The notes beneath the pieces were generated by a model. That model did no database searches, was not told the DNA's origin, and worked only from the letters and a program-made list of their open reading frames with translations. Shown in pieces: positions 1-64,000 of a DNA stretch of 64,000 nucleotides; within the stretch, counting starts at the first letter, position 1; the number at the start of each line of letters is the position of its first letter. The DNA is from Vampirovibrionales bacterium (GTDB taxonomy: Bacteria > Cyanobacteriota > Vampirovibrionia > Vampirovibrionales > JAJTHC01): NCBI GenBank assembly GCA_046341215.1, contig JBKDRU010000005.1, positions 79,233 through 143,232 of the forward strand, written 5' to 3'. Made by a program: the position numbers and the translations under genes.

Positions 1-113
1 CTTTGATATGAAAACATCAAACGCTTGTTCTTTATAAACTTTATGAGGGGATGCTTCTCGCATCCCCGATATTCTCTCTAACTGGACGCTTTAATTCAAT
101 CAAGGATTTTCAC

Positions 114-1223
114 ATGTTCCAACGTTTTTTTTCGTTTCTTTTACTCGCCTGCGCCCTCTTTTCGTCGACGTCTTTACTTCATGCCTCTGATACGACGTCT
201 ACCCACTCAACACACGCTAAGAGCTTAGTGCAATCGACGGTAAAACCTTTTTACAACGCTAAACCTCCCGTGTCCAACGTGAGCCATACCTTCATAAGTG
301 CAAGCTCTGCGCCTGTTCGCTTTTTTGTGGTGGGCGATACTGGATCTGGCTCTGAAAATCAAAAGGCCGTTGCGGCAGCGATGACTCGTCTTGCTAAACT
401 GTACGCAAATGCCAAGACGAATCCCACCGCAGTCAAGGGCGTGATGCACTTGGGTGACATTATCTATCCCGTGGGTGATGCCAAAAAGCACGGCGACCGC
501 TTGGTGAAAACCATGTACAAAGGGCTTGGGGACTTAGGCGTCCCGTTTTACTTTAGCCTCGGCAACCACGATATGCTCACGAATCACGGGCAAGATGTGG
601 TCGACAGCTTGCATATTCCGCAAAAAACCTATTACAAAGTGGCGGTGTCTCCTTTGGTGGATTTTTTCGCCATTAACACGAACACTTTCAACAAAATGCA
701 GATGCTTTGGCTTCAAACGGCTTTGGCACAAAGCAAAACGCCATGGAAGATCGTGTATGGGCATCATCCGCTCTATTCCACAGGGGCTCATGGGCAGGAC
801 AATGATTTAAAAGTCTTGCGAGCTAAACTCGAACCGCTATTCATCAAATACAAAGTGGACGCTTACCTCGCTGGCCATGATCACAACTACGAGCGTTTTG
901 CCACCGTCAGCACACAAGCCAAAGGCTTGCCATACTTGCAAATTGTTTCAGGAGGGGGGGGCGCCTATTTAAGAGAAAAACGCACCCACCCTAAAGCGCA
1001 TTGTAATCGTAATAAGCCGAACGCCTCATCCGTGCGTGATGTAACACCTTCTTCAAACAACACCTTTTTTGGCCCCTGCGAAGAACCTTTCTTTCCCACC
1101 TCCTTATTTTATGACAAAACGCATTACCATTTTCTCGATTTAGCCTTGACCGCAAAGTCGTTTAATATCAAAGTGCGAGGCACGTTAAACCAAGTATTGG
1201 ATGAAGTCACCCTTAAAAAATAA
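114..1223 (+). CDS. Secreted calcineurin-like metallophosphoesterase (purple-acid-phosphatase-like)
   Basis: Phosphoesterase motifs GDTGSG, GDIIYPVGD, GNHD, GHHPLY and GHDHNYER are present. An internal Met at 114 gives a signal-peptide-like N-terminus (MFQRFFSFLLLACALFSSTSLLHA). The ORF track begins the frame at 51. Confidence 0.7.
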   Translation: MFQRFFSFLLLACALFSSTSLLHASDTTSTHSTHAKSLVQSTVKPFYNAKPPVSNVSHTFISASSAPVRFFVVGDTGSGSENQKAVAAAMTRLAKLYANAKTNPTAVKGVMHLGDIIYPVGDAKKHGDRLVKTMYKGLGDLGVPFYFSLGNHDMLTNHGQDVVDSLHIPQKTYYKVAVSPLVDFFAINTNTFNKMQMLWLQTALAQSKTPWKIVYGHHPLYSTGAHGQDNDLKVLRAKLEPLFIKYKVDAYLAGHDHNYERFATVSTQAKGLPYLQIVSGGGGAYLREKRTHPKAHCNRNKPNASSVRDVTPSSNNTFFGPCEEPFFPTSLFYDKTHYHFLDLALTAKSFNIKVRGTLNQVLDEVTLKK

Positions 1224-1299
1224 GCCCTAAGCTTGATTGTAAAGACTTTTCGCTTTTTATGGCTTATGCTATAATCATTATGTATCCGAGTACCCCTCT

Positions 1300-1974
1300 A
1301 TGAAAGGAATGCTTATGTCTCTATCGAAAACCTTAGGTTCACGTAATGTTTGGGTCTTGTTCTTTTCCGCCTTGAGCATTTCTTTATTGGTGCTTTTGCT
1401 ATTGTTCAGCTTTTTCTTTAAAAACCTCGATTTCAACGTCAAAACCAAAGAATTGGATGAAGCCCCCATCCTTGAAACAGGCATTAACATGCAAAACACC
1501 GAAGTCACTTCACCTGAAGAAGAAGGCTTAGATCCTCAAGAATTAAAGGATCGTGTGCGCTTAAATGTGCCTGATGAAGCCGGGCGCTTAAGAAATCAAG
1601 ATAGCATCCAGAAAAAAAGAGACACCTATGTGGGTGTAGATGCCCCTAAGCGTAAAACACCCACAAAATCGACTTTGGCCCCTACCCCTGAAAGTGCCGA
1701 AAGTGTTGAAACCAATGCCGTTGAAGCGACCACGCCTCCTGTTGAAGCGACGCCAAAGGCGGTTGCCGTCGTGCAGAAGTTTCGTGTTTACTTAGGCGGA
1801 TTTTTTAGCCGTGGAGACGCTGAATCGACCCAAAGTCGCCTCAAGGCTCAAGGCTATAATTCGATCGTCAAACAAAGCAGTGGAGGCTTTGAAGTGCAAC
1901 TCGGCATTTATAACGACGAATCCACGGCTAAAAGTGTCGCCACCGCAACAGGTGCGAGCCTCGAAACATTTTAA
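1300..1974 (+). CDS. Membrane-anchored SPOR-domain (peptidoglycan-binding) protein
   Basis: It has an N-terminal transmembrane segment and a Pro/Thr-rich linker. The C-terminal ~75 aa (FRVYLGGFFSRGDAESTQSRLKAQGYNSIVKQ..GGFEVQLGIYN) fit the SPOR fold pattern. An alternative ATG at 1315 follows an AAAGGAA stretch. Confidence 0.55.
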   Translation: MKGMLMSLSKTLGSRNVWVLFFSALSISLLVLLLLFSFFFKNLDFNVKTKELDEAPILETGINMQNTEVTSPEEEGLDPQELKDRVRLNVPDEAGRLRNQDSIQKKRDTYVGVDAPKRKTPTKSTLAPTPESAESVETNAVEATTPPVEATPKAVAVVQKFRVYLGGFFSRGDAESTQSRLKAQGYNSIVKQSSGGFEVQLGIYNDESTAKSVATATGASLETF

Positions 1975-2142
1975 TACCAATTAAACGAATAAATTTCGTG
2001 TTGTCTCTTCGTTGTCGCTACGATTTTTTTTGTTCCGTTATGTACGTCTGTGTACACGCCCTCACAAAAAATCTAGGCTCCTAGAATATCCTAACACGCT
2101 ATTCACTCGTTTAAACGGTATAATATACAGGAAGCTCTAAAG

Positions 2143-2613
2143 ATGGCATTGCATACCTTTCACACCCAAACCCTCAAAGTTCGCTCGGCGGTGCTTGTCT
2201 TTCACGAAGGGCGTTTGTTGTTGATGCAACAAAACGGCAAGCCCTTTTGGGTCTTACCCGGTGGGACGCTTGAAGAAGGTGAATCCATCGCCGAATGTGC
2301 CGTGCGTGAAATGCAAGAAGAAGTGGGTATGACGGTTTCACTCGTGGGGATGTTCGCTCTTTCTGAATTTGCGGATGCCAAGCGTCATGTCGTAGACGTC
2401 GCCTTTTTAGGCGTTTACGAAGCGGGGGCCTCTTCGTGGGAGTCCCCTTACCCTGAAAACATTGATCATGTGGCATGGGTGAGCGAAGCCGAGTTTAAGG
2501 CATTGAGCCTTAAACCCGACTGTTTGCATACGATGATTGCTCAAGAATGGGACGCCCTTTCAAACGGTAGACTACCCGTTTTAAAGGATGCTTATTTGGG
2601 CTTGACCTCTTAA
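2143..2613 (+). CDS. NUDIX hydrolase
   Basis: The Nudix box GGTLEEGESIAECAVREMQEEVG (GX5EX7REUXEEXGU) is intact. Confidence 0.75.
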   Translation: MALHTFHTQTLKVRSAVLVFHEGRLLLMQQNGKPFWVLPGGTLEEGESIAECAVREMQEEVGMTVSLVGMFALSEFADAKRHVVDVAFLGVYEAGASSWESPYPENIDHVAWVSEAEFKALSLKPDCLHTMIAQEWDALSNGRLPVLKDAYLGLTS

Positions 2614-2741
2614 TTCCCCTTGATTATTTTTCTCTTGACATTGATTGTTTTTTTGCTAAAATTTGGGTGTATCTTCTAGGTACTTATTTTAAACAACCAA
2701 TGTTATCAACAATCAATCCAATGTAAGTGAAGGAATATAAT

Positions 2742-3662
2742 ATGAACCTTGCCCCAATCATGGTGCGTTCTCAAGCTGTTGAGACGCCTATTTTTCAACG
2801 TCGAACGGACAGAAAACGACCTATTTTGCCTCAAGGCCCACAACGTCAAGGGAAGCTTGAATTACCCACGCTTGCAATTTTTGCTGATTTTGACGACACG
2901 CTTACTACAGTCACCATGCAAAACGGAAGAAATAACAATGGATTACTTGCTCAACTAGGCTTTAAAGATCCTAATGGTTTTTGGGATCGGGTGGCAAAAC
3001 GAGAAAAGAGAACAGGGGTAGGTCGTATTCAAGCTTACATGGAAGAACTGCTTCATGTTGAAAAGAAAAGTAAGTTAAGAAATGTTTTGACGCCTGCTAA
3101 TTTTCATAGCTTGGGTCAGAGTATCCCTATGGCACCAAATGTACCTTTCTTTATGCCACGACTTCAAAAACTCGCCCAAAATGGAGGTCTTTCACTTGAG
3201 TTTCATATCCTTTCTAGTGGGATTGAAGAGATGATCAAGGGCAGTACTGTGGAAAAATATGCTACATCGATTCGTGCCAATCAATTTCAATATAATAAAA
3301 ACCATAAGGCAAGAGGGCTTCAACGAGTGATTGCAGCTCATGACAAGCCCACCCATATCAAAGAAATTGTAGCCGAACGAAAATTAATCATCCCACCTGT
3401 TTATATTGGGGATGGCGATACAGACATCCCTGCTTGGCAATTGGTTAAAAACCAACTTAACGGAGATGCAATTGCCGTTTACGATCCTAATAAGTCTAAG
3501 AAAGTAGAAAGAGCACAAAGATACATGGACGAAGGCTTGGTGAGCAGTATTCACCCTCGTAATTATCAACGTGGGACTTCGTTGATGAATCACTTAGGAG
3601 AGATTATTGAAACCCACGCAAAAGCAGAAGAGTCTAAGCCGAAGCTCATTCTTTTAAGCTAA
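2742..3662 (+). CDS. HAD-superfamily-like hydrolase ORFan (hypothetical)
   Basis: HAD motif I DFDDTLT and motif IV-like GDGDTD are present. The frame opens at a GTG at 2727, but the ATG at 2742 has a GAAGGA ribosome-binding site 8 nt upstream. The gene looks AT-richer than its flanks by eye. Confidence 0.45.
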   Translation: MNLAPIMVRSQAVETPIFQRRTDRKRPILPQGPQRQGKLELPTLAIFADFDDTLTTVTMQNGRNNNGLLAQLGFKDPNGFWDRVAKREKRTGVGRIQAYMEELLHVEKKSKLRNVLTPANFHSLGQSIPMAPNVPFFMPRLQKLAQNGGLSLEFHILSSGIEEMIKGSTVEKYATSIRANQFQYNKNHKARGLQRVIAAHDKPTHIKEIVAERKLIIPPVYIGDGDTDIPAWQLVKNQLNGDAIAVYDPNKSKKVERAQRYMDEGLVSSIHPRNYQRGTSLMNHLGEIIETHAKAEESKPKLILLS

Positions 3663-3683
3663 ACAACGTGTTTCTTTTAAAAA

Positions 3684-3714
3684 CAGGGATGCCTCACGGG
3701 GCATCCCTGTTTTT
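3684..3714. terminator. Bidirectional intrinsic terminator between convergent genes
   Basis: There is a perfect 10-bp stem CAGGGATGCC/GGCATCCCTG with a 5-nt loop, followed by TTTTT. Confidence 0.7.
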
Positions 3715-3758
3715 ACACAAGCACATTAAAACGAGAGATCTGCTAGAGCTAAATCAGG

Positions 3759-4883
3759 TTATTCTGTGATAATGGGAAGCAACGTCTGCCTCTCCAAAGC
3801 GTCTTTCCCCAATAAATGAGGCTTGCCTGCTTCTTCATAAGCGGAATGAAACATCATCGCCGTAAACATTGTTGCTTGTCTCATCCACAGTGGCATGAAC
3901 TTTTCCGACGTCCATGCGGCTTTTAGGGCGTCTTTATAGGTCTGTCCTTTGGAATGTTCTGCTCGTAAACAACGATCCGCGTAAGCCAAGTCAAAGAGAT
4001 TCAGAAAAGAGTATTGTAATCGCTCCGCCATGGCTGATTTAAGCCATTCCTGACTTTTCGGCTGAATCTTGGCTCGAAGAGTGGAGGCATTGGCGTTCAT
4101 GTCGCCAAGCCAAGCTTGTTCTTGCTTGGTACTTTGAGCATATTCAAAGAACTTGTGACTATTTGCTTTTATTCCAAACCCTAAATCCCACTTGTGAAAG
4201 ATGCTTGTGTGTAGGGGGTTTCGCCAGTCTTGATCAAAATGGGAACCTACTCCTAAAAGAAAAGCCAGTTCCACTAACTTTTTTTTAGAAGCAGACCCCG
4301 TTTTTTTTTCTTGGGCTTTGATCGCTTGCATCTGCTCTATAATGCGTTGGTGAAAGTGAAACACACTTTTAAAGATGTTACGATTCGGATCCGCTTCTAA
4401 GCGTTCAGGCGTCAAAGGCTGTTGATCAAAATAATTTAAGGCGAATTCCAAAGAAGCGGAGGAAAGTCCTTTGTCAATACAGGCATCTCGCTCTATTTTC
4501 CAAAAGTGCTTCCAGTATTGAGCTAGCCACCCTTTATGATCGTCTTTCAACTCAAAAAAAGCAGGGAGTGTTGGGTTATGTTTCATGTAATCTGTAAGCA
4601 TTGCTTCAAGGTTGACGTAATGATTAGGACCTCTAAGTTCGGACTTCTCGAACAAATCTTTATGTTGTGGGAGACCCGCTTTACCGTCGGCGATACGAGT
4701 GCCAGCTTTAAGGATTGGGAGATGTTCAGATATAAATTGTGCAAGATCGGGAGGCAAAAGATTAGGTAGAGCTTCAATCATCAAATCATGCGTTTCCCAT
4801 GCCCACCCCTGTCGTTGGGACGAAGCAGGCAAAGCAGACGGTGCCTTTACAAAGGCAGGGACTCTATTGGCAATAGGTAACAT
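3759..4883 (-). CDS. Zinc-dependent phospholipase C / alpha-toxin-family-like protein (hypothetical)
   Basis: The motif SHFDQDWRNPLH matches the H-[YF]-x-x-D-x-x-x-P-x-H zinc site (HYFGDIDTPYH in C. perfringens alpha-toxin, HYLGDVNQPMH in B. cereus PLC). Downstream SHKFFEYA matches the H-x-x-[FY]-E zinc site. The N-proximal W-x-W-x-x-H (WAWETH) resembles the Trp1/His zinc ligands. There is no classical Sec signal peptide. Confidence 0.5.
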   Translation of the reverse strand: MLPIANRVPAFVKAPSALPASSQRQGWAWETHDLMIEALPNLLPPDLAQFISEHLPILKAGTRIADGKAGLPQHKDLFEKSELRGPNHYVNLEAMLTDYMKHNPTLPAFFELKDDHKGWLAQYWKHFWKIERDACIDKGLSSASLEFALNYFDQQPLTPERLEADPNRNIFKSVFHFHQRIIEQMQAIKAQEKKTGSASKKKLVELAFLLGVGSHFDQDWRNPLHTSIFHKWDLGFGIKANSHKFFEYAQSTKQEQAWLGDMNANASTLRAKIQPKSQEWLKSAMAERLQYSFLNLFDLAYADRCLRAEHSKGQTYKDALKAAWTSEKFMPLWMRQATMFTAMMFHSAYEEAGKPHLLGKDALERQTLLPIITE

Positions 4884-4975
4884 TGAATGGGGGTCATTTC
4901 TATCGAACAGTATACATGGATTGGATACCTGTACAATAACGGAAATGCCTCAAAAAAGCAAGCAAAAAATACGAT

Positions 4976-6151
4976 CTACACAAAATACGATTTACGACGA
5001 ATCATCCACGCCCCAACCAGCAACATTACTAGCGACGGCAACAAACACGAAAGAGCCACCGAAAGATCGTAAGGCACCAGTCCGCCTAAGGTAAGCAAGC
5101 CCCCCTGCCCTAAACTAATGCTAATGTTGCGTCCGATATAAAGGGCAAACAAGGCGATAATCGCATACAAAAAGCCTTTGGCACTACTTTGACGAGGGGG
5201 AGCCAACGCCAAAGGAAACGCCATAAACATCAACGCCAAACAATTCAAGGGTTGAGCGAAACGCTCCCACAGCATCGTGACCCATTTACGAGGGACTTCA
5301 TTCCCAGCTTGACGTTCAGTTTCAATGTGTCGAGCCAGCTCAAAAAAGCCGACCTTAGAATGGTGAAACCCTGCCTTGGTTTGCGACAGAATGTCTTCAT
5401 CCACATTCAACAAATGGGACTTCTGTACTTGATTTAGGCTATTGACGATGTAGCGATTTTCGCCTGCCAAAGCACTAAAAATCCGCACGCCATTCAACTG
5501 CCATTGGGGGGACTGGTAATCTGCCGAATCGGCTTGAATGACTTCAATGTTACCGCTTTTACTGCGTTGCACGAAGGTAAAGCCTTCAAGGTGATTGAGG
5601 CTGGCTTTTTCGGCTCGAATCAACTTCACCCAACGCCCTTCTTTAAATAAGGGAAGCACGATGCCGTCTTTGGTGAGCTTGAGTTGAGAAGACGTCAAGA
5701 CCTCTTCACGAAGGTCATCCGCCATTTTTTGAGCAGAGGGGATCAGCCATTCGCTTGACGCAAACGTCAAGCACGCCATCACCAGTCCCAAGATGAAGGC
5801 AGGTCTAAAAATACGCCACAAACTCACGCCATTCATGCGTAAGGCAATGAGTTCAAACTGTTGATTCAAATGGCTATACACCAAGAGCACCGTAAAAAAC
5901 ACACTCGGCGGAAAGGCAAAGGCAAAGGCGAGTGGCACTTGCAGAATCAGAAATTGAAACGCCAAGCTCAAGGGTAAGCCCAAGTCTTGCATTTCTTTCA
6001 AAAAATCAAAGAGCGTATCACTAAAAAACACGATGAGTGTCACCAAAGTAATCGTCAAACCCAGCATTTTCCAAAGCTGTTTACCGATATAAGCTTCCAG
6101 TCTATTGGCAAAAAACACGCAGGCATTCCATTCGTTAAATAAAGGTAACAT
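4976..6151 (-). CDS. LptF/LptG-family LPS export permease (YjgP/YjgQ)
   Basis: It has six predicted transmembrane segments and a periplasmic beta-jellyroll-like middle region. The N-terminal pattern YIGKQLWKMLGLTITLVTLIVF fits the LptF/G family. Confidence 0.7.
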   Translation of the reverse strand: MLPLFNEWNACVFFANRLEAYIGKQLWKMLGLTITLVTLIVFFSDTLFDFLKEMQDLGLPLSLAFQFLILQVPLAFAFAFPPSVFFTVLLVYSHLNQQFELIALRMNGVSLWRIFRPAFILGLVMACLTFASSEWLIPSAQKMADDLREEVLTSSQLKLTKDGIVLPLFKEGRWVKLIRAEKASLNHLEGFTFVQRSKSGNIEVIQADSADYQSPQWQLNGVRIFSALAGENRYIVNSLNQVQKSHLLNVDEDILSQTKAGFHHSKVGFFELARHIETERQAGNEVPRKWVTMLWERFAQPLNCLALMFMAFPLALAPPRQSSAKGFLYAIIALFALYIGRNISISLGQGGLLTLGGLVPYDLSVALSCLLPSLVMLLVGAWMIRRKSYFV

Positions 6152-6229
6152 TTTTATTATATCTCGTAATTTATGGTATCATAGTTTTTGTATTCATTGG
6201 TTATAATTATTGAATTGGAGACATTCCTC

Positions 6230-6544
6230 ATGGCATTAAAAGAACTCAACGAAGCGGATTTTCAAAGTACCATCGACGCAGGCGTAACGCTTGTCGATTT
6301 TTGGGCACCTTGGTGTGGACCTTGTCGTTCGTTGGCTCCTATTTTAGAAGAGGCCGCTGGTGATTTGGAAGGTCGTGCAACGATTGCGAAAGTCAATACG
6401 GATGAAAATTTAGCATTGGCTCAAAAATACGGCGTTTCGAGCATTCCCTTTATGGTCGTGTTTAAAAACGGTCAGCCAGTGGCTCAAACCGTTGGCGTAA
6501 AGCCTAAGGGCGAAATCGTCAGCATGGTTGAAGCTCATTTGTAG
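6230..6544 (+). CDS. trxA: Thioredoxin
   Basis: The WCGPC active site is present in a ~105-aa protein with the classic thioredoxin fold pattern. The start was taken at the internal ATG (MALKELNEADF) rather than the longer ORF beginning at 6188. Confidence 0.9.
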   Translation: MALKELNEADFQSTIDAGVTLVDFWAPWCGPCRSLAPILEEAAGDLEGRATIAKVNTDENLALAQKYGVSSIPFMVVFKNGQPVAQTVGVKPKGEIVSMVEAHL

Positions 6545-6654
6545 GTTTCAAGCGCATTCTTAAACACAAGGGAGGTTTCTATAGAGCCTCCCTTTGTATT
6601 CTATAGCTTAAAGATGGTGTAATACCCGTTCACAGTTTGAAACGGAGGAAAAGA

Positions 6655-7380
6655 ATGTCTAAATCAGTTCAAGAAATAAGAAAACGCTTACGGCACTCTA
6701 TCGATTCCACCCCGAAAAACGTTTCACAATTCTTTAAAACAGGCGTAGGTGATTACGCCGAGCATGACCAGTTTATGGGTGTAACCGTTCCTACATTGAG
6801 GAAAATGGCTAAGTCGTTTGCCTCTTTAAGTTTAGACGATTTAACGGTTCTGCTACAGTCTCCCTTCAATGAAGAGCGGTTGTTAGCACTGATTATACTA
6901 AGTAACCAATACGCAAACGCAAGAGAAGAACAAAAAGAAGCCTTTTATCAGTTTTATCAGTTCCATATAAAACAAATCAACAATTGGAACTTGGTGGACA
7001 GTTCCGCACATCTTATTATGGGGGCTTATCTTTTTGAAAAAGACCGATCCGTTTTGCTAGAATTGGCGGCGTCCCCTAATTTATGGGAACGTCGAATCGC
7101 GATTGTGGCGACGTGGTATTTTATCCGCAAGGGTGATACCACGAGTACCTTTGAAATAGCTCAACGCTTGCTTCACGATAAGCAGGATCTTATTCACAAG
7201 GCCGTGGGTTGGATGCTCCGAGAAGCGGGTAAGAAAGAGGAAGCACGCTTGCTTGCCTTTCTTTCTGAACAGGCTCATCGCATGCCGAAAACGATGTTGA
7301 GATATGCGATGGAACGGCTTTCCCTCACACAAAAGATTGCTACACAATCTGCGATTGACCTACGTTTATCTTTGATTTAG
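6655..7380 (+). CDS. DNA alkylation repair protein (AlkD/AlkC-like HEAT-repeat glycosylase family)
   Basis: Pattern-level similarity to the DNA_alkylation family (WNLVDSSA..., IATWYFIRKGD, KAVGWMLRE). The ATG at 6655 has a GGAGGA ribosome-binding site 6 nt upstream. The track's 6637 start is a TTG. Confidence 0.65.
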   Translation: MSKSVQEIRKRLRHSIDSTPKNVSQFFKTGVGDYAEHDQFMGVTVPTLRKMAKSFASLSLDDLTVLLQSPFNEERLLALIILSNQYANAREEQKEAFYQFYQFHIKQINNWNLVDSSAHLIMGAYLFEKDRSVLLELAASPNLWERRIAIVATWYFIRKGDTTSTFEIAQRLLHDKQDLIHKAVGWMLREAGKKEEARLLAFLSEQAHRMPKTMLRYAMERLSLTQKIATQSAIDLRLSLI

Positions 7381-7396
7381 ACTAGAATCATGGCGT

Positions 7397-7486
7397 GGAG
7401 AAGTGTCCGAGTGGTCTATGGTGCAGTCCTGGAAAGACTGTGTAGGGGTGACTCTACCGAGAGTTCGAATCTCTCCTTCTCCGCCA
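7397..7486 (+). tRNA. tRNA-Ser (GGA)
   Basis: A 90-nt cloverleaf with a long variable arm is present. The acceptor stem is GGAGAAG/CTTCTCC, the anticodon loop is CUGGAAA, and a 3' CCA is encoded. Confidence 0.9.
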
Positions 7487-7510
7487 TTTTTATAGAAGGG
7501 TCATGGCATA

Positions 7511-9124
7511 ATGTGGACAAAACCCGAAATTTCTTTTGATGCAGAACCCTTGGCTTTTCACACGGTTACTTTAGAAGACTTGCCTCACGCTCAATTGGTG
7601 CATGAAAATGTGGATTTTCTCAATCATTTAAGACATCTTAAAGCCCTGTCTTCAGAAGATCGCTTGGGGCTTTACAAAGGCGAAGAAACAGGCTATGGCG
7701 TTGAAGAAGCGATTGCCACCTTGTATGCAGGGCATCAATTCGGATATTTCAACCCTCAACTAGGCGACGGTCGTGCCGCGATTGTCGGAACCGATGAAAA
7801 CGTCCCGATTTCACAGTTTTTCCCAAAAGCCTTTCAACATTTAGTAAACGACTTCATCCACCGAAAAAAAGAACAAGGCAACAGCGAATGGGCATTCGGC
7901 GCCTTTGATTTCTTTGAAAAACCCACATCGGTTGAATTGCAATTGAAAGGTTCAGGCATCACCCCCTACTCTCGAAGTGGGGACGGCAAAGCGGTTTTAC
8001 GGTCTTCGGTGCGTGAATACTTGGCTTCTGAAGCGGTGTTTCAACTCGGCATCCCCACCACACGAGCCGTGGCTTTGGTGCATGACGCTCAAACGCCTGT
8101 GTATCGAGAAACACGAGAAAGTGCTGCGATGGTCTTGCGAGTCGCCCCGTCCTTCTTGCGTTTGGGGCATTTGGAGTATTGGGGGCGTCACGGATACGCC
8201 GAGCGTCTAACGCCTTATATCGCCTATCTTTTCCGCACGTTTTTCAAAACCGAAGGCATTGATTTTTCGCCTGTTCAGCAATTGCAAGCCGTTTTAACGA
8301 TTTCAGCGATCCTAAATGCGGTGACGATGGCTCAATGGCAAGGCGTTGGCTTTTGTCATGGCGTCTTGAATTCGGACAATATCTCGCTGCTTGGAATGAC
8401 CCTTGACTACGGGCCTTACGGCTTCTTGGATGCCTTTGACATGGGGCATATCTGCAATCATAGCGATCACGGCGGGCGTTATGCCTATAAAAACCAGCCA
8501 GCGATTGGCTTGTGGAATTACAGCCGTCTGCTCGAAGCGTGCCAAGATTTTGTCGGTAACGATGAAGATTACCAAGCCTTGAAGGAATCGATAGAAGGCA
8601 CCTTTCAAGACGCTTTTAATACCAGCTTTTTAGCGGTGTATCGCCAAAAGCTTCGCATGGAAGACCGAAAGCTTATTCCTGATATTGAGTTTGGCGAAGT
8701 GCTTAAAAGCCTGTTGGCGTACTTGCATCAAAACAAGCTGGACTACACACGCTTTTTCACAGCGTTACCAGCGTGGGAAACAGCCTTTCAAAATGAAGAG
8801 ACTCCCCATGTGGCGGATATTGAACGCCTTGCGATGGGGATCGCTTCGCCTGAAGCGGCGTGGTGGTTGCACGAGATTTACGCACCGTACTTGCAGAAAA
8901 ATGCCTTAAGCGGAGCCTCTCAAACGCTGGTGAATCCGACTGTTGTGTTGCGGAATCACATCGCCCAAGCCTTGATTGAAGACGCCCAAGCTAATCGTTT
9001 CGATGCCTTTTCTGAAGGTTTTACACGCCTTCAAACGCCGTTTGATGAGGCTCATCATGCTCACGACTGGGCGAAAGTTCCTCCAGCATCGGCGAAAGAA
9101 ATTTGCGTGTCTTGCTCATCTTAA
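7511..9124 (+). CDS. selO: Protein adenylyltransferase SelO (YdiU/UPF0061)
   Basis: The N-terminal signature YAGHQFGYFNPQLGDGRA and SelO kinase-like fold motifs are present. The C-terminus is CVSCSS, the Cys counterpart of the Sec-containing C-x-x-U tail. Confidence 0.9.
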   Translation: MWTKPEISFDAEPLAFHTVTLEDLPHAQLVHENVDFLNHLRHLKALSSEDRLGLYKGEETGYGVEEAIATLYAGHQFGYFNPQLGDGRAAIVGTDENVPISQFFPKAFQHLVNDFIHRKKEQGNSEWAFGAFDFFEKPTSVELQLKGSGITPYSRSGDGKAVLRSSVREYLASEAVFQLGIPTTRAVALVHDAQTPVYRETRESAAMVLRVAPSFLRLGHLEYWGRHGYAERLTPYIAYLFRTFFKTEGIDFSPVQQLQAVLTISAILNAVTMAQWQGVGFCHGVLNSDNISLLGMTLDYGPYGFLDAFDMGHICNHSDHGGRYAYKNQPAIGLWNYSRLLEACQDFVGNDEDYQALKESIEGTFQDAFNTSFLAVYRQKLRMEDRKLIPDIEFGEVLKSLLAYLHQNKLDYTRFFTALPAWETAFQNEETPHVADIERLAMGIASPEAAWWLHEIYAPYLQKNALSGASQTLVNPTVVLRNHIAQALIEDAQANRFDAFSEGFTRLQTPFDEAHHAHDWAKVPPASAKEICVSCSS

Positions 9125-9163
9125 AAGGATAAGGTTCCCTGTTTTTTGGATGTTTCGCTCCGT

Positions 9164-9300
9164 TTTTAGCTGGTCGTCGTCAGAGACCTTTGCTCCGCCA
9201 AAGGTCTCCAACACCTCTAAAGGCGGTTCAAGGGGGGACGGGGAAGGACGTATTGCGTTTCTCCTCCCCTTCGTCCCCCCTTGAAAATCCCCCCTGAATC
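9164..9300 (+). repeat. Truncated copy (A) of a hairpin-rich repeat element, relative of 41465..41695
   Basis: About 120 bp (9167..9283) are near-identical to the reverse complement of 41580..41695. The matching blocks are TAGCTGGTCGTCGTCAGAGACCTTTGC, ..CAAAGGTCTCCAACACCTCTAAAGGCGGTTCAAGGGGGGACG.. and ..CGTCCCCCC. Only one terminal repeat is retained. It lies just downstream of the selO stop. Confidence 0.8.
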
Positions 9301-9451
9301 CCCACCTCGTCGCATCATTCCTTTGCACGACGTCCGCAAAATCGCTCGGGGATTCGCAATTCGCTCACCCGCTCGGATTTAGTGCTTGGACGCCTGCTGG
9401 TGCAACGATCCTTTAAATCAACAATTTTATCTAAAAAAGGAAATTCTAAAG

Positions 9452-9907
9452 ATGGATATAACGATTTGGATTGACGCCGATGCCCTACCTTCCGTGTTGA
9501 AGGACTACATTATTAAAATGGCTCGTAAGCGTGAGGTACCGACTGTTTTTGTGTCGAACAAAGCCATCGCCGTGCCTGATCATCCTTTGTTTCAGGCGAT
9601 CCAAGTGGGTCAAGGAGCCGATGTCGCGGATGCCTACATTGTGGAGCAAGCTCAAGCTGGCGACCTCGCCGTAACGCAAGATGTTCCCTTGGCTGACTTA
9701 CTGGTGAGCAAAGGCGTTTCAGTGATTAACTTGCGGGGCGAAGCCTTTACGCCGACGAACATGAAGGGTCGTTTGGCGGTGCGTGATTTTATGAGCGACT
9801 TACGCAGTGCAGGCGTTCAAACAAAAGGCCCTAAACCCTTTGATGAAAGGCAAAAACAAGCCTTTATGAATGGATTTGACAAAGCATTAACGCAGTGTTT
9901 AAAGTAA
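9452..9907 (+). CDS. yaiI: UPF0178 protein YaiI (DUF188)
   Basis: IWIDADALP, FVSN, DVADAYIV, GDLAVTQDVPLA and LRDFM line up with E. coli YaiI along its whole length. The start is placed at the internal MDITIW methionine. Confidence 0.8.
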   Translation: MDITIWIDADALPSVLKDYIIKMARKREVPTVFVSNKAIAVPDHPLFQAIQVGQGADVADAYIVEQAQAGDLAVTQDVPLADLLVSKGVSVINLRGEAFTPTNMKGRLAVRDFMSDLRSAGVQTKGPKPFDERQKQAFMNGFDKALTQCLK

Positions 9908-9976
9908 ATACTCTTTCAGATCTACTATGTTAATGTTGAGCGAATGCTATTTAAGCTTTATTTAAACATTCTTTAC

Positions 9977-10005
9977 TTGACAGACTCGCCCCTACCTACT
10001 ACAAT
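9977..10005 (+). promoter_or_regulatory. Near-consensus sigma70 promoter
   Basis: TTGACA at 9977-9982, an exact 17-bp spacer, then TACAAT at 10000-10005. This is followed by an AAGGAGGA ribosome-binding site 7-8 nt before the ATG at 10054. Confidence 0.7.
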
Positions 10006-10053
10006 AGTCTTAGATGATAAGTCTATCATCGTGAGGTCAAGGAGGAACATGCC

Positions 10054-10383
10054 ATGGGTTTAGCAACAGCGTCTTTTATGAATCAATTGTCTATGATGCA
10101 GACAATGAACGCCCAATACAGCTTGATGAATGGAGCCCAAGCCATGATGGGGCTTAGCAATCAGGCGGGTAATTTGGCGATGTCGAATCCTAGTGCTATT
10201 GACGGAGGCTTCGGGCAGGGTGGTTATATGACTAACCTCTTTCAGACGGAACGTGCCTTAATGTTGAATCAGTCACGGCAAGGAATGAACCTGAAGATGT
10301 ATGAAGCGATGCAAGAATCTTCCAAAAAACTGGTTGATAAAAAATCCAGCGAAGTAGGGAAATACTTGGATGTGACAGGCTAG
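10054..10383 (+). CDS. Small Met/Asn/Gln-rich protein of unknown function
   Basis: The 109-aa protein has about 13% Met and many Asn, Gln and Gly, with no transmembrane segment and no signal peptide. It has a consensus promoter, a strong ribosome-binding site and a strong terminator. Confidence 0.6.
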   Translation: MGLATASFMNQLSMMQTMNAQYSLMNGAQAMMGLSNQAGNLAMSNPSAIDGGFGQGGYMTNLFQTERALMLNQSRQGMNLKMYEAMQESSKKLVDKKSSEVGKYLDVTG

Positions 10384-10409
10384 TGCCTTGTTCTTTTGAA
10401 TCCTTAAAG

Positions 10410-10443
10410 AAAGCCTCTCTTTTTTATTAAAAAGAGAGGCTTT
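10410..10443. terminator. Bidirectional intrinsic terminator
   Basis: AAAGCCTCTCTTTTT-ATT-AAAAAGAGAGGCTTT forms a perfect 15-bp stem. It sits between the convergent small-protein gene and the TPR gene. Confidence 0.8.
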
Positions 10444-10463
10444 AGGTTTGGATGCTATTCAAT

Positions 10464-12113
10464 TTAAAAGTCGAGTTCACGCATCATTGATTCAATATCG
10501 GCAGGTGCCAATTCGTGAGTTTTATCATTCAAGTGCAAGGCTTCTTGAAATAAAGGTTTCGCTAAATGCACTTCTTTAAGCTTCACCAAGGTACGGCCCA
10601 AATTGAATCGAGCCATCGCATAAGACGCATCTAAACGTTGAGCTTCTTCAAAATACTTACGAGCTTCGTTAAAATCTTGCCAAACATCCAAGTACAACAC
10701 ACCCAAATTATTTAAGGCAATGGGGTTTTGCTTGTTTAGGGAAATGGCTTTTTTATAAGCTTTGTCAGCTTCTTGATGACGCCCTGCTTGCCAGTACAAG
10801 TAGCCTAAGAATCCGTAGACTTCCGCATTTTCGGGTTGAAAGCGTAAGATTTTTTGATACACATCCACCGCTTCATCATAGCGTTCATTCTTGCAGTGGG
10901 CTTCCGCCAAGCTAAATAGATCGTTGATATTGGCGGGTTCGAGTTCTTGAGCCAACTGCATACAAGCCAAGGCATGGTCTGTATCGCCCTTATGCTCTTC
11001 GTAAATGCGAGCCAACTGACGAGACACTTGAGCCGTCCATAAGGGGTCAACCCCAAACGTAATGGCTGTTTTATAGGCTTCAATACACCCGTCAATGTCA
11101 CCCATAGATTTCAAGACTTCACCCATGTGATAGTAACTTTTGGCATGATGAGGCATCGTGTTTAATGCGACTCTCAAATGATACAGGGACTTAGTCAAAG
11201 CACCGTGATTCTGAAGAATTTTTGCCAATTCAAAATGCAAGTCACCTTCATTGGGATGCAACGCAATACGAGCTTCCATCACGCAGATGGCTTCTTCCAC
11301 TTGATTCGCATCAAGCAAAGCCGTCACTTCGTCAATTTCTTCTGTAGTCGGATGCTTCGGAAACTTGTGATCTTTAAACTCATGAGAAAAGGCATGGGAA
11401 AACACCTTATGTTCATTTTGTTCAAATTCGCTAGCGAGCATTTCATCAAAGTCTTTTGCCCAGGCATCGGGGACTGCCCCTTTCTTATTTACGGCAAAAA
11501 GTGTCTGACGAGAAGTCGATTGAATACGTTGAGAGCTACCCAAGCGGTTATACCCCATTAGACTTAGCACGGGTTGAATACTTTCAGCAAGCATGAGTAA
11601 GAATCCGTGTTGTAAGACGCTAAGACTTAAAATCTGTTCTTGCAACGCCCATGACGTGATTAGGTGGCGTGTATGAATATTCAGCACTGGGGAGAGTTTC
11701 AAGGATTTTTGAGCAGACGTTTGGGCAGGAGCCTTTAAGCCACATTCCCACTGAAAAAAGGCGAGAAAATGCCATGCTTCCCCACACTGTGGATCTTCTT
11801 CCACAATGCGTTGCAAGGTGCCTAGCCCTTCCATAAGCACCATGGTGCCTGTGAGCCATTTCGCCCAAGTATAACGAGTACTATGTAGGCTACTTTCTAA
11901 TAAACGTTGCCCTTGATTGCTATAAAACGCCAGCAAGGCGTCTAAATCAGGGGCGGCGGGTTGCTTAAGCAATCTTGCCCAAACCTGATGCGATTGAGCT
12001 TCAGAAAGAATGGTTAAAACGGGTGAAAAGCCTTGAGGAGCATGTGACGCAGGGGTGTGCAATGCTGAAGAAGCGTGGCGTTGTGCATGAAAAGAATGCT
12101 GTGGAAGATTCAT
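10464..12113 (-). CDS. TPR-repeat protein
   Basis: The C-terminal ~300 aa contain multiple 34-aa TPR-like repeats (for example AEVYGFLGYLYWQAGRHQEADKAYKKAISLNKQN). The N-terminal ~240 aa have no recognisable domain. Confidence 0.65.
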   Translation of the reverse strand: MNLPQHSFHAQRHASSALHTPASHAPQGFSPVLTILSEAQSHQVWARLLKQPAAPDLDALLAFYSNQGQRLLESSLHSTRYTWAKWLTGTMVLMEGLGTLQRIVEEDPQCGEAWHFLAFFQWECGLKAPAQTSAQKSLKLSPVLNIHTRHLITSWALQEQILSLSVLQHGFLLMLAESIQPVLSLMGYNRLGSSQRIQSTSRQTLFAVNKKGAVPDAWAKDFDEMLASEFEQNEHKVFSHAFSHEFKDHKFPKHPTTEEIDEVTALLDANQVEEAICVMEARIALHPNEGDLHFELAKILQNHGALTKSLYHLRVALNTMPHHAKSYYHMGEVLKSMGDIDGCIEAYKTAITFGVDPLWTAQVSRQLARIYEEHKGDTDHALACMQLAQELEPANINDLFSLAEAHCKNERYDEAVDVYQKILRFQPENAEVYGFLGYLYWQAGRHQEADKAYKKAISLNKQNPIALNNLGVLYLDVWQDFNEARKYFEEAQRLDASYAMARFNLGRTLVKLKEVHLAKPLFQEALHLNDKTHELAPADIESMMRELDF

Positions 12114-12511
12114 GTAAGGATTCCCTTTTTGTCTTTTCTGCCAAAAAGGCAGGCAAAGAAGCAGGTAATATAGACATATTGCCTACAAAGTGAATCCATC
12201 CACTTATGTGAGGTTGAGAGAGGGTCGCAAGTCATCCGTCACTTGCGGTGAGACAAAACTCGTGATACTGTATCGACGTTTATCGGTTGATACGAGAGTT
12301 GTTTATTTCACAACACACGTTTCGGCAGGACGCTCTCTACACTGAAGACGGCTCCTTAATTTGGAGGAGTCTTGGGGGAAGTGCAAAATGTGAAAAGAGG
12401 ATTTTAGAAAGCCGTTTTCCCCGACTTGGGCGAAACGTGCTAAAATAAGATATTCCGAACTTATTGAGAAAGTTCTTCCACAAATTGTTTTATAAAAAGG
12501 TAGATCCCTTC

Positions 12512-15500
12512 ATGGTTTCCGCACCGACCCCTCCTTCATCTGACACCCCACACACCAAGCTACAACATAGCCTTGCCACCGCTTATTGGATGCACCGCAT
12601 CCACAGCCATAAAGATGTTCACGCCGTCTTACAACCCAAAAAAGCAGGCAAGAAAACTCACGCCGTACATTTGGAACATCTGCAAACCGCCACCGCCAAA
12701 GCGACGCTCTTAAAATTGATGCTCAGCGAAACGCAAACCCCTATCGTGGTGATTTGCCCTGATGCCCCAAACGTTTTGAACATTTACGCCGCCCTTGAAC
12801 CCTGCTTCCAAAGTAGCTTTGCCTTTCAAGAACAGGTGCATCGCTACCCGACGGACGTCTTTTCGCCGTATGATATGACTCGCATTCCCTGCCCTGTTTT
12901 GAACGAACATTATGCGTTCTTGCATGACTTACAGGCTGAAAAGGCGGGGATTTATCTCGTGCAAGCTCGTAATTTAATCCCTACCTTTCCGAGCTTGGAC
13001 TATCTGCAAAGTGAAGGGCTTTCGCTGAAAGAAGGCGACGAGCAAGACATTGAAGAAGCCGTTGAACGCTTAATTGCCATGGGCTACACGCCGAAAAACT
13101 TGGTGCAAACCGTCGGTGAGTTTTCTCGCCGAGGCGACTTGCTCGATATTTACCCTGTTAACGCCTCACCCGTGAGATTGTCCTTCTTTGGGGATAGTGT
13201 CGAAAATATTCGCTTGATGGATGTTGAAACGCAACGATCGGTTGAGAAAATCGGCGGTGTCACCGTCTTTCCGATTGATACACTCGTCTTAACCCAAGAA
13301 CGCAAGGAACAACTTGAACCGCTTTTATTGAAGGCGTTGAAGGCGCATTCCAAAAAAATCGACGACAAAAATAACCTCGACGGCTTGGCTGAAAACATCA
13401 ATCAACAGCTTCAAAGCATCGAACAAGGCGTCGTGCCTGATGATCTCAACTATTATGCCCCCTTCTTCAAGGTGCCGTTTCACAATTTGACGCAATATCT
13501 TACGAAATCGTCGATTTTGGTGCTGGACGATTGGCAAGAAGCCATCGTGCAAATGGAAAATCTCGATGCCCGTTTTGCGTCGCAATACGACAAAGGCACC
13601 AGCCAAGGGCATTTGCTCGATTTAGGGGCGAAAGCAGACCAGTATCCCTTACACGCTTCGGCAAACCTCATTAGTCGAGCCTTGCATCAACCGTCGTCGC
13701 ATCGCTTGATGTATACTTACGCTCACCACGCCTTAACGCCCGATGCAGCACTCACCGATATTGAACAAGTGACCTTGCAAAATCCCCTCAAAGCCGAAGT
13801 GGTGCATCGTTTTCAAGCCAAGCTCAATGAAGCGATTGTGGCGATGAAAGAATGGCGAGCTGCTGGTGTTCAGATTTGGGTGGCGACGGATTACCCCCAA
13901 CGACTTTTAGACCTCTGTCGTGAAGCGGATTTACCCACCCAGTATTGGGCGGATATTTATGACGCTGAAAATCCTGTGCAAGAAGCCAAGCTCAAAAAAT
14001 CTTTAGACGGCTTAGAGATCATTATTTGTAAAACCGCTTTAAATGACGGCGTTTTCTTGCCTCATCTCAAAATGATTTATCTGACGGATGCTGAACTCTT
14101 TGGACGTGGGCGAGTGCGTCGCACGCAAAGTGAACGTCAAAACAAGCATAAGCGGGATCAAGACCGTGCGATTAATTCTTTGTCGGATCTAAAACCCAAC
14201 GATTATGTGGTGCATCACAAGCACGGCATCGGGCAGTTTGTGGAACTCAAGCAAATCGTCATGGAAACGGAAAAGCGTGAATACTTAGAGATTCAGTATC
14301 GTGGGAATGACCGTCTTTTCTTGCCTGTCGAACAATTGCATTTGTTGGCTCGCTTTAACGGCACAGGCGATGTAAAACCTGTGTTGTCTAAAATGGGCGG
14401 GGCGGAATGGCGTCGGGTGACGGCGAAAGTCAAAAACTCGATTCAAAATATCGCCAATGAGCTTGTGGCGTTGTACAAGGCTCGTCAAGAAGTCAAAGGC
14501 ATTAGCTTTGAACCGGATACGCCTTGGCAAGTCGAAATGGAAGAAGCCTTTCCTTTTGAAGAAACACCTGACCAGTGGAAGGCGATTTTAGACACTAAAA
14601 AAGACATGGAACATCACCAACCCATGGACAGGCTCATTTGCGGAGACGTGGGCTTTGGTAAAACCGAAGTCGCTTTGCGAGCCTTGTTCAAGTGTGTGAT
14701 GTCAGGCAGGCAAACCGCCTTTTTGGTGCCGACCACGATTTTGGCTCAACAGCATTTTAACACCGTCTCTGAACGGCTCGCCCCGTGGGGCGTGCGAGTG
14801 GGGCTTTTGTCTCGCTTTAAAACGCCTCGGGAACAAAAAGAAACGCTGATCAAAATGAAGGCGGGCGAAATTGATATTTTGGTTGGCACGCACCGCTTGC
14901 TTCAAAAGGATATTATCTTTAAAGATTTGGGCTTGCTGGTCATCGATGAAGAGCATCGCTTTGGCGTGGCTCACAAGGAACGCATCAAGCAAATGCGAAC
15001 CAATGTGGATGTCTTGAGCATGTCCGCCACGCCCATTCCTCGTACCTTGCATATGTCGCTGTCTGGCGTGCGTGAAATGAGTTTGATCAATACCGCACCT
15101 GTCAACCGATTGCCTGTGCAAACACGAGTCGGCGGATTCAATCCTGCTCAATTGCGTATGGCGATTCTGCATGAGCTTGATCGTGGGGGGCAGATTTACT
15201 ACCTTCACAACCGTGTGCAAAGTATTTACGATCGTTGTGCTGAACTGCAAAAAATCGTGCCTGAAGCCCGAGTGCGTGTCGCCCATGGGCAGATGCCCCC
15301 CAACGAGCTGGAAACCGCCATGCTCGATTTTGCCAATAAGCAGTTTGACATTCTGGTTGCGACCACCATTATTGAAAGTGGGGTGGATATTCCCAATGCC
15401 AACACGCTGATTATCGATGATGCGGATCGCTACGGCTTGGCTCAGTTGTATCAGATTCGTGGACGGGTCGGGCGAAGTGACGTACAAGCCTATGCCTATC

Positions 15501-16402
15501 TCTATCACGATGCAGACAAAGTCCTCACCGAAGATGCCAAAAACCGCCTGCGTGCCATCCGAGAGTTCACCGCCTTAGGCAGTGGTTACCAAATCGCCAT
15601 GCGAGACATGGAAATCCGAGGCGTGGGCAACTTATTAGGGGCTGAACAGCATGGTCACATGATGCAAATCGGCTTTGAAATGTATTGCGAACTGTTGAAT
15701 CAAGCGGTGGAAGCGGCTCACAAGGGTGAACGCTTGGAAGAGCAAACGCAAGAACCAGCGGTTATTGATCTCAACATTACCGCCTTTATTCCTGAACCGT
15801 ATGTGGGCAGTCGAGACGTGAAACTGCAGGAATACCGTCGTTTGGCGGCCGCCAAAAGTGAAACGCAGTTGGATCTAATCGTCGCTGAATGGCAAGATCG
15901 CTTTGGCAAGGTGCCTGCGCCTGCTAAGCAGTTGGTGCATTTGGCTCGCTTGCGTGTGCAATCGACTGAACTCAACATTCCGTTGGTACGCACCGATGAA
16001 GAACAGCTCAAAATCAGCGTGCCGTATGGCTTAAAGCAGTGGATGCACCTACAACAGCTCTTGCCTGAAGGGATTGCGCCGAAATTGCGGTGGGTCGCGC
16101 CTGCCAAATCAAATGAAGGGCATAGCTTTGCGACGCTTCACTTTAAGCACATGGGTGCCAGTGGCGAGCGTTTACTGCAATTTGTCACGGAACTATTTAA
16201 AGCCTTGTTGGACTTAAAGAAAAAGGGTAAGCTCGACGAAGCTGTGAGTGCATCGGCACAAAATGAGCGTTACACAGGCGGAAGGGCTTCGGTGAAGACG
16301 ACCGCTGTAGAAGAAGCCAAATCTCAAGCCAATCGAGACAAATCGCTGGCGGCATCAGAAGCTCGAACCGCTGCTCGTTTTCGTTCCCTGCGTGGCTATT
16401 AA
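12512..16402 (+). CDS. mfd: Transcription-repair coupling factor Mfd
   Basis: The TRCF-specific region, the DEAD-box helicase motifs GDVGFGKTEVA and DEEHRFGV, the helicase C domain and the D7 domain are all present. The ORF begins at a TTG at 12464, but the ATG at 12512 is the more likely start. A ~100-aa Lys/Ala/Glu-rich C-terminal tail follows D7. Confidence 0.9.
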   Translation: MVSAPTPPSSDTPHTKLQHSLATAYWMHRIHSHKDVHAVLQPKKAGKKTHAVHLEHLQTATAKATLLKLMLSETQTPIVVICPDAPNVLNIYAALEPCFQSSFAFQEQVHRYPTDVFSPYDMTRIPCPVLNEHYAFLHDLQAEKAGIYLVQARNLIPTFPSLDYLQSEGLSLKEGDEQDIEEAVERLIAMGYTPKNLVQTVGEFSRRGDLLDIYPVNASPVRLSFFGDSVENIRLMDVETQRSVEKIGGVTVFPIDTLVLTQERKEQLEPLLLKALKAHSKKIDDKNNLDGLAENINQQLQSIEQGVVPDDLNYYAPFFKVPFHNLTQYLTKSSILVLDDWQEAIVQMENLDARFASQYDKGTSQGHLLDLGAKADQYPLHASANLISRALHQPSSHRLMYTYAHHALTPDAALTDIEQVTLQNPLKAEVVHRFQAKLNEAIVAMKEWRAAGVQIWVATDYPQRLLDLCREADLPTQYWADIYDAENPVQEAKLKKSLDGLEIIICKTALNDGVFLPHLKMIYLTDAELFGRGRVRRTQSERQNKHKRDQDRAINSLSDLKPNDYVVHHKHGIGQFVELKQIVMETEKREYLEIQYRGNDRLFLPVEQLHLLARFNGTGDVKPVLSKMGGAEWRRVTAKVKNSIQNIANELVALYKARQEVKGISFEPDTPWQVEMEEAFPFEETPDQWKAILDTKKDMEHHQPMDRLICGDVGFGKTEVALRALFKCVMSGRQTAFLVPTTILAQQHFNTVSERLAPWGVRVGLLSRFKTPREQKETLIKMKAGEIDILVGTHRLLQKDIIFKDLGLLVIDEEHRFGVAHKERIKQMRTNVDVLSMSATPIPRTLHMSLSGVREMSLINTAPVNRLPVQTRVGGFNPAQLRMAILHELDRGGQIYYLHNRVQSIYDRCAELQKIVPEARVRVAHGQMPPNELETAMLDFANKQFDILVATTIIESGVDIPNANTLIIDDADRYGLAQLYQIRGRVGRSDVQAYAYLYHDADKVLTEDAKNRLRAIREFTALGSGYQIAMRDMEIRGVGNLLGAEQHGHMMQIGFEMYCELLNQAVEAAHKGERLEEQTQEPAVIDLNITAFIPEPYVGSRDVKLQEYRRLAAAKSETQLDLIVAEWQDRFGKVPAPAKQLVHLARLRVQSTELNIPLVRTDEEQLKISVPYGLKQWMHLQQLLPEGIAPKLRWVAPAKSNEGHSFATLHFKHMGASGERLLQFVTELFKALLDLKKKGKLDEAVSASAQNERYTGGRASVKTTAVEEAKSQANRDKSLAASEARTAARFRSLRGY

Positions 16403-16439
16403 GTGGCGGACTACTTGCTTTCAGATAAAAGGGAGAGGT

Positions 16440-17009
16440 TTAAAATAGCCACTCATTCTTTTTATCGGTGTATGGGTCTTCACTACTGTTGCGCATTGTG
16501 GTGAAAAGTGTATCCAAAGTCGTAGGTGTGTGGAGTACTTGCTTTTTATCAATAGAGAGTGTATTTAGTAAATGCTTACTAATGTGCGTTTCTATTATTC
16601 CCATTTCTTCCAATTTACTTGTTAGGGGATAGGTCAACATATTTTTTGGGTAGGCTAGAAGTTGGTAATTGTTAACATCGAGTCCTGTTCTGCCCTTCTC
16701 TCGTATACGAAATCTGAAGGGAAAATAGGGATTTTCAGGCTCAATCCCATAGATTGACTTATAACCCCTACGTGAAGCCCTATACATATTTGAAACACTA
16801 ATACCCCTAATAAATTCCTTATCATAAGTATCTACTATACGTTGTACGGCAGCCTCCCAAGTTTCTTGAGGAATGTGGGCTACCTCCTTAAAAACGGTTA
16901 CCCCTTCACGTTGTGTATTTGAGCGTTTGGAAGGAGAGAGAGACGGAGAAGCATAGAGGGGAGGAGCCTTTAATTTCATGAGAAAAACCTTTCGAAAATC
17001 AGGGGTCAT
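16440..17009 (-). CDS. Hypothetical ORFan (189 aa)
   Basis: The ATG start was verified. No motif was recognised. It looks markedly AT-richer than its flanks by eye. It lies 66 bp downstream of the radical SAM gene on the same strand. Confidence 0.4.
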   Translation of the reverse strand: MTPDFRKVFLMKLKAPPLYASPSLSPSKRSNTQREGVTVFKEVAHIPQETWEAAVQRIVDTYDKEFIRGISVSNMYRASRRGYKSIYGIEPENPYFPFRFRIREKGRTGLDVNNYQLLAYPKNMLTYPLTSKLEEMGIIETHISKHLLNTLSIDKKQVLHTPTTLDTLFTTMRNSSEDPYTDKKNEWLF

Positions 17010-17075
17010 AAAAATAATAACATTGATATATTAATAATACTATCTAAAAAATACTTGTCAATACTCTGATTTTCT

Positions 17076-17903
17076 CTAGCGATAAATCGAAATCAAAGGG
17101 ATGCGTCCTTGCGTGGCGTCACCAAAAAGCGACTCAATGCGTTGAGCCTCATCTTCACTAATCGTCTTCAACACACGACTTTCCACAATCGCTTCCCCAT
17201 GATTGCCCCGATTTTCAACCAGCCAGCTCATGGGGTAAGGTCGCTTGGGCGTGTTGAGCTGAATCTCGTCTAAATCCAAATCCTTCACCAGCTCAACCAA
17301 GGCATCCACATCGTCGTGATTGGTGGGCATAAACATACATTGCAAGGAAAGCTTGCCGTCATACGATTGACGCAACGCCTTAATCCCTGAGACAATCGAC
17401 GCCATATCAATGCCCGCCACAGGACGGTTCATCCGCTGTAAAACAGTGTCTGTGGCGGCATCGAGCTTACACGCCACGTGATCCGCATAGTTGAGATCTG
17501 CTCGTACCGCAGGGTCGTTCAACAAGGTCGCATTGGTCAAAACGGTGCTGGGTTTCGCCGTATATTCACGAATCACTTGCAAGACTTCCCCAAGGTTCAA
17601 GGCTAGCGTGGGTTCGCCGTTGCCTGAAATGGTGACCAAATCGGCTTTTTCCCAATCGCTTAAACGCAGGTCACGCTCCACCTTTTCAGTCGCCACATAG
17701 ATTTTACGCTCCGCCGTTTTTACCTGAATATCACCTAGTTGACAGTAGACACAATTAAAGGAGCAAATCGAATGATTGAGGAGCAAATCTACCCCCAAGC
17801 TCGCTCCCAGTCGCCAGCTTTTCACCGGTCCATAAATGCAAGACGGCCCTGATTCGACGGCATCAAAATCAACGAGGCTTGTTTGAATTGGGTTGCGGGT
17901 CAT
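17076..17903 (-). CDS. Radical SAM protein (COG0731-like small Fe-S oxidoreductase)
   Basis: The CxxxCxxC cluster motif is present as CSFNCVYCQ. It is preceded by YGPVKSWRLGASLGVDL, a pattern typical of the small COG0731 radical-SAM family. The ATG start was verified. Confidence 0.7.
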   Translation of the reverse strand: MTRNPIQTSLVDFDAVESGPSCIYGPVKSWRLGASLGVDLLLNHSICSFNCVYCQLGDIQVKTAERKIYVATEKVERDLRLSDWEKADLVTISGNGEPTLALNLGEVLQVIREYTAKPSTVLTNATLLNDPAVRADLNYADHVACKLDAATDTVLQRMNRPVAGIDMASIVSGIKALRQSYDGKLSLQCMFMPTNHDDVDALVELVKDLDLDEIQLNTPKRPYPMSWLVENRGNHGEAIVESRVLKTISEDEAQRIESLFGDATQGRIPLISIYR

Positions 17904-17977
17904 GGTAAAGTCTCCTTCGATAAGGTATTTTTATGCTAACATAAAAGCGTCACGATTTAAACGCAAAGGAAAGTCTT

Positions 17978-18772
17978 ATGAACGCCGAATACATTTTAAT
18001 TGCAGGAGCCAGCGGTAAAATGGGGACGCCCTTTGTCGCTACCTGCTTGGACGATGACGCCCTGTGCCTCGTTGCCACGACCAGCCGTCGTTTGGCAGGG
18101 ACGAAAATCCATGGCAAATCAGACCTTCAGGCTCATGCCAGCGTGGAAGAGGCGATTGCTCACGCCACGCATCCGCCGACGGTGGGGGTCGAGTTGACGC
18201 ATCCTAGCACGGTGTATGCCAACGTGCTTGCGATGATCGACGCAGGTATTGCCCCCGTGATTGGGGCAACAGGCTTGACCGCTGAACAAGAAAAAGAGAT
18301 TGACGCCAAATTAAAAGCGAAAAAACTCGCAGGATTACTCGTGCCGAACTTTTCGATTGGTGCCGTCCTGATGATGCGTTTTGCCGCAGAAGCCAGCCGT
18401 TACTTCGATCATGCCGAAATTATCGAGTTGCATCACAACCAAAAAGCCGATGCTCCTAGTGGCACAAGCCTTCGCACGGTGCAGATGATGCAAGCGGTGC
18501 GTCCTGATTTTGCGGTGACTAACGGTATTGAACATGAAACGCTCGCTGGAGCGAGGGGTGCGACATCTGAAGGAAACATCCACATTCATTCGGTTCGCTT
18601 ACCTGGACTCGTGGCTCACCAAGAAGTCTTGTTTGGCGACTTGGGGCAAATGCTCAGCATCAGGCACGACAGTTTCAATCGTGATTGCTTTATGGCAGGC
18701 ATTGCCTTGTGCTGTAAAAAAGTACGTTCGCTAGAAAGTGGTTTACACCACGGACTAGAAACCGTTCTTTAA
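17978..18772 (+). CDS. dapB: 4-hydroxy-tetrahydrodipicolinate reductase
   Basis: N-terminal Rossmann pattern AGASGKMG and the DapB signature [15 protein letters not shown] are present. Confidence 0.9.
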
Positions 18773-20133
18773 GACGCCACCTTCTTAGGAGCCACCGTCA
18801 CTTCAGGAGGGATGACTTCATCCGATGTTTCAACCACTTTTAAAATGGTTTTTTGCTTGACCATTTCAGGCGTAATATGCACCGTTTTTAGATCTTCACG
18901 ACTCGGAGCTTCATACATGAAGTCCAGCATGATTTCTTCGACGATCGAACGCAAGGCCCTTGCCCCTGTTTTACGCTTGGCGGCTTCTTGGGCAATGGCT
19001 TTTGCCGTGTCGTCATGGAAGCTTAGGGTGATATCATCCATGGCTAAGAGTTCTTGATACTGCTTGAACAAGGCACTCTTGGGTTCTCTCAAAATACGGA
19101 TCAATGCCTCTTCATCCAAGGGTTCTAAAATCGCTAAAATGGGGACTCGTCCTGTAAATTCAGGGATCAATCCGAATTTGACCAAATCATCAGGTTCGGT
19201 TTTCTTGAGCAATTTAGCATTTTCCAAATCACGTTCATACGCCGTTTTGGGAGCGGTCTTCGCTTCCCCCGCAAATCCGATTTTACTCGTCGCTTCGGCA
19301 CGACGCGCCACAATTTTTTCCAAACCATCAAACGCCCCTCCACAAATAAAGAGGATATTATGCGTATTAATTTGGATGAAATCTTGGTGTGGATGCTTCC
19401 TGCCCCCCTGCGGAGGCACATTGGCGGTGGTGCCTTCAATCATTTTCAGCAAGGCTTGTTGAACGCCTTCACCAGAAACGTCTCGGGTAATGCTGGGGTT
19501 TTCGCTTTTACGAGAAATCTTGTCAATCTCGTCAATGTAAATAATGCCTCGTTCCGCTTTGGCGGCATCATAATCAGCCGCTTGATATAAACGCAGCAAG
19601 ATGTTTTCCACATCATCGCCCACATAGCCGGCTTCCGTGAGCGTGGTGGCATCGGCAACGGCAAAAGGCACATCCAAGTATTTCGCCAATGTTTGAGCGA
19701 GCAAGGTTTTGCCGCTACCTGTAGGTCCAATCAACATAATGTTGGATTTAGAGATTTCTACTTCGGATTTTGCATCAGCATCTTGCTTTTGTTTGACGGC
19801 ATAGTTAATTCGTTTATAGTGATTGTAAACAGCCACAGACAAAATCTTCTTGGCTTCTTCTTGCCCAATGATATGCTCATCCAACAAAGCCTTCAATTCT
19901 TTAGGCGTGGGCAGGTTTTCAATCATGGTCAAGGCCGTTTCAGGGGCATTGGGGTCTTTTTGAACTGCATGAGCTTTGGCAAATTCAAGGAACTCTTCGG
20001 CTAAAATATCGTTGCACAATTCCACGCATTCATCGCAAATAAAGACTTCAGGCCCAGCAATGAGCTTTTTGACTTGGTCTTGCGTTTTACCGCAAAATGA
20101 ACATTTGAGTCGGGTTTCTTCAGATTTTGACAT
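18769..20133 (-). CDS. clpX: ATP-dependent Clp protease ATP-binding subunit ClpX
   Basis: The N-terminal C4 zinc finger (CSFCGK...CDEC), Walker A GPTGSGKT, Walker [10 protein letters not shown] and the GF pore-loop region are present. Confidence 0.95.
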
Positions 20134-20168
20134 GAGGTATGGAACTCCTGCTCCGTAAAACGATATTC

Positions 20169-20202
20169 AAAGACGGGAATTTGTTTCAAATTCCCGTCTT
20201 TG
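20169..20202 (-). promoter_or_regulatory. Stem-loop between clpP and clpX (putative attenuator)
   Basis: A perfect 12-bp inverted repeat GACGGGAATTTG/CAAATTCCCGTC with a 3-nt loop is present. Only a short U-run follows on the transcribed strand. Confidence 0.45.
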
Positions 20203-20253
20203 TTTGACTTGTACGGCTAAATTGCATCATAAAAGTCCTTCAATCAAGACGAC

Positions 20254-20865
20254 CTAAAGCTTGGTAATGACTTTGTCAATCATGCCGTAAGCAACAGCTT
20301 CTTCAGGGGTCATAAAGTAATCACGATCCGTGTCTTGCTCGATTTTTTGAATCGACTGCCCCGAATGTGAAGCCATCAACTGGTTTAAGGTACGCTTTAA
20401 ACGACCAATTTCAGCAGCTTGGATTTCAATATCAGAGGACTGCCCTTGAGCTCCGCCCCAAGGCTGGTGAATCATGATGCGAGCGTGAGGCAATGCCATA
20501 CGCTTGCCTTTTTCTCCGCCTGAAAGCAAGAAGGCACCCATCGAACAGGCTTGACCCAAGCAAATGGTCGAAACATTAGCACGCACATGCTTCATGGTAT
20601 CGTAAATCGCCAAACCAGCGGTAACACTACCACCAGGGGAATTGATGTAAAGCATAATATCTTTTTCAGGATTTTCGGAATCAAGCAAAAGAAGCTGAGC
20701 AATAATAACGTTAGCGACGTTGTCGTCCACGCCTGTGCCTAAGAAAATAATACGCTCACGCAATAAGCGAGAAAAAATATCAAACGAGCGTTCGCCACGA
20801 CTGGACTGCTCAATAACCATGGGAATTAGAGCCATTTGCTCTTGAAAGTTAGACATCATCATCAC
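20254..20865 (-). CDS. clpP: ATP-dependent Clp protease proteolytic subunit ClpP
   Basis: [24 protein letters not shown] and the catalytic Ser/His/Asp regions ([14 protein letters not shown]) are present. The mature protein probably starts near MALIPMV. Confidence 0.95.
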
Positions 20866-20999
20866 GATTTCGTCTCTCCTTAAATCTCTTCTAAAACGTT
20901 TAACGCCTTAATCCTAATACAAAGAACTCCATTATTGTAACAAATAATCAAAATTAAGGCGACGACTAAAGCATATCTCCCCTGCATAAAGGAACTACA

Positions 21000-22379
21000 C
21001 TATTCGGCAGATGTAGCCACTTCTTCCAAAGCGGGGGCTTCTACGGCTGTTTCAATCACGGCTTCTTTGGCTTCTACCCAAGTAAAGGTCGCTTTTTCAA
21101 GTAGGATGTTGACCACCTTTTGTGCCAAGAGTTGATCCAACAACGCTTGGCTACCATTGGGCTGATTGGACAATTGACGTAGAATCGAGCGTTCATCCGT
21201 ACCTTGAGCTTCGGCAATTTCCGCAATTTGCTGATTGAAGTCTTCTTCCGTGACGGTCACTTGATGCGCTTTCGCAATTTCAGCAAACGCCAAGCTTGTG
21301 GTGATGCGTTGAATCGCTTCATTCTTGAAGCTTTCAGTCATTTCTTCGGTGCGGTTTTGCAAGAACTCATTGAAGTTCAAGCCTTGCTGGCTAAAACGTT
21401 GACCCATATCTTCAATAATGGATTCCACTTCACGTTGAATCATGCCTTTGGGCAAGTCGATTTTAGTGGCTTGAACAAGGGCATCCACGACAGCGCGTTG
21501 TTTGCGGAAAGTTTCTTCACGCTCATTACGAGTTTCAATCGATTTAGCGACATGGGCTTTCACATCGGCGACCGTCTTAAAATCACCCAATTTAGGAGCC
21601 GTTTCATCCGTCAATTCAGGCGTTACATACTTTTTAATCGCATGAATTTTCGATTCAAAGCTCACGACCTGATCTGCCAACTTGGCATCAAAATAATCTT
21701 CAGGGAATTGAACGTCTATATTAAAGGCCACACCCACTTCTTTACCTGGCAATTGCATGGTGAAAGAATCTAAGAAGTTATTATTGCTCAAGTCAAGTTC
21801 GAATTCTTCGGCTTTACCGCCTGCAAATTCTTCGCCATTTAAACGACCTGTAAAATCTAAGACAATCACATCCGTGCCTTCAACCACCGTGCGATCCGTC
21901 ACCGTTTCAAGACTAGACACACGTTCTAAAAGGGCTTGAATTTCTTTTTCTTCAGCATCTGCAATAGGCGTCAATTTTTCAACTTCGACCGAAAGAGCTA
22001 AGCCTTCAGGCAAGTTTACCGTAGGGCGAATATCCACTTCAGCCACCAAACGAATGCCTTCTTGCAAGTTGAAGTCCAATTCCAACAAACGAGGCTGAGC
22101 CACGACATCAAGCTTCTGCTCACTAATCACATCCGCAAACACGTAAGGCAGGTAACGATCCAACGCTTCTTGCTTAATCACATCTTCACCCACGGTTTTT
22201 TCAATCATGCGAAGGGGCGCTTTGCCACGACGAAAGCCATGAATATTCACCCGTTGCCCTACACGGCGGCAGGCTTTATTAAACTCTTGCTGGGCTTGTT
22301 CAGCAGGCACATGAATCGTAAGTTTAACCGCAGACGATTCAATGGGTTGAAGTTCGACTTTCATTTTAATTCCTTCCAA
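21000..22379 (-). CDS. tig: Trigger factor
   Basis: It has a ribosome-binding N-domain with a GFRxGxxP-like motif (HGFRRGKAP), an FKBP-type PPIase middle domain and a C-terminal arm. It sits in the conserved tig-clpP-clpX order. Confidence 0.85.
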   Translation of the reverse strand: MEGIKMKVELQPIESSAVKLTIHVPAEQAQQEFNKACRRVGQRVNIHGFRRGKAPLRMIEKTVGEDVIKQEALDRYLPYVFADVISEQKLDVVAQPRLLELDFNLQEGIRLVAEVDIRPTVNLPEGLALSVEVEKLTPIADAEEKEIQALLERVSSLETVTDRTVVEGTDVIVLDFTGRLNGEEFAGGKAEEFELDLSNNNFLDSFTMQLPGKEVGVAFNIDVQFPEDYFDAKLADQVVSFESKIHAIKKYVTPELTDETAPKLGDFKTVADVKAHVAKSIETRNEREETFRKQRAVVDALVQATKIDLPKGMIQREVESIIEDMGQRFSQQGLNFNEFLQNRTEEMTESFKNEAIQRITTSLAFAEIAKAHQVTVTEEDFNQQIAEIAEAQGTDERSILRQLSNQPNGSQALLDQLLAQKVVNILLEKATFTWVEAKEAVIETAVEAPALEEVATSAE

Positions 22380-22519
22380 AGCGTGCAGGACGCATTAAAC
22401 AATAGATACTTTTATGAATAGCTTAGCACAAATACTTATTTTAGGGACAATTTTGTATTTGTTTGAATCATTTTTTTAGAAAAATGTTAAGCCCACTGAA
22501 AATAAAGTATAAAAAATAA

Positions 22520-22590
22520 GCGGGAGACGAGGCTCGAACTCGCGACATCTTCCTTGGCAAGGAAGCATTCTACCACTGAATTACTCCCGC
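22520..22590 (-). tRNA. tRNA-Gly (GCC)
   Basis: The reverse complement gives a 71-nt tRNA, GCGGGAGTAATTCAGTGGTAGAATGCTTCCTTGCCAAGGAAGATGTCGCGAGTTCGAGCCTCGTCTCCCGC. The anticodon loop is UUGCCAA and no CCA is encoded. A -35 TTGTCG / -10 TTATAT promoter lies immediately upstream on the minus strand. Confidence 0.9.
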
Positions 22591-22808
22591 TTATATAAGC
22601 GTTTTATTTAATTGTTCGACAACTATTGAATAAAAGTATTAAACTCTTTCAACATTTATTAGTCTATCTAATCAATCTAAATGTGCAAGCTTTTTTTAAA
22701 TGTTGACAAGAAAAGGTTTTGCAAAAGTATATTTGCCCCCTTCCTTTTAGGGGATGAGAGGGATTTTTGTAGAATGTTATTCAGTCGTTTAAGCGGTATG
22801 AAATCCGT

Positions 22809-23594
22809 TCACATTTTGACAAAAACGGTACCGTCCGTCTGTACTTGTCCCAAATAGATCTTATGATTATAACCACTTTGCTTGACCTTAATCATATCCC
22901 CAATGCCCCCATTTTGCATGGCTTGAGCATCCAATACCAAACGAATGGGGCGTGTACTTTGATGCACTTCTACCACCAATTTCACCGTCTGATTCATCAA
23001 AACCGCAGGGGGCGTCTTGACTTGAAATTTTGTAATCAACTGCCCCTTGCTTAAATTCGTGCGAGCTATGGTGGAAGTAGGTAAATCGCTCAAAAGTAAT
23101 TGGCTCACGTCTCGTAAATTGACCGTGCTGGTCGCCCGTTCCACTTTCCCGACCAAGCTTGCGCCAAACGGAATAGCTTCTTTTACCTGCCACCCCAAGA
23201 CCTGCTTTTGCAAAACCAAAGGCAAGACCAAAATCGTTTGACGATTGGACTGTGTGCCTTCTAACACAAGATTAACACTGCCGTAACCCTGTTGAAAAAC
23301 AGAAGTATCCACCCCACCATTCAAACTAAGGTTATACGCTTCCCCTGCCAGAAGTTCAAGCGAGCGAAACTTACGAGTCGCTGCCACGTTAATCCCTAGA
23401 ACAAAATCGCAGGTTTTAAGCCCTTTGGATTGACAATAGGCTTGTGTAGAAGCGTCGAGTAAAGGCTTGACCTTTTCTTGTAAGTGAGGGGCTTCCAACC
23501 ATTGTTCGGCACATGCGATGTTCGGAATTAGCCCCAAAAACGAGATAAAGACAATCCCTAGGATGTGGAAGGAAAAAAGGGACGGTCTGTTCAC
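22809..23594 (-). CDS. flgA: Flagellar basal-body P-ring formation protein FlgA
   Basis: An N-terminal signal peptide is present. The C-terminal SAF-like segment (GGIGDMIKVKQSGYNHKIYLGQVQTDGTVFV) is typical of FlgA. The gene is 15 bp downstream of flgG on the same strand. Confidence 0.6.
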   Translation of the reverse strand: MNRPSLFSFHILGIVFISFLGLIPNIACAEQWLEAPHLQEKVKPLLDASTQAYCQSKGLKTCDFVLGINVAATRKFRSLELLAGEAYNLSLNGGVDTSVFQQGYGSVNLVLEGTQSNRQTILVLPLVLQKQVLGWQVKEAIPFGASLVGKVERATSTVNLRDVSQLLLSDLPTSTIARTNLSKGQLITKFQVKTPPAVLMNQTVKLVVEVHQSTRPIRLVLDAQAMQNGGIGDMIKVKQSGYNHKIYLGQVQTDGTVFVKM

Positions 23595-23609
23595 AGTAAA
23601 ATCCCTAGC

Positions 23610-24398
23610 TTATACGATTTGGTTAATGGTTTGGAGCATTTGATCGCCCGCTTGCATGACTTTTGAGTTGGCTTCAAAAGCCCGTTGAGCGGTAATCAAA
23701 TTGATGAGTTCTTCAACAATCTGCACGTTAGAGTTTTCTAAGAAACCTTGCCCAATCGTCGTTCTGGCAAATTCGCCTTGACCCAACTGCCCGACAATCG
23801 GATCGCCTGAAGATGGCGTACGGGTATATAAGTTGCGCCCTTGGGCTTCAAGTCCCGCAGGGTTAGCAAAGCGAGCGAGCTGAATTTGACCGATTTCTTG
23901 GAAGTTACCCGTGGCATCGCGAATACTAACCGAGCCGTTCGCTCCAATGGTGACTTCGGTAGAATCTTGGGGAATCGTCATTTGAGGAATGAGAGGGTAG
24001 CCGTCTGTGGTCACGATGCTACCGTTGGCATCTCGTTTGAAGGAACCGTCTCGAGAATAGCCGATTTGCCCGTTGTCGAGCTGGATTTGGAAGAAGCCGT
24101 CGCCTTGAATCGCCATATCTAAGGGATTGGCGGTTTGAATAATCGGGCCGTTAATAAAGTCACGTTGCGTGGCAGAAATACGAGTCCCTAAGCCCACTTG
24201 TACGCCAACAGGGTCAATGGTGCCTTGGCTCCCTAATGAACCGGGCGATGAAAAGGTTTGGTTAATGAGATCTTGAAATTCAGCACGGGTTTTTTTATAG
24301 CCTGTGGTGTTGACATTTGAAACGTTGTTGGCGATAATATCCATGTTAAACTGTTGCGTCGTCGCACCAGTGGCGGCAGTGTATAGTGATCTTAACAT
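23610..24398 (-). CDS. flgG: Flagellar basal-body rod protein FlgG (distal rod)
   Basis: The N-terminal rod signature LYTAATGATTQQFNMDIIANNVSNVNTTGYKK and the C-terminal rod domain are present in a 262-aa protein. Confidence 0.8.
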   Translation of the reverse strand: MLRSLYTAATGATTQQFNMDIIANNVSNVNTTGYKKTRAEFQDLINQTFSSPGSLGSQGTIDPVGVQVGLGTRISATQRDFINGPIIQTANPLDMAIQGDGFFQIQLDNGQIGYSRDGSFKRDANGSIVTTDGYPLIPQMTIPQDSTEVTIGANGSVSIRDATGNFQEIGQIQLARFANPAGLEAQGRNLYTRTPSSGDPIVGQLGQGEFARTTIGQGFLENSNVQIVEELINLITAQRAFEANSKVMQAGDQMLQTINQIV

Positions 24399-24596
24399 TT
24401 AGATTGTCTCTCTCTTAAATCATTCGTTACAGTGAACTATTTTAAAAAAATAAAGAAAAGGTTCTTGATTGATATTTTGACGTTTTTAAAGAAGTAAGAA
24501 CTTAAATAGAATCGTTCTTTTGTAGTATGACGAATTTGTTGAGGCTCTACCATAATCTAAAGGTTTATAACTATAAATAATGAAAGAACAGAACCT

Positions 24597-25517
24597 TTGA
24601 AACTATTTCAGGTATTACTCCCTTTTCGACAACAAAAACCTGAAATATACCATATCCCTCCCCCTAATTCTAAAGTGCGTAAAGTTCTAGAACATTGCCC
24701 TAGAGGTCACTTAAGTGGTGAAGGATTAATGCACTATTGGGTAGTACTTTCAGTCGACCGTTTTGTTAAAGCCATCCCCAATACTGCAAGAGGTGCTAGA
24801 GAAGCAAAGCTTAATAATGAAATTTATGACCGTTTTGTAAAAGCAGGGCTTCAAAAGCACATTCCTGAACTATATTCCTATTCTTCTTTTCCAGCAGATC
24901 CAAAAAGAAAATTACCTCGCTCATTGAAACATAATGTTATTCTGCTTGAATTTGAAAGTATTGACGGGAAATCATTAAGCCAGCTGAGACGAAAAGGCGT
25001 TTATTCACATGAAGATATTAACACCCTATTAAACGAGGAAATTGCCCCCATGTTGTTTGAAGTCTATAAAAAAACGGGCTATATTTTCTTTGATAGGAAT
25101 TCGGGGAACTTCATGGAATCGACTAATAAAAAGGGGGGGAAAGTCATTACGATGGTTGATTTTACCCCTTGTTTTGTCAAAGACTTAAGCAAGATGACAC
25201 TGAGGCAGATTTTCAGTAAAGAAGTCATGGGTGCAAAGCTTTTAAAAGAATTAACAACCCACGAAAAAGCCCTATTAAAACAGCATGAGAATGTGACGTG
25301 GGACGCCTTGCAAAAAGCAACAGAGCCCATTGAAGGGTTGGACGACCAAACGCTCAAAGCTTGGGTCGATTCAAAAATAGAATCTCGTATTGCGGAACAT
25401 CTTGCACATGAACATCACCGAAATCAATATGATTGGCGAGCCGTATTAAAAAAAACGTCCATACGATTCGGCTTTAATCGGTGGATGGTATCACTCTTGC
25501 ATGCTCTAAAAAAATAA
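24597..25517 (+). CDS. Atypical protein-kinase-like fold ORFan (hypothetical)
   Basis: A catalytic-loop-like FFDRNSGNF (D-x4-N), a DFG-like VDFTP and a VAIK-like FVKAI are present. The start is uncertain: TTG at 24597, or ATG at 24729 preceded by a GAAGGA ribosome-binding site. The gene looks AT-rich by eye. Confidence 0.3.
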   Translation: MKLFQVLLPFRQQKPEIYHIPPPNSKVRKVLEHCPRGHLSGEGLMHYWVVLSVDRFVKAIPNTARGAREAKLNNEIYDRFVKAGLQKHIPELYSYSSFPADPKRKLPRSLKHNVILLEFESIDGKSLSQLRRKGVYSHEDINTLLNEEIAPMLFEVYKKTGYIFFDRNSGNFMESTNKKGGKVITMVDFTPCFVKDLSKMTLRQIFSKEVMGAKLLKELTTHEKALLKQHENVTWDALQKATEPIEGLDDQTLKAWVDSKIESRIAEHLAHEHHRNQYDWRAVLKKTSIRFGFNRWMVSLLHALKK

Positions 25518-25546
25518 AGGCTCTACCATTAAACCCAAGATCTACT

Positions 25547-27415
25547 CTACTTTGTGGTAGCGTTAGATGAAGTTTCTTCAGGCTTTGGCGGAGCATCCTT
25601 CGCTTTTTTGAAACGATATTCGGTTTCGGTGACCACTTGATTCAACCATACAGGGAAAAAGCCAATAACCGCAGCCACTAAAACGTAACCAATCGAATCG
25701 ATAGGGGATCTCATATTACGTGCCGATTCAGATAAAATACGACGAACCTCTAAGGATTCAAGCGTTGGGAGCTTCAACGTCTTCTTGACCCAATCTAAAG
25801 CAGGTAAGGGTACCTTCGTGCCTAAAAAGTTAAACGACGCTTTTAAGTGCTTTGCCCCATCGCTTTGAAGGCGTTTAATTGTGGCATCCAAGGCATCGAC
25901 TTCTTTCATCGCACTGGCAGAATACGTATACATGGCTTTAAAGTGCTTTAAAACGCCTTGTCCATGTGAAGAATTTAAGACATCCAACACGTTTTGACCT
26001 GCTCTTAAGGCAGCCACGCTATCTTCTAATTGAGTAAAATGCTCATTTTTCAGGGTATTAAAGACTTGCGAATAGCTTAGCGCTTTACCGTCTTTGGATT
26101 TAGGATGGGTGGCCATGACTTTTTGGGTGCAGACATCGATAAAATGTTGATAGTTCAGGGCTTTGTCTGCCATGAGGTTAAAGGCAGTGATGTCACCTTT
26201 TTGCATAGCCAAATCTAAATGCCCTTTGAAAGTGGCGTAATCAGGGGTTTGTGTCGCTGCTTTTAAATAGGCTTTTTCTTTAGGAAGTTCCCCAAGCAAG
26301 GCTTCTTCTTGAATCTTTTTGTGAAGACCTTGAAGATCATCGGCGACGATTTCTTTTAAGGCCTTAAGCGTGATGTGTTCTACCGCAAAGTCTTTGTCTA
26401 AACCCTTGAGTTCAAATAAGCGACGAATCAAGGTATCGGGATCCGTATTAAGGGTGGCACGACGCATCGTCTTCGTTCCTTGTTCAAGGGAAAGCTCGTT
26501 AATCGCATCGTAGAAATGGGTGCTTAAATGTGTTTTTGCGGTGCCTACGTCTTGCGTATGAGCAATCATTTTACGCCCCCCACTATGAAGCGCATCGATC
26601 ATTTGAAGCATAAAGCGAGCCTTTGCTTTTTCATCCATCGACGCTTGGGGATTGTTCAATGTTTTCAAAAATCGCGTCGTTTCCGTTTGCCAAAGCGGGT
26701 AAGCTTGAAGGTAATCTTCCATAGGTTTGGCTAAATTACTATTCGCTTTATGCATGGCTGCAAGTTTAGCCAACGTTTCTGGTGCATTGGGGGTAAGGTT
26801 ATAAATTTCTTTAATTTGCTGATAAGTAATCGAATGAACTGGCTTACGAGGGTTTAAGCTTCCGTGCATGAGCATTAGATTGGTATGCTTAGGGCTTTTA
26901 CCTAAGCTGAATAAGGTGCCGTCTTTTTGTTTTTTAGCCAGCATCGCATGCTTAACAGGCTCTAACGCAAACAAGAACAGTGAAATAGACAACACATCCC
27001 GAATAAGCACATCTCGAATTGCACGGTAATCACGCCCTTCAGCTATACCGTCATTATCTTCATCGATTTCAGGCGCTCTGAGGTATTCAGAATGCATACG
27101 AGCAGGCATCATCGAACCAAAGAACATTAAAATCATGAAGCTCAAAGGCAACCTGGGAATAATTACCCCAAAGAGTTCAGGTGTTTTTTCAAATTTGGCA
27201 AATTCCACACTGTCCGTGAGTAGGGACGTCATTTTTGCAGTAGTCATTTGCACCGCTTTCGATGCTGGGTTGGATGTATTTCGAGCCTGAGCATTTAGGC
27301 GATCCGAAAAGTTCTTGCCTTTAATAGGAATACTTTTCACGTCATGGTAATAAAAGTGATTCAGGGCATCCACAAAGCCATTATTGTTGTAAGGGGATTT
27401 ATTAGACATCATCAT
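25547..27415 (-). CDS. Large hypothetical membrane-associated protein (622 aa), second gene of a two-gene operon
   Basis: The start is MMMSNKSPYNNNG, which is Ser/Asn-rich. Hydrophobic segments lie near residues 85-105 and 575-595. Its ATG overlaps the stop of the upstream gene (ATGA). Confidence 0.6.
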   Translation of the reverse strand: MMMSNKSPYNNNGFVDALNHFYYHDVKSIPIKGKNFSDRLNAQARNTSNPASKAVQMTTAKMTSLLTDSVEFAKFEKTPELFGVIIPRLPLSFMILMFFGSMMPARMHSEYLRAPEIDEDNDGIAEGRDYRAIRDVLIRDVLSISLFLFALEPVKHAMLAKKQKDGTLFSLGKSPKHTNLMLMHGSLNPRKPVHSITYQQIKEIYNLTPNAPETLAKLAAMHKANSNLAKPMEDYLQAYPLWQTETTRFLKTLNNPQASMDEKAKARFMLQMIDALHSGGRKMIAHTQDVGTAKTHLSTHFYDAINELSLEQGTKTMRRATLNTDPDTLIRRLFELKGLDKDFAVEHITLKALKEIVADDLQGLHKKIQEEALLGELPKEKAYLKAATQTPDYATFKGHLDLAMQKGDITAFNLMADKALNYQHFIDVCTQKVMATHPKSKDGKALSYSQVFNTLKNEHFTQLEDSVAALRAGQNVLDVLNSSHGQGVLKHFKAMYTYSASAMKEVDALDATIKRLQSDGAKHLKASFNFLGTKVPLPALDWVKKTLKLPTLESLEVRRILSESARNMRSPIDSIGYVLVAAVIGFFPVWLNQVVTETEYRFKKAKDAPPKPEETSSNATTK

Positions 27416-29085
27416 GACACCTTATCCTCCCCCACTGGTTTTGAAGCAGATGCTTTCAAGTGCTGGCGAATGGCGGCTTGCTTACTCAAAGGCAAGCCTT
27501 CCGTGGGTACAGGGGCTTGCGTATTTTTTTCATGGGGTTTGGCTTTGTTGAGCGTGACTAAGCGGTTGGCGGGGTATTCTCGTCCTCTTTGAATCGCATG
27601 AGACAAGTACCACATCCAGCCCAGCATCCACATCAAAGAACCTAGTGTAATGAAGGCTTTGGTGGCTTTTGCGGTATTGAAAGATTGAGCAAGGGCCTCC
27701 CTGAAATCACCCTTACCTGCTTTAGCAAAGAAATTACGTAAGCCTGCCACCATTAAATCACGTCCCTGGTCCATACCACGTAAATGATATAAGAAAGCCT
27801 TTTGAGTAGTTCCCTTACCCTGCATGGTATTCAGATGGATCATTTGCTTTTTCATACGTGTATTTGGGGAATGAATGGCGTTCGCCTTCAAAGCCGTGTG
27901 TTCTGCAATGTTATACAACGCTTGCATTTTAGCGGTTAACAGGGTATGTTCTTCACGACGTGTCTTATTAAAGAAAATAGAACCTGAACCATGTTCAACA
28001 TCAAACGCTAACAACTTGCCTTGAACATCAGCTATTTCTTTTATGACTTGATCCAAGGTCACATCTTTTAAGCTAAGTAGTGAATTGTTGTTGAGTTTGG
28101 TATGACTATTTAAAGACGCTTTTAATCCAAAAAGCTCGTCGTCTTTTAAGCCTTTTTTCAGGCTGTTTAAATGCCCATTACTCAGATGATAATAGGGATT
28201 GATCAAAGTATTGCCATGAAATTCGATCGCTACTTTTTCTTGACGCTTTAGATCAGGAATGCCTTCAAAAACACGTTCCACATAGCCTTTGCCGAAGGCT
28301 TCTAAGTTTTTTCGATCTTGGGGGTTAGTCGGCCGAATGGGTGTTTCAGTCAAAAACTGTTGCACATTTTGATGTTCTTGCGTCAGTTCGCTTTCAGACA
28401 TCTGCAAGGAACGACGCCCTGTCCAGCTTAAAAACTTGTTACGACTGAGTAGAGGCACTAGACCAAACACCAAGGCAGGCACCAGCAAGGAACCTGGGGC
28501 CGCTTGTACTTCTCTCATTATTTCTTCACCCAAGTTCGCCCAATTGGCATTTTGGGATTTTTTGCAGCGAATATAAATCCACTTATTTAAGCCTTTGCGT
28601 TGTTGGGCTTCAGGGTCTTTTTCAGGGTCATAAGGCACGGCCCCTCGTTGTAAAGAACGTGAAATACGAGGAAACCCCATACCCACAAAGTCTAAAATCG
28701 TAAAATCCCAAAAGAATTGTGAATCAATTTTAGATGCCAAATTTGCCGCTAGTACTGGATTCAATGTGGACGCATACCCTACTGCTGCTAAAGTCAGCAG
28801 TTCAGGCGAAATTTCAAATTTGGCTTCTTCGTGCTTCTTTTTTCGTCGCTTGAAGGGGTTGAGTCGCTGTGCTAAAGAAGTTTTTTCGGTGGCTTTCCCT
28901 TCCATTTCAGTGGCTGGAGTGGGTAAGGAAGGCTGGGTTTCGAAGGCATCGTGAGTAGGGAATTCTTCTATCATCATATTAGTTAAAGAAGGCGTGGATG
29001 CCTTTCGCCTTTGCGGCTCGTCTTGTTCAGCTTTGAGCTTTGCAAGTGTATGATAATAAAGAGACGACTGTTTAATGGACATCAT
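27412..29085 (-). CDS. Large hypothetical membrane-associated protein (~557 aa), first gene of the operon
   Basis: The frame opens at a TTG at 29097 and the likely start is ATGATG at 29085. There are two hydrophobic segments and no recognisable domain. Confidence 0.55.
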   Translation of the reverse strand: MMSIKQSSLYYHTLAKLKAEQDEPQRRKASTPSLTNMMIEEFPTHDAFETQPSLPTPATEMEGKATEKTSLAQRLNPFKRRKKKHEEAKFEISPELLTLAAVGYASTLNPVLAANLASKIDSQFFWDFTILDFVGMGFPRISRSLQRGAVPYDPEKDPEAQQRKGLNKWIYIRCKKSQNANWANLGEEIMREVQAAPGSLLVPALVFGLVPLLSRNKFLSWTGRRSLQMSESELTQEHQNVQQFLTETPIRPTNPQDRKNLEAFGKGYVERVFEGIPDLKRQEKVAIEFHGNTLINPYYHLSNGHLNSLKKGLKDDELFGLKASLNSHTKLNNNSLLSLKDVTLDQVIKEIADVQGKLLAFDVEHGSGSIFFNKTRREEHTLLTAKMQALYNIAEHTALKANAIHSPNTRMKKQMIHLNTMQGKGTTQKAFLYHLRGMDQGRDLMVAGLRNFFAKAGKGDFREALAQSFNTAKATKAFITLGSLMWMLGWMWYLSHAIQRGREYPANRLVTLNKAKPHEKNTQAPVPTEGLPLSKQAAIRQHLKASASKPVGEDKVS

Positions 29086-29361
29086 ACGAATGTGCAAAAC
29101 CTATACTTTAAAATCCCAATGAACGAAACGATGCTTGTAGCTCCTAAGTGTATGGAAGTAACCATTCACAAACGTTACAAGATTCAAAGCCACATCAGCA
29201 TAAAACCCTTTTTTAATAAGGATTGTGCCAAACGTCGTTACATTCGAAAACGAGAGAAGACGATAACACCACGATGAGAATACGAGAAAAAACGTTCGGT
29301 GAATATATTCAAAATATTAAGAATTTAGTTTACCTCATAATGGGCGTTTTGTCAAAGGTTG

Positions 29362-30369
29362 TTACAATCGCTCATATAGCCGTAATTTCGCTGAACGTGA
29401 ACGAGGGTTGCTTTCCTTTTCAAGTTCGGTGGCTTCAAGTGGTTTACGGTTCACCGCCTTAAACAAGGGCGTTTTTCCGCAGGTACAAATAGGGAATTGC
29501 GGTGGGCAAATACATCCGTCTAACCATGGTTTAAACTGCTGCTTCACCAGCCTGTCTTCTAAAGAATGAAAGGTAATAATCGCCACACGACTGCTTGCTT
29601 GCATCAAAGCAGGTAAGGCATTTAAGGTGGATTCTAAATGTTCAAGTTCACCATTAACCGCCATACGCAAGGCCTGAAAAACCCGTGTAGCGGGATGCTT
29701 AGCTTCTTTCGCCTTGCCTGATTTTTGCTTCAATCGATAAATCCGCTCCACCAGTTTTGCCAAATCCAGCGTGTCCTGCCAAGGCGATTCGGCTCGATCT
29801 TCCACGATGGCTTTGGCAATCGGGTACGCATATTTTTCTTCACCATAAATCTCAAAAATACGACACAATTCTTCAAACGACGCCGTGTTCAAAATATCCG
29901 CAGCGGTGGGGATCTCATCATCCGTACCGTTCATTCGCATATCTAAAGGGCCTGATCGCATGAAGCTAAAGCCTCGATCCGCCGTGTCAAGCTGGTAAGA
30001 ACTCACGCCTAAGTCGAGTAAAATCCCGCCATCCATGCCTGTGATGTTTAATGCGTCTAGCTTTTCGGGGATTTCGCTATAATTAGATTGCACAAAATGC
30101 GTATGCTGTTTATTCTCAAAATGTGCTAGCGTGGGAGCGAGCCGTTCTTGAGCCATGCTCAGCGCACGAGCGTCTTGATCCACCCCCACCCAACGAGGAG
30201 ACGTTTCGCCCAAGTCGTGTAAGGCTTCAAGCAGGTGTTGACTATGTCCGCCCATGCCTAAGGTGCCGTCTACATAGGTTTTGCCGACTTGTAGATTCAA
30301 GCCTTTTAAAACGGCGTCTAGCAACACAGGCACATGCTTGCTTGAAATAAGCGCTGATTCTTCACGCAC
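29362..30369 (-). CDS. rsmH: 16S rRNA (cytosine1402-N4)-methyltransferase RsmH (MraW)
   Basis: N-terminal HVPVLLDAVL, the SAM-binding DGTLGMGGHS, the DLGVSSYQLD motif and the conserved C-terminal domain are present. Confidence 0.85.
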   Translation of the reverse strand: MREESALISSKHVPVLLDAVLKGLNLQVGKTYVDGTLGMGGHSQHLLEALHDLGETSPRWVGVDQDARALSMAQERLAPTLAHFENKQHTHFVQSNYSEIPEKLDALNITGMDGGILLDLGVSSYQLDTADRGFSFMRSGPLDMRMNGTDDEIPTAADILNTASFEELCRIFEIYGEEKYAYPIAKAIVEDRAESPWQDTLDLAKLVERIYRLKQKSGKAKEAKHPATRVFQALRMAVNGELEHLESTLNALPALMQASSRVAIITFHSLEDRLVKQQFKPWLDGCICPPQFPICTCGKTPLFKAVNRKPLEATELEKESNPRSRSAKLRLYERL

Positions 30370-31009
30370 GAGGCTTCATCCACTTTTTAGCGACGTGCTT
30401 CCACAAGTAAGCACCGCCTCCCACCACCAGCAATAAGGCAATCGCCACATCAAACTTATGCCACAAGTGCTTGAATTCAGTGAGGTTGTCCCCAAAAACA
30501 ATACCCACATACACCAGCAAATAGCTCCAAATTAAGGAGCCGATGAAGGTGAAAATCGTAAACGTCCAAATGTTTGCCCCTAAAACGCCTGCAGGAACGG
30601 AAATAAAGGTTCGTAGAATCGGCAACATTCGGCAGATGAAAAACGCCCAGTCCCCAAAGCGAGCCGTCCAACGACGGGCATCCGCCAAGTCGTCTTCGTC
30701 GATGAGGATCCACTTGCCGTATTTTTTGATGAAGGCTTCACCCCCCCACGCCCCTAGCCAGTAAGACGGGAGCGATCCCACGACGCACCCGACGGCTCCC
30801 GCCAAACTAGCCAAATGAATATTCATTTCGCCTTGTTGCACCAAGTACCCTGCATAAGGCAGAATCATTTCACTAGGCAACGGAATATTCGCTGATTCAA
30901 TCGCCATAAGTACTACGATGCCCCAATAGCCTAAGGCTTCAATCACACTATGCACCCAGTTTAAGAGTCCGCCCAGTATCCATTCAATGCTATGAATCAG
31001 CCAATCCAT
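30362..31009 (-). CDS. DedA/SNARE-associated family membrane protein
   Basis: The family motifs (GYWGIVVLMAIESANIPLPSEMILPYAGYLV... and the F/RxxxR re-entrant regions) and 4-5 transmembrane segments are present. It overlaps the rsmH start by 8 bp. Confidence 0.75.
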   Translation of the reverse strand: MDWLIHSIEWILGGLLNWVHSVIEALGYWGIVVLMAIESANIPLPSEMILPYAGYLVQQGEMNIHLASLAGAVGCVVGSLPSYWLGAWGGEAFIKKYGKWILIDEDDLADARRWTARFGDWAFFICRMLPILRTFISVPAGVLGANIWTFTIFTFIGSLIWSYLLVYVGIVFGDNLTEFKHLWHKFDVAIALLLVVGGGAYLWKHVAKKWMKPRA

Positions 31010-31276
31010 GATAAATCCTTTTTCCTAAATGTAAGTAGGGTTTTCTAAACGTGAGAGAGGATGTTTCCTCATTCCCCTTAACAAAATAGCATAGATAATA
31101 GTGAAATCCAAATCGCTCTATTTACAGTTGGCTTGAATGCCCAAGGAATCTTACTGTATATGTTATAGAAATGTTACATTGTCCTTTGCTTCAGTGCCAA
31201 AGGCATTGACGCCTTTTTATGTTTTCTTTAAGCTATACTTAGTATTTTTTTAAATTTAATTGAATGGTAGATCTCA

Positions 31277-32245
31277 ATGAACTTTCCTTCTCTTGCAGTG
31301 CATCCCTTAATTTTCCCCAGTCAACATAAGACGTCTTTGACTCAAGCGTCTCCCGCAAAACGTGTTTCACCGTCACCCTTGTCGCAACGTCTGGGGGTCA
31401 CATTTGTAAATGAAGCGGGGGGAATTTTAACCAAAGCCGATGCTTATAAACGATTAATAGACTTTTTTTCTCACAATCTCAATGCTGTTTTAGAAACTTA
31501 TCTAAGTGGTAGAACCCCACCCACAGAAAAAGAACTAAAAACTTGGTTGGGTTTGCTTGAAGCAGATTTTGAAAACAAAGCCCGTCTTTTGGCAGCACTT
31601 CCCGATGAAATTAAGGTTCGGATTTCATTAGGAAGCGATCCTATATTGACCTTATATGAGCGAGAAGTCGATTTCAAGACTTTAAGAGATTGTATCGATA
31701 CTGCTCTCAAGGCAGGTAATGGCTCTTCCTACACAAATGCACTGAAATATAATATGCCATCTGACACAGATCCTAATATGATGGTTCCCATTATTTCGAT
31801 AATAGATGATAAAGGGAATCTGCCTTTTATAACTCATCATCTTAGGTTCCATGCGGTAACTAAGAACATTCCTTATAATCCCAAATTTAATCGCCTCATG
31901 CTCCAATTTACCGAGCTCCTGGGACTATCCAGAAGAACTTCCCCTAAAACTAAACAGCCTCAGTATTGGTGGACTTTTCACCAAGTAATGGCGTCTCCTA
32001 TTCATAAACGCATCCCCAAAGAGAAGATAGCTGAAACACCTTTAATGCAAGAATGGAGTTCACGTAAAAACCGAACCACACTAAGTATAGAACTCAATAA
32101 ATTATCCAGAACAGAAACTCGTTCCATCTCTACATGGATTTGGGACATATTGCGTGAAAGGATGCCAGACTACTCTTTGTCAGGAATAGCGACCCTGCCA
32201 CAAAGAGAGCTTCCCAAAAAGCTCCCTCTCCCAGCTCCTAAATAA
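31277..32245 (+). CDS. Hypothetical ORFan (322 aa)
   Basis: The ATG was verified. The N-terminus is Ser/Pro/Thr-rich with no hydrophobic signal. No motif was recognised. Confidence 0.45.
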   Translation: MNFPSLAVHPLIFPSQHKTSLTQASPAKRVSPSPLSQRLGVTFVNEAGGILTKADAYKRLIDFFSHNLNAVLETYLSGRTPPTEKELKTWLGLLEADFENKARLLAALPDEIKVRISLGSDPILTLYEREVDFKTLRDCIDTALKAGNGSSYTNALKYNMPSDTDPNMMVPIISIIDDKGNLPFITHHLRFHAVTKNIPYNPKFNRLMLQFTELLGLSRRTSPKTKQPQYWWTFHQVMASPIHKRIPKEKIAETPLMQEWSSRKNRTTLSIELNKLSRTETRSISTWIWDILRERMPDYSLSGIATLPQRELPKKLPLPAPK

Positions 32246-32295
32246 ACGCCGTAAAAATATTTGCTAAAACAATTGAGTCAAACAAGCTAACCCCC

Positions 32296-32625
32296 CTAGA
32301 TCGGAGCCTTCAACATAGCCCCCTTATAAGGCAAAAAAGGGCTTTGGTAACCAATGTTTTCAGGAGGCAGATCCACCTGCGGAATTCGGTTTTGCTTGTC
32401 AAACGGCTCTTCAGGTCTCATCACCCACGGCTGCACCCGTTGAGCCCACGCTTGTGGCGACAGCGGGAACACCGTCGGGTAAAGGACTGGTGGCTCGGCT
32501 TTTTTTGCCTCGTCGTTTACAGGGTCTTCATCCCGCACGGTTAAATCAGGCGGAGACGGCAAGCCTGACATATCTTGAGCTTGAGCGGGTTCCGTGGCTT
32601 TTGTTTTAGGAAGTGAATCAGGCAT
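32296..32625 (-). CDS. Pro-rich small hypothetical protein (109 aa)
   Basis: It lies 21 bp downstream of the 878-aa gene on the same strand. It has about 20% Pro and is acidic. Confidence 0.4.
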   Translation of the reverse strand: MPDSLPKTKATEPAQAQDMSGLPSPPDLTVRDEDPVNDEAKKAEPPVLYPTVFPLSPQAWAQRVQPWVMRPEEPFDKQNRIPQVDLPPENIGYQSPFLPYKGAMLKAPI

Positions 32626-32646
32626 GAGACGATTTACACACTTTCA

Positions 32647-35283
32647 TTAAACGGCTTTTTTGGAAGGCGTTGGCTTTTGAGTCAAGGCATACATCAACGC
32701 GGCTTCTTGAGGCGTCAGTTGCTTGGGTACGTTTGTCGCTTGTGAAGCCGTCGGGTTTTTCGCCTGTTGAGCCAAGGCGTATAACAAGGCGGCTTCCTTG
32801 GGGTCAATGTCTCGAACCTTTTTTGTGCCAGCCAAACGATAGGCTTCTTCGATTTGGGCAGGCGTCAAGGTGATTTTTTCTTTTGTGGACGCTTCAGGAT
32901 ATTTGGCAATTAAGGCAATATCTTCTTTTTTAATCGAACTAAACTCGCGATCTTTAATCGCTTTAAGGGTTTCTCTAGCTTTGTCACGCTCTTCGTATTC
33001 GACCAAATACGTGGGTTTGCCCACAGTCTTGTCTTGAATCGTTTCCACCCCTTTACGTAGTTTGCCTGCTAAGAGGAGTTGACCTCCCAGTCCAATGATA
33101 ACACCCGCCCCTGTCAACCAGTGAAAGCCTGCCACGACAAAGGGGAGTTTAAAGCTCGTCAAATAATGCCCCCCCATCAGCTTACCCAAACGATTGCCTC
33201 GGTTCAAGAACACCATCAACTGATGACCACCGATCATCGGCAAGGCAATGCCTAAACAGGCTCTTAAACCTGCTTTAATTTGTTCACCCAAGACAAAGGG
33301 CTTTTCAGCAGGCTTTTGGACTTCAGTGGTTTTAGCGTCTTTACTTTGAGGCTTGGCTTGGACGTTGTCTGGGACGTTGGCTTGAAGAGGTGGCGTAGAC
33401 TTTGCTTGGGGCGCTTTTGTTTTAGACGGCTTACCTGCGGCCATAAATGCCGCCCAGCCCGTACTAAAGGCGGTCACGGCTCCTAAGAAGAACATTAGAT
33501 ATCTTGGTTGAGCTAAACTCTTCAGCATACCAAGCAGCGGATTATGACCCCCCTTGCTCAAGTCAGACATCGCTATGGCTTTCTTTTTCAAGACTTCTTC
33601 AGGCTGTTCATGCAAGGCAAACTTTGCCATATCAATGACGCCACGCCACACGGAAGCCACACCACGTCCTAAACCACTCACGCCCCACGCTTCAGAAAGT
33701 TCTTTCTGATTATGAATGAATTGTTCATGTTCAGAGATGTTTTGCATTAAACGTTGAATCGAACGTGGCAAGACATCGTGGAGTTTTTTAAAGGCTGTTA
33801 AACTTTTTTGAGCATGGTTACTAAACTCCCCATTGAGTTTAAAGAAATCATTCACCGTCATTTTCTTCGAAGGATCTAACGCTGCAATGTGTTTTTCAAC
33901 CGCTTCTTTGCCCAACAAAGCTTCCCAATGGGCTTGATTACGGGTGATTTCTTGCAGAGCCGTGCTTCTTAATTCTACGAGCTTCGCTTCAGGTGTGAAA
34001 ATTTTAGAAAAATAACGACTGAATGGCAGGACTAAATTTTTATCCCCCACCTTTTTTAAACGAAAAATAGACGATTGTATATCTTTAACTTGAAGCAACT
34101 GGGGGTTATGTTCCAACGCCTTAACTTGTGCAGGCGTCATAGATTTGGCGGTATCGATATTCATATGTTCGGGCGACCAGAACCAACGCTGTCCTCCCTT
34201 GTAAAGGTCTGAATGAATTTGGTGTAAATAGGCGTGCTTCACGCTCGGCGGATTGACTCCGTTTACATACGCAATGACGGCTTTTTGAAGTTCTTTGACG
34301 GCGTCTGAATCATTAGGCGCACCTTCTAAAATAACCTTCATTTGTTGAGGACACTGTTGAATAAAATCATCAAACTGAGTTAAATATTCAGGATTCTTAT
34401 CTCTTCCCAAAACACTCAGGAGTTTGGATTTGGAGAATTTTGACATCGCTTCAGGCGAACCAGACGCCTTAGCGTTCGCTAAGGCTTCTTCAAATACGGC
34501 TTTAAAGTGATGATAGAGGTTTTGGTCTAACGCCTTATTTTCCTTGCCTTGGGTTAAAAAGCCTTTGGCATCTGCTTCAAGGAAGGGGTTCATCAACGTC
34601 GTAGTCACATGCCGATGCTGTTCAGGCGTCATGATTTGTTCAAAACGTTCGTAATAATCGTGATGGGTAGTCGCTTCTTTCAGCGTTTGATGCAAGTTGT
34701 TATAATGGGCAATATAGCGTTCTATCAAAGAATCGGGAGCAAGAGTTACCCCTGTTTTAAGCTTATTGGCCGTCGCATTGAAGGCATGTTCATGATTGCC
34801 AAGCCAATAACGGTTGTATTCATCGGAAGGCAGGTCGCCTAGGTACGCACGCATCCATGTAGGCAAGTTTTTAAAACTACCTTCTTTAGGCGTCCAGCCA
34901 TCTATCCATCTGGCGAAACCTCCCAAAAGGGTATTATGCGCGGTTTTTTTATTAAGGGGATTAATGGTTCCTAAGTTGGGATCCAAGCCCGCCAAGCGAT
35001 TAGCGATATTCGTAAACGCCAATAGAGAAACGAGTCCTAAGCCAATAGCAGCGCCTTTTTCGGGGTAAGACAAGCGTTCAGACGATTCTGGATCCATGAA
35101 CTGCATGGTCAGTGCAAGATCAAAGGCCTTTTTAGCCAACGAATCGCCTACTTCTCCCGCGTTTTCAAGTTGTTGTTGAACTTGATCTTGAGCGTTGTTT
35201 TGCACGTTTTTCATGGCTTGTAAGTGATTTGAATTTGTCGGAAAGTTCGGACTGCTTGATGAACTGGTATTAATCGATGCCAT
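32647..35283 (-). CDS. Large hypothetical protein (878 aa) with internal hydrophobic segments and C-terminal tandem repeats
   Basis: The N-terminus is Ser/Asn/Thr-rich (MASINTSSSSSPNFPTNSNH). There are three hydrophobic stretches, including a ~60-aa Gly-rich double-helix-like segment. The C-terminus carries two tandem copies of the motif (P/T)xEAAL(L/M)YAL(A/T)Q. Confidence 0.6.
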   Translation of the reverse strand: MASINTSSSSSPNFPTNSNHLQAMKNVQNNAQDQVQQQLENAGEVGDSLAKKAFDLALTMQFMDPESSERLSYPEKGAAIGLGLVSLLAFTNIANRLAGLDPNLGTINPLNKKTAHNTLLGGFARWIDGWTPKEGSFKNLPTWMRAYLGDLPSDEYNRYWLGNHEHAFNATANKLKTGVTLAPDSLIERYIAHYNNLHQTLKEATTHHDYYERFEQIMTPEQHRHVTTTLMNPFLEADAKGFLTQGKENKALDQNLYHHFKAVFEEALANAKASGSPEAMSKFSKSKLLSVLGRDKNPEYLTQFDDFIQQCPQQMKVILEGAPNDSDAVKELQKAVIAYVNGVNPPSVKHAYLHQIHSDLYKGGQRWFWSPEHMNIDTAKSMTPAQVKALEHNPQLLQVKDIQSSIFRLKKVGDKNLVLPFSRYFSKIFTPEAKLVELRSTALQEITRNQAHWEALLGKEAVEKHIAALDPSKKMTVNDFFKLNGEFSNHAQKSLTAFKKLHDVLPRSIQRLMQNISEHEQFIHNQKELSEAWGVSGLGRGVASVWRGVIDMAKFALHEQPEEVLKKKAIAMSDLSKGGHNPLLGMLKSLAQPRYLMFFLGAVTAFSTGWAAFMAAGKPSKTKAPQAKSTPPLQANVPDNVQAKPQSKDAKTTEVQKPAEKPFVLGEQIKAGLRACLGIALPMIGGHQLMVFLNRGNRLGKLMGGHYLTSFKLPFVVAGFHWLTGAGVIIGLGGQLLLAGKLRKGVETIQDKTVGKPTYLVEYEERDKARETLKAIKDREFSSIKKEDIALIAKYPEASTKEKITLTPAQIEEAYRLAGTKKVRDIDPKEAALLYALAQQAKNPTASQATNVPKQLTPQEAALMYALTQKPTPSKKAV

Positions 35284-35483
35284 AAGAAAAACCTTTATGC
35301 GTTAGCATGCCCCCTTCGTGAAAGTGACGAAGGGATGTCTATATACAAGCATTAACACAAATTCTACTCTACTTGTTGCTAGTGAAAAGGTGAGGGGGGC
35401 TCAAAAGATGTCAGATCCCCTTATCCGTTTTGACGAATTTAATCGATTTAAGCCTGTTAGATGTAAAGATACAGGTCATTTCC

Positions 35484-35622
35484 GACACACGAAACCCCTG
35501 TTTTTGACACACGAAACCCCTGTTTTTGACACACGAAACCCTCTTTTCTGACACACGAAACCCTCTTTTCTGACACACGAAACCCTCTTTTCTGACACAC
35601 AAAACTCTCTTTTTTGACACAC
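35484..35622. repeat. Tandem array of 22-bp direct repeats (6 full units plus a partial 7th)
   Basis: The units are 2x GACACACGAAACCCCTGTTTTT, 3x GACACACGAAACCCTCTTTTCT, 1x GACACACAAAACTCTCTTTTTT, then GACACAC. Each unit ends in a T5-6 tract. The array sits in the 616-bp divergent intergenic region 35284..35899. Confidence 0.9.
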
Positions 35623-35962
35623 ACTCACGACGGGAAAGAGAGGGAAAGGGCTCCCAAAGGAGCCAAAAGGGTCGGTTTTTAAGGAGCTACTCTTCTTCAT
35701 TATGACCGCAATTTAAAGCCTTGCCTAGTGACGAAACACCATGTTTTTCTTCGAAGTAAGTGAATTCATAAAATGAGATTGTTTTTTTAATATAACAATT
35801 TGTTAACATTTAGCAATTCGTAGCTTTATAAATTGTTTATTAAAGCATAAGACACAAATAAAGTTCTTTTGTCTAAATACCCCCAAAACTAGCTTTTCGT
35901 TGCTCTATTTATTCTTCTTTATTAAATTTCCCTGTACACCTCACATGAAAGGATCACTTAAG

Positions 35963-37207
35963 ATGATTTCTCTTAATCCAAATAACCCTTGGTTGCCTAA
36001 TAACCAACAACCCCCTTACGATTTAGCCACCACCTCTCCCTATCCATCTGCGTACCCTGCTTTAGGGACTCCCGCTCAAAATACGTATGCTGTAGGAGCA
36101 ACCTATGGGCAAAATACTTCTGGCTGGGATACCTATCAAGCTCCGTATCAAGCTCCGTATCAAGCTCCAGCTGCAAATACATTGCTCGCCACGAATACCC
36201 AGACTTACACGAATGCCCCTACTACGATTACTGAGAAAACGTATGCCCCTGATACGAGAATCTATGCCCCTGAAATCACCTACAATTATATTACGAAGAC
36301 TTTTGAATATAAGCCTACCATCACACACGAAGCAGCTCCAGCTCCAGTGTATCCACCTCCAGTGCCCCCCCCAGCTCCAGTGTATCCAGATCCGCCTAAG
36401 ATTGAGCTTCCTAAAATTCAATATCCACCTCAAGAGTCTAAGAAAAAAGAAGGGACAAACTGGTTGCCTTGGCTTATAGGAGGAGGAGGAATCCTCGCCG
36501 CCCTCTTCTTGCCTAAACTTTTCGGCAAGAAAGATAAAGTTGAAGCCAAAGCGGAAGCCAAAGCTGAAGCAACGGTTACGGCTACGCCTGAAGCTGTTGA
36601 AGAAAAATCTGAAACACCCGCTAAAAAAGACACGGTTTACACCAAGCTTGAAATCAACGCTCACGGAGATCCTATTTTTGTGACACGCAATAGTCTAGGT
36701 GAAGTTACTAGACAAGAAGAAGTCAAAAGTGGCGTAGTCTTTGAAGACGGCAACTCTTCTTTAAGCGTTCAAATGGACAGCCAAGATCCTAAGAACGTTT
36801 TTATGAAAAGCTTTAGCTATACAGTCGATGGTAAAACCGTTCAAGGTGATTCTAAAGGTAACGTTACCGTTGGCGGAAAATCCGTTGCGGTGGGTTCTAG
36901 TGCAGAACTGCCAAATGGCGGTACGGTCACGGTTTCTAAAGAAGACGGCACTTCTATCGGTGGCTTTAAAAATCAGTCTAAGATCGAAATTAAATCCCCG
37001 AACGAATCGGGTAATGGTTATGAAAACATTACTTTACATGCTCGTAAAAACAAACGTGGTTTAATCATGTACGAGTTTAATGCTAGTAAAAAATCTGAAG
37101 CCTCGAATACTGCTGAACGTGTCAAAAATGGATTTGTAAAAAAAGCCTTTGATAAAGAATATAAAAATCAAGGGGTGGATGATACCCCTGTCACCGATAA
37201 AAAATAG
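35963..37207 (+). CDS. Repetitive Pro-rich, single-pass membrane/surface protein (hypothetical)
   Basis: The ORF opens at 35900, and the likely start is MISLNPN at 35963. It has YQAPYQAPYQAP and PAPVYP repeats, one transmembrane segment (WLPWLIGGGGILAALFLP), an (EAKA)n run and a ~230-aa C-terminal domain. Confidence 0.5.
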   Translation: MISLNPNNPWLPNNQQPPYDLATTSPYPSAYPALGTPAQNTYAVGATYGQNTSGWDTYQAPYQAPYQAPAANTLLATNTQTYTNAPTTITEKTYAPDTRIYAPEITYNYITKTFEYKPTITHEAAPAPVYPPPVPPPAPVYPDPPKIELPKIQYPPQESKKKEGTNWLPWLIGGGGILAALFLPKLFGKKDKVEAKAEAKAEATVTATPEAVEEKSETPAKKDTVYTKLEINAHGDPIFVTRNSLGEVTRQEEVKSGVVFEDGNSSLSVQMDSQDPKNVFMKSFSYTVDGKTVQGDSKGNVTVGGKSVAVGSSAELPNGGTVTVSKEDGTSIGGFKNQSKIEIKSPNESGNGYENITLHARKNKRGLIMYEFNASKKSEASNTAERVKNGFVKKAFDKEYKNQGVDDTPVTDKK

Positions 37208-37322
37208 GAAGAAAGCGTGAAGTTGCTGACGATACCAGTGACGTCGCCTAAATCCTACCCTCTTTAAGAAAGCCTAGTATAGCTCGATTATCAATGTATC
37301 TCTAAAAAATGCAAGTCACACA

Positions 37323-37358
37323 AAAACCGCCTCCTTCCGTAAGAAGGGGCGGTTTTTT
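37323..37358. terminator. Bidirectional intrinsic terminator
   Basis: AAAACCGCCTCCTT-CCGTAA-GAAGGGGCGGTTTTTT forms a GC-rich stem flanked by A-run and T-run. It lies between convergent genes. Confidence 0.7.
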
Positions 37359-37392
37359 AAAACGAATAGGGTTCAATATAAAGTGTTAAGGA

Positions 37393-37641
37393 TTAACCTA
37401 ACTCTTCGCATTTGTCAGCGTTCAATTGAACGAATTTTTCTTGACCAGCAGGCACTTCGCCGTCCATGAAAATGGCATTAACTGGGCAAACAGGGGCACA
37501 CGCACCACATTCGATACATTCATCAGGGTGAATGTACAATTGAGGCTCGCCGTCAAACTCGTAAATACAATCTACAGGGCAAACGCCTACGCAAGCTTTG
37601 TCTTTTACACCAACACAAGCTTCACCGATTACAAAAGGCAT
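37393..37641 (-). CDS. Ferredoxin, 2x[4Fe-4S]/7Fe type
   Basis: Two Cys clusters are present, CIECGACAPVCP and CVGVKDKACVGVCPVDC, in an 82-aa protein. Confidence 0.8.
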   Translation of the reverse strand: MPFVIGEACVGVKDKACVGVCPVDCIYEFDGEPQLYIHPDECIECGACAPVCPVNAIFMDGEVPAGQEKFVQLNADKCEELG

Positions 37642-37801
37642 AATTTAAATCTCCATGTTCAAGGTCCAAAAAATCAGACATTCATAAAATCAGACAATAT
37701 ATAAAAAATCTATCAGACAAAAATAAGTATAACACACCCACTTTAAAAAGGAAGTTTTTTTTCAAAAACCAAACAATTTGGTGGGTGTGTTGAAAGACAC
37801 A

Positions 37802-38404
37802 TTAAGCCAAGCGAGCTTCAGCTGCCGACCAATCAATGTTATTGAAGAATGCACCGATGTACAAACCTTTTTCCGTAGGCTTATAGTCTACAGTGAAGGC
37901 ATGTTCCCATACATCCATGACCAAAATAGCGTTAAAGCCTGCAGGGTGACCATTTTCGTGATCGCTAATCCAGAAGTTTTGCAAGCGTTTGGATTCAGGA
38001 TCTTGATACAAGACCGCCCAGCCGATGCCACGCATCAAGCCTGTGCCTTTAAAATCTTTTTCCCAATTGGCATAAGACCCAAAATCTTCGACGATTTTTT
38101 TGTAAAGCGTTGAACTTTCAGACAAGGTTGCTCCACCATTAGGCGTCAAGTTGCCGAAATAGTATTCATGCAAACGCATGCCTGAGTATTCAAAACCAAA
38201 ACGACGCTTGAGTTCGTTGTATTCAGGGGTATTGATTTCACCCGCTTCAATCAAGGCAGAAATTTTAGTGGCAACAAGGTTGGTATTGTTTACGTAGCCT
38301 TGGTACAACTTAAAATGTTGTTCCAACTGTTCTTTTGAAAGCCCGTTATAGCCTTCAGACGCATAGGTTTTTGCTTCATAAGCAAAAGCGGTTGCTGTAG
38401 TCAT
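37802..38404 (-). CDS. Fe/Mn superoxide dismutase
   Basis: The metal ligands are conserved: His in EQHF, His in RLHEYYF, and Asp and His in DVWEHAF. Overall the protein matches SodA/SodB. Confidence 0.9.
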   Translation of the reverse strand: MTTATAFAYEAKTYASEGYNGLSKEQLEQHFKLYQGYVNNTNLVATKISALIEAGEINTPEYNELKRRFGFEYSGMRLHEYYFGNLTPNGGATLSESSTLYKKIVEDFGSYANWEKDFKGTGLMRGIGWAVLYQDPESKRLQNFWISDHENGHPAGFNAILVMDVWEHAFTVDYKPTEKGLYIGAFFNNIDWSAAEARLA

Positions 38405-38696
38405 GTGTATCTTCCTTCTTCAAACAATAGAGTATCCAAACATAGACTTCTTTACTGTAACATATTTTTGAGAAAAGAAACGACTTTTTTATTAAAAAAA
38501 GCTTAAGAGTGAAGGGGTTTCAGATATAAAAAAGTGGCTTTGTCTCCCCCTCCTAATTTTAGGAGAGGGTATTCAAGCCTTCCATCAAACAATATCTCTA
38601 TTTTTTAAAAGAGAGTTTACACAAAGGACTTTAAAAAAGGTATACTAAAACGGAGTGAAGTCATTAAACGCTAGGCTGAAATCTAAACTATAGGGA

Positions 38697-39137
38697 ATGC
38701 ATATCATGTCGTCTGAAAGCTTGCATGAAGAAGAACACCTTGAATCCAGTGCCATTGCACCGAAAGTGCAACAAGAAGAAATGGCGAAACAGTGGGGCTA
38801 CATCGCAGGAAGCCTGACCTTTGTCTTGCTCGTCTTTCCCCAATTGTTTAGTGGGTTACCAAGCCCTGATTACGTGGGGATTTCCCTATTAGGCACAGGC
38901 GTCATGTATGTGTTAGGCTATTTAATCGGTAATATCTGGCATGCCCCTCGACGCAAACCACGCAAGAAAGCCAAGAAGGCAAGCTCAACAAATGCCCAAG
39001 CCCTTCCAAAAGAATTGCCAGCAGATCTTGAGCCCTTGGAAAAAGAGGCTCCTGCAAGCGTCACGCCTGTGGCGGAAGTCGACACCACCCATCAAACGGT
39101 GGATGAAGCGGAAGCCTTAGGCTTAGAAGAGGCTTAG
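38697..39137 (+). CDS. Hypothetical small membrane protein
   Basis: It has two predicted transmembrane helices, followed by a Lys/Arg-rich segment and then an acidic tail. Confidence 0.4.
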   Translation: MHIMSSESLHEEEHLESSAIAPKVQQEEMAKQWGYIAGSLTFVLLVFPQLFSGLPSPDYVGISLLGTGVMYVLGYLIGNIWHAPRRKPRKKAKKASSTNAQALPKELPADLEPLEKEAPASVTPVAEVDTTHQTVDEAEALGLEEA

Positions 39138-39219
39138 AAGCAGAAGAAGGCTTTCCCTTTTTTGTGTCCATAGAGTATACTAGACATATATAGAGCTTGA
39201 GAGAATAGGCAAACGATAT

Positions 39220-41442
39220 ATGCACGGCATTCCTAAAAAACGATACGGCGAACTCATCACACAAAAAGGTGTTCCTTACCCATTGGGGGCGTCTTATGAT
39301 GGTTGTGGCGTCAACTTTGCGATTTTTTCTTCCACTGCAAGCAAGGTCGAACTCTGCTTCTTTGACGGCATAAAGGCTCGCAGGGAATCCATTCGCATTC
39401 CCCTTAACACCAAAACCAATCATGTGTGGCATATTTATATTGAAGGCTTACAACCTGGGCAATTGTACGGCTATCGTGTTCATGGGGCGTATGACCCTGA
39501 ACATGGGCACCGATTCAACCCTCGCAAAGTGCTGTTGGATCCTTATGCCAAATCCGTGGCTCGTCAAGTGAAAGATATTGATGTCCTGTACGGCTATAAA
39601 GTGGGGCATGCCAAGCAAGATTTTGCCATTGACAACCGAGATTCCGCCCCTTATGCTCCCTTGGGTGTTGTGATTGACGACGCCTTTTCCTGGGGAGATG
39701 ATGCCCCCCCGCACATCCCGATGGAAGACACGATTGTGCTTGAATCCCATGTTAAAGGCTCCACGATGCTCAATCCAGCCTTGCCTGCTGCCATGCGAGG
39801 CACTTACGCCGCCTTGGGTAGCGATGCCATGATTCAATACTATAAAGAACTCGGCGTTACCACGATTGAGCTGTTGCCTGTTCATGCCTTTATTGATGAG
39901 CCGCATTTAAAAGACACGGAGCTGGTGAACTATTGGGGCTATAATACGCTCAACTATTTTTCACCGCATCCCTATTATGCGATGACCAAAGATCCGCATG
40001 AAGTCGTGCGAGAGTTTAAATCCATGGTGCGCAGTCTGCATAAAGCAGGGCTTGAAGTCGTGTTGGATGTCGTCTACAATCACACCTGCGAAGGCAACCA
40101 TATGGGAGCCACCTTCAGCTGGAAGGGCATCGACAATCAAGCCTATTACCGCACCGTGCCTGAATCAAGCCGTTTTTACATGGATTTTACAGGTTGTGGC
40201 AACACGCTCGACAGCACCAGCCCGCCTGCGTTGACGATGATTTTAGATAGCCTGCGGTATTGGGTGAGCGAAATGCACGTCGATGGATTCCGCTTCGATT
40301 TAACGTCCGCCTTAGCCCGTGAACACTTTGATTTTTCCACCAAATCTTCCTTCTTTCAAGCCATCGCCCAAGATCCTATCCTCAAGCGAGTCAAGCTTTT
40401 TGCTGAGCCGTGGGACACAGGCGTTGGGGGCTATCAGGTGGGTAACTTCCCCTTAGGATGGTCGGAATGGAACGGCCGTTACCGAGACACCTTACGAGCC
40501 TTTTGGAATCAGCAACACGCCACGCTCAACCAGTTGGCGACTCGTTTGGCAGGCTCAAGCGATTTGTTTCAGCATAACGGCAGGCATCCGTATAATAGTC
40601 TCAATTTTGTAACCTGTCACGACGGCTTTAGCTTAGAAGACTTGGTGAGCTATAACGGAAAGCACAACGAAGCCAACGGCGAAAATAATCGAGACGGCAC
40701 CAACGACAACCGCAGTTACAACGGCGGAGTAGAAGGCGTCACCTCAGATGCGAAGGTGAAAGCCGAACGTCAGCGTCGTAAACGTAATTTAATGACGACC
40801 CTGCTCTTTTCCATCGGAACACCCATGATTTTAGCAGGCGACGAACTCAGCCGTACCCAACAGGGCAATAACAACACCTATTGCCAAGACAACGAACTTT
40901 CTTGGTTGGATTGGGACTTTGAAAATAATCCTGAGAAACGAGACTTCTTTCAATTTACTTGCAAAGCCATTGAAGTACGGCAAAGCCTCGCAGCCTTCAA
41001 ACGCCGCACCTTTTTCACAGGCACGCCCAGTCCGAAAAGTGGCATTCCTGATGTCACCTGGTGGCGCGCCACAGGCAAGCCCCTTTCCATTGAAGATTGG
41101 CATAACCCCAGCCTGCGGTGCATGGGTTTGTTGATTGACGGCAAAGCGAACCGCAAGTTTTGCGACAACCCTAACGCCGATTTTTCAAGCGTTTTATTGA
41201 TCATTAACGATCAACCCAATGATGAGCAGTTTTACTTGCCGACGCATCGTAGTGACCAAACCCCTTGGGAAGTTTTGCTGGATACCGCTTCGCCTAATGG
41301 ATCGCCACGCTTTGAGCAGATCGAATGGATGCCTCACACGCTCTTTCCCATTCAAGCGAAGAGTGTGGTCGTCTTAAAAATGAAGACGCCACCGCCGAGT
41401 GGGGGCTTTGGCAAGGGCTTATTTTTGACGTCGCTTGTTTAA
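39220..41442 (+). CDS. glgX: Glycogen debranching enzyme GlgX (GH13 isoamylase-type)
   Basis: The N-terminal CBM48 pattern (PLGASYDGCGVNFAIFSS..VELCFFD), GH13 catalytic regions (GFRFDL, EPWD, FVTCHDGFSL) and overall length fit GlgX/TreX. Confidence 0.9.
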   Translation: MHGIPKKRYGELITQKGVPYPLGASYDGCGVNFAIFSSTASKVELCFFDGIKARRESIRIPLNTKTNHVWHIYIEGLQPGQLYGYRVHGAYDPEHGHRFNPRKVLLDPYAKSVARQVKDIDVLYGYKVGHAKQDFAIDNRDSAPYAPLGVVIDDAFSWGDDAPPHIPMEDTIVLESHVKGSTMLNPALPAAMRGTYAALGSDAMIQYYKELGVTTIELLPVHAFIDEPHLKDTELVNYWGYNTLNYFSPHPYYAMTKDPHEVVREFKSMVRSLHKAGLEVVLDVVYNHTCEGNHMGATFSWKGIDNQAYYRTVPESSRFYMDFTGCGNTLDSTSPPALTMILDSLRYWVSEMHVDGFRFDLTSALAREHFDFSTKSSFFQAIAQDPILKRVKLFAEPWDTGVGGYQVGNFPLGWSEWNGRYRDTLRAFWNQQHATLNQLATRLAGSSDLFQHNGRHPYNSLNFVTCHDGFSLEDLVSYNGKHNEANGENNRDGTNDNRSYNGGVEGVTSDAKVKAERQRRKRNLMTTLLFSIGTPMILAGDELSRTQQGNNNTYCQDNELSWLDWDFENNPEKRDFFQFTCKAIEVRQSLAAFKRRTFFTGTPSPKSGIPDVTWWRATGKPLSIEDWHNPSLRCMGLLIDGKANRKFCDNPNADFSSVLLIINDQPNDEQFYLPTHRSDQTPWEVLLDTASPNGSPRFEQIEWMPHTLFPIQAKSVVVLKMKTPPPSGGFGKGLFLTSLV

Positions 41443-41464
41443 TTTTGGATTTCTAGCTTTTTTT

Positions 41465-41695
41465 GTAGCTGGTCGTTGTCAGAGACCTTTGCTTTCTAGC
41501 TTTGGCTAGCTCCGTTTAACGCTGGTGCTTGGGGGTCTTTGTGCCGCCAAAGACTCCCCAAACCCCCAAAGCGGCTTAAGGGGGGACGAAGGGGAGGAGA
41601 AACGCAATGCGTCCTTCCCCGTCCCCCCTTGAACCGCCTTTAGAGGTGTTGGAGACCTTTGGCGGAGCAAAGGTCTCTGACGACCGACCAGCTAC
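41465..41695. mobile_element. 231-bp MITE/REP-like element with 28-bp terminal inverted repeats (copy B, full length)
   Basis: The left terminal repeat is GTAGCTGGTCGTTGTCAGAGACCTTTGC (41465-41492). The right terminal repeat is GCAAAGGTCTCTGACGACCGACCAGCTAC (41667-41695). Inside are hairpins (GGGGTCTTTG...CAAAGACTCCCC) and the G-rich/C-rich palindrome GGGGGGACG...CGTCCCCCCC. Its right half is the reverse complement of 9167..9283. It encodes no ORF. Confidence 0.8.
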
Positions 41696-41786
41696 AAAAG
41701 GAGATAGAAATCCAAGAAACATAACACACCATATCCATAAAATACGATATAATAGACGTATCTCGTTTTTTTAAAGGTCACCCCTC

Positions 41787-42851
41787 ATGCACGATGCTTC
41801 CCTCGATTTCCTAGAAAAACCAAGTCTCCACGCCTTCTATCACGCTGATGTGTGGACGGCGTCTTACGCAGGGAAGAAGGTACTCGTCACAGGAGCAGGT
41901 GGCTTCATACCGTCGCACCTCGTCGAAGCCCTCGTGCTGGCGGATGCTCACGTCACCGCCCTCGTCAAATACAACGGAGCCAGCGATATCGGCAACCTGC
42001 GTTACCTGCCTGACGCCTTACGCCAAAATATCAACATCCTGTTTGGCGATGTCACCGATGCCTTTATGATGCACCGCCTCGTCAAATCGCAAGACATGGT
42101 CTTTCATCTCGCTGCCCTTATCGGTATTCCCTACTCGTATTTAGCGCCGCAACATTATGTGAATACCAACATTCAAGGCACGCTCAACATCCTAGAAGCT
42201 TGTCGTGACAAGGATATTCCCGTGGTGCAGACGTCCACCAGTGAAACCTACGGTACCGCCATTTACACGCCGATCGATGAAAAGCACCCCTTGCAAGGGC
42301 AGTCGCCGTATTCCGCGTCTAAAATCGGGGCGGATATGCTGGCGGAAAGCTATTTTAGAAGTTTTGAAACCCCTGTTTCCGTGATTCGTCCCTTCAATAC
42401 CTTTGGACCTCGGCAATCCGCACGCGCCTTTATTCCCACCGTGATTCAACAAGTATTATACAGCGATGCCTTGCGTGTCGGGAGTTTAGACCCCCAACGA
42501 GACCTTTCCCCTGTGTGGGACACGGTTCGGGGCTTCCTTGCGGTGGGAGCAAACCCGGTGTCTCGTGGGGAAGTGATTAACATCGGCAACGGTAAGACGC
42601 AGAGCATGCGGGATGTCCTTCAGCAGATTTTGCGATTAACCGACAAAGAAGACTTACCCATTTTGGCGAATGAAGCGGTAAGGGTGCGTCCTGAAAAAAG
42701 CGAAGTGCAAGTGCTGTTGGGGGATACTACTAAGGCGAAAACCCTGCTGGGGTGGGAGCCTAAGCTCACGCTCGAAGAAGGGTTGAGACAGGCGATCGCC
42801 TTTAGCAAAGCCCATCCGTCGCATCAAGGCACGGCAGGCTATGCGGTTTAG
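41787..42851 (+). CDS. NAD-dependent epimerase/dehydratase (extended SDR)
   Basis: The Rossmann motif VTGAGGFIPSHL and the catalytic YSASK (YxxxK) are present. Confidence 0.8.
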   Translation: MHDASLDFLEKPSLHAFYHADVWTASYAGKKVLVTGAGGFIPSHLVEALVLADAHVTALVKYNGASDIGNLRYLPDALRQNINILFGDVTDAFMMHRLVKSQDMVFHLAALIGIPYSYLAPQHYVNTNIQGTLNILEACRDKDIPVVQTSTSETYGTAIYTPIDEKHPLQGQSPYSASKIGADMLAESYFRSFETPVSVIRPFNTFGPRQSARAFIPTVIQQVLYSDALRVGSLDPQRDLSPVWDTVRGFLAVGANPVSRGEVINIGNGKTQSMRDVLQQILRLTDKEDLPILANEAVRVRPEKSEVQVLLGDTTKAKTLLGWEPKLTLEEGLRQAIAFSKAHPSHQGTAGYAV

Positions 42852-42873
42852 ATTTTTAGCGTCACTACGTCGA

Positions 42874-44160
42874 TTACTTACGCTTCGTTGCCAAGGCTTT
42901 ATTCAGCTTCTCCTGCTTTGCCCAAGACGCCGAGGCGTCTTTTAAGGCTTGCTTAAAGGCAGGTTCCACATAAGCAGGGGGCATGTAACGTTTCACCCAC
43001 CCGATCGCTGTTTGCCGAGCCTTCGCATCATTCAGCAAAATATCCACACCTGCCCCCTTATCTGGGTACAAACTCAAGGATTTCACCGCTTCCGTAATAC
43101 GAAAGAGCTTTTGCGTGTCCGCATAACTCATTTGTTCGCTTTGGCTTGCCATGTATAAAATGGGTACATGGCTATTCATTACCGAAAGAATGGGACTGAT
43201 TTTCTTAGTTTCCAGCCTCGCACCGATGCTCACCACCGCTTTGAGATGCACATCTTTTTCGGCAGCTCTCACCAATAAGGCATTGGCGCTAATGCCTTCG
43301 GCGATGATCGCCATTTTTTGAGGCAGCACTTCTAAAGGGAATTTTTCTGCATCCAGTTCAGGGTGCTTAAAGTAATGTTCCACCCGTTTAAAGTCTTTGG
43401 TGAGTTGCGTCCAATCGGGTTGGGTGAAAATACGCCACGATTTTACGCCTCCGTATGCCAAGCCTTCACTGATGCCATGCCCTCGTACGTCTAAAAGCAA
43501 GACGGCATAACCTGCTTTGACTAAATCAGGCACCAAGAATTGCAAGCGTTTGCCTGAAGACGACAAGCGATGCGTCACCACTACCAAGGGGTATCGATAG
43601 CTGGGTAAAGGGCGAGCAGGCGGGGCTTTAGGCTTGGCAGGGCTTTCACCTTCTTCACCTTCAGCGTCTTCACCTTCTTCTGCACTGGCTTCTTCTTCGG
43701 GAGCCTCTTCTTCAGCGACGTCTTCCCCTTCTTCTCCTTCAGCAGGTGCGACCGCTTCGACAGGGGGCTTGGCTTTCAAGGCTTGCACTTCGCCATAAGG
43801 GCTATATAAATCCCCTTGTAAAACAAAGCCATCTACAGTCGTCCAGCTTAATCGGGTGGGGTGGTAGTCTTCGGCAAGCGTGTATCTTAAATGTGTTTCA
43901 ACAGGCGGTGGAGGCGGGGGAGCAGGCTTTTTAGTTTCACCCTCTTCGCCTTCTTCTTCACCCTCTTCGCCTTCAGCTTCAGCGTCTTCTCCTTCTCCTT
44001 CTCCTTCAACTTCTTCAGAACCTTCTTCTACAGGCGGTTTCGATCCAGGTAATTCGCATCCGCTTAAAAAAACAGGAACGCTCGTTGCCAAAAACAACAG
44101 TAGCAGGACACTAGAGCGTCCTACGATTTTTAAGAAACTGTCTAAAAAAGAGCGGTTCAT
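42874..44160 (-). CDS. Lipoprotein, alpha/beta-hydrolase fold with poly-acidic Glu/Gly/Ala linkers
   Basis: A lipobox LSGC follows a hydrophobic signal when the start is taken at MNRSF (44160); the ORF extends to 44238. There are two low-complexity acidic tracts (EEVEGEGEGEDAEAEGEEGEEEGEEGE and GEEGEDVAEEEAPEEEASAEEGEDAEGEEGE). The C-terminal part has an alpha/beta-hydrolase-like core (LLLDVRGHGISEG). Confidence 0.55.
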   Translation of the reverse strand: MNRSFLDSFLKIVGRSSVLLLLFLATSVPVFLSGCELPGSKPPVEEGSEEVEGEGEGEDAEAEGEEGEEEGEEGETKKPAPPPPPPVETHLRYTLAEDYHPTRLSWTTVDGFVLQGDLYSPYGEVQALKAKPPVEAVAPAEGEEGEDVAEEEAPEEEASAEEGEDAEGEEGESPAKPKAPPARPLPSYRYPLVVVTHRLSSSGKRLQFLVPDLVKAGYAVLLLDVRGHGISEGLAYGGVKSWRIFTQPDWTQLTKDFKRVEHYFKHPELDAEKFPLEVLPQKMAIIAEGISANALLVRAAEKDVHLKAVVSIGARLETKKISPILSVMNSHVPILYMASQSEQMSYADTQKLFRITEAVKSLSLYPDKGAGVDILLNDAKARQTAIGWVKRYMPPAYVEPAFKQALKDASASWAKQEKLNKALATKRK

Positions 44161-44258
44161 GGCGATGTTCCATGTTATGATGGTGGAAACTACTTCCTTC
44201 TTCGACTCTAAAAACACGCCGATACACCCGCCCCCCACAAGTAGAGGAGTCCCTTCTT

Positions 44259-44696
44259 TTGTCTTTCACCCATTCTCTATGGCAGACTTTTAATCAGCTT
44301 CCTGCGTGGCTTTTATTGAGTTTAGGTGCTTGCCTAGGAGCCTTTGCCCGTTACGGATTCACTCGCTTGTTTTCCCTTGAATGGCAAGGCATTTTGGGGA
44401 TTAACCTACTGGGATGCTTAGGCTTTGGCATCGGACTAGGGTTGACAATCGCCCTGCCTGAACGATTCGGCACGCCTGCCTTTCGGCTCTTTTTTCTAAC
44501 AGGGTGCATGGGTGCGATGACGACCTTTTCTAGCTACATGTTTAATATTTACCAAGCCCTTAACACAAGTCCCACCCCAGCTTGGGGGACGCTACTTTTA
44601 AACATCGCCTTGCAACATGGCTTAGGTCTCGTCCTGCTCGCCTTTGGCGTATGGATGGTACCTAGACTATTAAGACTGTTTATACCCTTACCTTAA
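44259..44696 (+). CDS. crcB: Fluoride ion channel CrcB/FluC
   Basis: A four-transmembrane small protein with the CrcB signature LGACLGAFARYGF. It has a TTG start with a GAGGAG ribosome-binding site 10 nt upstream. It overlaps the flgL stop convergently by 9 bp. Confidence 0.7.
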   Translation: MSFTHSLWQTFNQLPAWLLLSLGACLGAFARYGFTRLFSLEWQGILGINLLGCLGFGIGLGLTIALPERFGTPAFRLFFLTGCMGAMTTFSSYMFNIYQALNTSPTPAWGTLLLNIALQHGLGLVLLAFGVWMVPRLLRLFIPLP

Positions 44697-45599
44697 GAAG
44701 CTAAACAGTGTCTGCGGTAAAATCCGAGCCATCACCCCTAAGCTCGATTGGTTAATCTGTTCTTGAAAACGTAAATCGGTCACCAGCTTGGGCATGTCCA
44801 CATCTTGAATCGTGCTATAAAGTTGCGCTGATGAATCTTGACGGGTTTGGGTGCGGTCTTGCGTCGCGTTAAGCTGATTCAACGTTGAACCAATCGTCGC
44901 TTGACTAGAAAGTAAACTATTCATTTGCGTCGTCAATAAGTCCAACTGCGTACGAGTGGTTATGGTATCTGCCGTTGCTAACGCATTTTTCAAATCAATC
45001 ATCGTTCTAAAGACGCCTGCGGTCGTGTCGCCTAATAAGGCGTCGCCAGTGACGTTTAAGGTCACGATTGAGTTTTTCGCCACATCAATTTGTCGTTGAA
45101 AACTTCCTGTGGCTGGTGTGCCTGAATAGGTGACGACATCACCGACTCGTGTATAAGGGACGGCATTCGTGGTAGCGCCTGCAAATAGGTGGATGTCGCC
45201 TTGTTTGAAATTACCCAACTGCACCAGTTGATCGGTCAACAAATTGACTTCTTTTGAAATCGACAACATACCACTAGCCCCTGTGGTGACGTTAGCCCCC
45301 TGTGTGGCGAGTTCTTTGGCACGTTGTAGGATTTCCACCATCTGCGTCATGGCAGCATCCGTCGCTTTGAGTTCAGAAACGCCAGTGGCAATGTTTTTAA
45401 TATACTGTTCGTCTTCATTCATACTTCGCGTGACGCTTAACAACTGGGTCAAGCCTAGTGGGTCGTCACTCGCACGAATAATTTTTCGACCCAAGGACGC
45501 TTGTTCTTGGATTTTATTCAACCGCACCTGTGATTGTTGTAACCACTGGTTGCTTTGTTGGGATTGGTAGCCTGTGGCGATACGTCCGATGCCTGCCAT
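44688..45599 (-). CDS. flgL: Flagellar hook-associated protein 3 FlgL (flagellin-like N/C domains)
   Basis: The N-terminal pattern LGRKIIRASDDPLGL carries the SDDP motif typical of FlgL, where flagellin has AKDDAAG. A C-terminal flagellin-like helix is present in a 303-aa protein. Confidence 0.65.
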   Translation of the reverse strand: MAGIGRIATGYQSQQSNQWLQQSQVRLNKIQEQASLGRKIIRASDDPLGLTQLLSVTRSMNEDEQYIKNIATGVSELKATDAAMTQMVEILQRAKELATQGANVTTGASGMLSISKEVNLLTDQLVQLGNFKQGDIHLFAGATTNAVPYTRVGDVVTYSGTPATGSFQRQIDVAKNSIVTLNVTGDALLGDTTAGVFRTMIDLKNALATADTITTRTQLDLLTTQMNSLLSSQATIGSTLNQLNATQDRTQTRQDSSAQLYSTIQDVDMPKLVTDLRFQEQINQSSLGVMARILPQTLFSFLR

Positions 45600-45792
45600 A
45601 ATGGGGTATACTCTCTCTACATTGATGTCTCTCTACCTTATAGCATGACAAAGGCGATGGAGGATTACATCCACACAGCGATGTATTTTGTAGAATTGAG
45701 GTCGACCCCTGTACAGAAAAACTCAAGCCTACTATAATTACCTATATCCAAATAAGATTAAAAGAAGTAGTTTTTTCCAGGAGTTAACGCCA

Positions 45793-46896
45793 TTGTCTTC
45801 CAACACACTCAGCCTTTGTATGATTTGCAAAAATGAAGAGAACACGATCGGTCACTTGCTGGATTCTGTTCAAGGTGATTTGTTTGATCAAATTGTCGTG
45901 TGTGATACAGGTTCCACAGACGACACGTTAAACGTGCTAAAATCATACAATGTGCAAATAGAACATTTTGACTGGATTGACGACTTTAGTGCCGCTCGAA
46001 ATTTTTCGTTTTCAAAAGCGACCGGTGACTATATTATGTGGTTAGATGCGGATGATTATATTACACCTCAATACTACCAACAATTGTTAGAACTTAAGAA
46101 AAGGCTCCATGAATTTTCAATATGGCTATTAAAATATGAATATGCCTTTGACGAATACGGCAATTCACAGGCTTCTTTTTTTCGAGAACGTATTGTTAAA
46201 CGTGATTTAAACTTACAGTGGAATGAACCCATTCACGAATACCTCAAAATTGAACATCCTTATACACAAATAGATATAGAGATTCATCATCATAAAAAAG
46301 AACACCATACGGAACGAAATCTCTCTATTCTTGAAAAAATTGTACAAAACAGACCTCATGAAGCTCGTAATATTTATTATTTAGGTAAAGAATACTGTGA
46401 TGCTAAAAATACAGAAAAAGGCATTTCTTATCTAAAACGCTTTGTTACGATGCCTGATGCATGGTCTGAAAATAAGTATGAAGCGTTCATTAGAATTGCA
46501 GATTATGAAAGATCTTGTTTTAATGAAAAAGAAGTGAAATATTATTTATATGAAGCCATTAAAGAAGTTCCTTTAAAGACAAAAGCCTATTATTATTTAG
46601 GGAACTTGGCTTTGGATCGTTGTGAATATGATGAAGCTTTACATTGGTACAACCTTTGTATTTCAATGAAGCGACCAGCTAAAGCGATTGATATGGTAGA
46701 AAATCACTTTAATACATGGTTTCCTTATCTTCAAATATGCGTGGTTTATGATCGACAAGGGCTTTATAGAGAAGCCGCTATTGCGAATGAAAAAGCCATG
46801 CGGTTTCGACCTAATGATCCACTTATGCAAAAAAATAAAGCGTATTTTTCAAGTCGGCTCAAAGAAAAATATCCTCTTCCACAAGAAATCGTTTGA
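45793..46896 (+). CDS. Family 2 glycosyltransferase with C-terminal TPR repeats
   Basis: A GT-A fold N-domain is present (LSLCMICKNEE, VVCDTGSTDDT, DxD-like WLDADDYI), followed by TPR-like repeats. It has a TTG start with a CAGGAG ribosome-binding site. Confidence 0.7.
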   Translation: MSSNTLSLCMICKNEENTIGHLLDSVQGDLFDQIVVCDTGSTDDTLNVLKSYNVQIEHFDWIDDFSAARNFSFSKATGDYIMWLDADDYITPQYYQQLLELKKRLHEFSIWLLKYEYAFDEYGNSQASFFRERIVKRDLNLQWNEPIHEYLKIEHPYTQIDIEIHHHKKEHHTERNLSILEKIVQNRPHEARNIYYLGKEYCDAKNTEKGISYLKRFVTMPDAWSENKYEAFIRIADYERSCFNEKEVKYYLYEAIKEVPLKTKAYYYLGNLALDRCEYDEALHWYNLCISMKRPAKAIDMVENHFNTWFPYLQICVVYDRQGLYREAAIANEKAMRFRPNDPLMQKNKAYFSSRLKEKYPLPQEIV

Positions 46897-47161
46897 TTTC
46901 TTGTGGAAGCTCTGCAAAAGGGCGAGATCGTCATTGCGAACTTGTGTGAAGTAATCGGTTCAGACTTATACACGCAAGGGCTAAGCAATGTTGCTACGCT
47001 ACGTTTGCAATGACGGTCTGTTTTGGACTTTACAACTGTTTTTATACGAAATGTAACAAACACTAGCACAAAAGGAAGCACTCTTTGCCTTTATGCTATT
47101 ACAAAGGCTTTGAATCAAACAAAACACTTTTTTTAAGGGATTAAATAGGAAAAAAACGATT

Positions 47162-47623
47162 ATGATGTATCCATACAACGGAACACGCTTAATGCCCGAC
47201 GCTCCAACAGGATTTACCCCTGATGCAACCACCGCTGCGGTGGTACCAGGCTTAGCCTACCAACCTTTACCGGGACCGAATGGCATGCCAAGAGGTAACT
47301 TCGATTTAGGGCCTGCTACCGATGGTTTCTTGATGACCAATCCTTACGGCGGGACCCAAGAATACTTTGACGGTGCCACCTTATGGAACCGTGGCGGGAC
47401 CAGCGATGAAGTAAAAAAACTCATCAACGGTAGTGATTTTGGCATTACCCAACTTTCCCAATGGACGCAGTGGCAACAAGGCTTATCGCCTTATCCGCCT
47501 AACTTTAAGTTCCCTGCCCAATACCCAGCCTTCCCTGGTACGCCAGCGAATCCCTATGGTGCAGGGGCTGAACTTGGCCTGGCAGGCTTGCCTTACGCAG
47601 GTGGTTACGGAGCGGTGCGATAA
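47162..47623 (+). CDS. Pro/Gly/Tyr-rich hypothetical protein
   Basis: The ATG was verified. The composition is low complexity (PYG, PNG and NPYG motifs) with no transmembrane segment or signal peptide. Confidence 0.35.
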   Translation: MMYPYNGTRLMPDAPTGFTPDATTAAVVPGLAYQPLPGPNGMPRGNFDLGPATDGFLMTNPYGGTQEYFDGATLWNRGGTSDEVKKLINGSDFGITQLSQWTQWQQGLSPYPPNFKFPAQYPAFPGTPANPYGAGAELGLAGLPYAGGYGAVR

Positions 47624-47717
47624 ATAATATTGTGCCTTTTAAGCGACCCGTCGCCTCAGTAGCACCTCAACAACAGACCACCCCTGCGTCTGTTCGTACA
47701 AGTCCATCATAGCCGTT

Positions 47718-48314
47718 TTAGATGATCTGAATGGTTTCGCCACCCTTCATCTGTACATAAATACGACCATCTGCGAGCATAAACACCGCATGACGAGGAC
47801 GGTTTCCTCCCACTTCGGTGTGTTTAATGCTCAAGCCCATACGAGCCAGCGTCGTGCGAGCGGTAATAGCATTTCTCGCTCCAATATTCAGGGGATTACC
47901 ACGTCCACCCCCAAACGTAAACAGTTGGCTTCCGCCAATTAAGACGCATTGGGTATTTGCCACACTCGCTCCTAAGCCTTGAAGATGTTCCCATAGCTTA
48001 GGCAGGGCAATATCGGCATAGCAGGCTTTAAAGGCATTGTCATCTAACGGTTTTTTGAAACCAGTGGTCTGCGTTTGTTGAAACTCACTGTCAGGCAACA
48101 TAATGTAGGCGACACCTCCGACATGGGCATGGGTGTCATACAGAATCACACATAAACCTGTGGTCACATTTTTGATGTAATAATTGGTTTTAGAAAGGGA
48201 GGAGGCTTGAAAATCGCCTATTTCAATTTCTTGAATGCTTGAAATTTGCTTCAGCACATTGGAAAGATCTAAGTTAGGCGTGGTCTGAGATTGAGTTTGA
48301 ATCATGGGAATCAC
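47718..48314 (-). CDS. cheD: Chemoreceptor glutamine deamidase CheD
   Basis: The conserved Cys region CVILYDTHAHVGGVAYIMLP, GGSQLF and NIGARN motifs are present. Confidence 0.7.
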   Translation of the reverse strand: MIPMIQTQSQTTPNLDLSNVLKQISSIQEIEIGDFQASSLSKTNYYIKNVTTGLCVILYDTHAHVGGVAYIMLPDSEFQQTQTTGFKKPLDDNAFKACYADIALPKLWEHLQGLGASVANTQCVLIGGSQLFTFGGGRGNPLNIGARNAITARTTLARMGLSIKHTEVGGNRPRHAVFMLADGRIYVQMKGGETIQII

Positions 48315-48339
48315 TTTATGCTTTTAAGGGTGTGCAGGT

Positions 48340-49230
48340 TTATTTTATGGAGTCATTCAATGTTTTGACTTCACCTTGACACGCATGTAAATGTAGCATG
48401 AGTTCTTGTAAGGTGTAGGCATCTATATTAAAACCGTGTGCATTCAAATAATCTAAATCGACGGCATACAATAAGCCATCATTGCCCATACCGTGACCCA
48501 ACATCATGCAAAGGGCATCGGCGAGGTGAACAATGCCCAGCAATTGATAAACATCATCGCTCACTTTTTCTTTAAGTTCACTGGGTTTGTGATGATAGCG
48601 AATGGCGTAAATCATGCGTTCAGGGAAGTTCCATTTTTTACCAATCACTTCACCCAACTCACTATGACTAAAACCAAGCAGTTGTCGTTCCGCTTCATCA
48701 AAGCCTTGCTTCGATTGTAAGGCTTGAGCTTCAAGATCTTTAAACACATCGCCTACATATTCATGTAGAATCAATTTGCCAATATCTCTTAAAACCGCCA
48801 CAGTAAAGGCGGTGTCTGATTCTTTGAAATCATACAGTGTGGCAATTTTCTTGGCGTACACGGCACCTGTTAAGGCAGAGTTCCACAAGTCGCCTTTGGC
48901 TAAGCCGTAACCCGCCACTTGACGATTCAACATTTTATGAGACAAAATAGCGTAAACTTGAGCTTTTAAAGCTTTCTGTCCTAAAATGGCAACCGCTTCT
49001 TTCATACTACTAATTTCACGAGGCAAGGCATAATACGCCGAATTAGACGCTCGTAACATTTGAGCCGTTAATTGAGGATCTAACTGAATGACTTGCCCCA
49101 ATTCTTCGGCAGTAACATCAGGACTTTCAAGCATTTGCGACAGTTTCAAAATGACATCTGGCACCGAAGGGAGTTTTGTTAATTCTTGTGTAATCGACTC
49201 TAAGGTCAATTTTTTAGTGGTAGAAACCAT
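48340..49230 (-). CDS. HDOD-domain signalling protein
   Basis: An HD-related output domain pattern is present (LPSVPDVILKL, DVTAEELGQVIQLDPQLTAQMLRASNSAYY, LRDIGKL, H-x-x-LG). It is 25 bp upstream of cheD on the same strand. Confidence 0.7.
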   Translation of the reverse strand: MVSTTKKLTLESITQELTKLPSVPDVILKLSQMLESPDVTAEELGQVIQLDPQLTAQMLRASNSAYYALPREISSMKEAVAILGQKALKAQVYAILSHKMLNRQVAGYGLAKGDLWNSALTGAVYAKKIATLYDFKESDTAFTVAVLRDIGKLILHEYVGDVFKDLEAQALQSKQGFDEAERQLLGFSHSELGEVIGKKWNFPERMIYAIRYHHKPSELKEKVSDDVYQLLGIVHLADALCMMLGHGMGNDGLLYAVDLDYLNAHGFNIDAYTLQELMLHLHACQGEVKTLNDSIK

Positions 49231-49475
49231 TTTTTTAGACTCACTCTTTTAATTGAAGGGCATACAACCCCTTGCTGATTTTAGTATAGCTTATTTTGCA
49301 TCGACGACTTTAAAAAAGTCTTTAATTTAAATTAATAAAATGACATAAAATGTGAGATGTCCTCTATATTATCAAATTGATTCACAACTTTGTTACATTT
49401 CTTCACGTATAGCGTGACGTTGTGTTTTTGCTAAAATAAAGATGTGCCATTATAATGTGAAGGAATCCAAGTAAC

Positions 49476-50750
49476 ATGTCTTCATTGTCTCATCTTGCGT
49501 CTGTCGATCCTGAAATTTATGCCATTACTCAAGCTGAACTTAAACGCCAGCAATCTACTCTTGAAATGATTGCAAGTGAAAACTTCACGAGCCTTGCCGT
49601 GATGGAAGCCTGTGGTACCGTACTGACCAATAAATATGCTGAAGGTCAACCCGCCAAACGTTATTATGCAGGTTGTGAAATCGTGGATCAAGCCGAAAAT
49701 CTTGCCATTGAACGAGCCAAGCAACTCTTCGGAGCCTTTCATGTCAACGTGCAACCGCATAGCGGTGCGCAAGCCAATATGGCGGCGTTTATGGCAGCAG
49801 GCTTAAAAGCAGGCGACACTATTATGGGCATGGATCTTTCGCATGGTGGGCATTTGACGCATGGTTCCCCTGTGAACTTTTCAGGCATGTATTATAATGT
49901 CGTGTCTTATGGTGTGGATGCTCAAACCGAACGCCTCAATTACGATGAAATCCGTCGTTTGGCGGTGGAACACAAGCCCAAGTTGATTATTTGTGGCACC
50001 AGTGCGTATCCGAGAAACATCGATTTTGCTCGCTTTCGTGCCATTGCGGATGAAGTGGGTGCGATTGTTCTTGCCGATATTTCTCATATTTCAGGGCTTG
50101 TGGTGGCAGGTATTCATCCGAGTCCCTTCCCTCATTGCCAATTGGTGACGACCACGACGCATAAAACCTTGCGTGGGCCTCGTGGTGGCATCATTATGTC
50201 CGCTGATGAAACCTACGCCAAAGCCATCGACAAAGCGACTTTCCCTGGTATTCAAGGTGGGCCGTTGATGCACATTCTCGCTGCCAAAGCGGTCGCCTTT
50301 AAAGAAGCCTTGAGTCCTGAATTTAAGCAATATGCTCAGCATGTGGCGGGAAATGCTCAGATTTTAGCCAGTACCTTGCAAGAACGAGGGGTTAAAATCA
50401 CCACAGGTGGTACGGATACCCACTTACTCGTGATTGATTTTACGCCTCAGGATAAAACAGGCAAAGAAATGCAGCAGCTCTTTGAAGAGATTGGTGTGAC
50501 CGCCAATAAAAATACGGTGCCTAATGATACACGCAGTCCGTTTGTGACCAGTGGCGTAAGGCTCGGCACGCCAGCCTTGACCACACGAGGCTTTGACGCC
50601 CCTGCGATGAAGACGTTGGCTCACATTTTGGCGGATGCCATTCTGCTTGAACACCCTCCCCTCACCGAACTCAAAGCTCGTATTGAAGCCTTAGGTGAAC
50701 AGTTCCCCTTGTACCCTGAACTGATCGCCAAGAATGAAGTCGCCGTCTAG
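49476..50750 (+). CDS. glyA: Serine hydroxymethyltransferase
   Basis: The PLP-site [13 protein letters not shown] and conservation along the whole length identify it. Confidence 0.95.
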
Positions 50751-50811
50751 TTTATAGCATTAACTCATTTGCTGAAGCCTTGTTGAGACAAAGAAAGAAG
50801 GAAGCCTTTAT

Positions 50812-51900
50812 ATGACACCCCTTTCCCCTGAATTGAACCTTGATTTAGGACTTGGCTTTATCACGTCTTTGTTCGCGTCCTTGTTATTAGTGCCGTTAGT
50901 CGCTCGTTATGCTTTAAAAGCAGGCTTATTTGATGCCCCTGGTGAACGTAAAATCCACCAAAAACCCGTACCTCGATTGGGGGGTATTGCTATTTTCGCA
51001 AGCTTTCTCATTGCATTAGGCGCTGTGGGTGTCTTTGGGCATAGTCCTGCCACGTTTTTGATTGAAAAAGGCAATTTGGGACTCATTGCTGGGGGTACCC
51101 TGATTTTTTTGTTGGGATTGCTGGACGATCTCTTTAATCTTTCGCCTTATGTGAAATTGGCAGGTCAATTCCTTGCGGCTTTTGTTGCCTTTGGCATGGG
51201 GGTTTCCATTGAAGCGTTGGATTTACCAGGTAGTCTCCTTTTGGTTTTAAATGCCTTAAGTCTACCTTTAACCCTTATGTGGATGGTCGGCATTTCCAAC
51301 GCCGTCAACTTCATCGACGGTGTCGACGGACTAGCAGGAGGCGTCGGTATGTTTGCGGCGTTGACGCTGGCAGTCGTCGCTATTTTTACAGGTCAGCCTC
51401 AAGTGGCGTTATTGGCGTTGATTTTATGTGCGTCTTGCCTCGGATTTTTGGTCTATAACTTACACCCTGCTCGCATTTTTATGGGCGATAGCGGTGCCTT
51501 ATTCATCGGATTCACCTTGGCGTGCTTGAGCGTTTTGGGCGTTTTTAAAATGTATACCGTGGTGATGCTCGCCCCGATCTTGGTCTTGTGCATACCAGTC
51601 TTGGACATTACCTACTCTACTTTTCGACGTCTATTATTAGGACGCAACCCTTTTGTCGCCGACGGGGAACACTTGCATCACCGTCTGCTCAAAGCAGGAT
51701 TGTCTCAGCCCAAAGTCGTCAGCGTCTTTTATGCCTTGTCGATTTTAAGCGGTTTGGTGGTGGCGTATTATATTCATTCTTTAGGTTTGTACTTAAAATT
51801 TGTGGGAGCCTTAAATCTTATTGCCTTTGCACTCGTTGCCCTACTTCGACATAAAGAAATCTTTTTCAAGCCCACACCCAACGAGGCGGACGCTTCATGA
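50812..51900 (+). CDS. UDP-GlcNAc:undecaprenyl-phosphate GlcNAc-1-P transferase family (WecA/TagO-type PNPT, glycosyltransferase family 4)
   Basis: ERKIHQKPVPRLGGIAIF, DDxxD (LLDDLFN) and NAVNFIDGVDGLAGG are present with about 10 transmembrane segments. The N-terminal region resembles WecA/TagO more than MraY. Confidence 0.75.
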   Translation: MTPLSPELNLDLGLGFITSLFASLLLVPLVARYALKAGLFDAPGERKIHQKPVPRLGGIAIFASFLIALGAVGVFGHSPATFLIEKGNLGLIAGGTLIFLLGLLDDLFNLSPYVKLAGQFLAAFVAFGMGVSIEALDLPGSLLLVLNALSLPLTLMWMVGISNAVNFIDGVDGLAGGVGMFAALTLAVVAIFTGQPQVALLALILCASCLGFLVYNLHPARIFMGDSGALFIGFTLACLSVLGVFKMYTVVMLAPILVLCIPVLDITYSTFRRLLLGRNPFVADGEHLHHRLLKAGLSQPKVVSVFYALSILSGLVVAYYIHSLGLYLKFVGALNLIAFALVALLRHKEIFFKPTPNEADAS

Positions 51901-53402
51901 GGCAAGGGCGATGGCGTTTTTTGGAAAATACCCCTTTTGCAAGGCTTTTGGGTTCTAAGTCACGCCAAAGCGGACGCCGTAAACCGTGGCAACGGGCTTG
52001 GTGGAAGGAACCCAAGTGGCAGGTCGTGAGCATTTTAGGGGCAGCGGTGTTGCTTTCAGGCTTGGTTTTTTCAGGCGTCCTGCTCTTGGATGCGTCCAAT
52101 TCGCAGGATCACCTTCATCAAGCCAAGCAATTCATGGAAGAAGGCAAGGTCGCTTGGGCGGCGAAGGATTTGGAAGCTTTAACGGAAGAGCATCCCGACC
52201 TGTATGAAGCATGGATCGATTTGGGGCAGTGTTATTTAGAGCTTAATGAACTCGAAAAAGCGGAAGCCGCCTTTGAAGCGGCGATGGCGATTCGCACCAA
52301 GCACAAAGGCGTGCAACACCATAGTCAAGATGTCTTGACGATTTTGGCGGAATCCAAATTATTACGACTTCAGCATCGCTATAAAGAAGCGGAAGGCTTG
52401 CTTTTAAGGGTGTATGAAACACAACCAAACAACCGTGATTTAAAGCACGCTTTGTGGGATGTTTACTATCAGTGGGGTTTATGGCGTCTGGAACATGATG
52501 CTAACCCTCTTCAAGCCCTTGCTGTGCTTGAAAATGCACAGGCTTTTGTCACTCGCTATCGTTATGATGTCAAACTACAAGACGCCATTGAAGTCGCCGT
52601 TAACCGTCAATACCAGCGTTTAGAAGACACAGCTGCTTCATTAAAAGAACGTCGAAGCTTCTTAGCCTATGCATTGAGTAAGCATTATAGTCATACCTTG
52701 CTAGCGAAACTCGCCCAAGTTGAAGCTGATGACAAGCACTCTCATGAATCATTACTATATCTTCAACAGGCGTATACCTTGATGCCTAGGTTGTATGCCT
52801 TGCGTTATGCCAAAGCCTTAGATGATGCCCTAAAAGTTGCCTTAATTCAAGGCGATCAGCGTCAAGCTCGAAGTTTAAAAGCTCGCTTAGAACGGCTTCA
52901 ACGTCAAATCAGAATACAAAAAACGCATTTGCCGTATTCTGTGGTGGTGGGTGTCACGGCGTTGAGCGTGAAGCAGTTGAATCCGAAAACAGGGGAATGG
53001 TCGCCGAAGGTCAGTGTGCGTCTGCAAAACAAGGGGGCTTCTGAAGTGCCTTTTACGAAGGTAAAGTTGCGTTTATTTTCAGGGAAGCAAACTTTAGACA
53101 CGTACTATGAACGTTTAAAGACGCCTTTAACCGCAGCTAAATCGGTGGGAAGCACCCAAATCATCCAACTTAATTCGGAACATCATTACATGGTGCAACG
53201 ATTAGATCAGGGGCGTTTAAGCCTAGACGTTTTTATCGCTTTTGACGAAAGTAAAGATGCTCAATGGTATCCTGTCGGGAGCTTTACCAAAACCGTTGTC
53301 GATCCCAAACGCTTTGCAGGGCAACGCTTTCCGTGGGAAGGCGCTACCCCTTCAAAAACGCCTAAAAAGGCACAAAACACCTTACCCACGAATACCATTT
53401 AG
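51897..53402 (+). CDS. Membrane-anchored TPR-repeat protein
   Basis: Its start overlaps the stop of the upstream transferase gene (ATGA). It has one N-terminal transmembrane segment followed by TPR-like repeats. Confidence 0.55.
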   Translation: MRQGRWRFLENTPFARLLGSKSRQSGRRKPWQRAWWKEPKWQVVSILGAAVLLSGLVFSGVLLLDASNSQDHLHQAKQFMEEGKVAWAAKDLEALTEEHPDLYEAWIDLGQCYLELNELEKAEAAFEAAMAIRTKHKGVQHHSQDVLTILAESKLLRLQHRYKEAEGLLLRVYETQPNNRDLKHALWDVYYQWGLWRLEHDANPLQALAVLENAQAFVTRYRYDVKLQDAIEVAVNRQYQRLEDTAASLKERRSFLAYALSKHYSHTLLAKLAQVEADDKHSHESLLYLQQAYTLMPRLYALRYAKALDDALKVALIQGDQRQARSLKARLERLQRQIRIQKTHLPYSVVVGVTALSVKQLNPKTGEWSPKVSVRLQNKGASEVPFTKVKLRLFSGKQTLDTYYERLKTPLTAAKSVGSTQIIQLNSEHHYMVQRLDQGRLSLDVFIAFDESKDAQWYPVGSFTKTVVDPKRFAGQRFPWEGATPSKTPKKAQNTLPTNTI

Positions 53403-53492
53403 GGCTTGCTTCTTTTTTGTTTTTCCCCTACGATACTTTATATAGTTTAAATAGCTTGGTTCTTTTCTCAACATTCAATAAAGGTTTTCTTC

Positions 53493-54167
53493 ATGCAAAT
53501 CAATAAGCCCATGCTTCCTCAGGTGTCACCTTCGTTAAAAGCTCAACGACAGGGACTGATAGTTACAGACCCTGAAATGTTTAGGGCGGATGTCGAAGTG
53601 GCTATCCATGAAACATTGCGCTGTTATGTTGCAAATCGTGAGAACGGACCTTTCAATTCCAAATCTATTAAAAGTCAATTTATCAGCGCATTCAATAAAT
53701 TAAGAGAAGAGTTATTAGATATTCCTGATACATATACTGCTCTAGCTGAAGCCAAGGATTCTTCTCGATCTAAAAAGAGTACTCTTAATCCCCCTCGTTC
53801 CGTAACGCCAAGGAAAGGTAGAACTCGCCCTATAAATCCAAGCACTCTGAACATATATATATGTAGTCCAGAAGGTCTAAAAAGAAGAGTTTTGGATATT
53901 GTGCCAAGCCGACAAGCCAAGTATCTTGCTAAGAATGAGCTACTTCATGATCAAATGGGGCTACTAGGAGACTGGAAACAGGCACAGGGTTTAGACTTGG
54001 TATCTGAAGGCACTACAATTACTCAAAGCCAAGCCTTAGCCAAAATATGGACAAGAGAACGCATTGAAACCTTTGTAAATGAGGCTGTTGAAGAGGTTTT
54101 GAGCCGACTAACTAATGCGTTCAAGGTTGGCGATGTAAATGGCACGACAGACCGGGATGCCGTCTAA
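53493..54167 (+). CDS. Hypothetical ORFan (224 aa)
   Basis: No motif was recognised. The central region is basic and Ser/Pro-rich. Confidence 0.35.
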   Translation: MQINKPMLPQVSPSLKAQRQGLIVTDPEMFRADVEVAIHETLRCYVANRENGPFNSKSIKSQFISAFNKLREELLDIPDTYTALAEAKDSSRSKKSTLNPPRSVTPRKGRTRPINPSTLNIYICSPEGLKRRVLDIVPSRQAKYLAKNELLHDQMGLLGDWKQAQGLDLVSEGTTITQSQALAKIWTRERIETFVNEAVEEVLSRLTNAFKVGDVNGTTDRDAV

Positions 54168-55814
54168 AATATAATCCACTTGCAGTTCACCTTGGGCTTT
54201 ATTTTCTTCCATGTAAACAATCGTCAAGGTTTCTAAACGTTGCCACAGGGTGTTGTCAGGGTAGGCGTAACGCGTCGTCACAAAGGCGACATTGCCCACA
54301 ATGCGAGTCGGTACTGAATCAATCAAGCGATGCTGGCTACGTTCTTCTTCCACATTTAAACCAAACGTGTCGTACTGAATTTCACGTAGTTTAAGCGATT
54401 CACGCCAATCGCCTAAGAAACGATTGCCCGCAAAGCCTTGACGCTGGGATTTAAGTTCATCCGCCAAATATTTCTGAGCAGCTAAGGCGTACTTTTCAGC
54501 ATCCTTGGCTTTTTCGGTTTGACGCTGGGCGTCGAGCTTGTCTTTTTCAGCATCCAGTAATTGACGTTGCAGTTTGGCTTTGTCGTCCATAAGCTTCATC
54601 AAATCATTTTCATTATAGGTATGCTTCATTTTTTTGATGAGTGTGGTAAGTTCTTTGACTTTTTTATTGAACAAATTGTTCACATTATACAAGTGAGAGT
54701 TCAACTTTTCCGCTTCGATCAAACGGGTTTGAAGGGCATCCTTTTCAGTGAGTAACCTGTCCACAATTTGCAAAGAATGTTCTTGCTTTTCATGCACGAC
54801 GGCTAAAGGAGCTGATAAATACTGCGCTGGACTCGCTTCTGTAGAACGCTTTTCCACAATACTATTTGGCTTAAGCGACACAGGGGCTTCTACCGTTTCA
54901 AGACCTTTAGTCTCTTTGACGTGATTGGCTTTAATCGATTCCACCAAGGCTTCTGGTGACATAATAGCAGGTGTATAGGTCCATTCTGAAATCTCTTGAG
55001 ACGTTTGCGTCAGTTCGGAAAATTTAATCGCTTCAGCCAAGGACGGATGAATGACCGTTTCATTGTTATGTGGAACCGTGTCTTGAATAGGCGCTTGAAC
55101 AGGCACCTCTTCCACATGAACCAAAGGTTCTTGGGTAGCGGTGATTTCTACAGACATAGGTTCTGCCAAGACGTCTTCTAACACTTGGATAGACGCATGC
55201 GTTTCTACAACTGTTTCAGGAACAGCCTCTTCTAGATCAGGCGATACTTCAAAAGGATCGCTGGTGATTATAGGGAATCCACTTTGCACATCCGCACTTA
55301 AATCGGCTTGAAGGCGAGCTTCTAAATCTAGGTTATTGAACGTATCAGCTGAATCCCCCTGCTCAATAGCAGGTGCGACTTCAACGGGATGCATCACTGT
55401 TTCAGCACTTTCTTTAAAGCTTTCAAGTAAAGCTTCACTCTCTAAACTCAAAGGAGCCACAACCCCTTCAGCGTTATGCACTAAGGGATTAGTCACTGCT
55501 GTCGCTTCAGAAGCGGGCGTTTTAATCTTTTGAAGGGTAGGGGCATGTTCCCATGCTTGTTTCACATTGCGTTCTACAGGCTGGCTTTCCTGAGCTGGGG
55601 GCAAACTAATAATTTGTTTGATGTGCGCCAAGCTTCGCCCTAAGGCGATATGTTTTTTAATATTTTTAAAGAGGTTTAGATGCTGGCGTGTATACAACTT
55701 ATTGCCTTGGGCATCGGTGGGAATACTCATGCCAAGTGCATCTTCCCAGTCACGCAATTGTTGGGGGTGAATATCATATTTAATTAATGTGTCTTGAATT
55801 GTGTTACTCGTCAT
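54108..55814 (-). CDS. Hypothetical protein with MerR-like N-terminal HTH, acidic low-complexity middle and coiled-coil region
   Basis: The N-terminal ~65 aa (IKYDIHPQQLRDWEDALGM...GNKLYTRQHLNLFKNIKKHIALGRSLAHIKQII) follow the MerR-family HTH pattern. A long Glu/Val/Pro-rich region and a predicted coiled coil follow. Its 3' end overlaps the convergent upstream ORF by 60 bp. Confidence 0.45.
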   Translation of the reverse strand: MTSNTIQDTLIKYDIHPQQLRDWEDALGMSIPTDAQGNKLYTRQHLNLFKNIKKHIALGRSLAHIKQIISLPPAQESQPVERNVKQAWEHAPTLQKIKTPASEATAVTNPLVHNAEGVVAPLSLESEALLESFKESAETVMHPVEVAPAIEQGDSADTFNNLDLEARLQADLSADVQSGFPIITSDPFEVSPDLEEAVPETVVETHASIQVLEDVLAEPMSVEITATQEPLVHVEEVPVQAPIQDTVPHNNETVIHPSLAEAIKFSELTQTSQEISEWTYTPAIMSPEALVESIKANHVKETKGLETVEAPVSLKPNSIVEKRSTEASPAQYLSAPLAVVHEKQEHSLQIVDRLLTEKDALQTRLIEAEKLNSHLYNVNNLFNKKVKELTTLIKKMKHTYNENDLMKLMDDKAKLQRQLLDAEKDKLDAQRQTEKAKDAEKYALAAQKYLADELKSQRQGFAGNRFLGDWRESLKLREIQYDTFGLNVEEERSQHRLIDSVPTRIVGNVAFVTTRYAYPDNTLWQRLETLTIVYMEENKAQGELQVDYILDGIPVCRAIYIANLERIS

Positions 55815-56039
55815 AATGTGGCGACCCTTATTGGCAATATAACTTCTGTATAAACGGTATAAATAAAGCGATGAGCGTCTATCAAAACGCTAAGATAGCT
55901 TTTATCATACACATTCTACGGATTTTATGTCACTTTTAGGGGTATGAATCCTATGCTTGATGTACGAAACGTTTATGTAGTTTTATGAACTAGTTCTATC
56001 ATACAGAGAAAAGCACAAAGTGGAAAGTGTTTTGTTTTA

Positions 56040-56321
56040 ATGCAGATATACACAATAGCTAACTCACCCGTTACCTTCACCTATAAAGGATGCCCCATGT
56101 TTTTTAGTCGCTTGATGAATCAGCGTTCCACGAAGTCTATTCCGCAATGGTTCGCTCATATCTTGCACCAAGCCCTCCCCTTGTGGGATGCTCCCACGCA
56201 AGAAACCATGTCCATTCTGTTGTCAGACGATCAGTTTGAGCTAGTTATGCAAAGCCTTAAAGAAGTGAAGCAAGGCGACGTCGTGCGTTCAGCTGACGTT
56301 TTTGCTGACTTGGTGGATTAG
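56040..56321 (+). CDS. Putative type II antitoxin (partner of RelE/ParE toxin)
   Basis: It lies immediately upstream of the toxin gene with its stop abutting the toxin start (TAG-ATG). The start is uncertain, with internal Mets at 56097, 56115 and 56208. Confidence 0.4.
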   Translation: MQIYTIANSPVTFTYKGCPMFFSRLMNQRSTKSIPQWFAHILHQALPLWDAPTQETMSILLSDDQFELVMQSLKEVKQGDVVRSADVFADLVD

Positions 56322-56654
56322 ATGACAACGGCTAAATCACCTGCTTATGAAGTATTACTGAGTCGATCCGCCGTGTCGGCTCAAAAGAAGCTTGATAAGC
56401 CGTTGCGCCTGTTGCTGAAGCAGGCATTGGAACGTTTGGCGACGAATCCCACAGGCTTGGGGGAACAACTCAAGCAACCGTTGACGATGCTCAGGTCGCA
56501 CCATGTAAGGTACAAAGGCTTAGAATGGCGAATTGGTTATCAGTTGAATGAGGAGGCTCATGTGATTTATGTGGTACTAATCGGACCACATGAAAACTTT
56601 TACCGTACCTTGAAAAATTGTTTGTCGTCGTTGGCGTTGGGGCGTGTGGGTTAA
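56322..56654 (+). CDS. Type II toxin, RelE/ParE family
   Basis: The C-terminal pattern WRIGYQLNEEAHVIYVVLIGPHENFY matches the RelE/ParE signature (YRIIY-x-I-x5-V-x-VL-x-IGHRKDVY). The protein is 110 aa. Confidence 0.6.
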   Translation: MTTAKSPAYEVLLSRSAVSAQKKLDKPLRLLLKQALERLATNPTGLGEQLKQPLTMLRSHHVRYKGLEWRIGYQLNEEAHVIYVVLIGPHENFYRTLKNCLSSLALGRVG

Positions 56655-56792
56655 GTTTTGTAGCACAGCGTTGTACAAGGCGATTTAGTTAGAGATCTCA
56701 AAATATCTATACGGTTCTGTTAAAGGGCGTCATCACAAAAAGACGGGATGCTCCTAAAAGCACCCCGTCTTAAAAGTCAGTTTGGCTAAAGC

Positions 56793-59144
56793 CTAGTAGC
56801 GATCACGTCCGCCACCACGACCACCGCCGCCACCACGATAGCCACCGCCACCGCCACGACCGCCACGATCTGGACGCTCTTCACGTTCAGGACGCTCACT
56901 CAAGGTTTCAGGCACCACGAAAGGTGCTAAACCAAAGCTGGCACGCTCTTCATCGGTCACATCTTTCATGGAAAGATTGGTACGACCACGCTCATCAATC
57001 GCAGTCACACGAACCACGACTTCATCGCCAATGTTGACGGCATCTTCAATGATACCGACTCGGCAAGGGAATTGCGAAATGTGAATCATGCCATCTTTAC
57101 CAGGAGCGAGTTGAACAAAGGCGCCAATAGGGATGATGCTTTGCACCGTGCCTTTAATCAACATGCCTGCTTCAAACTTACGAGTCAAGTCTTCAATCTT
57201 CTTACGAGCCGCAGCCATCGCTACGCCGTCGTTTGTGGAGATATGCACCAAGCCTTCGTCGTTAATATCAATGGTTGCCCCTGTTTCTTCAATAATGGAG
57301 CGAATCATTTTACCACCCGGTCCAATAACGGTACCGATTTGATCTTGATCAATTTTGATGGTTTCAATGCGAGGGGCATAGGTCGACAATTCAGGACGAG
57401 CTTTCGGAAGGGCTTCTGCCATTTTTTGCAAAATATGCAAACGACCTTGACGGGCTTGCTCTAAGGCTTGACGCATAATGTCAATGGAAATCCCTTGGAT
57501 TTTAATGTCCATTTGAAGGGCGGTCACACCATCCGTATTACCCGTGACTTTAAAGTCCATGTCACCCAAGAAGTCTTCAAGACCTTGAATGTCGGATAAA
57601 ATAACGGATTTATCGCCTTCTTTAATCAGACCCATGGCAATACCACCGACGACTTTTTCAATCGGCACACCAGCATCCATTAAGGCAAGTGTCGCTCCAC
57701 AGGTGGAACCCATCGAGGTGGATCCGTTAGAAGCAACGACTTCACTGACCACACGCAAGGTGTAAGGGAACTCGGCTTGTTTAGGCAACGATGCGGCAAC
57801 CGCACGTTCAGCGAGGCAACCATGGCCAACTTCACGACGACCCGCCCCACGGTTAGGACGAACTTCACCCACACTGTAAGCAGGGAAATTGTAGTGGTGC
57901 ATCCAGCGTTTTTCGGTGTCAGGCTCAACGCCGTCTAAGCGTTGAAGATCACCTGGTGAACCGAGCGTGGCGATTGAAAGCACTTGAGTGCCTCCACGGG
58001 TAAATAAAGCAGACCCATGCACACGAGGCAAGACGCCAACATGACATTTAATGGGGCGAATTTCTTCAGAATTACGACCGTCGGCACGGATGCCTTCGTT
58101 AACGACCATGGCTCGCATGACTTTTTTCTCAAGCGATTTAAAGGATTCGCTGAAAACGGGCACATCTTGAGCTTTGATGAGGACGTTCAATTCGTGGTCT
58201 TCACCTAAGGCTTCGAGGGCTTTTTTAGCCTCTTCCTTAATCGCAGCGACCAAGTCTTTGCGTCCGTCACGGTCTTCATTGTGATAAGCGGCATTGACTT
58301 TATCGTAGTAATTCGACTTCAAGAACTCCAAAACAGGGCTGTTGTCAAATTCAGGCGTAAATTCTTTTACGACTGGCACACCACACAAGTGAGCAAAGGC
58401 TTCTTGAGCCGCCACTTGGTTTTTGATTTCTTTATGAGCGAAATCTAAGGCTTCAATGAGTTCGTCTTCGGTGACGAAATCGGCGCCTGCTTCCACCATC
58501 ATAATGGAATCTTTGGTACCAGCAACGACCAAGTCTAAAGGACTTTCAGCCATTTGCTTGTAAGTCGGGTTAGCGATTAACGCACCGTCGACTTTACCCA
58601 CACGAACCGCACCAATCGGTCCTTGGAAGGGGGCGTTTTTGCAAAGCGTCAAAGCGAAAGACGCTGCCAAAATAGCCAAGGCATCCATGGGGTTTTCAAG
58701 ATCGCTGGTCAAGCCGTTGACGACGATTTGCACATCGTTACGGAAGCCATCAGGGAAAAGAGGGCGAATGGGGCGATCAATCAAACGAGAGGTTAAAATC
58801 GCTTTTTCACTCGGGCGAGCTTCACGCTTGTTGTAGCCACCGGGAATGCGACCCACGGAATAAAGCTTTTCTTCGTAATCGATGAGCAATGGGAAGAAAT
58901 CGATCCCTGCACGAGGGGTTTCGGTCGCCGTGGCATTTGCCATAACGGTGGTTTCGCCACATTGTAGAATAATCGAACCGCCAGCCGCACGAGAAATACG
59001 TCCCGTTTCAACGTAAACGGTTTTACCGCCAATGTCGAACTGAGCCCGTTTCATATCGGGGTAAAACGCATCGAGCGTGGGGTTAGTAATACCAAATTCA
59101 CCCGATTGTTGGGGGTGGGTCAAGGTTTCTTGAGACATCATCAT
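56793..59144 (-). CDS. pnp: Polyribonucleotide nucleotidyltransferase (PNPase) with C-terminal RGG-rich tail
   Basis: Two RNase PH domains, a KH domain (GPGGKMIRSI) and an S1 domain are present. An extra ~60-aa Arg/Gly-rich tail follows (RPDRGGRGGGGGYRGGGGGRGGGRDRY). Confidence 0.95.
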   Translation of the reverse strand: MMMSQETLTHPQQSGEFGITNPTLDAFYPDMKRAQFDIGGKTVYVETGRISRAAGGSIILQCGETTVMANATATETPRAGIDFFPLLIDYEEKLYSVGRIPGGYNKREARPSEKAILTSRLIDRPIRPLFPDGFRNDVQIVVNGLTSDLENPMDALAILAASFALTLCKNAPFQGPIGAVRVGKVDGALIANPTYKQMAESPLDLVVAGTKDSIMMVEAGADFVTEDELIEALDFAHKEIKNQVAAQEAFAHLCGVPVVKEFTPEFDNSPVLEFLKSNYYDKVNAAYHNEDRDGRKDLVAAIKEEAKKALEALGEDHELNVLIKAQDVPVFSESFKSLEKKVMRAMVVNEGIRADGRNSEEIRPIKCHVGVLPRVHGSALFTRGGTQVLSIATLGSPGDLQRLDGVEPDTEKRWMHHYNFPAYSVGEVRPNRGAGRREVGHGCLAERAVAASLPKQAEFPYTLRVVSEVVASNGSTSMGSTCGATLALMDAGVPIEKVVGGIAMGLIKEGDKSVILSDIQGLEDFLGDMDFKVTGNTDGVTALQMDIKIQGISIDIMRQALEQARQGRLHILQKMAEALPKARPELSTYAPRIETIKIDQDQIGTVIGPGGKMIRSIIEETGATIDINDEGLVHISTNDGVAMAAARKKIEDLTRKFEAGMLIKGTVQSIIPIGAFVQLAPGKDGMIHISQFPCRVGIIEDAVNIGDEVVVRVTAIDERGRTNLSMKDVTDEERASFGLAPFVVPETLSERPEREERPDRGGRGGGGGYRGGGGGRGGGRDRY

Positions 59145-59269
59145 AAAATCAGAATCTACTTTCTTTACATCAGGGCTTGCGTCGCAAACCGTTTTTTATC
59201 AATCGCTTTTACACGTTGCCGATATTATACAACAGAAACATAAAGAAGTAAAACAGGGTGCTTTTCTGT

Positions 59270-60298
59270 TTATTCTGGTTCTATATTGATTACAAGCCAA
59301 TAGGCACCTGTGTAATTGACTATATAAACATCAAGACCCTGTCTCGAATGGAATTTTTTTTCATACGGAGGAAGCTGGTTGCAAAGAACAAATCGTCTAA
59401 GCTCCAATTTCTGCATATCGGGTTCTTTATTATTAACATCAAAAATACATTCATTAACAATGGTATTGTATCTATTTTTAACCATATTTAAAATAGTCGT
59501 AACTGAATTTGAATCTACTAGAGCAGGAAGTAAAGAGGACAATGCTTCAAAGTTATATGTTAAACGTTCTTGCGTTTCTTCATTTGTAAAGTCCTCCTCT
59601 GTTGTAGGGCTAAACAGTTCTATTTCAATTCTTGAGTCAGGATGAATTGCTACGCTATTGCTTTCTAACCAACGTCCATCTTCATTATCATTAAAGGCTT
59701 CACCAAAATGACAAATCCCATAATTTAGACTAGCATCTCCTTTGTACTTCATATTGGAACAGGTTAATTCAGGCCAAGCTAGAAGTAACTTTTTTTCAAT
59801 CGGTGAAATAGTTTCAAATCCGACAGTGTCTGTAGCTTCTACATAAGGGTCATTTTTATTCTCCGTGGCAGAAGTTTCTATATTTCTAGTTACTGAGGGT
59901 TCCTCTGCTTGAGTTTGTTCAGCACTTTGAAAAGGCAAGGATATCAATCCAAAAAAAATAAAGGAGCCAATAGCAACCCCTACTGAATTCCCCCATGTTG
60001 GGAGCAACATATTTTTTTCGTTTTCTTTTTTTTGAGCTTCTTCTAAACGCCCCTCTTTTTTCAAGCGTTCTACTTCCTTTTGAAGTGATTTGAACCTGAC
60101 CTCTCTCGATTCTACACAGGCAAAAGAAGCCAATAAAGCCGACACTCCCAATACCCAGTTCCCATTTATAAACCCTAAAACAGCTATAACCGCCCAAGCA
60201 ATCATCCCAATTTTACGAAACAAAGCCTCTTTTGTTGTTTCTTCTTCTACTCTATCGTTAGTTGAGGTATCGCTAGGAGTTGACGATTCGCTGGCCAT
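59270..60298 (-). CDS. Hypothetical membrane ORFan, AT-rich
   Basis: The likely start is MASESSTPSD; the ORF extends to 60361. There are two transmembrane segments. It is the most AT-rich gene in the window by eye. Confidence 0.4.
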   Translation of the reverse strand: MASESSTPSDTSTNDRVEEETTKEALFRKIGMIAWAVIAVLGFINGNWVLGVSALLASFACVESREVRFKSLQKEVERLKKEGRLEEAQKKENEKNMLLPTWGNSVGVAIGSFIFFGLISLPFQSAEQTQAEEPSVTRNIETSATENKNDPYVEATDTVGFETISPIEKKLLLAWPELTCSNMKYKGDASLNYGICHFGEAFNDNEDGRWLESNSVAIHPDSRIEIELFSPTTEEDFTNEETQERLTYNFEALSSLLPALVDSNSVTTILNMVKNRYNTIVNECIFDVNNKEPDMQKLELRRFVLCNQLPPYEKKFHSRQGLDVYIVNYTGAYWLVINIEPE

Positions 60299-60464
60299 GA
60301 TAAAACCCTTTAATTTAAAATGTGTTTTATAGAAAATAACACAAAATTCATCAATCTTCAATTTTCCCTAAGCAAGCATCCCCCTCCATTCCGCCGATGC
60401 CCTTAAAGCGTCCGTTGAAAAGCACCGAAAGAGTCTTAAACCCTAGACCGAAGGAGGCTCCCCT

Positions 60465-60926
60465 ATGATGACGCTACTAAACGCAATGACGATTTCGTCT
60501 TCAGGCATGACGGCTCACGCCCAACGTGCCCAAGTCCACGCCACGAACATGGCAAACTTAGGGACACCCGGCTATAAGCGTCAGATCCCTATTTTAAGCC
60601 AACAAGCCCAAGTGCCGTTTGCGAATTTAATGGGCAATGTGAAAGCCTCGGCGTCGGGCGTGCCAGCCAATACGTTGAACAATCTAGGCGAAGCAGGCGT
60701 TACGATGTCAGGCACGATAAGCGATCCCACCAAAGGGACGCAGCTCTATATGCCTTATCACCCCGCCGCCGATGCCAACGGTTATGTAGAAGCATCGACC
60801 GCTAACCCGTTGGTGGATATGGCAGATGCCTTAATGGCAAACCGCATGTTTGAAGCCAATTTATCAGTCTACGGCATTTTAAAAAGCATGGCTTCCCGAT
60901 CCATTGAACTGGGTTCAGGCAGATAG
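60465..60926 (+). CDS. flgC: Flagellar basal-body rod protein FlgC
   Basis: The N-terminal rod motif ISSSGMTAHAQRAQVHATNMANLGTPGYKR and the C-terminal rod domain (NRMFEANLSVY) are present in a 153-aa protein. Confidence 0.8.
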   Translation: MMTLLNAMTISSSGMTAHAQRAQVHATNMANLGTPGYKRQIPILSQQAQVPFANLMGNVKASASGVPANTLNNLGEAGVTMSGTISDPTKGTQLYMPYHPAADANGYVEASTANPLVDMADALMANRMFEANLSVYGILKSMASRSIELGSGR

Positions 60927-61018
60927 TTTTAATTTGCTTTAGGAAAAGACTTTCCCGAATTGCAATTATACTTTATACTATTAAATTGTATGATGGTTTT
61001 GCTGAAGGAGCTTTTTCA

Positions 61019-61690
61019 ATGGATTTCAAACTACTCACTTTTACCTTGCAACATGACTGGGCGGTCTTGTCCCCCATTATTGTGGCATCCCTCATTACAG
61101 GGGCGGTAGTGTTTAAACGTTTGAGCTTCTTTAAAAGCCAAGAACGTGAATTAGAATCTTTTGTTCAACGCTTGCAACGTGAACTCGCAAAACATAATTA
61201 TGATAACGCACTGGCTATTAGTGAACAGCTCGGCGGGATTTACGGTCGGGTTAGCCAAGAAGGCATCCAACTACTTCGCCAGCATGGTCGTGATGCCAAA
61301 TCGTTTGGTAGTGCCTTTGACATTACACTTGCTTTAGCCTTGCGACGTTTGGAACAGGGCTTGAATATTCTCGGCACCGTAGGCACGATTGCCCCATACT
61401 TAGGCTTGTTCGGTACCGTTGTTCGTATCTTGTTGACCTTTGGCGAAATGGCAAATTCGGCTCAAGGGCAAGCGTCTCAAGTGATGTTTGGTATTGGCTC
61501 TGCTTTAATTGCCACCGCGTTCGGTTTAGGTGTCGCGATTGTCGCTGTTGTGGCGAACAACTATTTCCGCTCCAAGGTCGAAAGCTTTGAAAATGATTTC
61601 CAATTGTTGAAGCTGGTCTTGCTTTCTTCGGTGGATGCTCCTCATACAACGTCTCAAGATCATCAGACGCAACACCCTGTTCATGCGTAA
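61019..61690 (+). CDS. MotA/TolQ/ExbB-family proton channel
   Basis: Three transmembrane helices and the family signature GTVGTIAPYLGLFGTVVRI are present. The ATG at 61019 follows a GAAGGAG ribosome-binding site. Confidence 0.8.
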   Translation: MDFKLLTFTLQHDWAVLSPIIVASLITGAVVFKRLSFFKSQERELESFVQRLQRELAKHNYDNALAISEQLGGIYGRVSQEGIQLLRQHGRDAKSFGSAFDITLALALRRLEQGLNILGTVGTIAPYLGLFGTVVRILLTFGEMANSAQGQASQVMFGIGSALIATAFGLGVAIVAVVANNYFRSKVESFENDFQLLKLVLLSSVDAPHTTSQDHQTQHPVHA

Positions 61691-61705
61691 AAGGAGCGAA
61701 ACCCT

Positions 61706-62167
61706 ATGGCGGCTCAGGTCAAACGTTTTGATGAAATTAATATTACGCCCTTAACCGATATCTTCTTGGTGCTGCTCATTATCATGATGGTGATTGCCCC
61801 TAGCATCGCTCAGAAAAATGAGGCGGTTGCATTGCCTTTGGTTGAAAATGGTAAAGCCATTAGCAAAAACCTCATTACAGTGGATGTGTCTGCCAAAGGG
61901 GACTACGACGTTCAAGGTGAATCGGTTCAAGCCAGTGAACTCGGTGCTAAAATTAAAGCCTTATTGCCGACGGTGACAGAACAAAAAGTGTTGTTGCGTG
62001 CTGATAAAGCCAGTTCTAACAAAGCGGTTTTAACCGTTATGAAAGCGGTTGCAGGTACAGGAGTAGAACGTATTGTTTTTGAAGGGGAAGCGGCTCCACC
62101 GAAAAAAGAAGCGTCCGAACAGCCGTCTATTTCTGAAGAAGGAGCATCCCTCAATGGCGAGTTCTAA
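61706..62167 (+). CDS. ExbD/TolR-family protein (copy 1)
   Basis: An N-terminal transmembrane segment (INITPLTDIFLVLLIIMMV) and a periplasmic ExbD-like domain are present. Confidence 0.75.
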   Translation: MAAQVKRFDEINITPLTDIFLVLLIIMMVIAPSIAQKNEAVALPLVENGKAISKNLITVDVSAKGDYDVQGESVQASELGAKIKALLPTVTEQKVLLRADKASSNKAVLTVMKAVAGTGVERIVFEGEAAPPKKEASEQPSISEEGASLNGEF

Positions 62168-62561
62168 AGGATTTAAGCGTTTTGATGAGATTAACATCAC
62201 GCCTCTCACCGATATTTTCTTAGTCCTGTTGATTATTATGATGGTTGTGGCACCCATGCTCAATAGTCAAGGCTTAAACATCAGCTTGCCTAGCTTGTCT
62301 GATTCGCTTCAAACCCCTGAAAAAGATCAAAAAGTCATTGAAGTGGATATTTTGTCGAATAATCAAATTAAGATCAACGATGAATTATTGCCATCGTCGG
62401 ATGATTTAACGCAACGTTTGTTGGCGTTAAAAACGGCGTTTCCTGATGGCGTGGTACTGAACTTGAGTCCGCTTGCGTTGCACGCGACCAGCATGAAGGT
62501 GTTGGATGCTGTTGAAGGGGCTAAAATAAGTGCTTTGTCTATTGTGGAATCTCCTCAATAG
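62154..62561 (+). CDS. ExbD/TolR-family protein (copy 2, tandem paralogue)
   Basis: Its N-terminal ~35 aa are nearly identical to copy 1 (FKRFDEINITPLTDIFLVLLIIMMVVAP). The ATG at 62154 follows GAAGGAG and overlaps copy 1 by 14 bp. Confidence 0.7.
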   Translation: MASSKGFKRFDEINITPLTDIFLVLLIIMMVVAPMLNSQGLNISLPSLSDSLQTPEKDQKVIEVDILSNNQIKINDELLPSSDDLTQRLLALKTAFPDGVVLNLSPLALHATSMKVLDAVEGAKISALSIVESPQ

Positions 62562-62618
62562 AAATAACAAAAAAAGTCTTGCATTCTAGGCTTGAGGATG
62601 TAATATAAATAAAGCTAA

Positions 62619-62694
62619 GGGCGTTTAGCTCAGTTGGTAGAGCGTCTGCTTTACACGCAGGTGGTCCACGGTTCGAGTCCGTGAGCGCCCACCA
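62619..62694 (+). tRNA. tRNA-Val (TAC)
   Basis: A 76-nt cloverleaf is present, GGGCGTTTAGCTCAGTTGGTAGAGC...GGTTCGAGTCCGTGAGCGCCCACCA. The anticodon loop is UUUACAC and CCA is encoded. A terminator hairpin follows at 62696-62726. Confidence 0.9.
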
Positions 62695-62695
62695 C

Positions 62696-62726
62696 AAAGG
62701 CTCCAGTCATGTGACTGGAGCCTTTG
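62696..62726. terminator. Intrinsic terminator after tRNA-Val, bidirectional with the convergent TRL gene
   Basis: AAAGGCTCCAGTCA-TG-TGACTGGAGCCTTT forms a perfect 14-bp stem, followed by GTGTTT. Confidence 0.75.
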
Positions 62727-62758
62727 TGTTTCAATATATACAGTCTATTAGAATAAGT

Positions 62759-63073
62759 TTATTGACCGTAAGCGTAGGTTTTCACTTTAGAGAAGCCCAA
62801 AATGTTCACAATTTCAGTGTCGTAGTGAGACAAGTTGTTGATTTTACCTTGTTTCGCAGCGGTTTGAATACTGCAATCGCCTAAAGCCACAATACCAAAG
62901 TAGCTTACACAAGATGCATGACCCACTTTAGGGGTTGTCACAGAACCCGAACCACCACCAGGGACGGTCGCATTGGTGTAGATGAATCCGTAAACGCCGT
63001 CTGCTGAAGACGTCAAGTTAATAGAACCCATTACGGCAAAGGCTAAAAGAGCCAACAAAGCTAATTTTTTCAT
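62759..63073 (-). CDS. TRL-like (tRNA-associated locus) small secreted protein
   Basis: A signal peptide (MKKLALLALLAFAVMG) is present. The pattern GVYGFIYTNATVPGG...CVSYFGIVALGDCSIQTAAKQGKI...ILGFSKVKTYAYGQ resembles the TRL family, and it sits next to a tRNA gene. Confidence 0.5.
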   Translation of the reverse strand: MKKLALLALLAFAVMGSINLTSSADGVYGFIYTNATVPGGGSGSVTTPKVGHASCVSYFGIVALGDCSIQTAAKQGKINNLSHYDTEIVNILGFSKVKTYAYGQ

Positions 63074-63504
63074 TCTAATTCTCCTTCAATAATCAAACAA
63101 TATATATACTAATCAAATAGATGATTAGTACACTTCTAGTATAGAAATATTTGACGAATAAGGCAAATAGAACTTTCTTAAAAAGAAAAACCCTCTAGGG
63201 CGAACCTAAGAGGGAGAGGACAATGTAGATGATAAATGTAAATCTAAGGAGCTAAGCACTTCAAGAAATGTTGAACTCGTTGATTCGATACTCTAGTTGT
63301 ACCTCAAAACAACTGAATTGGGAATACCCTAAACGCAGAGTTTAACCCTAGGGTGTAGAAATCCTAAATCTTTAGATGAAGGAAACCTTAAAAATAAGCG
63401 TTTTGTATCGATTTGTCTCGTCTGTTTAAATGAGTTCGTTCAATTTTCATGTGCATGATATAATGGACTTAATTAATTAGTTTGGACGCTGTAAAGGAAC
63501 AATC

Positions 63505-64000
63505 ATGCACATGACTTTAAATGAAGACACCACCCTTAATCCCTCTAATTCAACGGTTTTGCCTCCTGCAAGCACGCCGAGTTCGACAGCGTCTTCAGGC
63601 GATTATGGGGCGGATCAAATCCGTGTGCTTGAAGGACTTGAAGCCGTGCGTCTTCGTCCGGGTATGTACATCGGCACCACCAGCCAACGAGGCTTGCATC
63701 ACTTGGTCTATGAAGTGGTGGACAACTCCGTGGATGAAGCTTTAGCTGGCTATTGTACCGAAATCCATGTTACCGTGCATGACGATAGTTCTGTGACCGT
63801 ACAAGACAACGGTCGTGGGATTCCTGTGGCATTGAAGGAAGACGGCGTTTCGGCTCTGGAAGTCGTGCATACGGTGCTTCACGCAGGCGGAAAATTCGGA
63901 GACGGTGGCTATAAGGTTTCAGGCGGTTTGCACGGCGTAGGGGCTTCGGTGGTAAACGCCTTGTCTGAACGCATGATCGTGGAAGTCTGCCGAGACGGGC
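63505..64000 (+). CDS. gyrB: DNA gyrase subunit B (5' partial; continues beyond window)
   Basis: [45 protein letters not shown] and [15 protein letters not shown] mark the GHKL ATPase N-domain. The ATG is at 63505. Confidence 0.95.

Follow-up and report, generated by a model that had tools for sequence, protein, structure and literature searches.

Two groups of enzymes in the phospholipase C (PLC) / S1-P1 nuclease superfamily are the closest described systems for the protein reported here. We compared it with S1/P1 nucleases (PF02265), represented by P1 nuclease (1AK0), S1 (5FB9), AtBFN2/ENDO2 (3W52), TBN1 (3SNG) and the bacterial SmNuc1 (8QJL), and with zinc-dependent PLCs (PF00882), represented by the PC-PLCs of B. 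cereus (1AH7) and Listeria (8CQM) and by Clostridium alpha-toxin (1CA1/1OLP). PLCs have an aromatic residue two positions after the fourth zinc ligand, and in B. cereus PLC the first Trp and the next His ligand are W1 and H14, a spacing of 13 residues. In characterised members of the superfamily, the N-terminal Trp coordinates zinc through its main chain, free amino group included (PMC10576769, PMC5201275, PMC11705217). A single additional N-terminal residue abolishes the activity of Listeria PLC, and Listeria PC-PLC carries a 26-aa propeptide, which the protease Mpl removes (PMC10576769). The nine ligands of SmNuc1 are Trp27, His32, Asp71, His88, His141, Asp145, His151, His175 and Asp179 (PMC11705217).

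The gene pair and the predicted zinc site

The window, by which we mean the whole stretch of 64,000 nucleotides analysed, comes from a Vampirovibrionales MAG. The convergent pair of open reading frames proposed in the earlier note is present: a gene for a 374-aa protein at 3759-4883 on the minus strand, here called the tri-zinc protein, and a HAD gene on the plus strand, 96 nt away, whose ORF is 2727/2742-3662 and whose NCBI call (306 aa) begins at the ATG at 2742. All the motifs it quoted are there as well, WAWETH (aa 27), SHFDQDWRNPLH (aa 214) and SHKFFEYA (aa 242) in the tri-zinc protein, and DFDDTLT (aa 54) and GDGDTD (aa 228), numbered from the GTG-start form, in the HAD protein. Between the two genes, a hairpin at 3678-3715 with a 17-bp stem and an A-run and a T-run on its sides (dG -33.4 kcal/mol, z -5.25) reads as a shared bidirectional intrinsic terminator; it is absent from the list of a simple terminator scan. 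A promoter-like site, TTGACA-16-TAAAAT, lies 5' of the HAD gene at 2635-2662 (plus strand), a consensus match only, with 11 of 12 positions matching and an extended -10 TG. An Rfam search of window positions 1-7000 returned no match.

The motifs of the tri-zinc protein can be taken to exceed chance, given their conservation in its family. Nine metal-ligand positions, W27, H32, D66, H88, H215, D219, H225, H243 and E247, are conserved when D/E swaps are allowed (Asp66 is Glu in one member and Glu247 is Asp in two); they match the nine-residue list of SmNuc1 and align with the ligands of ENDO2 in a profile alignment. The central motif H215-x3-D219-x5-H225 (SHFDQDWRNPLH; 4209-4241, minus strand) is found in 29 of 29 family members and aligns with SHFMGDIHQPLH of Arabidopsis ENDO2 (3w52), while the last ligand pair, H243-x3-E247 (4143-4157, minus strand), aligns with H-x3-D of ENDO2, with E or D at position 247 throughout. 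Residues H215, D219, P223, H225 and H243 are invariant in the alignment (n = 29), and W27, H32, D66, H88 and E247 are present in all full-length members, conservative swaps aside.

The product of the ORF also has the fold of the superfamily. An AF2 model built with the 29-sequence alignment reached a pLDDT of 84.2 (with a 4-sequence alignment it was 41.5, and only the former model was usable) and is helical throughout, in a single domain, as is characteristic of the all-alpha PLC / S1-P1 superfamily. Foldseek matches of this model in the PDB were weak (E about 1e-2), with a consistent ranking. We favour, with moderate confidence, the reading that the product of ORF 3759-4883 is a trinuclear-zinc phosphoesterase with an intact catalytic site, from an undescribed subfamily of this superfamily, and that this probable zymogen would act as an exported, target-facing hydrolase.

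Nuclease and phospholipase C likeness

A word-indexed homologue search found four close relatives of the tri-zinc protein, or five with a family profile, and the full family of 29 required an exhaustive profile search. Members with a named source all belong to the Vampirovibrionales, and the subfamily appears so far to be known from that order only. The earlier note had proposed an HMM search, and its outcome divides by level. The single sequence passes neither Pfam threshold, as its only match is Zn_dep_PLPC (PF00882) at E 0.098 and 13.0 bits against a gathering threshold of 26.8, and S1-P1_nuclease (PF02265) gives no match at E<=10. In the family, 23 of the 29 members match S1-P1_nuclease, with top scores of about 27-28 bits against a gathering threshold of 29.5, and 17 match Zn_dep_PLPC, with S1-P1_nuclease scoring better. 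The family profile (A2) matches ENDO2 (3w52) best in the PDB, at E 1.3e-6, and also TBN1, B. cereus PLC and SmNuc1. Two matches of the single sequence, to an NCBIfam mobilisation protein and, by phmmer against the PDB, to an endoglucanase, were judged spurious.

Outside the family, the nearest relatives (family-profile E 1e-17 to 1e-27) form an S1/P1-like 'HYVGDLHQPLHTT' branch with signal peptides from Acidobacteriota, Anaerolineae, Phycisphaerae and Fraserbacteria (loci L008-L020), of which we know no characterised member. The two groups have in common a core motif and a C-terminal A-G-x-P motif, and some members of the branch have Gly at position -1 before the Trp. They differ in that the branch has a classical hydrophobic signal or anchor right before the Trp and, in some members, a C-terminal membrane anchor. 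Three of these loci (L013, L008 and L020) pass the Pfam S1-P1_nuclease threshold (37-51 bits), and none passes that of Zn_dep_PLPC.

In its details, the tri-zinc protein resembles the S1/P1 nucleases in its predicted nine-ligand trinuclear zinc site, which includes the Trp expected to begin the mature chain, in the W-x4-H spacing (W27-A-W-E-T-H32) and the H-x3-D-x5-H and H-x3-[DE] motifs, and in having an aromatic residue and Asn/Asp behind the fourth ligand, the arrangement of nucleoside-binding site 1 (defined in PMC5201275); this stretch is H88-Y89-V90-N91, with the family consensus H-[FY]-[VIL]-[ND]. It departs from these nucleases in lacking a PF02265 match of its own, in having Glu rather than Asp as the last ligand, in about 70 additional residues between the fourth and fifth ligands, and in the absence of conserved disulfides from the family (the protein has two cysteines, neither conserved). 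Moreover, the GGN motif and beta-hairpin between the seventh and eighth ligands are missing or shortened: H225 and H243 are 18 residues apart, against 24 in SmNuc1 and 6 fewer than in ENDO2, with no GGN motif. With the zinc-dependent PLCs it has in common the ligand pattern ending in Glu, but the Trp-to-His spacing is 5 residues rather than 13, the residue two after the fourth ligand is aliphatic, and the C-terminal beta-sandwich membrane-binding domain of alpha-toxin is absent; of the 370 residues of 1olp, only 202 are aligned. We read the subfamily as a third branch of the superfamily, intermediate between classical S1/P1 nucleases and the PLCs of Bacillus and Clostridium, with a sequence that leans towards the nucleases. 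Distant paralogues add to this lean, as they adjoin genes for HD-domain nucleotide hydrolases.

The fold and zinc-ligand pattern put forward in the earlier note stand, and its more specific description of the protein as 'Zn-phospholipase-C/alpha-toxin-like' does not, in view of the 13-bit score, the nuclease-type W-x4-H spacing, a nearest set of Pfam-classifiable relatives in S1-P1_nuclease, and an all-helical model that leaves no place for a second C-terminal domain of the alpha-toxin type. Cleavage of phosphodiester bonds in nucleic acids or nucleotides is the chemistry that we consider most likely, by a slight lean, and cleavage of phospholipid headgroups is rather unlikely.

The latter chemistry would fit a secreted zinc PLC that cuts phosphocholine or phosphoethanolamine headgroups from prey membranes, with the HAD-IB phosphatase dephosphorylating them. 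There is a precedent in Pseudomonas aeruginosa, where PlcH works with the HAD phosphorylcholine phosphatase PchP, and homologues of the HAD protein carry PF06888, which we take to be the PHOSPHO1-type family. Zn_dep_PLPC is the only Pfam family that the tri-zinc protein touches, and P0058, a 33%-identical allele that NCBI names PLC family protein, comes closest in the family to that threshold (25.9 bits against 26.8). A phmmer search of P0058 against the PDB found no match. The last ligand is PLC-like, and phospholipase activity has been reported even for an S1/P1 nuclease, TBN1 (cited in PMC11705217). Against these points stand the larger number and better scores of the S1-P1_nuclease matches, the nuclease at the top of the PDB profile search, the Pfam status of the three signal-bearing loci, the Trp-to-His spacing and the lack of an alpha-toxin-type C-terminal domain in the model. 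The HAD gene is, besides, convergent, separately terminated and absent beside the L023 and L003 alleles of the tri-zinc gene. We therefore regard a secreted PLC as a possible but improbable identity, and the name 'phospholipase C', which NCBI gives to a relative, is as premature for this family as 'alpha-toxin-like'.

The hypervariable core and the HAD neighbour

Comparison with the related loci L023 and L024 divides the tri-zinc gene into three parts. The 5' arm (4768-4883, minus strand), comprising the leader and first helix, is conserved, with 85.9% identity to L023 over the blastn window 4768-6548 and 52.6% identity over residues 1-38, and so is the 3' arm (3759-3877, minus strand), which encodes the C-terminal tail ...PHLLGKDALERQTLLPIITE (82% over the blastn window 3711-3877; residues 336-374, 66.7% identical). 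Between them lies a hypervariable catalytic core (3878-4767, minus strand) whose DNA similarity to the L023/L024 allele is undetectable and whose residues 39-335 are only 26.6% identical, despite 93-94% identity to L023/L024 in the flanking LptFG and Trx proteins. The core has evidently been replaced in mosaic fashion between closely related strains, and the locus offers a clean example of within-gene cassette replacement in near-identical genomes. A metagenome scan with LptFG as the conserved anchor found two loci, neither of them informative.

The tri-zinc gene is a diversification hotspot. Its dN/dS against the closer alleles is 0.67-1.23, compared with 0.08-0.14 in neighbouring genes, and the nonsynonymous excess over these neighbours is significant (Fisher p 1.3e-12). 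We rejected pseudogene decay as the cause because all six alleles have an intact ORF with all ligands and dS is not elevated; relaxed constraint could account for part of the elevation.

A constant N-terminus joined to a divergent, recombining enzymatic part recalls the polymorphic toxins, in which Tox-HET-C is a predicted member of the PLC / S1-P1 fold class (Zhang et al. 2012, PMC3482391). Unlike in those toxins, the variable part of the tri-zinc protein is exchanged for a homologous domain, not for an unrelated toxin domain, and the constant parts consist only of a 26-38 aa leader and the C-terminal tail. Its N-terminus carries no RHS, filamentous or secretion-associated domain, and Pfam Het-C has no match in the protein or its family. 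There is also no co-directional immunity gene, the downstream HAD gene being convergent and encoding an intact enzyme.

This neighbour (2742-3662, plus strand) is an active-looking HAD-IB phosphatase, independently terminated and distantly related to the PADLOC candidate family PDC-S34. It has all four HAD catalytic motifs, with D49, D51, T53, S158, K202, G223, D224 and D228 invariant in an alignment of 16 sequences (A4), and it matches TIGR01488 HAD-IB at E 4.6e-5, the TIGR01488 and PF12710 matches both falling under the cut-offs. Its match to PDC-S34 (PDLC05002; E 2e-42, 143.6 bits) is far below that of typical members (~350 bits), from which it differs also by a hydrophilic N-terminal leader of 41 aa. 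The protein, which NCBI names a HAD family hydrolase, has 26 homologues and is not the ORFan that the earlier note took it for. To that note the gene had also looked AT-richer than the genome background, which suggested acquisition. The direction of the compositional difference is right but marginal (GC 0.413, the 16th percentile, where the window has a mean of 0.450 and an sd of 0.037), and we rejected GC content as evidence of acquisition. Comparative genomics gives the idea of acquisition a different footing, since the gene body (2867-3675, plus strand) has no DNA similarity to L001/L002 between blastn breakpoints at 2866 and 3676, while its first 125 nt and its flanks are about 94% identical to them. 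The protein body is 44% identical to the L001 allele at a saturated dS of about 1.0, and the L002 allele is of the L001 type. The gene body is a swapped, deeply divergent allele.

The two genes alone are hypervariable, in a block whose remainder is 94-98% conserved, and one may ask whether they cooperate as a two-gene conflict module, in anti-phage defence or as toxin and immunity, a role in which the PDC-S34 likeness of the HAD protein and of its relatives, which match at about 1e-100, would fit. Genes like PDC-S34 occur on seven IMG/VR contigs, each time near a contig end. However, PDC systems are single-gene candidates whose antiviral role is unvalidated (PMC12988326, PMC11514479), and the tri-zinc protein matched nothing in PADLOC and had no relative among viral contigs. 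The two genes converge and are not co-transcribed, their pairing is lost in L023/L024 and L003, distant paralogues of the tri-zinc gene have other neighbours, and an intact HAD active site is atypical of an immunity protein. A joint conflict module is, in our judgement, very unlikely.

The leader and its proposed cleavage

Codons 1-26 of the tri-zinc gene (4806-4883, minus strand) encode a hydrophilic leader (MLPIANRVPAFVKAPSALPASSQRQG), a candidate propeptide or targeting leader, that directly abuts ligand Trp27 and whose residues 1-25 have a pLDDT below 50 in the AF2 model. The earlier note saw no classical Sec signal, and we agree: the leader has no hydrophobic core (maximum Kyte-Doolittle hydrophobicity over 9 residues of 1.1, where true signal peptides reach about 3.0 in an equal window), and ORF inspection found no in-frame start upstream of 4883. 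The corresponding maxima are 2.3-2.9 in the remote relatives of the 'HYVGDLHQPLHTT' branch and have a median of 0.9 in the family, which has evidently lost the hydrophobic Sec signal and has instead a hydrophilic leader ending in [R/K/Q]-[F/Q]-G. Family leaders measure 7-54 aa, and at the junction the residue at -1 is Gly in 24 of 24, that at -2 Phe in 18 of 24 and that at -3 R, K or Q in 24 of 24. Leaders of only 7-11 aa would be odd as a propeptide or as an export signal. An internal start, which the earlier note offered as a solution for export, cannot help, because the ligand Trp itself must become the N-terminus (PMC10576769, PMC5201275).

Since the Trp main chain coordinates zinc in characterised members and one extra residue inactivates the Listeria enzyme, and since a hydrophilic leader stands where the relatives have a Sec signal, the tri-zinc protein is probably an inactive zymogen, by analogy with these enzymes. 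It would be made inactive and then be activated by endoproteolysis between G26 and W27, which would expose the Trp. In length the leader equals the 26-residue presequence of SmNuc1, in which the first two ligands are Trp27 and His32 (PMC11705217), but it is hydrophilic where S1/P1 nucleases have a Sec signal abutting the Trp. The proposed removal of a propeptide exactly at W1 is known from Listeria PC-PLC, with the difference that no Sec signal precedes the propeptide here. If so, the family would be a natural example of another processing step having taken over from the signal-peptide cleavage that normally exposes the zinc-binding Trp as the N-terminus, and thereby a candidate for a Sec-independent zymogen switch in the PLC/P1 fold. 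Together, the leader and the hypervariability of the core suggest an exported, target-facing hydrolase directed against prey or competitors.

A different explanation of the same leader is that the protein stays in the cytoplasm with its N-terminal extension in place, as a housekeeping phosphodiesterase for nucleotide or second-messenger substrates, for example, whose modified site does not need the free Trp amine. The absence of a recognised signal peptide of any kind and the shortness of some leaders would fit, as would the position of the gene, which shares its strand with lptF/G and lies 92 nt 3' of it, our scan predicting neither a promoter nor a terminator in the interval. SmNuc1 cleaves c-di-GMP (PMC11705217), and distant paralogues adjoin genes for HD-domain nucleotide hydrolases (HD_4 and HD_5/HDOD), one of them overlapping the stop codon of an HD_4 gene. 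Yet the dN/dS values and the replacement of the core beside nearly identical flanks would be unexpected in a housekeeping enzyme. The strict G-W junction and the nine conserved ligands argue that the canonical site, and with it the free Trp N-terminus, has been retained, and a single extra residue suffices to inactivate Listeria PLC (PMC10576769). We consider a cytoplasmic enzyme unlikely, and an exported zymogen remains our preferred reading.

More speculatively, the leader may not be peculiar to this gene. The motif QRQG occurs within the first 50 residues of three proteins of the window, the tri-zinc enzyme, the HAD phosphatase and a 224-aa ORFan, against an N-terminal expectation of about 0.1 (three were reached in 0 of 5000 shuffles), and in the tri-zinc and HAD genes the recombination breakpoints lie 4-12 codons 3' of it. 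The loose motif [RKQ][FQ]G was not enriched at N-termini in the distant loci L004-L007 once family members were removed, so that the idea of a general leader rests on the QRQG cases of the window. Prepilin peptidases of tad/flp systems cut after Gly, and distant paralogues of the tri-zinc gene lie 1.5-3 kb from tad/flp pilus loci. It is conceivable, if doubtful, that the Vampirovibrionales have a lineage-specific non-Sec leader (Q-R-x-G here, [R/K]-F-G elsewhere) with a dedicated peptidase or export pathway that serves cassette-exchanged effectors. Cleavage at G|W would then both release the tri-zinc protein and create its zinc-binding Trp N-terminus, so that the enzyme would do no harm in the cell that makes it and would become armed on export. 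As homology arms, the constant leader and tail would allow cores to be exchanged between strains like cassettes, and the HAD body would be exchanged likewise. If true, effectors of predation or competition would here form a polymorphic set.

The family appears to be an undescribed subfamily of a known superfamily, and its occurrence in this order bears on how these bacteria degrade their targets. Vampirovibrio chlorellavorus, to our knowledge the only cultured member of the Vampirovibrionales, is an obligate predator of algae. The annotation of its genome lists 0 DNases and 0 RNases (PMC4451040). An unrecognised S1/P1-like family spread through the order could supply some of the degradative enzymes missing from that list, and the tandem paralogues and fast evolution of the tri-zinc family fit such a role.

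Fold and likely chemistry of the tri-zinc protein

The window corresponds to a Vampirovibrionales MAG. The 374-aa product of 3759-4883 (-) is identical (100%) to ACK551_01095, a protein annotated as hypothetical and encoded on a contig of 165 kb. Searched alone, it reached Pfam Zn_dep_PLPC at E 0.098 (13 bits; threshold 26.8), and single-sequence searches of NCBIfam and the PDB gave no real match. A word-indexed database yielded only four close relatives, and exhaustive searching by profile brought 27 cluster representatives. At the family level, Pfam S1-P1_nuclease is touched by 23 of the 29 aligned members (best E 1.7e-7) and Zn_dep_PLPC by 17 (best E 9.2e-6); the family profile matches Arabidopsis ENDO2 (E 1.3e-6), tomato TBN1 (5.7e-4), B. 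cereus PLC (6.8e-4) and SmNuc1 (1e-3). H215, D219, P223, H225 and H243 are invariant in the 29-sequence alignment; W27, H32, D66, H88 and E247 are present in all full-length members, with conservative Asp/Glu swaps in three. The nine predicted ligand positions map one-to-one onto those of the bacterial S1/P1 nuclease SmNuc1 (Trp27, His32, Asp71, His88, His141, Asp145, His151, His175, Asp179; PMC11705217). The AlphaFold model from a deep alignment (pLDDT 84.2, pTM 0.85) is helical throughout, with residues 1-25 disordered. The family forms a branch of the PLC/P1 superfamily that is restricted to one lineage. The earlier note had described a convergent ORF pair with diagnostic motifs, all found as described, and a Zn-PLC/S1-P1 fold, which the family-level Pfam, PDB-profile and AlphaFold evidence bears out through profile matches, ligands and model. 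The outcome that the note named as a refutation, a lack of significant PLC/S1-P1 hits, did not occur. Its specific 'PLC/alpha-toxin' label is not supported; the alpha-toxin part is at odds with the model, which has no second domain.

The protein is structurally equidistant from the nuclease and phospholipase branches, and its sequence leans toward the nucleases. Its Trp-to-His spacing, W-x4-H, is that of S1, P1 and SmNuc1, and Y-V-N comes directly after its fourth ligand (family consensus H-[FY]-[VIL]-[ND]), in agreement with the part of nucleoside-binding site 1 made up of an aromatic residue and Asp/Asn (PMC5201275). The family profile also finds signal-peptide-bearing proteins in Acidobacteriota, Anaerolineae, Phycisphaerae and others (E 1e-17 to 1e-27); three of these remote relatives (L013, L008, L020) exceed the Pfam S1-P1_nuclease threshold (37-51 bits vs 29.5), and none passes the Pfam PLC threshold. 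We also count as nuclease-leaning that distant paralogues adjoin HD-domain genes. Other features are PLC-like or ambiguous: the Glu at the last ligand, the missing GGN element and the intermediate spacing between the seventh and eighth ligands, the name 'zinc dependent phospholipase C family protein' that NCBI gives a 33%-identical allele (P0058), and the phospholipase activity reported for at least one S1/P1 nuclease (reference 22 in PMC11705217). On balance, we slightly favor cleavage of nucleic-acid or nucleotide phosphodiesters; phospholipase C activity seems less probable, and action on another phosphoester substrate slightly less so again.

A hydrophilic leader and possible activation by cleavage

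Where members have been characterized, zinc is coordinated through the main chain of the Trp at the N-terminus (PMC5201275, PMC11705217). In the remote relatives the hydrophobic signal peptide stops exactly at Trp (e.g. ...TAQGFA followed by WGPAGH, ...SAFAFS by WGYRLH), its most hydrophobic nine-residue stretches reaching 2.3-3.2 on the Kyte-Doolittle scale. The Vampirovibrionales presequence is hydrophilic, 7-54 residues long (≤11 in family member P0056), with a median maximum of 0.91; its last residue is Gly in 24 of 24 cases, with Phe (18/24) or Gln before it and Arg, Lys or Gln one position earlier. The window gene has no in-frame start further upstream, and the lack of a classical Sec signal, proposed earlier, holds; such signals do occur in other proteins of the window. 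In this branch a hydrophilic leader takes the place of the Sec signal. Listeria PC-PLC loses its activity when a single residue is added at the N-terminus, and a dedicated protease removes its 26-aa propeptide (PMC10576769). Because of this precedent and the ligand role of the N-terminal Trp, we infer that the tri-zinc protein is probably made as a zymogen, which cleavage between G26 and W27 would activate.

Several window proteins begin with a hydrophilic Pro/Ser/Ala-rich leader that ends in Q-R-x-G, a hydrophobic residue coming next: 53493-54167 (+), 31277-32245 (+) and 16440-17009 (-), which have no Pfam match, together with 2742-3662 (+) and 3759-4883 (-). Three proteins contain QRQG, a motif picked post hoc, among their first 50 residues, namely the HAD phosphatase, the tri-zinc enzyme and an ORFan of 224 aa (expectation ~0.125 in all 18,735 residues; at least three in 0/5000 shuffles); a looser version was not enriched in distant loci. 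Five further ORFs of 306-878 aa, several with Asn/Gln/Ser/Pro-rich N-termini, lack Pfam matches at E≤0.01: 25547-27415 (-), 27412-29097 (-), 32647-35283 (-), 35900-37207 (+) and 24597-25517 (+).

A hypervariable locus and its HAD neighbor

The earlier note did not mention the hypervariability of the tri-zinc gene. The block SelO-Trx-LptFG-[tri-zinc]-[HAD]-NUDIX-SPOR-Metallophos is common to the window and L001, a 28-kb ENA contig. Six neighboring proteins are 94-98% identical (dN/dS 0.08-0.14) vs 87% for the tri-zinc protein (dN/dS 0.67), whose dS of 0.10 does not exceed that of the flanks. Nonsynonymous and synonymous differences number 59:23 vs 75.5:195.5 in the pooled neighbors (odds ratio 6.6, p 1.3e-12); further allele pairs give dN/dS of 0.78 and 1.23, and ~0.4 against the 72%-identical allele. 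At the same locus of two JGI contigs (L023, L024), LptFG is 94.4% and Trx 93.3% identical, the tri-zinc protein only 33%: DNA similarity is retained at 4768-6548 and 3711-3877 and lost over 3878-4767, and protein identity is 52.6% over residues 1-38, 26.6% in the core and 66.7% in the last 39 residues. Every allele keeps all ligands. The functional catalytic core is thus replaced in a mosaic, cassette-like manner, a pattern typical of proteins with a changing external target, and the locus is a hotspot driven by recombination and selection.

Synteny is lost directly downstream of the gene in L023 and L003. In L003, beside the 72%-identical allele, the HAD gene is absent and 1361-1471 (-) carries instead the C-terminal end of another gene (…DEFCYRFNRRWW…), by eye like the end of an IS-type transposase; Pfam matches nothing in its 36 aa. 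Where the window has 168 nt between SPOR and NUDIX (1975-2142), L001 has a gap of 6 nt. The segment contains a repeat of ~100 nt (core 1992-2094), of which L023 has three copies within 13 kb and L024 four matching segments; one of these copies sits directly 3' of the tri-zinc gene, at the synteny break. The segment resembles a small mobile element of intergenic DNA, with neither an Rfam match nor a significant fold. Another small indel concerns the DNA alkylation repair gene between Trx and SelO (6637-7380 (+), PF08713 E 6e-60), since 6611-7351 is precisely missing from L001; the rest of the block is ~95% identical.

The tri-zinc gene converges with the HAD gene (2742-3662 (+), 306 aa) across a 96-nt spacer, in which a hairpin with a 17-bp stem (3678-3715; dG -33.4 kcal/mol, z -5.25) has an A-run on one side and a T-run on the other; the two genes are therefore separate transcription units with a common bidirectional terminator. 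An LptF/LptG permease gene lies 92 nt upstream of the tri-zinc gene on the same strand, and no promoter- or terminator-like sites were found in this gap. The HAD protein, formerly taken for an ORFan, has 26 homologues (some with PF06888 or PF12710); all four HAD motifs are invariant, and the protein itself has HAD-IB affinities. In PADLOC it matches PDC-S34, a candidate family (E 2e-42; distant homologues ~1e-100), PDCs being unvalidated 'guilt-by-embedding' candidates (PMC12988326), and relatives occur on seven IMG/VR contigs, each near a contig end. Between the window and L001, its first 125 nt (41-aa leader) are ~94% identical, DNA similarity is absent over 2867-3675, and the proteins share 44% identity (dS ~1.0, saturated); L002 carries the L001 type. 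The suspected acquisition was thus right in spirit, since the gene body has been swapped for another allele; GC content is a weak argument for it (0.413 vs 0.450 ± 0.037). No functional tie between the two enzymes was seen; their genes are convergent, and their pairing is lost with other alleles. The adjacent NUDIX protein (2143-2613 (+)) weakly matches PDC-S07 (E 2.5e-12), probably a generic NUDIX resemblance because it is 96% conserved in L001.

Distribution and biological meaning

Distant members (L004 7210-8936, L005, L006, L007) share a setting: an upstream HD_5/HDOD (confirmed for L004/L005) or HD_4 gene, a downstream convergent thioredoxin-reductase-like gene and, 1.5-3 kb away, a tad/flp pilus cluster (CpaB/RcpC, secretin, TadZ, TadA). 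The family gene of L004 and its HD_4 neighbor overlap at the stop codon of the latter, and L005 carries tandem paralogues (5402-6352 and 6505-7569). Named sources of family members are Vampirovibrionales MAGs in all cases. The paper on the V. chlorellavorus genome suggested a delivery of hydrolytic enzymes to the prey and lists zero DNases and zero RNases (PMC4451040); we hypothesize that the tri-zinc family may be an overlooked piece of such a hydrolytic arsenal.

Follow-up and report, generated by a model that had tools for sequence, protein, structure and literature searches.

The closest described systems to the repeats reported here are BOX elements, REP elements and bacterial MITEs. BOX elements of Streptococcus pneumoniae have the organisation boxA-boxB(n)-boxC (PMC3049150). 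A REP is an imperfect palindrome of 20-40 nt with a GT(A/G)G head, and BIMEs alternate in orientation regularly (PMC2817692). Bacterial MITEs include Correia of Neisseria and Nezha of cyanobacteria (PMC3049150; reviews PMC3184786, PMC10969869). For REP/BIME and BOX elements, an effect at the RNA level is described when the elements are transcribed in operons (PMC2817692, PMC3049150).

Here we analyse two copies, A and B, of an intergenic repeat in a stretch of 64,000 nt from a Vampirovibrionales genome (the window), together with related loci, cited below by L numbers. The comparison sequences are MAG and metagenome assemblies throughout, which handle repeats poorly. We conclude that copies A and B are probably members of a modular repeat family of the MITE/BIME/BOX kind, interspersed between genes, not described before and restricted to one lineage of non-photosynthetic relatives of cyanobacteria.

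Two copies in the window

Comparison of the window with itself detects a 107-nt inverted repeat, 99% complementary, between positions 9176-9282 in copy A and 41578-41684 in copy B. The features of the two copies and of their neighbouring genes, in window positions, are as follows.

7511-9124: SelO, upstream of copy A (Pfam)
9123-9129, plus strand: left direct repeat AAAAGGA, 7 bp, overlapping the selO stop codon TAA (9122-9124)
9130-9434, plus strand: copy A, a complete solo unit of ~305 nt (95% identity over 306 nt to L073:5678-5982)
9142-9175, plus strand: M1 head of copy A (TTTTTTGGATGTTTCGCTCCGTTTTTAGCTGGTCG), the less conserved outer part (79-84% between copies)
9176-9282, plus strand: 107-nt core common to copy B (reverse complement, 99%), comprising M2, M3 and M4a
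9182-9209, plus strand: M2 hairpin of copy A, within the 107-nt core (folding)
9230-9282, plus strand: M4a hairpin of copy A, within the 107-nt core (folding)
9301-9408, plus strand: M7 tail module of copy A, recurring in many loci (module BLAST)
9435-9441, plus strand: right direct repeat AAAAGGA, 7 bp, directly flanking copy A
9452-9907: DUF188/YaiI gene, downstream of copy A (Pfam)
39220-41442: GlgX-like debranching enzyme (CBM48 and alpha-amylase), upstream of copy B (Pfam)
41445-41715, no strand assigned: copy B, near-palindromic, 271 nt, a collapsed doublet (window sequence, inverted arms, folding)
41445-41577, plus strand: left unit remnant of copy B (M1 head, 5' arm of M2, extra M1-type unit, h1, linker)
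41531-41559, plus strand: h1 hairpin of the left unit of copy B (module map)
41578-41715, minus strand: right unit remnant of copy B (M4a, M3, M2 and M1 head, in reverse orientation)
41578-41630, minus strand: M4a hairpin of copy B, in the right unit remnant
41651-41678, minus strand: M2 hairpin of copy B, in the right unit remnant
41787-42851: GDP-mannose-dehydratase-like epimerase/dehydratase, downstream of copy B (Pfam)

Copy A is one solo unit, whole rather than truncated, with the module order head M1, hairpin M2, linker M3, GC hairpin M4a, M5, tail M7 and a partial right terminus. The sequence at L073:5678-5982 matches 9130-9435 at 95%, yet the L073 flanks are unrelated, and BLAST depth against other loci stays high over 9132-9437, with a peak of 110.

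Copy B consists of two opposed units, heads out and tails in, with the centre lost. Its outer arms pair over about 50 nt, and the inverted arms (41445-41493 and 41667-41715) exceed 28 nt. The left half contains an extra 52-nt M1-type unit with GCTGG direct repeats on either side, and at the fusion the left unit (M1, h1) is joined straight to M4a of the right unit at the AAGG border common to both. In L033 and L084 the site orthologous to this glgX-epimerase junction contains two complete units, tail-to-tail over ~520 nt. The apparent terminal inverted repeats of copy B thus arise because the doublet lost its centre and its opposed heads remain. Folded as a single strand, copy B reaches -167 kcal/mol (z = -14.4); for copy A, z is -4.7 to -5.4.

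Short motifs mark the same two places. In the window GTCAGAGACCTTTGC occurs exactly three times, every time at the ends of the inverted arms; AAGGGGGGACG occurs exactly four times, confined to copies A and B, and with at most one mismatch gives five matches vs 0.83 expected (none of 100 shuffles gave five).

An earlier note on this DNA had described two copies in inverted orientation, lying beside selO and glgX and encoding no protein. The 99% inverted repeat and the Pfam assignments agree with this description, and the ORFs that overlap the elements are mechanical only, with indels between module variants that are not multiples of three. The same note had described a 231-bp element with terminal inverted repeats; the inverted symmetry holds at copy B, but it spans 271 nt. 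Two further descriptions give way: the copy near selO, taken as truncated with an end at ~9300, has similarity over the whole of 9130-9435 and is complete, and the supposed 28-bp TIRs of a MITE are, at copy B, the heads of two opposed polar units.

The modular unit and its distribution

Copies set side by side, together with module mapping by BLAST, define a unit of 250-400 nt with fixed polarity. The head consists of one or more M1 repeats of ~31 nt (TTGGATTTCTAGCTCCGTTTTTAGCTGGTS), with the consensus (T/A)TAGCTGG and with GTAG only in copy B, followed by hairpin M2 or h1 and then by linker M3. M2 is a 10-bp hairpin, AGAGACCTTTG-CTCCGC-CAAAGGTCTC, and h1 is a compensated variant of it. M4 is one of at least five unrelated long GC-rich hairpins (M4a-e), invariably closed by AAGG...CCTT. 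After M4 come M5, an optional M6 and a tail (M7, M7' or M7d+M7); M6 is a 114-nt module of three hairpins, one of them with a UUCG-type loop (ATTCAC-TTCG-GTGAAT). Pairing between M4 and tail is mostly linked (b with M7, c with M7', d with M7d), yet recombinant combinations exist too, which points to subfamilies that recombine.

The interior of the unit is strongly conserved. The 55-nt M2-M3 core has at most two mismatches in 65 of 88 copies, in genomes whose orthologous genes differ by 10-30%, and column by column the outer M1 head is far less conserved than the interior core. In three of the ten stem pairs, both bases change between M2 and h1 in a compensatory way, and 96.5% of cells are paired; each of the five M4 versions forms a long hairpin (-28 to -42 kcal/mol, z -5.8 to -10.5). 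Strong interior conservation combined with stem covariation shows that both the hairpin structure and the core sequence are constrained. Possible sources of the constraint are recognition by a mobilising machinery and an RNA-level effect in operon transcripts. The conservation pattern of a typical MITE is the opposite one; because here the core is most conserved and the termini least, the pattern hints at selection on the interior.

The family is multi-copy, as the earlier note had proposed, and extends far beyond the two window loci. A pattern scan with one genome per species, using the 23-nt head motif GCTGGTCGN{1,5}GTCAGAGACCTTTGC, matched 83 stretches, in about 7 Vampirovibrionales MAGs. 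One of the matching MAGs, JBEISK01, is labelled Gammaproteobacteria, but its motif-bearing locus is 95% identical to a Vampirovibrionales locus; this MAG is probably mislabelled, because its loci share up to 95% identity with Vampirovibrionales MAGs. The nearest SelO relatives likewise carry Vampirovibrionales names. Of the 124 units with a head that we mapped, 86 stand alone; others form convergent doublets, of which there are at least 16, and there are no divergent pairs and no longer arrays of alternating orientation.

Searches for a source or a known relative gave negative results. There was no exact match in viral contigs and no blastn match in phage and plasmid collections. At the Rfam gathering threshold, a scan of the window returned two tRNAs only, with the elements unmatched, and a scan of four loci with full units or R2 (a separate element, described below) returned no match; a known structured RNA was rejected on these grounds, and a permissive scan added only sub-threshold miRNA-hairpin noise. 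The full-text literature yielded no relevant report of repeats or MITEs in Vampirovibrionales or Melainabacteria.

Insertion, turnover and proposed mobilisation

Relative to related genomes, copy A is an insertion. The stop-to-ATG spacer between selO and the DUF188 gene is 13 nt (TCATCCTAAAAAGGACTGTTTCATGG) in L085, L086 and L087 (SelO identity to the window 79%, 79% and 85%, respectively) vs 327 nt in the window. The window junction consists of TAA-AAGGA (AAAAGGA, 9123-9129), 305 nt, AAAAGGA (9435-9441) and then AATTCTAAAG-ATG. The empty sites contain TAAAAAGGA once only, whereas AAAAGGA stands on both sides of copy A. This repeat could be coincidence, because it is A-rich and overlaps a Shine-Dalgarno-like motif; the right AAAAGGA is likely the ribosome-binding site of the DUF188 gene (ATG 9452). 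In L084 (SelO 91%) the site holds an R2 element and in L108 (SelO 94%) a third family, X, of CCCTCTCC...GGAGAGGG-type hairpins; both have the same flanks as the window, and 4-6-bp repeats of the same target sequence lie at their borders. At the selO site, three close relatives carry three different repeat families. An element-supplied SelO C-terminus was considered and rejected, since TGC GTG TC(T/G) TGC TCA TC(T/C/A) TAA (CVSCSS*) is also present in element-free orthologues.

Compared with related genomes in the same manner, copy B is likewise an insertion. The element is absent from L089 (GlgX 82% identical), where glgX and the epimerase gene overlap by 8 nt; in L088 (GlgX 90%) the glgX site holds a solo unit followed by mutS; and in L019 the glgX-epimerase site holds a short palindromic form. 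No direct repeat flanking copy B is visible. Synteny breakpoints coincide with elements: the gene after glgX is the epimerase gene in some genomes but mutS in another, and in L084 the epimerase gene comes after DUF188. Presence and absence also differ at other sites: L036 lacks a unit that L005, L008 and L039 carry upstream of obg; L051 lacks a doublet carried by L006 and L034; and L041 lacks the M6 found in L054. Among these cases is an independent gain or loss of M6 inside an unrelated hairpin. On this point the mobile-element reading of the earlier note is supported, both window copies being missing at orthologous sites in relatives. At TATAGTG ends, where a TA duplication was sought, the orthologous 'empty' sites carry unrelated filler or partial palindromes. 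Away from copy A a clean TSD is unreadable, because many 'empty' sites carry such short unrelated filler.

The same site comparisons bear on an assembly artefact, that is, on the idea that the copies, or the palindrome of copy B, were made by repeat mis-assembly in a MAG. In L084 DUF188 is directly joined to a doublet and the epimerase gene, an arrangement that differs from those in the window and in L033 and that could be a chimeric join at the repeat. However, the same modules and architectures are present in several independent assemblies from different studies, orthologous copies occupy the glgX site in four genomes, and the ~9 nt common at the copy B fusion point are too short for a k-mer assembler jump. 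We regard an artefact as highly improbable.

A subset of units (L011:1573-1935, L040:5364-5716, L051:6546-6867 and one in L078) has inverted termini of 22-40 nt, the left being TATAGTGTTTT(C/A)TA...AAGTGG... and the right its complement, ending ...AAAACACTATA. The same TATAGTGTTTT termini bound R2, a separate element of ~150 nt, as they do full-length units of the main family; an R2 intact at both termini lies at L030:3842-3992. A third, different repeat also lies in the window, at 1972-2121: this is a decayed R2 copy on the minus strand (BLAST depth 36), and it is an insertion, the orthologous junction in L087 being 5 nt. With at most one mismatch, TATAGTGTTTT occurs 81 times in the 678 kb around the copies vs about 11 expected by our own estimate.

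Solitary TATAGTG motifs, some of them in the form of a 28-nt palindrome, lie 30-115 nt upstream of genes with the same orientation, so that the motif is perhaps not a terminus. The motif may represent a true TIR, possibly with a TA duplication; alternatively, it may be a -10 element like that of a promoter, or a palindrome that serves as a target. It is missing on both sides of copy A and on the left of copy B; the right end of copy B is a decayed terminus that now reads TATAAT, ~40 nt before the epimerase ATG. Because TATAGTG termini are missing, copies A and B may stem, by arrival or by remodelling, from recombination and not from transposition.

We propose that units would be inserted into the few tolerated bases between genes, solo or as tail-to-tail doublets; that they would be mobilised in trans by an enzyme encoded outside the sequence at hand; and that recombination at common module borders would reshuffle and delete units, copy B being such a doublet. 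A transposase that recognises the TATAGTG termini is slightly more likely than an HUH enzyme that recognises hairpins. The earlier note had suggested a cognate transposase of the IS630-like or IS200/IS605-like kind, and neither these nor any other cognate transposase came to light in the 678 kb surrounding the copies or in 17 metagenome contigs. When 558 predicted proteins near the copies were compared all against all, the only matches were between orthologues, and no protein was multi-copy. No IS with matching ends was found in the 678 kb. The genes between paired TATAGTG motifs are of a housekeeping kind and were rejected as transposase candidates (glutamate dehydrogenase, a prolyl-tRNA-synthetase-like gene, a glycosyltransferase and one gene without a Pfam match), and the ORFs that lie between convergent units encode short proteins in which visual inspection revealed no obvious HUH motif. 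When metagenomes were scanned with the terminus for an autonomous element, the 17 contigs obtained were short and contained R2 copies only.

These searches are also relevant to a REP/BIME-REPIN type of mobility, in which the M2/h1 and tail hairpins would be the sites of a single-copy HUH tyrosine transposase (RAYT or IS200/IS605-like TnpA) that would mobilise units or doublets in the form of single-stranded DNA, with neither TIRs nor TSDs involved. Among the 558 proteins and the metagenome contigs there was no sign of a DDE-type autonomous partner, and a single-copy RAYT would easily be missed in 678 kb (REP/RAYT definition PMC2817692). Inverted doublets are frequent and divergent pairs absent, like REPIN doublets, the hairpin stem is kept by compensatory change, and interior hairpins are better conserved than ends, all in keeping with such mobility. 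However, the units are ~300 nt long and have 4-8 different hairpins instead of being 20-40-nt palindromes with a GT(A/G)G head, and this size and shape fail the REP definition, so that the label of REP-type element given in the earlier note does not fit. Moreover, no transposase-like gene is present among the genes flanked by inverted copies (with the HUH motif judged by eye), a 7-bp direct repeat stands on either side of copy A, and full-length copies have TIR-like termini. We consider REP/BIME-REPIN mobility unlikely and favour, slightly, a transposase acting on the TATAGTG termini.

A more far-reaching possibility, to which we assign a distinctly low probability, is a cassette-like system in which the scaffold is conserved and interchangeable GC hairpins fit into a 'hairpin slot' (GGCGGTTCAAGG / hairpin / CCTTGAAAATCC); such a system would rewire operon junctions and might be run by a hairpin- or palindrome-targeting recombinase. 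If this were true, units, R2 and X would be delivered in a site-directed manner between a stop codon and the next ribosome-binding site, would supply -10 boxes and RNA hairpins, and would drive synteny breaks in Melainabacteria.

Possible host effects and relation to known repeats

Units show no orientation rule with respect to neighbouring genes. With ORFs filtered by codon usage, 67 units are co-directional and 50 opposite, close to random, and all four gene configurations occur; an orientation rule was therefore rejected. Neither copy A nor copy B contains an intrinsic terminator, that is, a hairpin followed by a T-tract, and the terminator role that had been suggested for the copies finds no T-tract after any hairpin; the sole terminator-like match in the copy B region lies inside glgX, on the minus strand. 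No sigma-70 promoter consensus was found within copies A and B. Copy A folds well on both strands. M6 and M7 fold better on the minus strand, a preference that we do not use as evidence because the copies are near-identical and the minus strand is G-rich.

These results bear on a reading in which the element is selected by the host at the RNA level and mobility is secondary: transcribed within operons or from their own TATAGT-like ends, the hairpins would serve in mRNA stabilisation or processing, as insulators between genes or as small RNAs. Copy A is 95% identical to the unit in L073, vs 88-91% for orthologous genes; the core is conserved across species more strongly than neighbouring coding DNA; the stem covaries; hairpin shape is kept in five M4 sequence variants; M6 has the hairpin with a UUCG-type loop; and the termini contain -10-like TATAGT/TATAAT hexamers, including the TATAAT ~40 nt before the epimerase ATG. 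On the other hand, orientation is near-random (67 vs 50), promoter and terminator consensus are missing in copies A and B, both strands fold about equally well, Rfam gives no match, and orthologous sites in close relatives are empty or hold unrelated repeat families. Because relatives' sites are empty or filled by other repeats, no flanking gene depends on the element; this dispensability, together with the near-random orientation, the missing consensus and the equal folding of the strands, argues against a dedicated regulatory role for the flanking genes. We judge host selection at the RNA level unlikely as the primary explanation. In the preferred reading, of mobile units inserted between genes, any effect of co-transcribed hairpins on the host would be secondary, such as the stabilisation or uncoupling of operon mRNA.

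We found no earlier report in the literature, and the present analysis is a first description of this repeat content of Vampirovibrionales genomes. The elements account for MAG fragmentation or mis-joins at intergenic sites in Vampirovibrionales, and spurious ORFs inside the repeats can be flagged. Where some genomes have operon junctions of 13 nt or overlapping genes, others contain 300-600 nt of stable hairpins, and, since the same junction holds different fillers in close relatives, the elements could serve as strain-typing markers. The inverted cores of copies A and B, 99% identical and separated by 32 kb, offer a ready-made substrate for inversion. The relevance is moderate, mainly for genome evolution and assembly in Melainabacteria, and the findings will not surprise specialists in bacterial repeats. 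The family, represented in the window by a solo unit and a collapsed doublet, is of the familiar MITE/BIME/BOX kind and not a new system.

The family resembles MITEs in being small (<~600 bp), non-coding and multi-copy, with insertion polymorphism; in the TIR-like termini that its full-length copies have in common with a second small element, R2; and in a possible short TSD and -10-like hexamers at the ends. It differs in that termini are missing in many copies, copy A included, and the interior is more conserved than the ends; in that the inverted ends of copy B come from two opposed units and are not element TIRs; and in that no parent IS was found in the 678 kb around the copies.

With REP, BIME and REPIN elements the family shares an extragenic position, palindromic structure with stems kept by compensatory changes, the formation of mosaics and inverted doublets, a consensus conserved across related species, and a place in short operon spacers. 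The differences are that each unit strings different hairpins together in a fixed polarity over ~300 nt, that pairs are convergent only, that no RAYT was found around the copies, and that a possible TSD and TIR-like termini are present.

BOX elements are likened to the family by architecture and description alone, no sequence relationship being seen. The family differs from BOX in its larger unit (250-400 nt), in a variable GC-hairpin slot with at least five alternatives, in tail-to-tail doublets and in a host of the Melainabacteria lineage. Like BOX, it consists of composite non-coding intergenic repeats with variable tandem internal modules (here the M1 units and the optional M6) and strong base pairing when transcribed; and, as with BOX, there are about one hundred or more copies per genome, length at the same locus varies between strains, and copies are often clustered or nested with other repeat families.

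Second-family insertion and the site downstream of the epimerase gene

The window contains a decayed copy of R2, a second repeat family of elements of ~150 nt whose intact copies have the same termini as full-length units of the main hairpin-rich family, and a near-vacant junction downstream of the epimerase gene:

1972-2121: decayed R2 copy, ~150 nt, between genes 1300-1974 and 2143-2613
42852-42864: 13-nt spacer, an "empty" site, between the epimerase gene and minus-strand gene 42874-44238

Intact R2 copies outside the window (such as L030:3842-3992) carry inverted termini TATAGTGTTTTATAGATAAAAT at both bounds. In the related locus L087, the junction orthologous to the window R2 site comprises only 5 nt; the window R2 copy is thus likewise an insertion. 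At the epimerase-downstream site, the 13 nt of the window compare with 548 nt in L033; within this longer stretch lie hairpin repeats of the GGGAGAGGG type and a small ORF on the reverse strand.

Third repeat family and doublet junctions

A third repeat family, having hairpins CCCTCTCC-TTGA-GGAGAGGG and CCCCTCCCCTTTAAGGGGAGGG, occurs in related contigs:

L108:2044-2234: third-family copy
L069:6118-6260: third-family copy
L075:1136-1225: third-family copy

In L108, the closest relative of the window, this family takes up the selO-DUF188 junction, and main-family doublet sites (sites of two opposed, tail-to-tail units) of some genomes are filled by the third family in others. Gene order at the doublet also differs: in the window and L033 the doublet adjoins glgX downstream, ~32 kb from DUF188, whereas in L084 (5234-5843) the full doublet comes immediately after DUF188, with the epimerase gene next (window counterparts, 9907 and 41443-41786). 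Either the L084 contig is a chimeric assembly, or a rearrangement has occurred whose breakpoint falls at the repeat.

Solitary palindromes and other window features

Solitary palindromes of ~28 nt, TATAGTGTTTTATCTATAAA(A/G)(C/T)ACTATA, are present at further loci in addition to the following:

L006:~2488-2515
L083:6909-6936
L056:5577-5604

They lie 30-115 nt upstream of genes in the same orientation, and could serve as promoter or operator sites, represent minimal elements consisting of a terminus alone, or be targets for insertion.

Three further features lie in the window:

31277-32245: 322-aa ORF of atypical composition, in a 1.3-kb gap with no gene call by the codon-usage filter
35454-35629: intergenic tandem array, 6-7 22-nt repeats (..GACACACGAAACCC..)
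43638-44048: degenerate 15-nt periodic repeats (CTTCACCTTCTTC...), within minus-strand ORF 42874-44238

The tandem array occupies a 600-nt gap (preceding gene ending at 35283, next gene starting at 35900), and similar arrays are found in L006, L009, L030, and L073. If translated, the 15-nt repeats would give the predicted protein a segment that is acidic and repetitive.

Taxonomic label of JBEISK01

Loci of the MAG "Gammaproteobacteria bacterium Sample-107-S80-bin-40" (JBEISK01; L003, L007, L016, L041, and others) match those of Vampirovibrionales MAGs at nucleotide identities reaching 95%, and the repeats of these MAGs are also present in JBEISK01. The Gammaproteobacteria label of JBEISK01 is probably wrong.

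Follow-up and report, generated by a model that had tools for sequence, protein, structure and literature searches.

The gene at positions 24597–25517 on the forward strand of the window (the whole stretch of 64,000 nucleotides that was analysed, from a Vampirovibrionales bacterium) encodes a protein that we consider, with a probability of about 60%, to be a soluble, lineage-specific member of the protein-kinase-like (PKL) superfamily and most likely a catalytically competent phosphotransferase. The Vampirovibrionales are a poorly studied non-photosynthetic order within the sister lineage of the oxygenic cyanobacteria, and the cultured member preys on Chlorella. The kinase-like catalytic core proposed by the first-pass annotation was borne out, as Lys58, Glu69, Asp166, Asn171, and Asp188 (K58, E69, D166, N171, and D188) are invariant among the homologues and the predicted fold is kinase-like. 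We would place the protein in a new, very small sequence family inside the well-known PKL superfamily, which would gain an uncatalogued family if the protein proves to be an active kinase. The practical impact is modest, with only about five members known and new divergent kinase-like families being found regularly.

The coding sequence runs from a TTG start to a TAA stop and encodes 306 amino acids, and the segments FVKAI, FFDRNSGNF, and VDFTP that had drawn attention to it are all read directly in the translation. A protein word-index search returned an identical NCBI copy, designated as [quoted passage not shown]. The start codon had been regarded as ambiguous. This ambiguity is largely resolved in favour of TTG at 24597, the sole canonical start upstream of residue 27, because the GTG start of the orthologue aligns with it, the two indels just downstream of it (3 and 6 nt) preserve the frame, the amino-acid segment PPP..VLEHCP.G.L.G.GLMHY ahead of the first ATG (Met45) is conserved, and the distant homologues have still longer proline-rich N-terminal extensions with non-ATG starts. 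One of these homologues, P0003 (Vampirovibrio sp.), was called too short at NCBI (309 aa), and its open reading frame extends to 386 aa from a TTG codon. The protein is basic, and a hydrophobicity scan detected neither a Sec-type signal nor a transmembrane segment (the maximum 19-residue Kyte-Doolittle mean was 0.81, with no hydrophobic segment). The gene is monocistronic, with each flanking gene in the opposite orientation in both locus arrangements described below.

Homologues are few. A word-index search of 5.8 billion proteins matched only the protein itself and P0002 (63% identical), and, among 1.84 billion cluster representatives, an exhaustive phmmer search recovered P0002, P0003, and P0004 as the only three matching clusters, with E-values of 1e-110, 1e-16, and 8e-15, respectively. 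The sole gain from a profile search was P0005, a close relative of P0004, and a scan of GTDB genomes gave one locus, from the P0002 species. All named copies are annotated as “hypothetical protein” and come from Vampirovibrionales or Vampirovibrio sp. The family is very small and restricted to this order, with approximately five known members and no Pfam or NCBIfam model. A literature search found nothing on the kinase-fold family or on CP050876. The earlier designation of the gene as an ORFan does not hold in the strict sense, because a related Vampirovibrionales genome carries an orthologue and more distant homologues occur in two other lineages.

In the alignment of the five members, the subgroups are 25–30% identical and the close orthologue is 63% identical. 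The 31 invariant columns include F56, K58, E69, N73, E120, G124, D166, R167, N168, G170, N171, E174, D188, W235, and W280-R281, and G43-L44-M45 is invariant as well once the full-length L008 open reading frame is used (alignment A5). The family signature can be written as GxGLM ... FxK ... DRNxGN ... D[FI]. From the N-terminus, a variable tail containing PPP (residues 1–40, positions 24597–24716, forward strand as for all protein parts given here) was modelled with a pLDDT of ~40; in the distant homologues P0004, P0005, and L008:9770 this tail comprises ~80–120 proline-rich residues. The tail is followed by a degenerate glycine-rich-loop candidate, G41-E-G43-L44-M45 (24717–24731, consensus GxGLM[HN]), which sits 13–17 residues ahead of K58, directly before the strand at residues 47–52, and may act as the nucleotide-binding loop. 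The β3 motif F56-V-K58-A-I (residues 56–60, 24762–24776) is VAIK-like and places K58 in the predicted strand 55–61, and the invariant E69 (24801–24803), located in the predicted αC helix 64–82, is its presumed salt-bridge partner. The end of β5 and the hinge are formed by E120-S-I-D-G124 (24954–24968), in which E120 and G124 are invariant; in P0004 this region gives weak matches to Pkinase, PknB, MAD6, and PD-T4-6.

The catalytic-loop motif F-F-D166-R167-N168-S-G170-N171-F (residues 164–172, 25086–25112), whose D, R, N, G, and N residues are invariant, lies between the predicted strands 162–165 and 172–177, which is the canonical kinase position. The DFG-like motif V-D188-F-T-P (residues 187–191, 25155–25169) comes directly after the predicted strand 182–186; D188 does not vary, and the motif reads literally DFG in P0004 and P0005. 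Further downstream, the C-terminal helical part (25299–25439) contains the invariant residues W235, I261, I265, E272, and W280-R281. The kinase-like motif alone is a weak signal: a loose K..E..D-x4-N..D[FILMV] pattern turned up in approximately 1–2% of shuffled versions of the protein and, among 42 long segments of the window without a stop codon, in 2. The motif stands beyond chance since each of its residues is invariant across homologues that are only 25–30% identical. D166 and N171, the putative catalytic residues whose loss from every homologue the first-pass annotation had named as contrary evidence, are retained in all of the homologues.

The AF2 model, which was based on the five-sequence alignment, had a pLDDT of 65.5 and a pTM of 0.63. 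The model predicts strands at residues 47–52 and 55–61 (carrying K58), a long helix at 64–82 (carrying E69), strands at 92–98 and 114–120 (the latter carrying E120), a second long helix at 138–160, a strand at 162–165, a loop at 166–171 from D166 to N171, strands at 172–177 and 182–186, the latter followed by D188, and a helical C-terminal part of ~118 residues after D188. As modelled, the order of elements is that of the canonical kinase topology, with every motif in its canonical element. The best-modelled part is residues 201–270 (mean pLDDT values of 10-residue blocks, 79–90), after which the confidence drops; the catalytic loop (167–174) and the DFG region (187–193) have pLDDT values below 50. 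A non-kinase fold, named by the first-pass annotation as the outcome that would speak against its proposal, was not predicted: the best 50 Foldseek matches in the PDB were all kinase- or pseudokinase-domain proteins, with E-values of 1e-3 to 1.5e-2, probabilities up to 0.96, and TM values of only 0.2–0.3. These matches included BPK1, HopBF1, and Lpg2603, which are secreted kinases or pseudokinases. On these predictions a kinase-like fold is very probable, and we place it no higher because the structural scores lie in the grey zone and both structure models were built on one shallow alignment of five sequences and are not independent of each other.

The protein had no match at threshold in Pfam, NCBIfam, or PADLOC, or in the PDB by phmmer. 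Specifically, it gave no Pkinase or ABC1 match at E ≤ 1 in Pfam and no PD-T4-6 or MAD6 match in PADLOC or NCBIfam, and the family profile found no kinase among the PDB sequences. Sub-threshold matches were obtained with the homologues. ABC1 matched P0002 (13.0 bits, E = 0.058) and P0003 (11.6 bits, E = 0.15) below the cut-off of 22.9, and P0004 matched Pkinase PF00069 (13.8 bits, E = 0.039; gathering threshold, 31.7), PknB (E = 0.0035), PD-T4-6 (18.3 bits, E = 2.5e-4, local over ~50 residues), and MAD6 (a weak local match, E = 0.013–0.017). All of these weak sequence matches point to kinases. The Pfam models for APH/choline kinase (PF01636), Kdo/WaaP (PF06293), RIO1 (PF01163), and CotH (PF08757) gave no match at E ≤ 1 for the protein or P0002–P0004, and none at E ≤ 0.1 for P0005. 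HipA matched in neither the Pfam scan nor the fold search. Kinship with the SelO pseudokinase-fold gene of the same window was also rejected, as hhalign returned a probability of 0.2%.

The rate of evolution sets the gene apart from its surroundings. Between the window and the orthologous locus L001, the protein is 62.8% identical in amino acids, with a dN/dS of 0.30 (dN 0.27, dS 0.90). The corresponding values are 100% and about 0 for clpP (dN = 0), 97.1% and 0.039 for clpX, 97.5% and 0.020 for flgG, 95.6% and 0.065 for tig, and 75–80% and 0.12–0.17 for the two large open reading frames downstream. The gene is under purifying selection and is therefore real, and its amino-acid sequence evolves about 10 times faster than those of its neighbours, under a constraint that is much weaker or patchier. 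The identity to the orthologue is 86% in residues 160–217 (from the catalytic loop through the DFG motif to the segment after it), 39% in residues 218–250, and 14% in residues 1–29. This pattern would fit an enzyme with a functioning active site and a rapidly changing surface.

The base composition of the gene is similarly distinct. The first-pass annotation had described an AT-rich region with an AT-rich spacer of about 200 bp, and both are present: the GC content is 38.7% in the open reading frame (GC3 33.9%; 4th percentile of 921-bp windows) and 26.8% in the 198-bp spacer at 24399–24596 (0.1 percentile), against 45.0% for the window. The orthologue at L001 (39.1% vs 45.3% for its locus) and the homologue at L008 (41.2% vs 43.8%) are also low in GC. 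The term “island” was not upheld, as the gene occupies the same position in the related Vampirovibrionales genome and its orthologues share the low GC content. The low GC content is a common trait of the gene family and no sign of recent transfer; a horizontally transferred island was rejected on the conserved synteny, the low-GC orthologues, and a dS within the range of the neighbouring ORFans and flgA.

The first-pass annotation had brought up secreted effectors or toxin-like modifiers, and several of these features would also fit a translocated effector kinase that leaves the cell via a conjugative-type type IV secretion system (T4SS) or the flagellar export apparatus to phosphorylate targets in algal or bacterial prey. 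Vampirovibrio chlorellavorus is a predator for which effector delivery by a conjugative-type T4SS has been predicted (PMC4451040). In agreement with such a role, the dN/dS of 0.30 compares with 0.02–0.065 in the neighbours, the distribution is restricted to Vampirovibrionales, the GC3 is low, the N-terminal tail is variable, modelled with low confidence, and proline-rich in the distant members, the C-termini of the family are basic (ALKK, RFKK, KRVA, and RRIA), and secreted BPK1, HopBF1, and Lpg2603 are among the fold matches. However, the protein has no Sec signal, its gene is located among housekeeping and flagellar genes and away from secretion genes, no homologue from V. chlorellavorus itself surfaced in the protein searches, and a predatory habit of the source MAG is an assumption. 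We therefore regard export as an effector as unlikely. The broader proposal, that predatory Vampirovibrionales have their own, previously unrecognised family of effector kinases, directed at prey or dependent on flagellar export and engaged in an arms race with algal targets, appears less likely still; if it were true, the variable N-terminal tail or the basic C-terminus would be the export signal, and the fast evolution would reflect that arms race.

Returning to the preferred reading, a soluble phosphotransferase, the roles of the residues can be proposed by analogy with the PKL core. ATP-Mg would bind between the small β-rich N-lobe and the helical C-lobe. K58 on β3, held by E69 of αC, would position the α- and β-phosphates, with the degenerate GxGLM loop lying above this phosphate site. 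N171 and D188 of the DFG-like motif would bind the metal ions, and D166 would be the catalytic base for the acceptor hydroxyl. Nucleotide binding and phosphotransfer are likewise proposed by this analogy. The degenerate glycine-rich loop, the missing His of the HxD motif, and the lack of a visible APE motif could instead suggest that the protein adopts the kinase fold without acting as a kinase, being a pseudokinase scaffold or an enzyme of other chemistry such as the AMPylation of SelO or the glutamylation of SidJ. We consider this rather improbable: the K, E, D, N, and D residues that are usually lost in pseudokinases are all invariant, conservation in this fast-evolving protein is highest in the catalytic segment, and hhalign does not relate the protein to the SelO of the window.

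The position of the gene, between flgG and large open reading frames that match no family, is as the first-pass annotation had described it. The flgG gene (23610–24398, reverse strand) encodes the distal rod protein (TIGR02488, 329.7 bits vs a cut-off of 252.75) and is divergent from the kinase-fold gene, with flgA beyond it. On the other side, two overlapping open reading frames of 622 and 561 aa (25547–29097, reverse strand) are convergent with the gene and encode membrane proteins without any family match. They show no significant similarity to one another, and the idea that they are paralogues was dropped. Both are kept beside the close orthologue and are missing beside the distant homologues, and they were rejected as functional partners on the latter ground. 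The close-orthologue locus has the same gene order as the window, namely mfd, a radical-SAM gene, dapB, clpX, clpP, tig, flgA, flgG, the kinase-fold gene, and the two large open reading frames, and flgG adjoins the gene divergently in the window and in the close-orthologue loci L001–L004. The distant homologues (L005–L008) are convergent with flgF across a 4-nt gap (TIGR02490, 181.7 bits); an SLT gene precedes flgF there, and PGI is the other neighbour. CheD, HDOD, and SHMT genes are found nearby in both the window and L008. No antitoxin or secretion gene lies beside the kinase-fold gene. Membership in a HipA-like toxin-antitoxin system was rejected on its monocistronic arrangement, the oppositely oriented neighbours, and the lack of a HipA match, and membership in the PD-T4-6 or MADS MAD6 defence systems on there being only weak local matches of P0004 and no partner genes nearby.

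The AT-rich spacer shared divergently with flgG (24399–24596) contains blocks that are perfectly conserved at the orthologous locus, and a shared promoter or regulatory sequence is presumed there for this reason. Promoter-like matches in the spacer were no more frequent than expected from shuffles. A structured RNA or riboswitch was rejected because Rfam matches did not rise above noise and none of the inverted repeats was convincing. The conserved blocks, together with the divergent flgG neighbour in one subgroup and the convergent flgF neighbour in the other, raise the possibility of a cytoplasmic kinase for flagellar assembly or motility that is co-regulated with the rod genes via a shared divergent promoter region. 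The rod partner and its orientation differ between the subgroups, however, and the kinase-fold gene is never in one operon with a flagellar gene. In addition, since flagellar genes are dispersed through this genome and the CheD/HDOD/SHMT region is positionally conserved, the adjacency may reflect an inherited position (synteny only) rather than function. We know of no kinase that is needed for rod assembly, and a dedicated flagellar role seems quite improbable. Under the preferred reading, the phosphotransferase would be produced from a stand-alone transcription unit whose place on the chromosome, next to a flagellar rod gene, is conserved. The protein may reasonably be considered for a lineage-specific role in interaction or regulation, as it evolves about 10 times faster than its neighbours while its active site is conserved and rod genes are adjacent in both subgroups.

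A chance motif in a lineage-specific protein without a kinase fold, for which the shallow-alignment AF2 model would be misleading, is very improbable: it would accord with the frequency of the loose pattern in shuffles, the moderate-to-low model confidence, the grey-zone structural scores, and the lack of a significant sequence match to any kinase model, but exactly the motif residues are invariant in the family at 25% identity, two models gave almost purely kinase match lists, which would be unexpected from a misfolded model, and the independent weak HMM matches are all to kinases.

Among known systems, the Hanks kinases (PF00069; PknB and YabT) have the same predicted order of secondary-structure elements, and K58, E69, D166, N171, and D188 are spaced almost identically to their Lys, Glu, D-x4-N, and DFG Asp residues. 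The C-lobe after the DFG motif is full-length in the present protein too, with ~118 residues. The catalytic loop of the family reads [FLA]-D-R-N-x-G-N, without His-Arg before the Asp and without Lys at D+2, the GxGxxG loop of the Hanks kinases is reduced to GxGLM[HN] with the third Gly missing, and neither APE nor the αF motif DxWxxG is recognisable (alignments A4 and A5); the HxD, APE, and DxWxxG motifs are what we take to be characteristic of the Hanks family. Compared with HopBF1, Lpg2603, and BPK1, the family has in common a divergent Gly-rich loop, a lineage-restricted distribution, and fast evolution, whereas the sequence identity is 7–13% with no sequence-level relation, and a site for a host activation cofactor was not identified. 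The HopBF1-type minimal kinases are also smaller than this protein of 306 aa with its full C-lobe. RIO, Bud32, and Ark1 are universal housekeeping kinases, whereas this family occurs in a single bacterial order only; neither a RIO nor a Bud32 model matched, and the C-terminal helical region is longer in the present protein. ABC1/UbiB/ADCK (PF03109) gave the weak matches mentioned above, below the cut-off, over the region from αC to the catalytic loop of P0002 and P0003, and the ABC1-specific N-terminal extension is absent from the family as far as can be read from the sequence. The end of the catalytic loop, G-N-[FILM], is presumably shared with ABC1/UbiB, APH, choline kinase, and FN3K, and with its Gly before the Asn the DRNxGN loop is, as we understand these families, nearer to theirs than to the HRDLKPxN of the Hanks kinases. 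Because the loop is closer to those of such eukaryotic-like kinases, a small-molecule or atypical acceptor would be as plausible for this putative phosphotransferase as a protein.

The spacer that separates flgG from the divergently transcribed kinase-fold gene (window 24399–24596) contains several blocks that are identical in L001, the related Vampirovibrionales locus with the close orthologue. These are TTGTCTCTCTCTTAAATCATTCGTTACA, adjoining the flgG start, ATAGAATCGTTCTTTT.TAGTATGACGAA at about 24507–24536, and AACTATAAATAA at 24569–24580. Unlike these adjoining blocks, the first 20 codons of the kinase-fold gene show almost no conservation relative to L001, and the spacer is probably a regulatory region common to both genes. 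No Rfam match was found for it, and the count of promoter-like sites within it was not above shuffle expectation. A six-codon ORF (24580–24600; ATG AAA GAA CAG AAC CTT TGA) was observed upstream of the kinase-fold gene; its stop overlaps the TTG start, and its ATG is not kept in L001.

Downstream, on the minus strand, lie two ORFs that overlap one another (25547–27415, 622 aa, and 27412–29097, 561 aa). They have predicted transmembrane segments and no match in Pfam, NCBIfam or PADLOC, and no relatedness to each other was detectable. Both are kept beside the close orthologue with 80% and 75% identity (dN/dS 0.12–0.17), and both are missing next to the distant homologues of the kinase-fold gene. 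Lineage-specific genes are generally abundant in the window. Pfam matches were also absent for six further sizeable ORFs of 189–878 aa (3759–4883, 16440–17009, 31277–32245, 32647–35283, 35900–37207 and 59270–60361), among which that at 31277–32245 is proline-rich and, like the kinase-fold gene, low in GC (41%, GC3 34%). The gene at 7511–9124 (+) encodes a SelO-family protein adenylyltransferase (PF02696, 319.7 bits), an enzyme that has the kinase fold; hhalign gave no relation of the target family to it.

The flagellar and chemotaxis genes of the window are dispersed and do not form a cluster. They occupy four segments, namely flgA–flgG (22809–24398), a flagellin-family gene (44688–45599), CheD with an HDOD protein (47718–49230), and a small rod-family gene (60465–60926) that adjoins MotA/ExbB–ExbD-type genes. 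In comparison with L001, the synonymous divergence of flgA (22809–23594 versus L001 8203–8943; dS about 1.5, 86% amino acid identity) is far above that of its operon partner flgG (dS 0.73, 97.5% identity) and of the other neighbours.

The kinase-fold homologue in Vampirovibrio sp. CP050876.1 (locus L008, 9770–10930) was deposited as XVJ51301.1 with 309 aa, and this call appears to have its N-terminus cut off. The ORF reaches 386 aa when read from TTG, and its proline-rich head, MMLLPPPQNTIIIKPQPQPQPRPRP, matches the start of two other distant homologues, P0004 and P0005. CheD–HDOD and SHMT genes are also located within about 10 kb of this homologue; therefore, the wider region is positionally conserved.

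Follow-up and report, generated by a model that had tools for sequence, protein, structure and literature searches.

An overlapping gene pair of Vampirovibrionia predicted to encode two subunits of an inner-membrane complex

Analysis of a 64,000-nucleotide stretch of Vampirovibrionales DNA (the window) revealed two overlapping genes, here called A and B, whose products are unlike any described protein family; the novelty is that of a protein family, and we do not claim a new mechanism. We put at about one in two the probability that A and B together form, as its two subunits, a heteromeric integral inner-membrane complex native and confined to Vampirovibrionia (Melainabacteria). Because the two genes always occur together and match no described family, their products are probably subunits of an uncharacterised membrane complex and not secreted effectors. 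Their physical interaction, topology and envelope role are what we infer from these patterns.

The pair and its expression signals are laid out as follows.
29327..29355, minus strand: candidate promoter TTGACA-17-TAAACT, in the interval from the rsmH stop (29362) to the start of A, matching at 10 of 12 positions
27412..29085, minus strand: gene A, A-type subunit of 557 aa, with its ATG at 29085
27426..27430, minus strand: Shine-Dalgarno-like GGAGG in the 3' end of A, 10 nt before the ATG of B
27412..27415, minus strand: ATGA stop/start overlap, in which the TGA of A (27414-27412) overlaps the ATG of B (27415-27413)
25547..27415, minus strand: gene B, B-type subunit of 622 aa, directly 3' of the A-type gene in every locus examined

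The open reading frame of A can be extended to 561 aa from a TTG at 29097 (27412-29097, minus strand); its homologues begin with an identical MMSIKQ, which matches the ATG at 29085. At the junction of the two genes the sequence reads ...GGGGGAGGATAAGGTGTC-ATGA-TGATG. About 18 of the 19 other A-B loci have either this ATGA or a TAATG that overlaps by 1 nt, and most relatives carry a purine-rich GGAGG/AAGGAG at the matching distance from the start of B. Overlap and internal Shine-Dalgarno-like site persist in nearly all relatives, even below 20% amino-acid identity, which bears out the translationally coupled two-gene unit proposed in the original prediction. The overlap and the internal ribosome-binding site would couple translation of B to that of A, so that the two proteins would be made together and in a fixed ratio. 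Promoter-like sites in the region are no more numerous than expected by chance, and the TTGACA-17-TAAACT site, suitably placed as it is, is thus a candidate only. Measured against relatives at 67-80% identity, dN/dS was 0.11-0.18 for the pair, with 0.17-0.18 for A and 0.11-0.21 for B by gene; these low values indicate that both are real genes under purifying selection. The GC content of the pair resembles that of the surrounding chromosome, and searches of plasmids and phages with A-B gave zero matches, so we rejected an origin in a mobile element.

The two genes had been described as ORFans, a label that does not hold: the A family comprises 124 representative clusters (at 50% identity). Its named members all come from Melainabacteria/Vampirovibrionales metagenome-assembled genomes, so the expected lineage restriction stands. 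A B-type gene lies immediately 3' of the A-type gene in 25 of 25 distinct loci while the neighbours change. Co-conservation of the two genes is therefore strict, and no homologue was found to carry an ordinary housekeeping annotation. A degenerate motif scan of metagenomes returned only three loci, and the literature on Melainabacteria signature proteins yielded nothing on the A/B family. BLAST and HMM comparisons of all ORFs of the window with one another revealed no paralogue of either protein; an 878-aa ORF (32647-35283) was considered and rejected as unrelated.

Searches against known families agreed with the prediction that no known domain is visible. The best Pfam E-values were 0.21 (A) and 0.065 (B), far short of the cut-offs, and NCBIfam gave no domain (E-values of at least 0.066). 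The sole PADLOC match scored 12 bits, and PHROGs gave none. None of ten distant A-type members had a Pfam match reaching the gathering score, and the database homologues of A and B all lack a precomputed Pfam domain. Profiles built from four alignments found nothing significant in the PDB.

Conservation in the two proteins follows a parallel layout, with these segments.
28444..28725, minus strand: conserved membrane module of A (aa 121-214), the conservation peak of the 130-sequence family
27661..28413, minus strand: central soluble domain of A (aa 225-475), long helices and a small beta-sheet
27562..27660, minus strand: C-terminal TM helix of A with juxtamembrane motif Q.GREYPANRL (aa 476-508), marked by conserved residues
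27415..27561, minus strand: Lys/Pro-rich low-complexity C-terminal tail of A (aa 509-557), pLDDT <50
26948..27184, minus strand: conserved membrane module of B (aa 78-156), marked by conservation and invariant residues
25715..26947, minus strand: central all-helical domain of B (aa 157-567)
25616..25714, minus strand: C-terminal TM helix of B, RSP.D....VLVA.VIGFFPVWLNQ, and TETEY motif (aa 568-600), the conservation peak of B

Kyte-Doolittle analysis placed hydrophobic segments at about aa 94-117, 121-139, 195-214 and 476-498 in A and at aa 78-104, 132-155 and 568-597 in B, in line with the predicted membrane association of both proteins. These segments are internal, as had been predicted, but number four in A and three in B and not one or two. 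As also anticipated, both proteins lack a hydrophobic stretch at the N-terminus that would resemble a signal peptide, and Lys/Pro-rich stretches follow the hydrophobic segments, as short tails behind the last one. The segments peak at 1.9-2.05; their family-average hydropathy is only +0.9 to +1.5. Positive charges flank every segment, and positive-inside analysis favours no particular topology. In the membrane parts the AF2 models have low confidence (pLDDT <50).

In both proteins, conservation peaks in the hydrophobic modules, which hold invariant charged residues, and in the C-terminal TM helix, while the central helical domains diverge freely. The module of A runs from a hydrophobic helix (FFWDFTILDFVGMGFP-R) through a loop (RG..YDP..DP) and NANW.N..EE..RE..APG into a TM helix, with D132, R140, N181, E187, R191, E192 and P197 invariant; distant relatives align almost exclusively to this module. 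In the juxtamembrane motif of A, Y504 is invariant and Q499, A506 and R508 nearly so; the tail of distant members is longer and rich in Pro, Ala and Gln. The module of B reads TPEL..IP.LPL-TM-PAR.HSE.LR, a loop, DYRAIRDV.IRD and the TM helix SISLFLFALEP, with P90, R106, R113, D135, V136, R139 and D140 invariant. P571, G585 and P588 are invariant in its C-terminal TM helix, and its central domain varies from ~200 to >430 aa within the family.

These features suggest a common plan for both subunits: an unstructured N-terminus without a signal peptide; a putative membrane-embedded module, in which a hydrophobic helix with P-R at its end is followed by a charged loop, then by a juxtamembrane helix of the pattern acidic-x-x-x-R-acidic and finally by a TM helix; a fast-evolving helical domain; and a closing TM helix with a low-complexity tail behind it. 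Because the module with its invariant Asp, Arg, Glu and Pro residues is the constrained part, it would form the functional core, and the helical domains may serve as variable spacers or scaffolds.

The genes could also be merely co-expressed, encoding independent membrane proteins, such as two anchors or sensors with only an operon in common. Contact between A and B is something we infer, and the two proteins have no direct sequence relationship. Their central-domain lengths also do not convincingly co-vary (Pearson 0.72, a value driven by two points; Spearman 0.37), and we dropped a shared A-B stalk that such co-variation would have implied. However, strict order and adjacency in 25 loci, with the overlap nearly always kept at <20% identity and the neighbours fully turned over, is the pattern of obligate partners. 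The parallel architecture of A and B and the presence of a duplicated pair likewise speak against independence, and we regard it as unlikely.

This second overlapping pair, A'-B', lies upstream of A-B in divergent orientation in four loci (L022, L023, L029 and L030). Single-comparison hhalign E-values were 3.4e-4 for A against A', 3e-3 for B against B' and 1.9e-4 for A' against B', at probabilities of only 10-48%; all three alignments are co-linear on the membrane module. A B' HMM ranked B top among the ORFs of the window (E 0.0014). Neither narrow nor broad profiles gave a direct match between A and B in hhalign, and direct A-B homology was rejected. Paralogy of A and B thus rests on transitive, low-probability matches via A' and B'. 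Together, these matches suggest that A'-B' and A-B are paralogous subunits and weakly point to A, A', B' and B as one superfamily.

The Ser/Asn-rich N-terminus of B had been read as effector-like. On such a reading, A and B would be secreted or translocated effectors or a pore-forming translocator pair (cf. YopB/YopD, IpaB/IpaC), whose N-terminal signal would direct them through a T3SS, the flagellar export apparatus or a T4SS into the membrane of the prey. The lack of a signal peptide, a Ser/Thr/Asn/Pro-rich N-terminus in B and its relatives, and the adjacency of genes for two hydrophobic, coiled-coil-rich proteins would all fit. So would flagellar genes nearby in the window and in L022 and L029, and the epibiotic predator Vampirovibrio possesses a T4SS (PMC4451040). 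In several distant lineages, moreover, a TPR protein adjoins the pair, with a summed score on the SycD/LcrH model of 104.6 bits against a cut-off of 104.8. However, these TPR neighbours (in L022, L026 and L028-L030) are large, at 453-475 aa with ~10 repeats, N-terminally TM-anchored and convergent, and none is present beside the pair in the window. Their identification as LapB was rejected, as they gave only generic TPR scores below the cut-offs.

The remaining evidence also runs against export. Neither protein matches the translocator or effector families in Pfam or NCBIfam, including the YopB/IpaB/SseC-type and YopD/IpaC-type families. The context is variable and of housekeeping type, and no secretion-system, secretion-apparatus or chaperone gene (including small class-II chaperones) lies beside A-B at the loci examined. 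Three to four hydrophobic segments at both protein ends suit a resident membrane protein better. In place of patchy distribution and rapid turnover we found the pair in 25 of 25 related loci, 124 A-type clusters and low dN/dS, that is, class-wide conservation under purifying selection with invariant charged residues in the hydrophobic modules. The N-terminus of B, rich in Ser, Asn and Pro, itself carries an S/A-P-Y motif that recurs in its relatives, which argues for a conserved sequence element beyond a mere compositional export signal. With the hydrophobic segments best conserved and the neighbours of housekeeping type, the effector-like interpretation was not sustained, and we consider it very improbable.

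Neighbouring genes change across loci (prfA/purS, pfkB/Wzy_C, aspS, uppS, TPR plus GT9, HDOD). In the window, rsmH lies upstream of A and orf306/flgG downstream of B; dedA-rsmH precedes the pair in the close clade, where flgG-flgA follows B (in L011 and L012 directly downstream on the same strand, at ~150 bp). With fliMN-fliO-fliP 5-6 kb from the pair in L022 and L029, and with hook-filament junction proteins as the top Foldseek matches (E 0.12, not significant), A-B might be a lineage-specific flagellar accessory, such as a membrane scaffold associated with the basal body or stator. However, most other lineages have no flagellar neighbourhood and no fold match of A or B is significant. Flagellar genes are scattered throughout the genome, including near the pair in the window, so such proximity is expected by chance. 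We consider a flagellar role very improbable.

For the heteromeric membrane complex, a chromosomal housekeeping function at the cell envelope is most likely. A link to undecaprenyl- or LPS-dependent envelope assembly is possible, drawn from weak synteny with uppS, dedA and LPS heptosyltransferases. uppS lies divergently upstream of the pair in L025, L026 and L028, and a gene for an orthologous TM-anchored TPR protein lies downstream, together with LPS heptosyltransferase-like GT9 genes, in L022, L028, L029 and L030; envelope genes near the pair are not clearly more frequent than expected from chance and common descent, and are missing in some lineages. More speculatively, and with little confidence, A-B and the A'-B' pair of deeper lineages may together make up an undescribed membrane machine specific to Vampirovibrionia. 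At its core would be a new membrane module in which an invariant Asp is buried and Arg/Glu residues cluster; this module would serve ion conduction or the handling of a lipid-linked precursor of the envelope, and the variable helical domains would span the periplasm or act as a scaffold for envelope assembly.

No non-photosynthetic group is closer to the cyanobacteria than Vampirovibrionia, some of which prey on algae. To our knowledge, almost nothing is known of the cell biology of Vampirovibrionia, and Vampirovibrio with Chlorella is the only culturable system we are aware of. A pair kept class-wide with no described family or solved fold would mark a lineage-defining membrane function and offers a concrete target for complex structure prediction, phyletic profiling and proteomics. 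With two new family definitions, hundreds of entries annotated 'hypothetical protein' would become members of a named pair. If the machine reading were true, both the protein fold and the type of envelope complex would be new, and would belong to the sister lineage of photosynthetic cyanobacteria.

Several known systems resemble A-B in part. T3SS translocator pairs (YopB/YopD, IpaB/IpaC, SipB/SipC) likewise consist of two adjacent genes for hydrophobic, helix- or coiled-coil-rich proteins without signal peptides, and have TPR class-II chaperones, much as a TPR gene lies near A-B in some lineages. No sequence or fold match links them to A-B, and they carry their hydrophobic segments mid-protein and not at both ends; neither injectisome genes nor a cytosolic class-II TPR chaperone of ~160 aa lie near A-B at the loci examined, and the conservation of A-B as a chromosomal, housekeeping-like module extends across the class. 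Chlamydial Inc proteins and other bilobed-hydrophobic effectors also combine the lack of a signal peptide with paired hydrophobic helices and a host-associated lifestyle, but the inter-helix loops of A (55 aa) and B (36 aa) are charged and highly conserved and not short hairpins, an additional C-terminal TM helix is present, and conservation spans the entire class. Matches to Get1/Get2 (WRB/CAML; the Oxa1 superfamily insertase receptor) were not significant and reflect generic helical hairpins only, with a different order of TM helix and coiled coil.

MotA/MotB, ExbB/ExbD and TolQ/TolR are two-gene membrane complexes, as predicted for A-B. Stator units have a proton-binding Asp and Pro residues, and A has an invariant D132 in a hydrophobic helix, with invariant Pro in TM helices. 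This likeness is one of analogy only: TM number and domain order differ, and A and B are Pfam-negative and show no homology to these proteins, although Pfam recognises MotA_ExbB and ExbD genes of the window at 60986-62167. PilN/PilO and FtsB/FtsL are translationally coupled bitopic envelope partner pairs. A and B are 5-10 times larger and have in addition a C-terminal TM helix and a charged membrane module that is conserved; they have no Pfam/NCBIfam match to these families, and pilus or divisome genes are not consistently adjacent. Nevertheless, A-B shares with these pairs overlapping genes, a membrane anchor joined to a helical or coiled-coil domain, and partners that are paralogous or of parallel architecture, for which heterodimerisation would be expected.

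A and B, the overlapping pair of genes for predicted membrane proteins, have the following features in the window.

27412-29097, minus strand: A, called as a 561-aa ORF from TTG; 557 aa from the ATG at 29085
25547-27415, minus strand: B, called as a 622-aa ORF
10 nt upstream of B's ATG, minus strand: GGAGG, within A (read from the junction sequence)
29355-29327, minus strand: promoter-like TTGACA-17-TAAACT, in the 265-nt gap after rsmH

Read from ATG 29085, A begins with MMSIKQ, as do all of its close homologues. The A/B junction is GGGGGAGGATAAGGTGTC-ATGA-TGATG, in which three bases are common to A's TGA and B's ATG. Promoter-like sites around A-B are no more numerous regionally than expected by chance, and the GC content of the pair (0.43) is the same as that of the remainder of the window. 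An N-terminal hydrophobic signal is missing from both proteins. By Kyte-Doolittle analysis, A has hydrophobic segments at ~94-117, 121-139, 195-214 and 476-498, and B has them at 78-104, 132-155 and 568-597; in both proteins the last segment is followed by a short Lys/Pro-rich tail. The window ORFs thus bear out the original prediction of an ATGA-overlapping two-gene unit with Lys/Pro-rich stretches and no signal peptide; the hydrophobic segments are internal, as it stated, but number three to four per protein instead of one or two.

We compared the window with related loci on contigs of other genomes (L numbers). An A-type gene is directly followed by a B-type gene in all readable loci (HMM E-values 1e-6 to 0), so that co-occurrence of both genes across genomes, proposed as a check, was found in 25/25 distinct sequence versions, window counted. 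A-type proteins are 384 to 663 aa long and B-type proteins 336 to 661 aa. Almost every locus retains the ATGA overlap (TAATG in some) together with a purine-rich SD-like motif lying 7-12 nt upstream, even at <20-30% amino-acid identity to the window proteins, while the neighbouring genes differ between lineages.

Close clade of the window: dedA-rsmH-A-B-(orf306)-flgG-flgA-tig
L001/L002: prfA-A-B-purS
L005: A-B-pfkB-DUF4330-Wzy_C
L010: MTase-A-B-aspS

The remaining loci have still further arrangements. Retention of adjacency, overlap and SD-like motif in varying surroundings argues that A-B is an obligate two-gene module. Our preferred reading, to which we give a probability of about 0.5, is that A and B form a translationally coupled heteromeric inner-membrane complex native to Vampirovibrionia; that they are merely co-expressed, without contact, we consider improbable.

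The best-conserved stretches are aa 121-200 and 481-510 of A (130-sequence A family) and aa 61-160 and 561-600 of B, which are the hydrophobic segments and their adjoining flanks. Among 82 diverse A-type proteins, D132, R140, N181, E187, R191, E192, P197 and Y504 are invariant; D132 lies within the hydrophobic helix FFWDFTILDFVGMGFP and Y504 in an EYPANR motif after the TM. Across 13 diverse B-type proteins the invariants are P90, R106, R113, D135, V136, R139, D140, P571, G585 and P588. The central domains diverge almost freely, B's ranging from ~200 to >430 aa. Both proteins are built alike: a hydrophobic helix that ends in P-R leads into a charged loop and an acidic-xxx-R-acidic helix, next come a TM helix, a helical domain and a second TM helix, and the chain closes with a low-complexity tail. 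The conserved charged membrane module would be the functional core of the proposed complex.

In deeper lineages, a second overlapping pair, A'-B', lies divergently upstream of A-B.

L022, 5031-7141, minus strand: A'-B', 451+252 aa
L023, 4131-7162, minus strand: A'-B', 679+333 aa
L029, 4763-7392, minus strand: A'-B', 563+313 aa
L030, 5060-7257, minus strand: A'-B', 441+290 aa

These pairs are mutually homologous, share the architecture of A-B and have no Pfam matches; neither the window nor the flanks of close relatives yielded such a pair. Single hhalign comparisons gave E-values of 3.4e-4 over 108 columns (A vs A'), 3e-3 (B vs B') and 1.9e-4 over 102 columns (A' vs B'), all co-linear on the membrane module, with hhalign probabilities of only 10-48%; A vs B directly was negative. 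The best match of a B' HMM among the window ORFs is B (E 0.0014). Together, the module alignments and the HMM match are suggestive, not proof, of ancient paralogy among A, A', B and B'; such a relationship would be in keeping with a hetero-oligomer built from related subunits.

The two genes had been described as ORFans. A word-indexed search matched A to 15 clusters and B to 10, the named ones all Vampirovibrionales MAGs and two bearing neighbouring locus tags (LW809_04515/04520). When the A alignment served as the profile in an exhaustive search, it returned 124 representative clusters at E<=1e-3 (88 at <=1e-10, 18 at <=1e-30), whose named members are all labelled Melainabacteria, Vampirovibrionales or 'Cyanobacteria bacterium' MAG. 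A genome scan gave 11 loci, all Vampirovibrionales or Melainabacteria except a 96%-identical MAG contig titled 'Gammaproteobacteria bacterium' (L011, JBEISK010000008.1). This contig is probably mis-binned or mislabelled, since it is syntenic with the window across 13 kb and resembles it in protein sequence (90-100% identity for orf878, dedA, rsmH, A, B, flgG and tig; 80% for flgA; only 32% for the orf322 match) while the remaining relatives are Vampirovibrionales. As judged from these clusters and loci, A and B are a class-restricted family and not ORFans. No similarity to A or B was found in plasmids, phages or PHROGs. dN/dS was 0.11-0.18 against relatives at 67-80% identity; by this measure both genes are under purifying selection.

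Convergent downstream of A-B, distant lineages carry an orthologous TPR protein (~450-475 aa) with an N-terminal TM anchor and 30-47% identity between lineages.

L022, 10587-11948: TPR gene, convergent to A-B
L028, 10953-12380: TPR gene, convergent to A-B
L029, 11075-12493: TPR gene, convergent to A-B
L030, 11693-13078: TPR gene, convergent to A-B
L026, 11395-12765: TPR gene, convergent to A-B

One or two GT9 glycosyltransferase genes follow it in L022, L028, L029 and L030 (one above the NCBIfam cut-off for LPS heptosyltransferase II), and uppS lies divergently upstream of A-B in L025, L026 and L028. This block recurs in distant lineages and is not found around A-B in the window. Further envelope-type neighbours are dedA-rsmH (close clade), Wzy_C (L005), WecG (L028) and Mur ligases (L030). 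The neighbourhood may lean to cell-envelope biogenesis, a weak lead because such genes are common and several of these loci are related by descent. The role of A-B is likely housekeeping and possibly envelope-related, but we hold any such role far less firmly than the complex itself.

The original prediction also likened the N-terminus of the second protein to those of effectors. A role as effectors or translocators, for which the missing signal peptides, the biased composition of B's N-terminus, the TPR gene in some lineages and the predatory lifestyle within the group containing Vampirovibrio (PMC4451040) speak, is very unlikely given the class-wide conservation of the pair, selection focused on the hydrophobic modules, housekeeping contexts, an operon without secretion or chaperone genes, and a TPR neighbour that is large and membrane-anchored. 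A flagellar accessory role is slightly less likely still: flagellar genes adjoin A-B in the close clade and lie <=6 kb away in L022 and L029, but are absent near A-B in the other lineages examined and are scattered throughout the source genome.

In the window itself, flagellar genes (FlgG-type rod gene, flgA, flagellin or hook-associated-type gene, rod-type gene) are dispersed at 22809-24398, 44688-45599 and 60465-60926. Between B and flgG lies the convergent orf306 (24597-25517, plus strand; 306 aa; no Pfam or NCBIfam match), and a terminator-like hairpin with a T-run (25587-25604, plus strand), inside the 3' end of B's CDS on the opposite strand, is positioned to end its transcript. The 96%-identical L011 and also L012 lack orf306 between these genes, and in both flgG directly follows B on the same strand, whereas L013 has it (63% identity). 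orf306 is thus a variable insertion dividing a possible A-B-flgG-flgA transcription unit. Other window ORFs without Pfam or NCBIfam matches encode 322 aa (31277-32245, plus), 435 aa (35900-37207, plus) and 878 aa (32647-35283, minus). The 878-aa protein contains long tracts rich in Lys/Pro/Ala/Gln as well as four to five hydrophobic segments; its conservation in L011 is 90%, and by HMM it is unrelated to A or B. At 60986-62561 (plus), a MotA/ExbB-family gene precedes two ExbD-family paralogues (36% identical), whose ORF calls (61706-62167 and 62073-62561) overlap by ~95 nt, so that the second probably starts further downstream.

Neither A nor B, nor any of ten distant A-type members, had a match approaching threshold in Pfam, NCBIfam, PADLOC or PHROGs, consistent with the earlier statement that no known domain is visible, and four profile searches of all PDB sequences gave a best E of 0.03, to designed helical proteins. 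The AF2 model of A (mean pLDDT 61) is confident at aa 225-480 (pLDDT 80-93), where it shows a domain of long helices with a small sheet, but its N-terminus and membrane parts are poorly modelled; that of B is all-helical (mean pLDDT 55). Foldseek found no match at E <0.12 (TM <0.2). Flagellar junction proteins and WRB/Get1 recurred as weak themes, neither significant. By these searches of Pfam, NCBIfam, PADLOC, PHROGs and PDB, the A/B family lies outside the described protein families; its novelty is claimed for the family and not for a mechanism. Poorly studied phyla hold many conserved hypothetical membrane proteins, and a specialist would see the A-B pair as useful, not startling.
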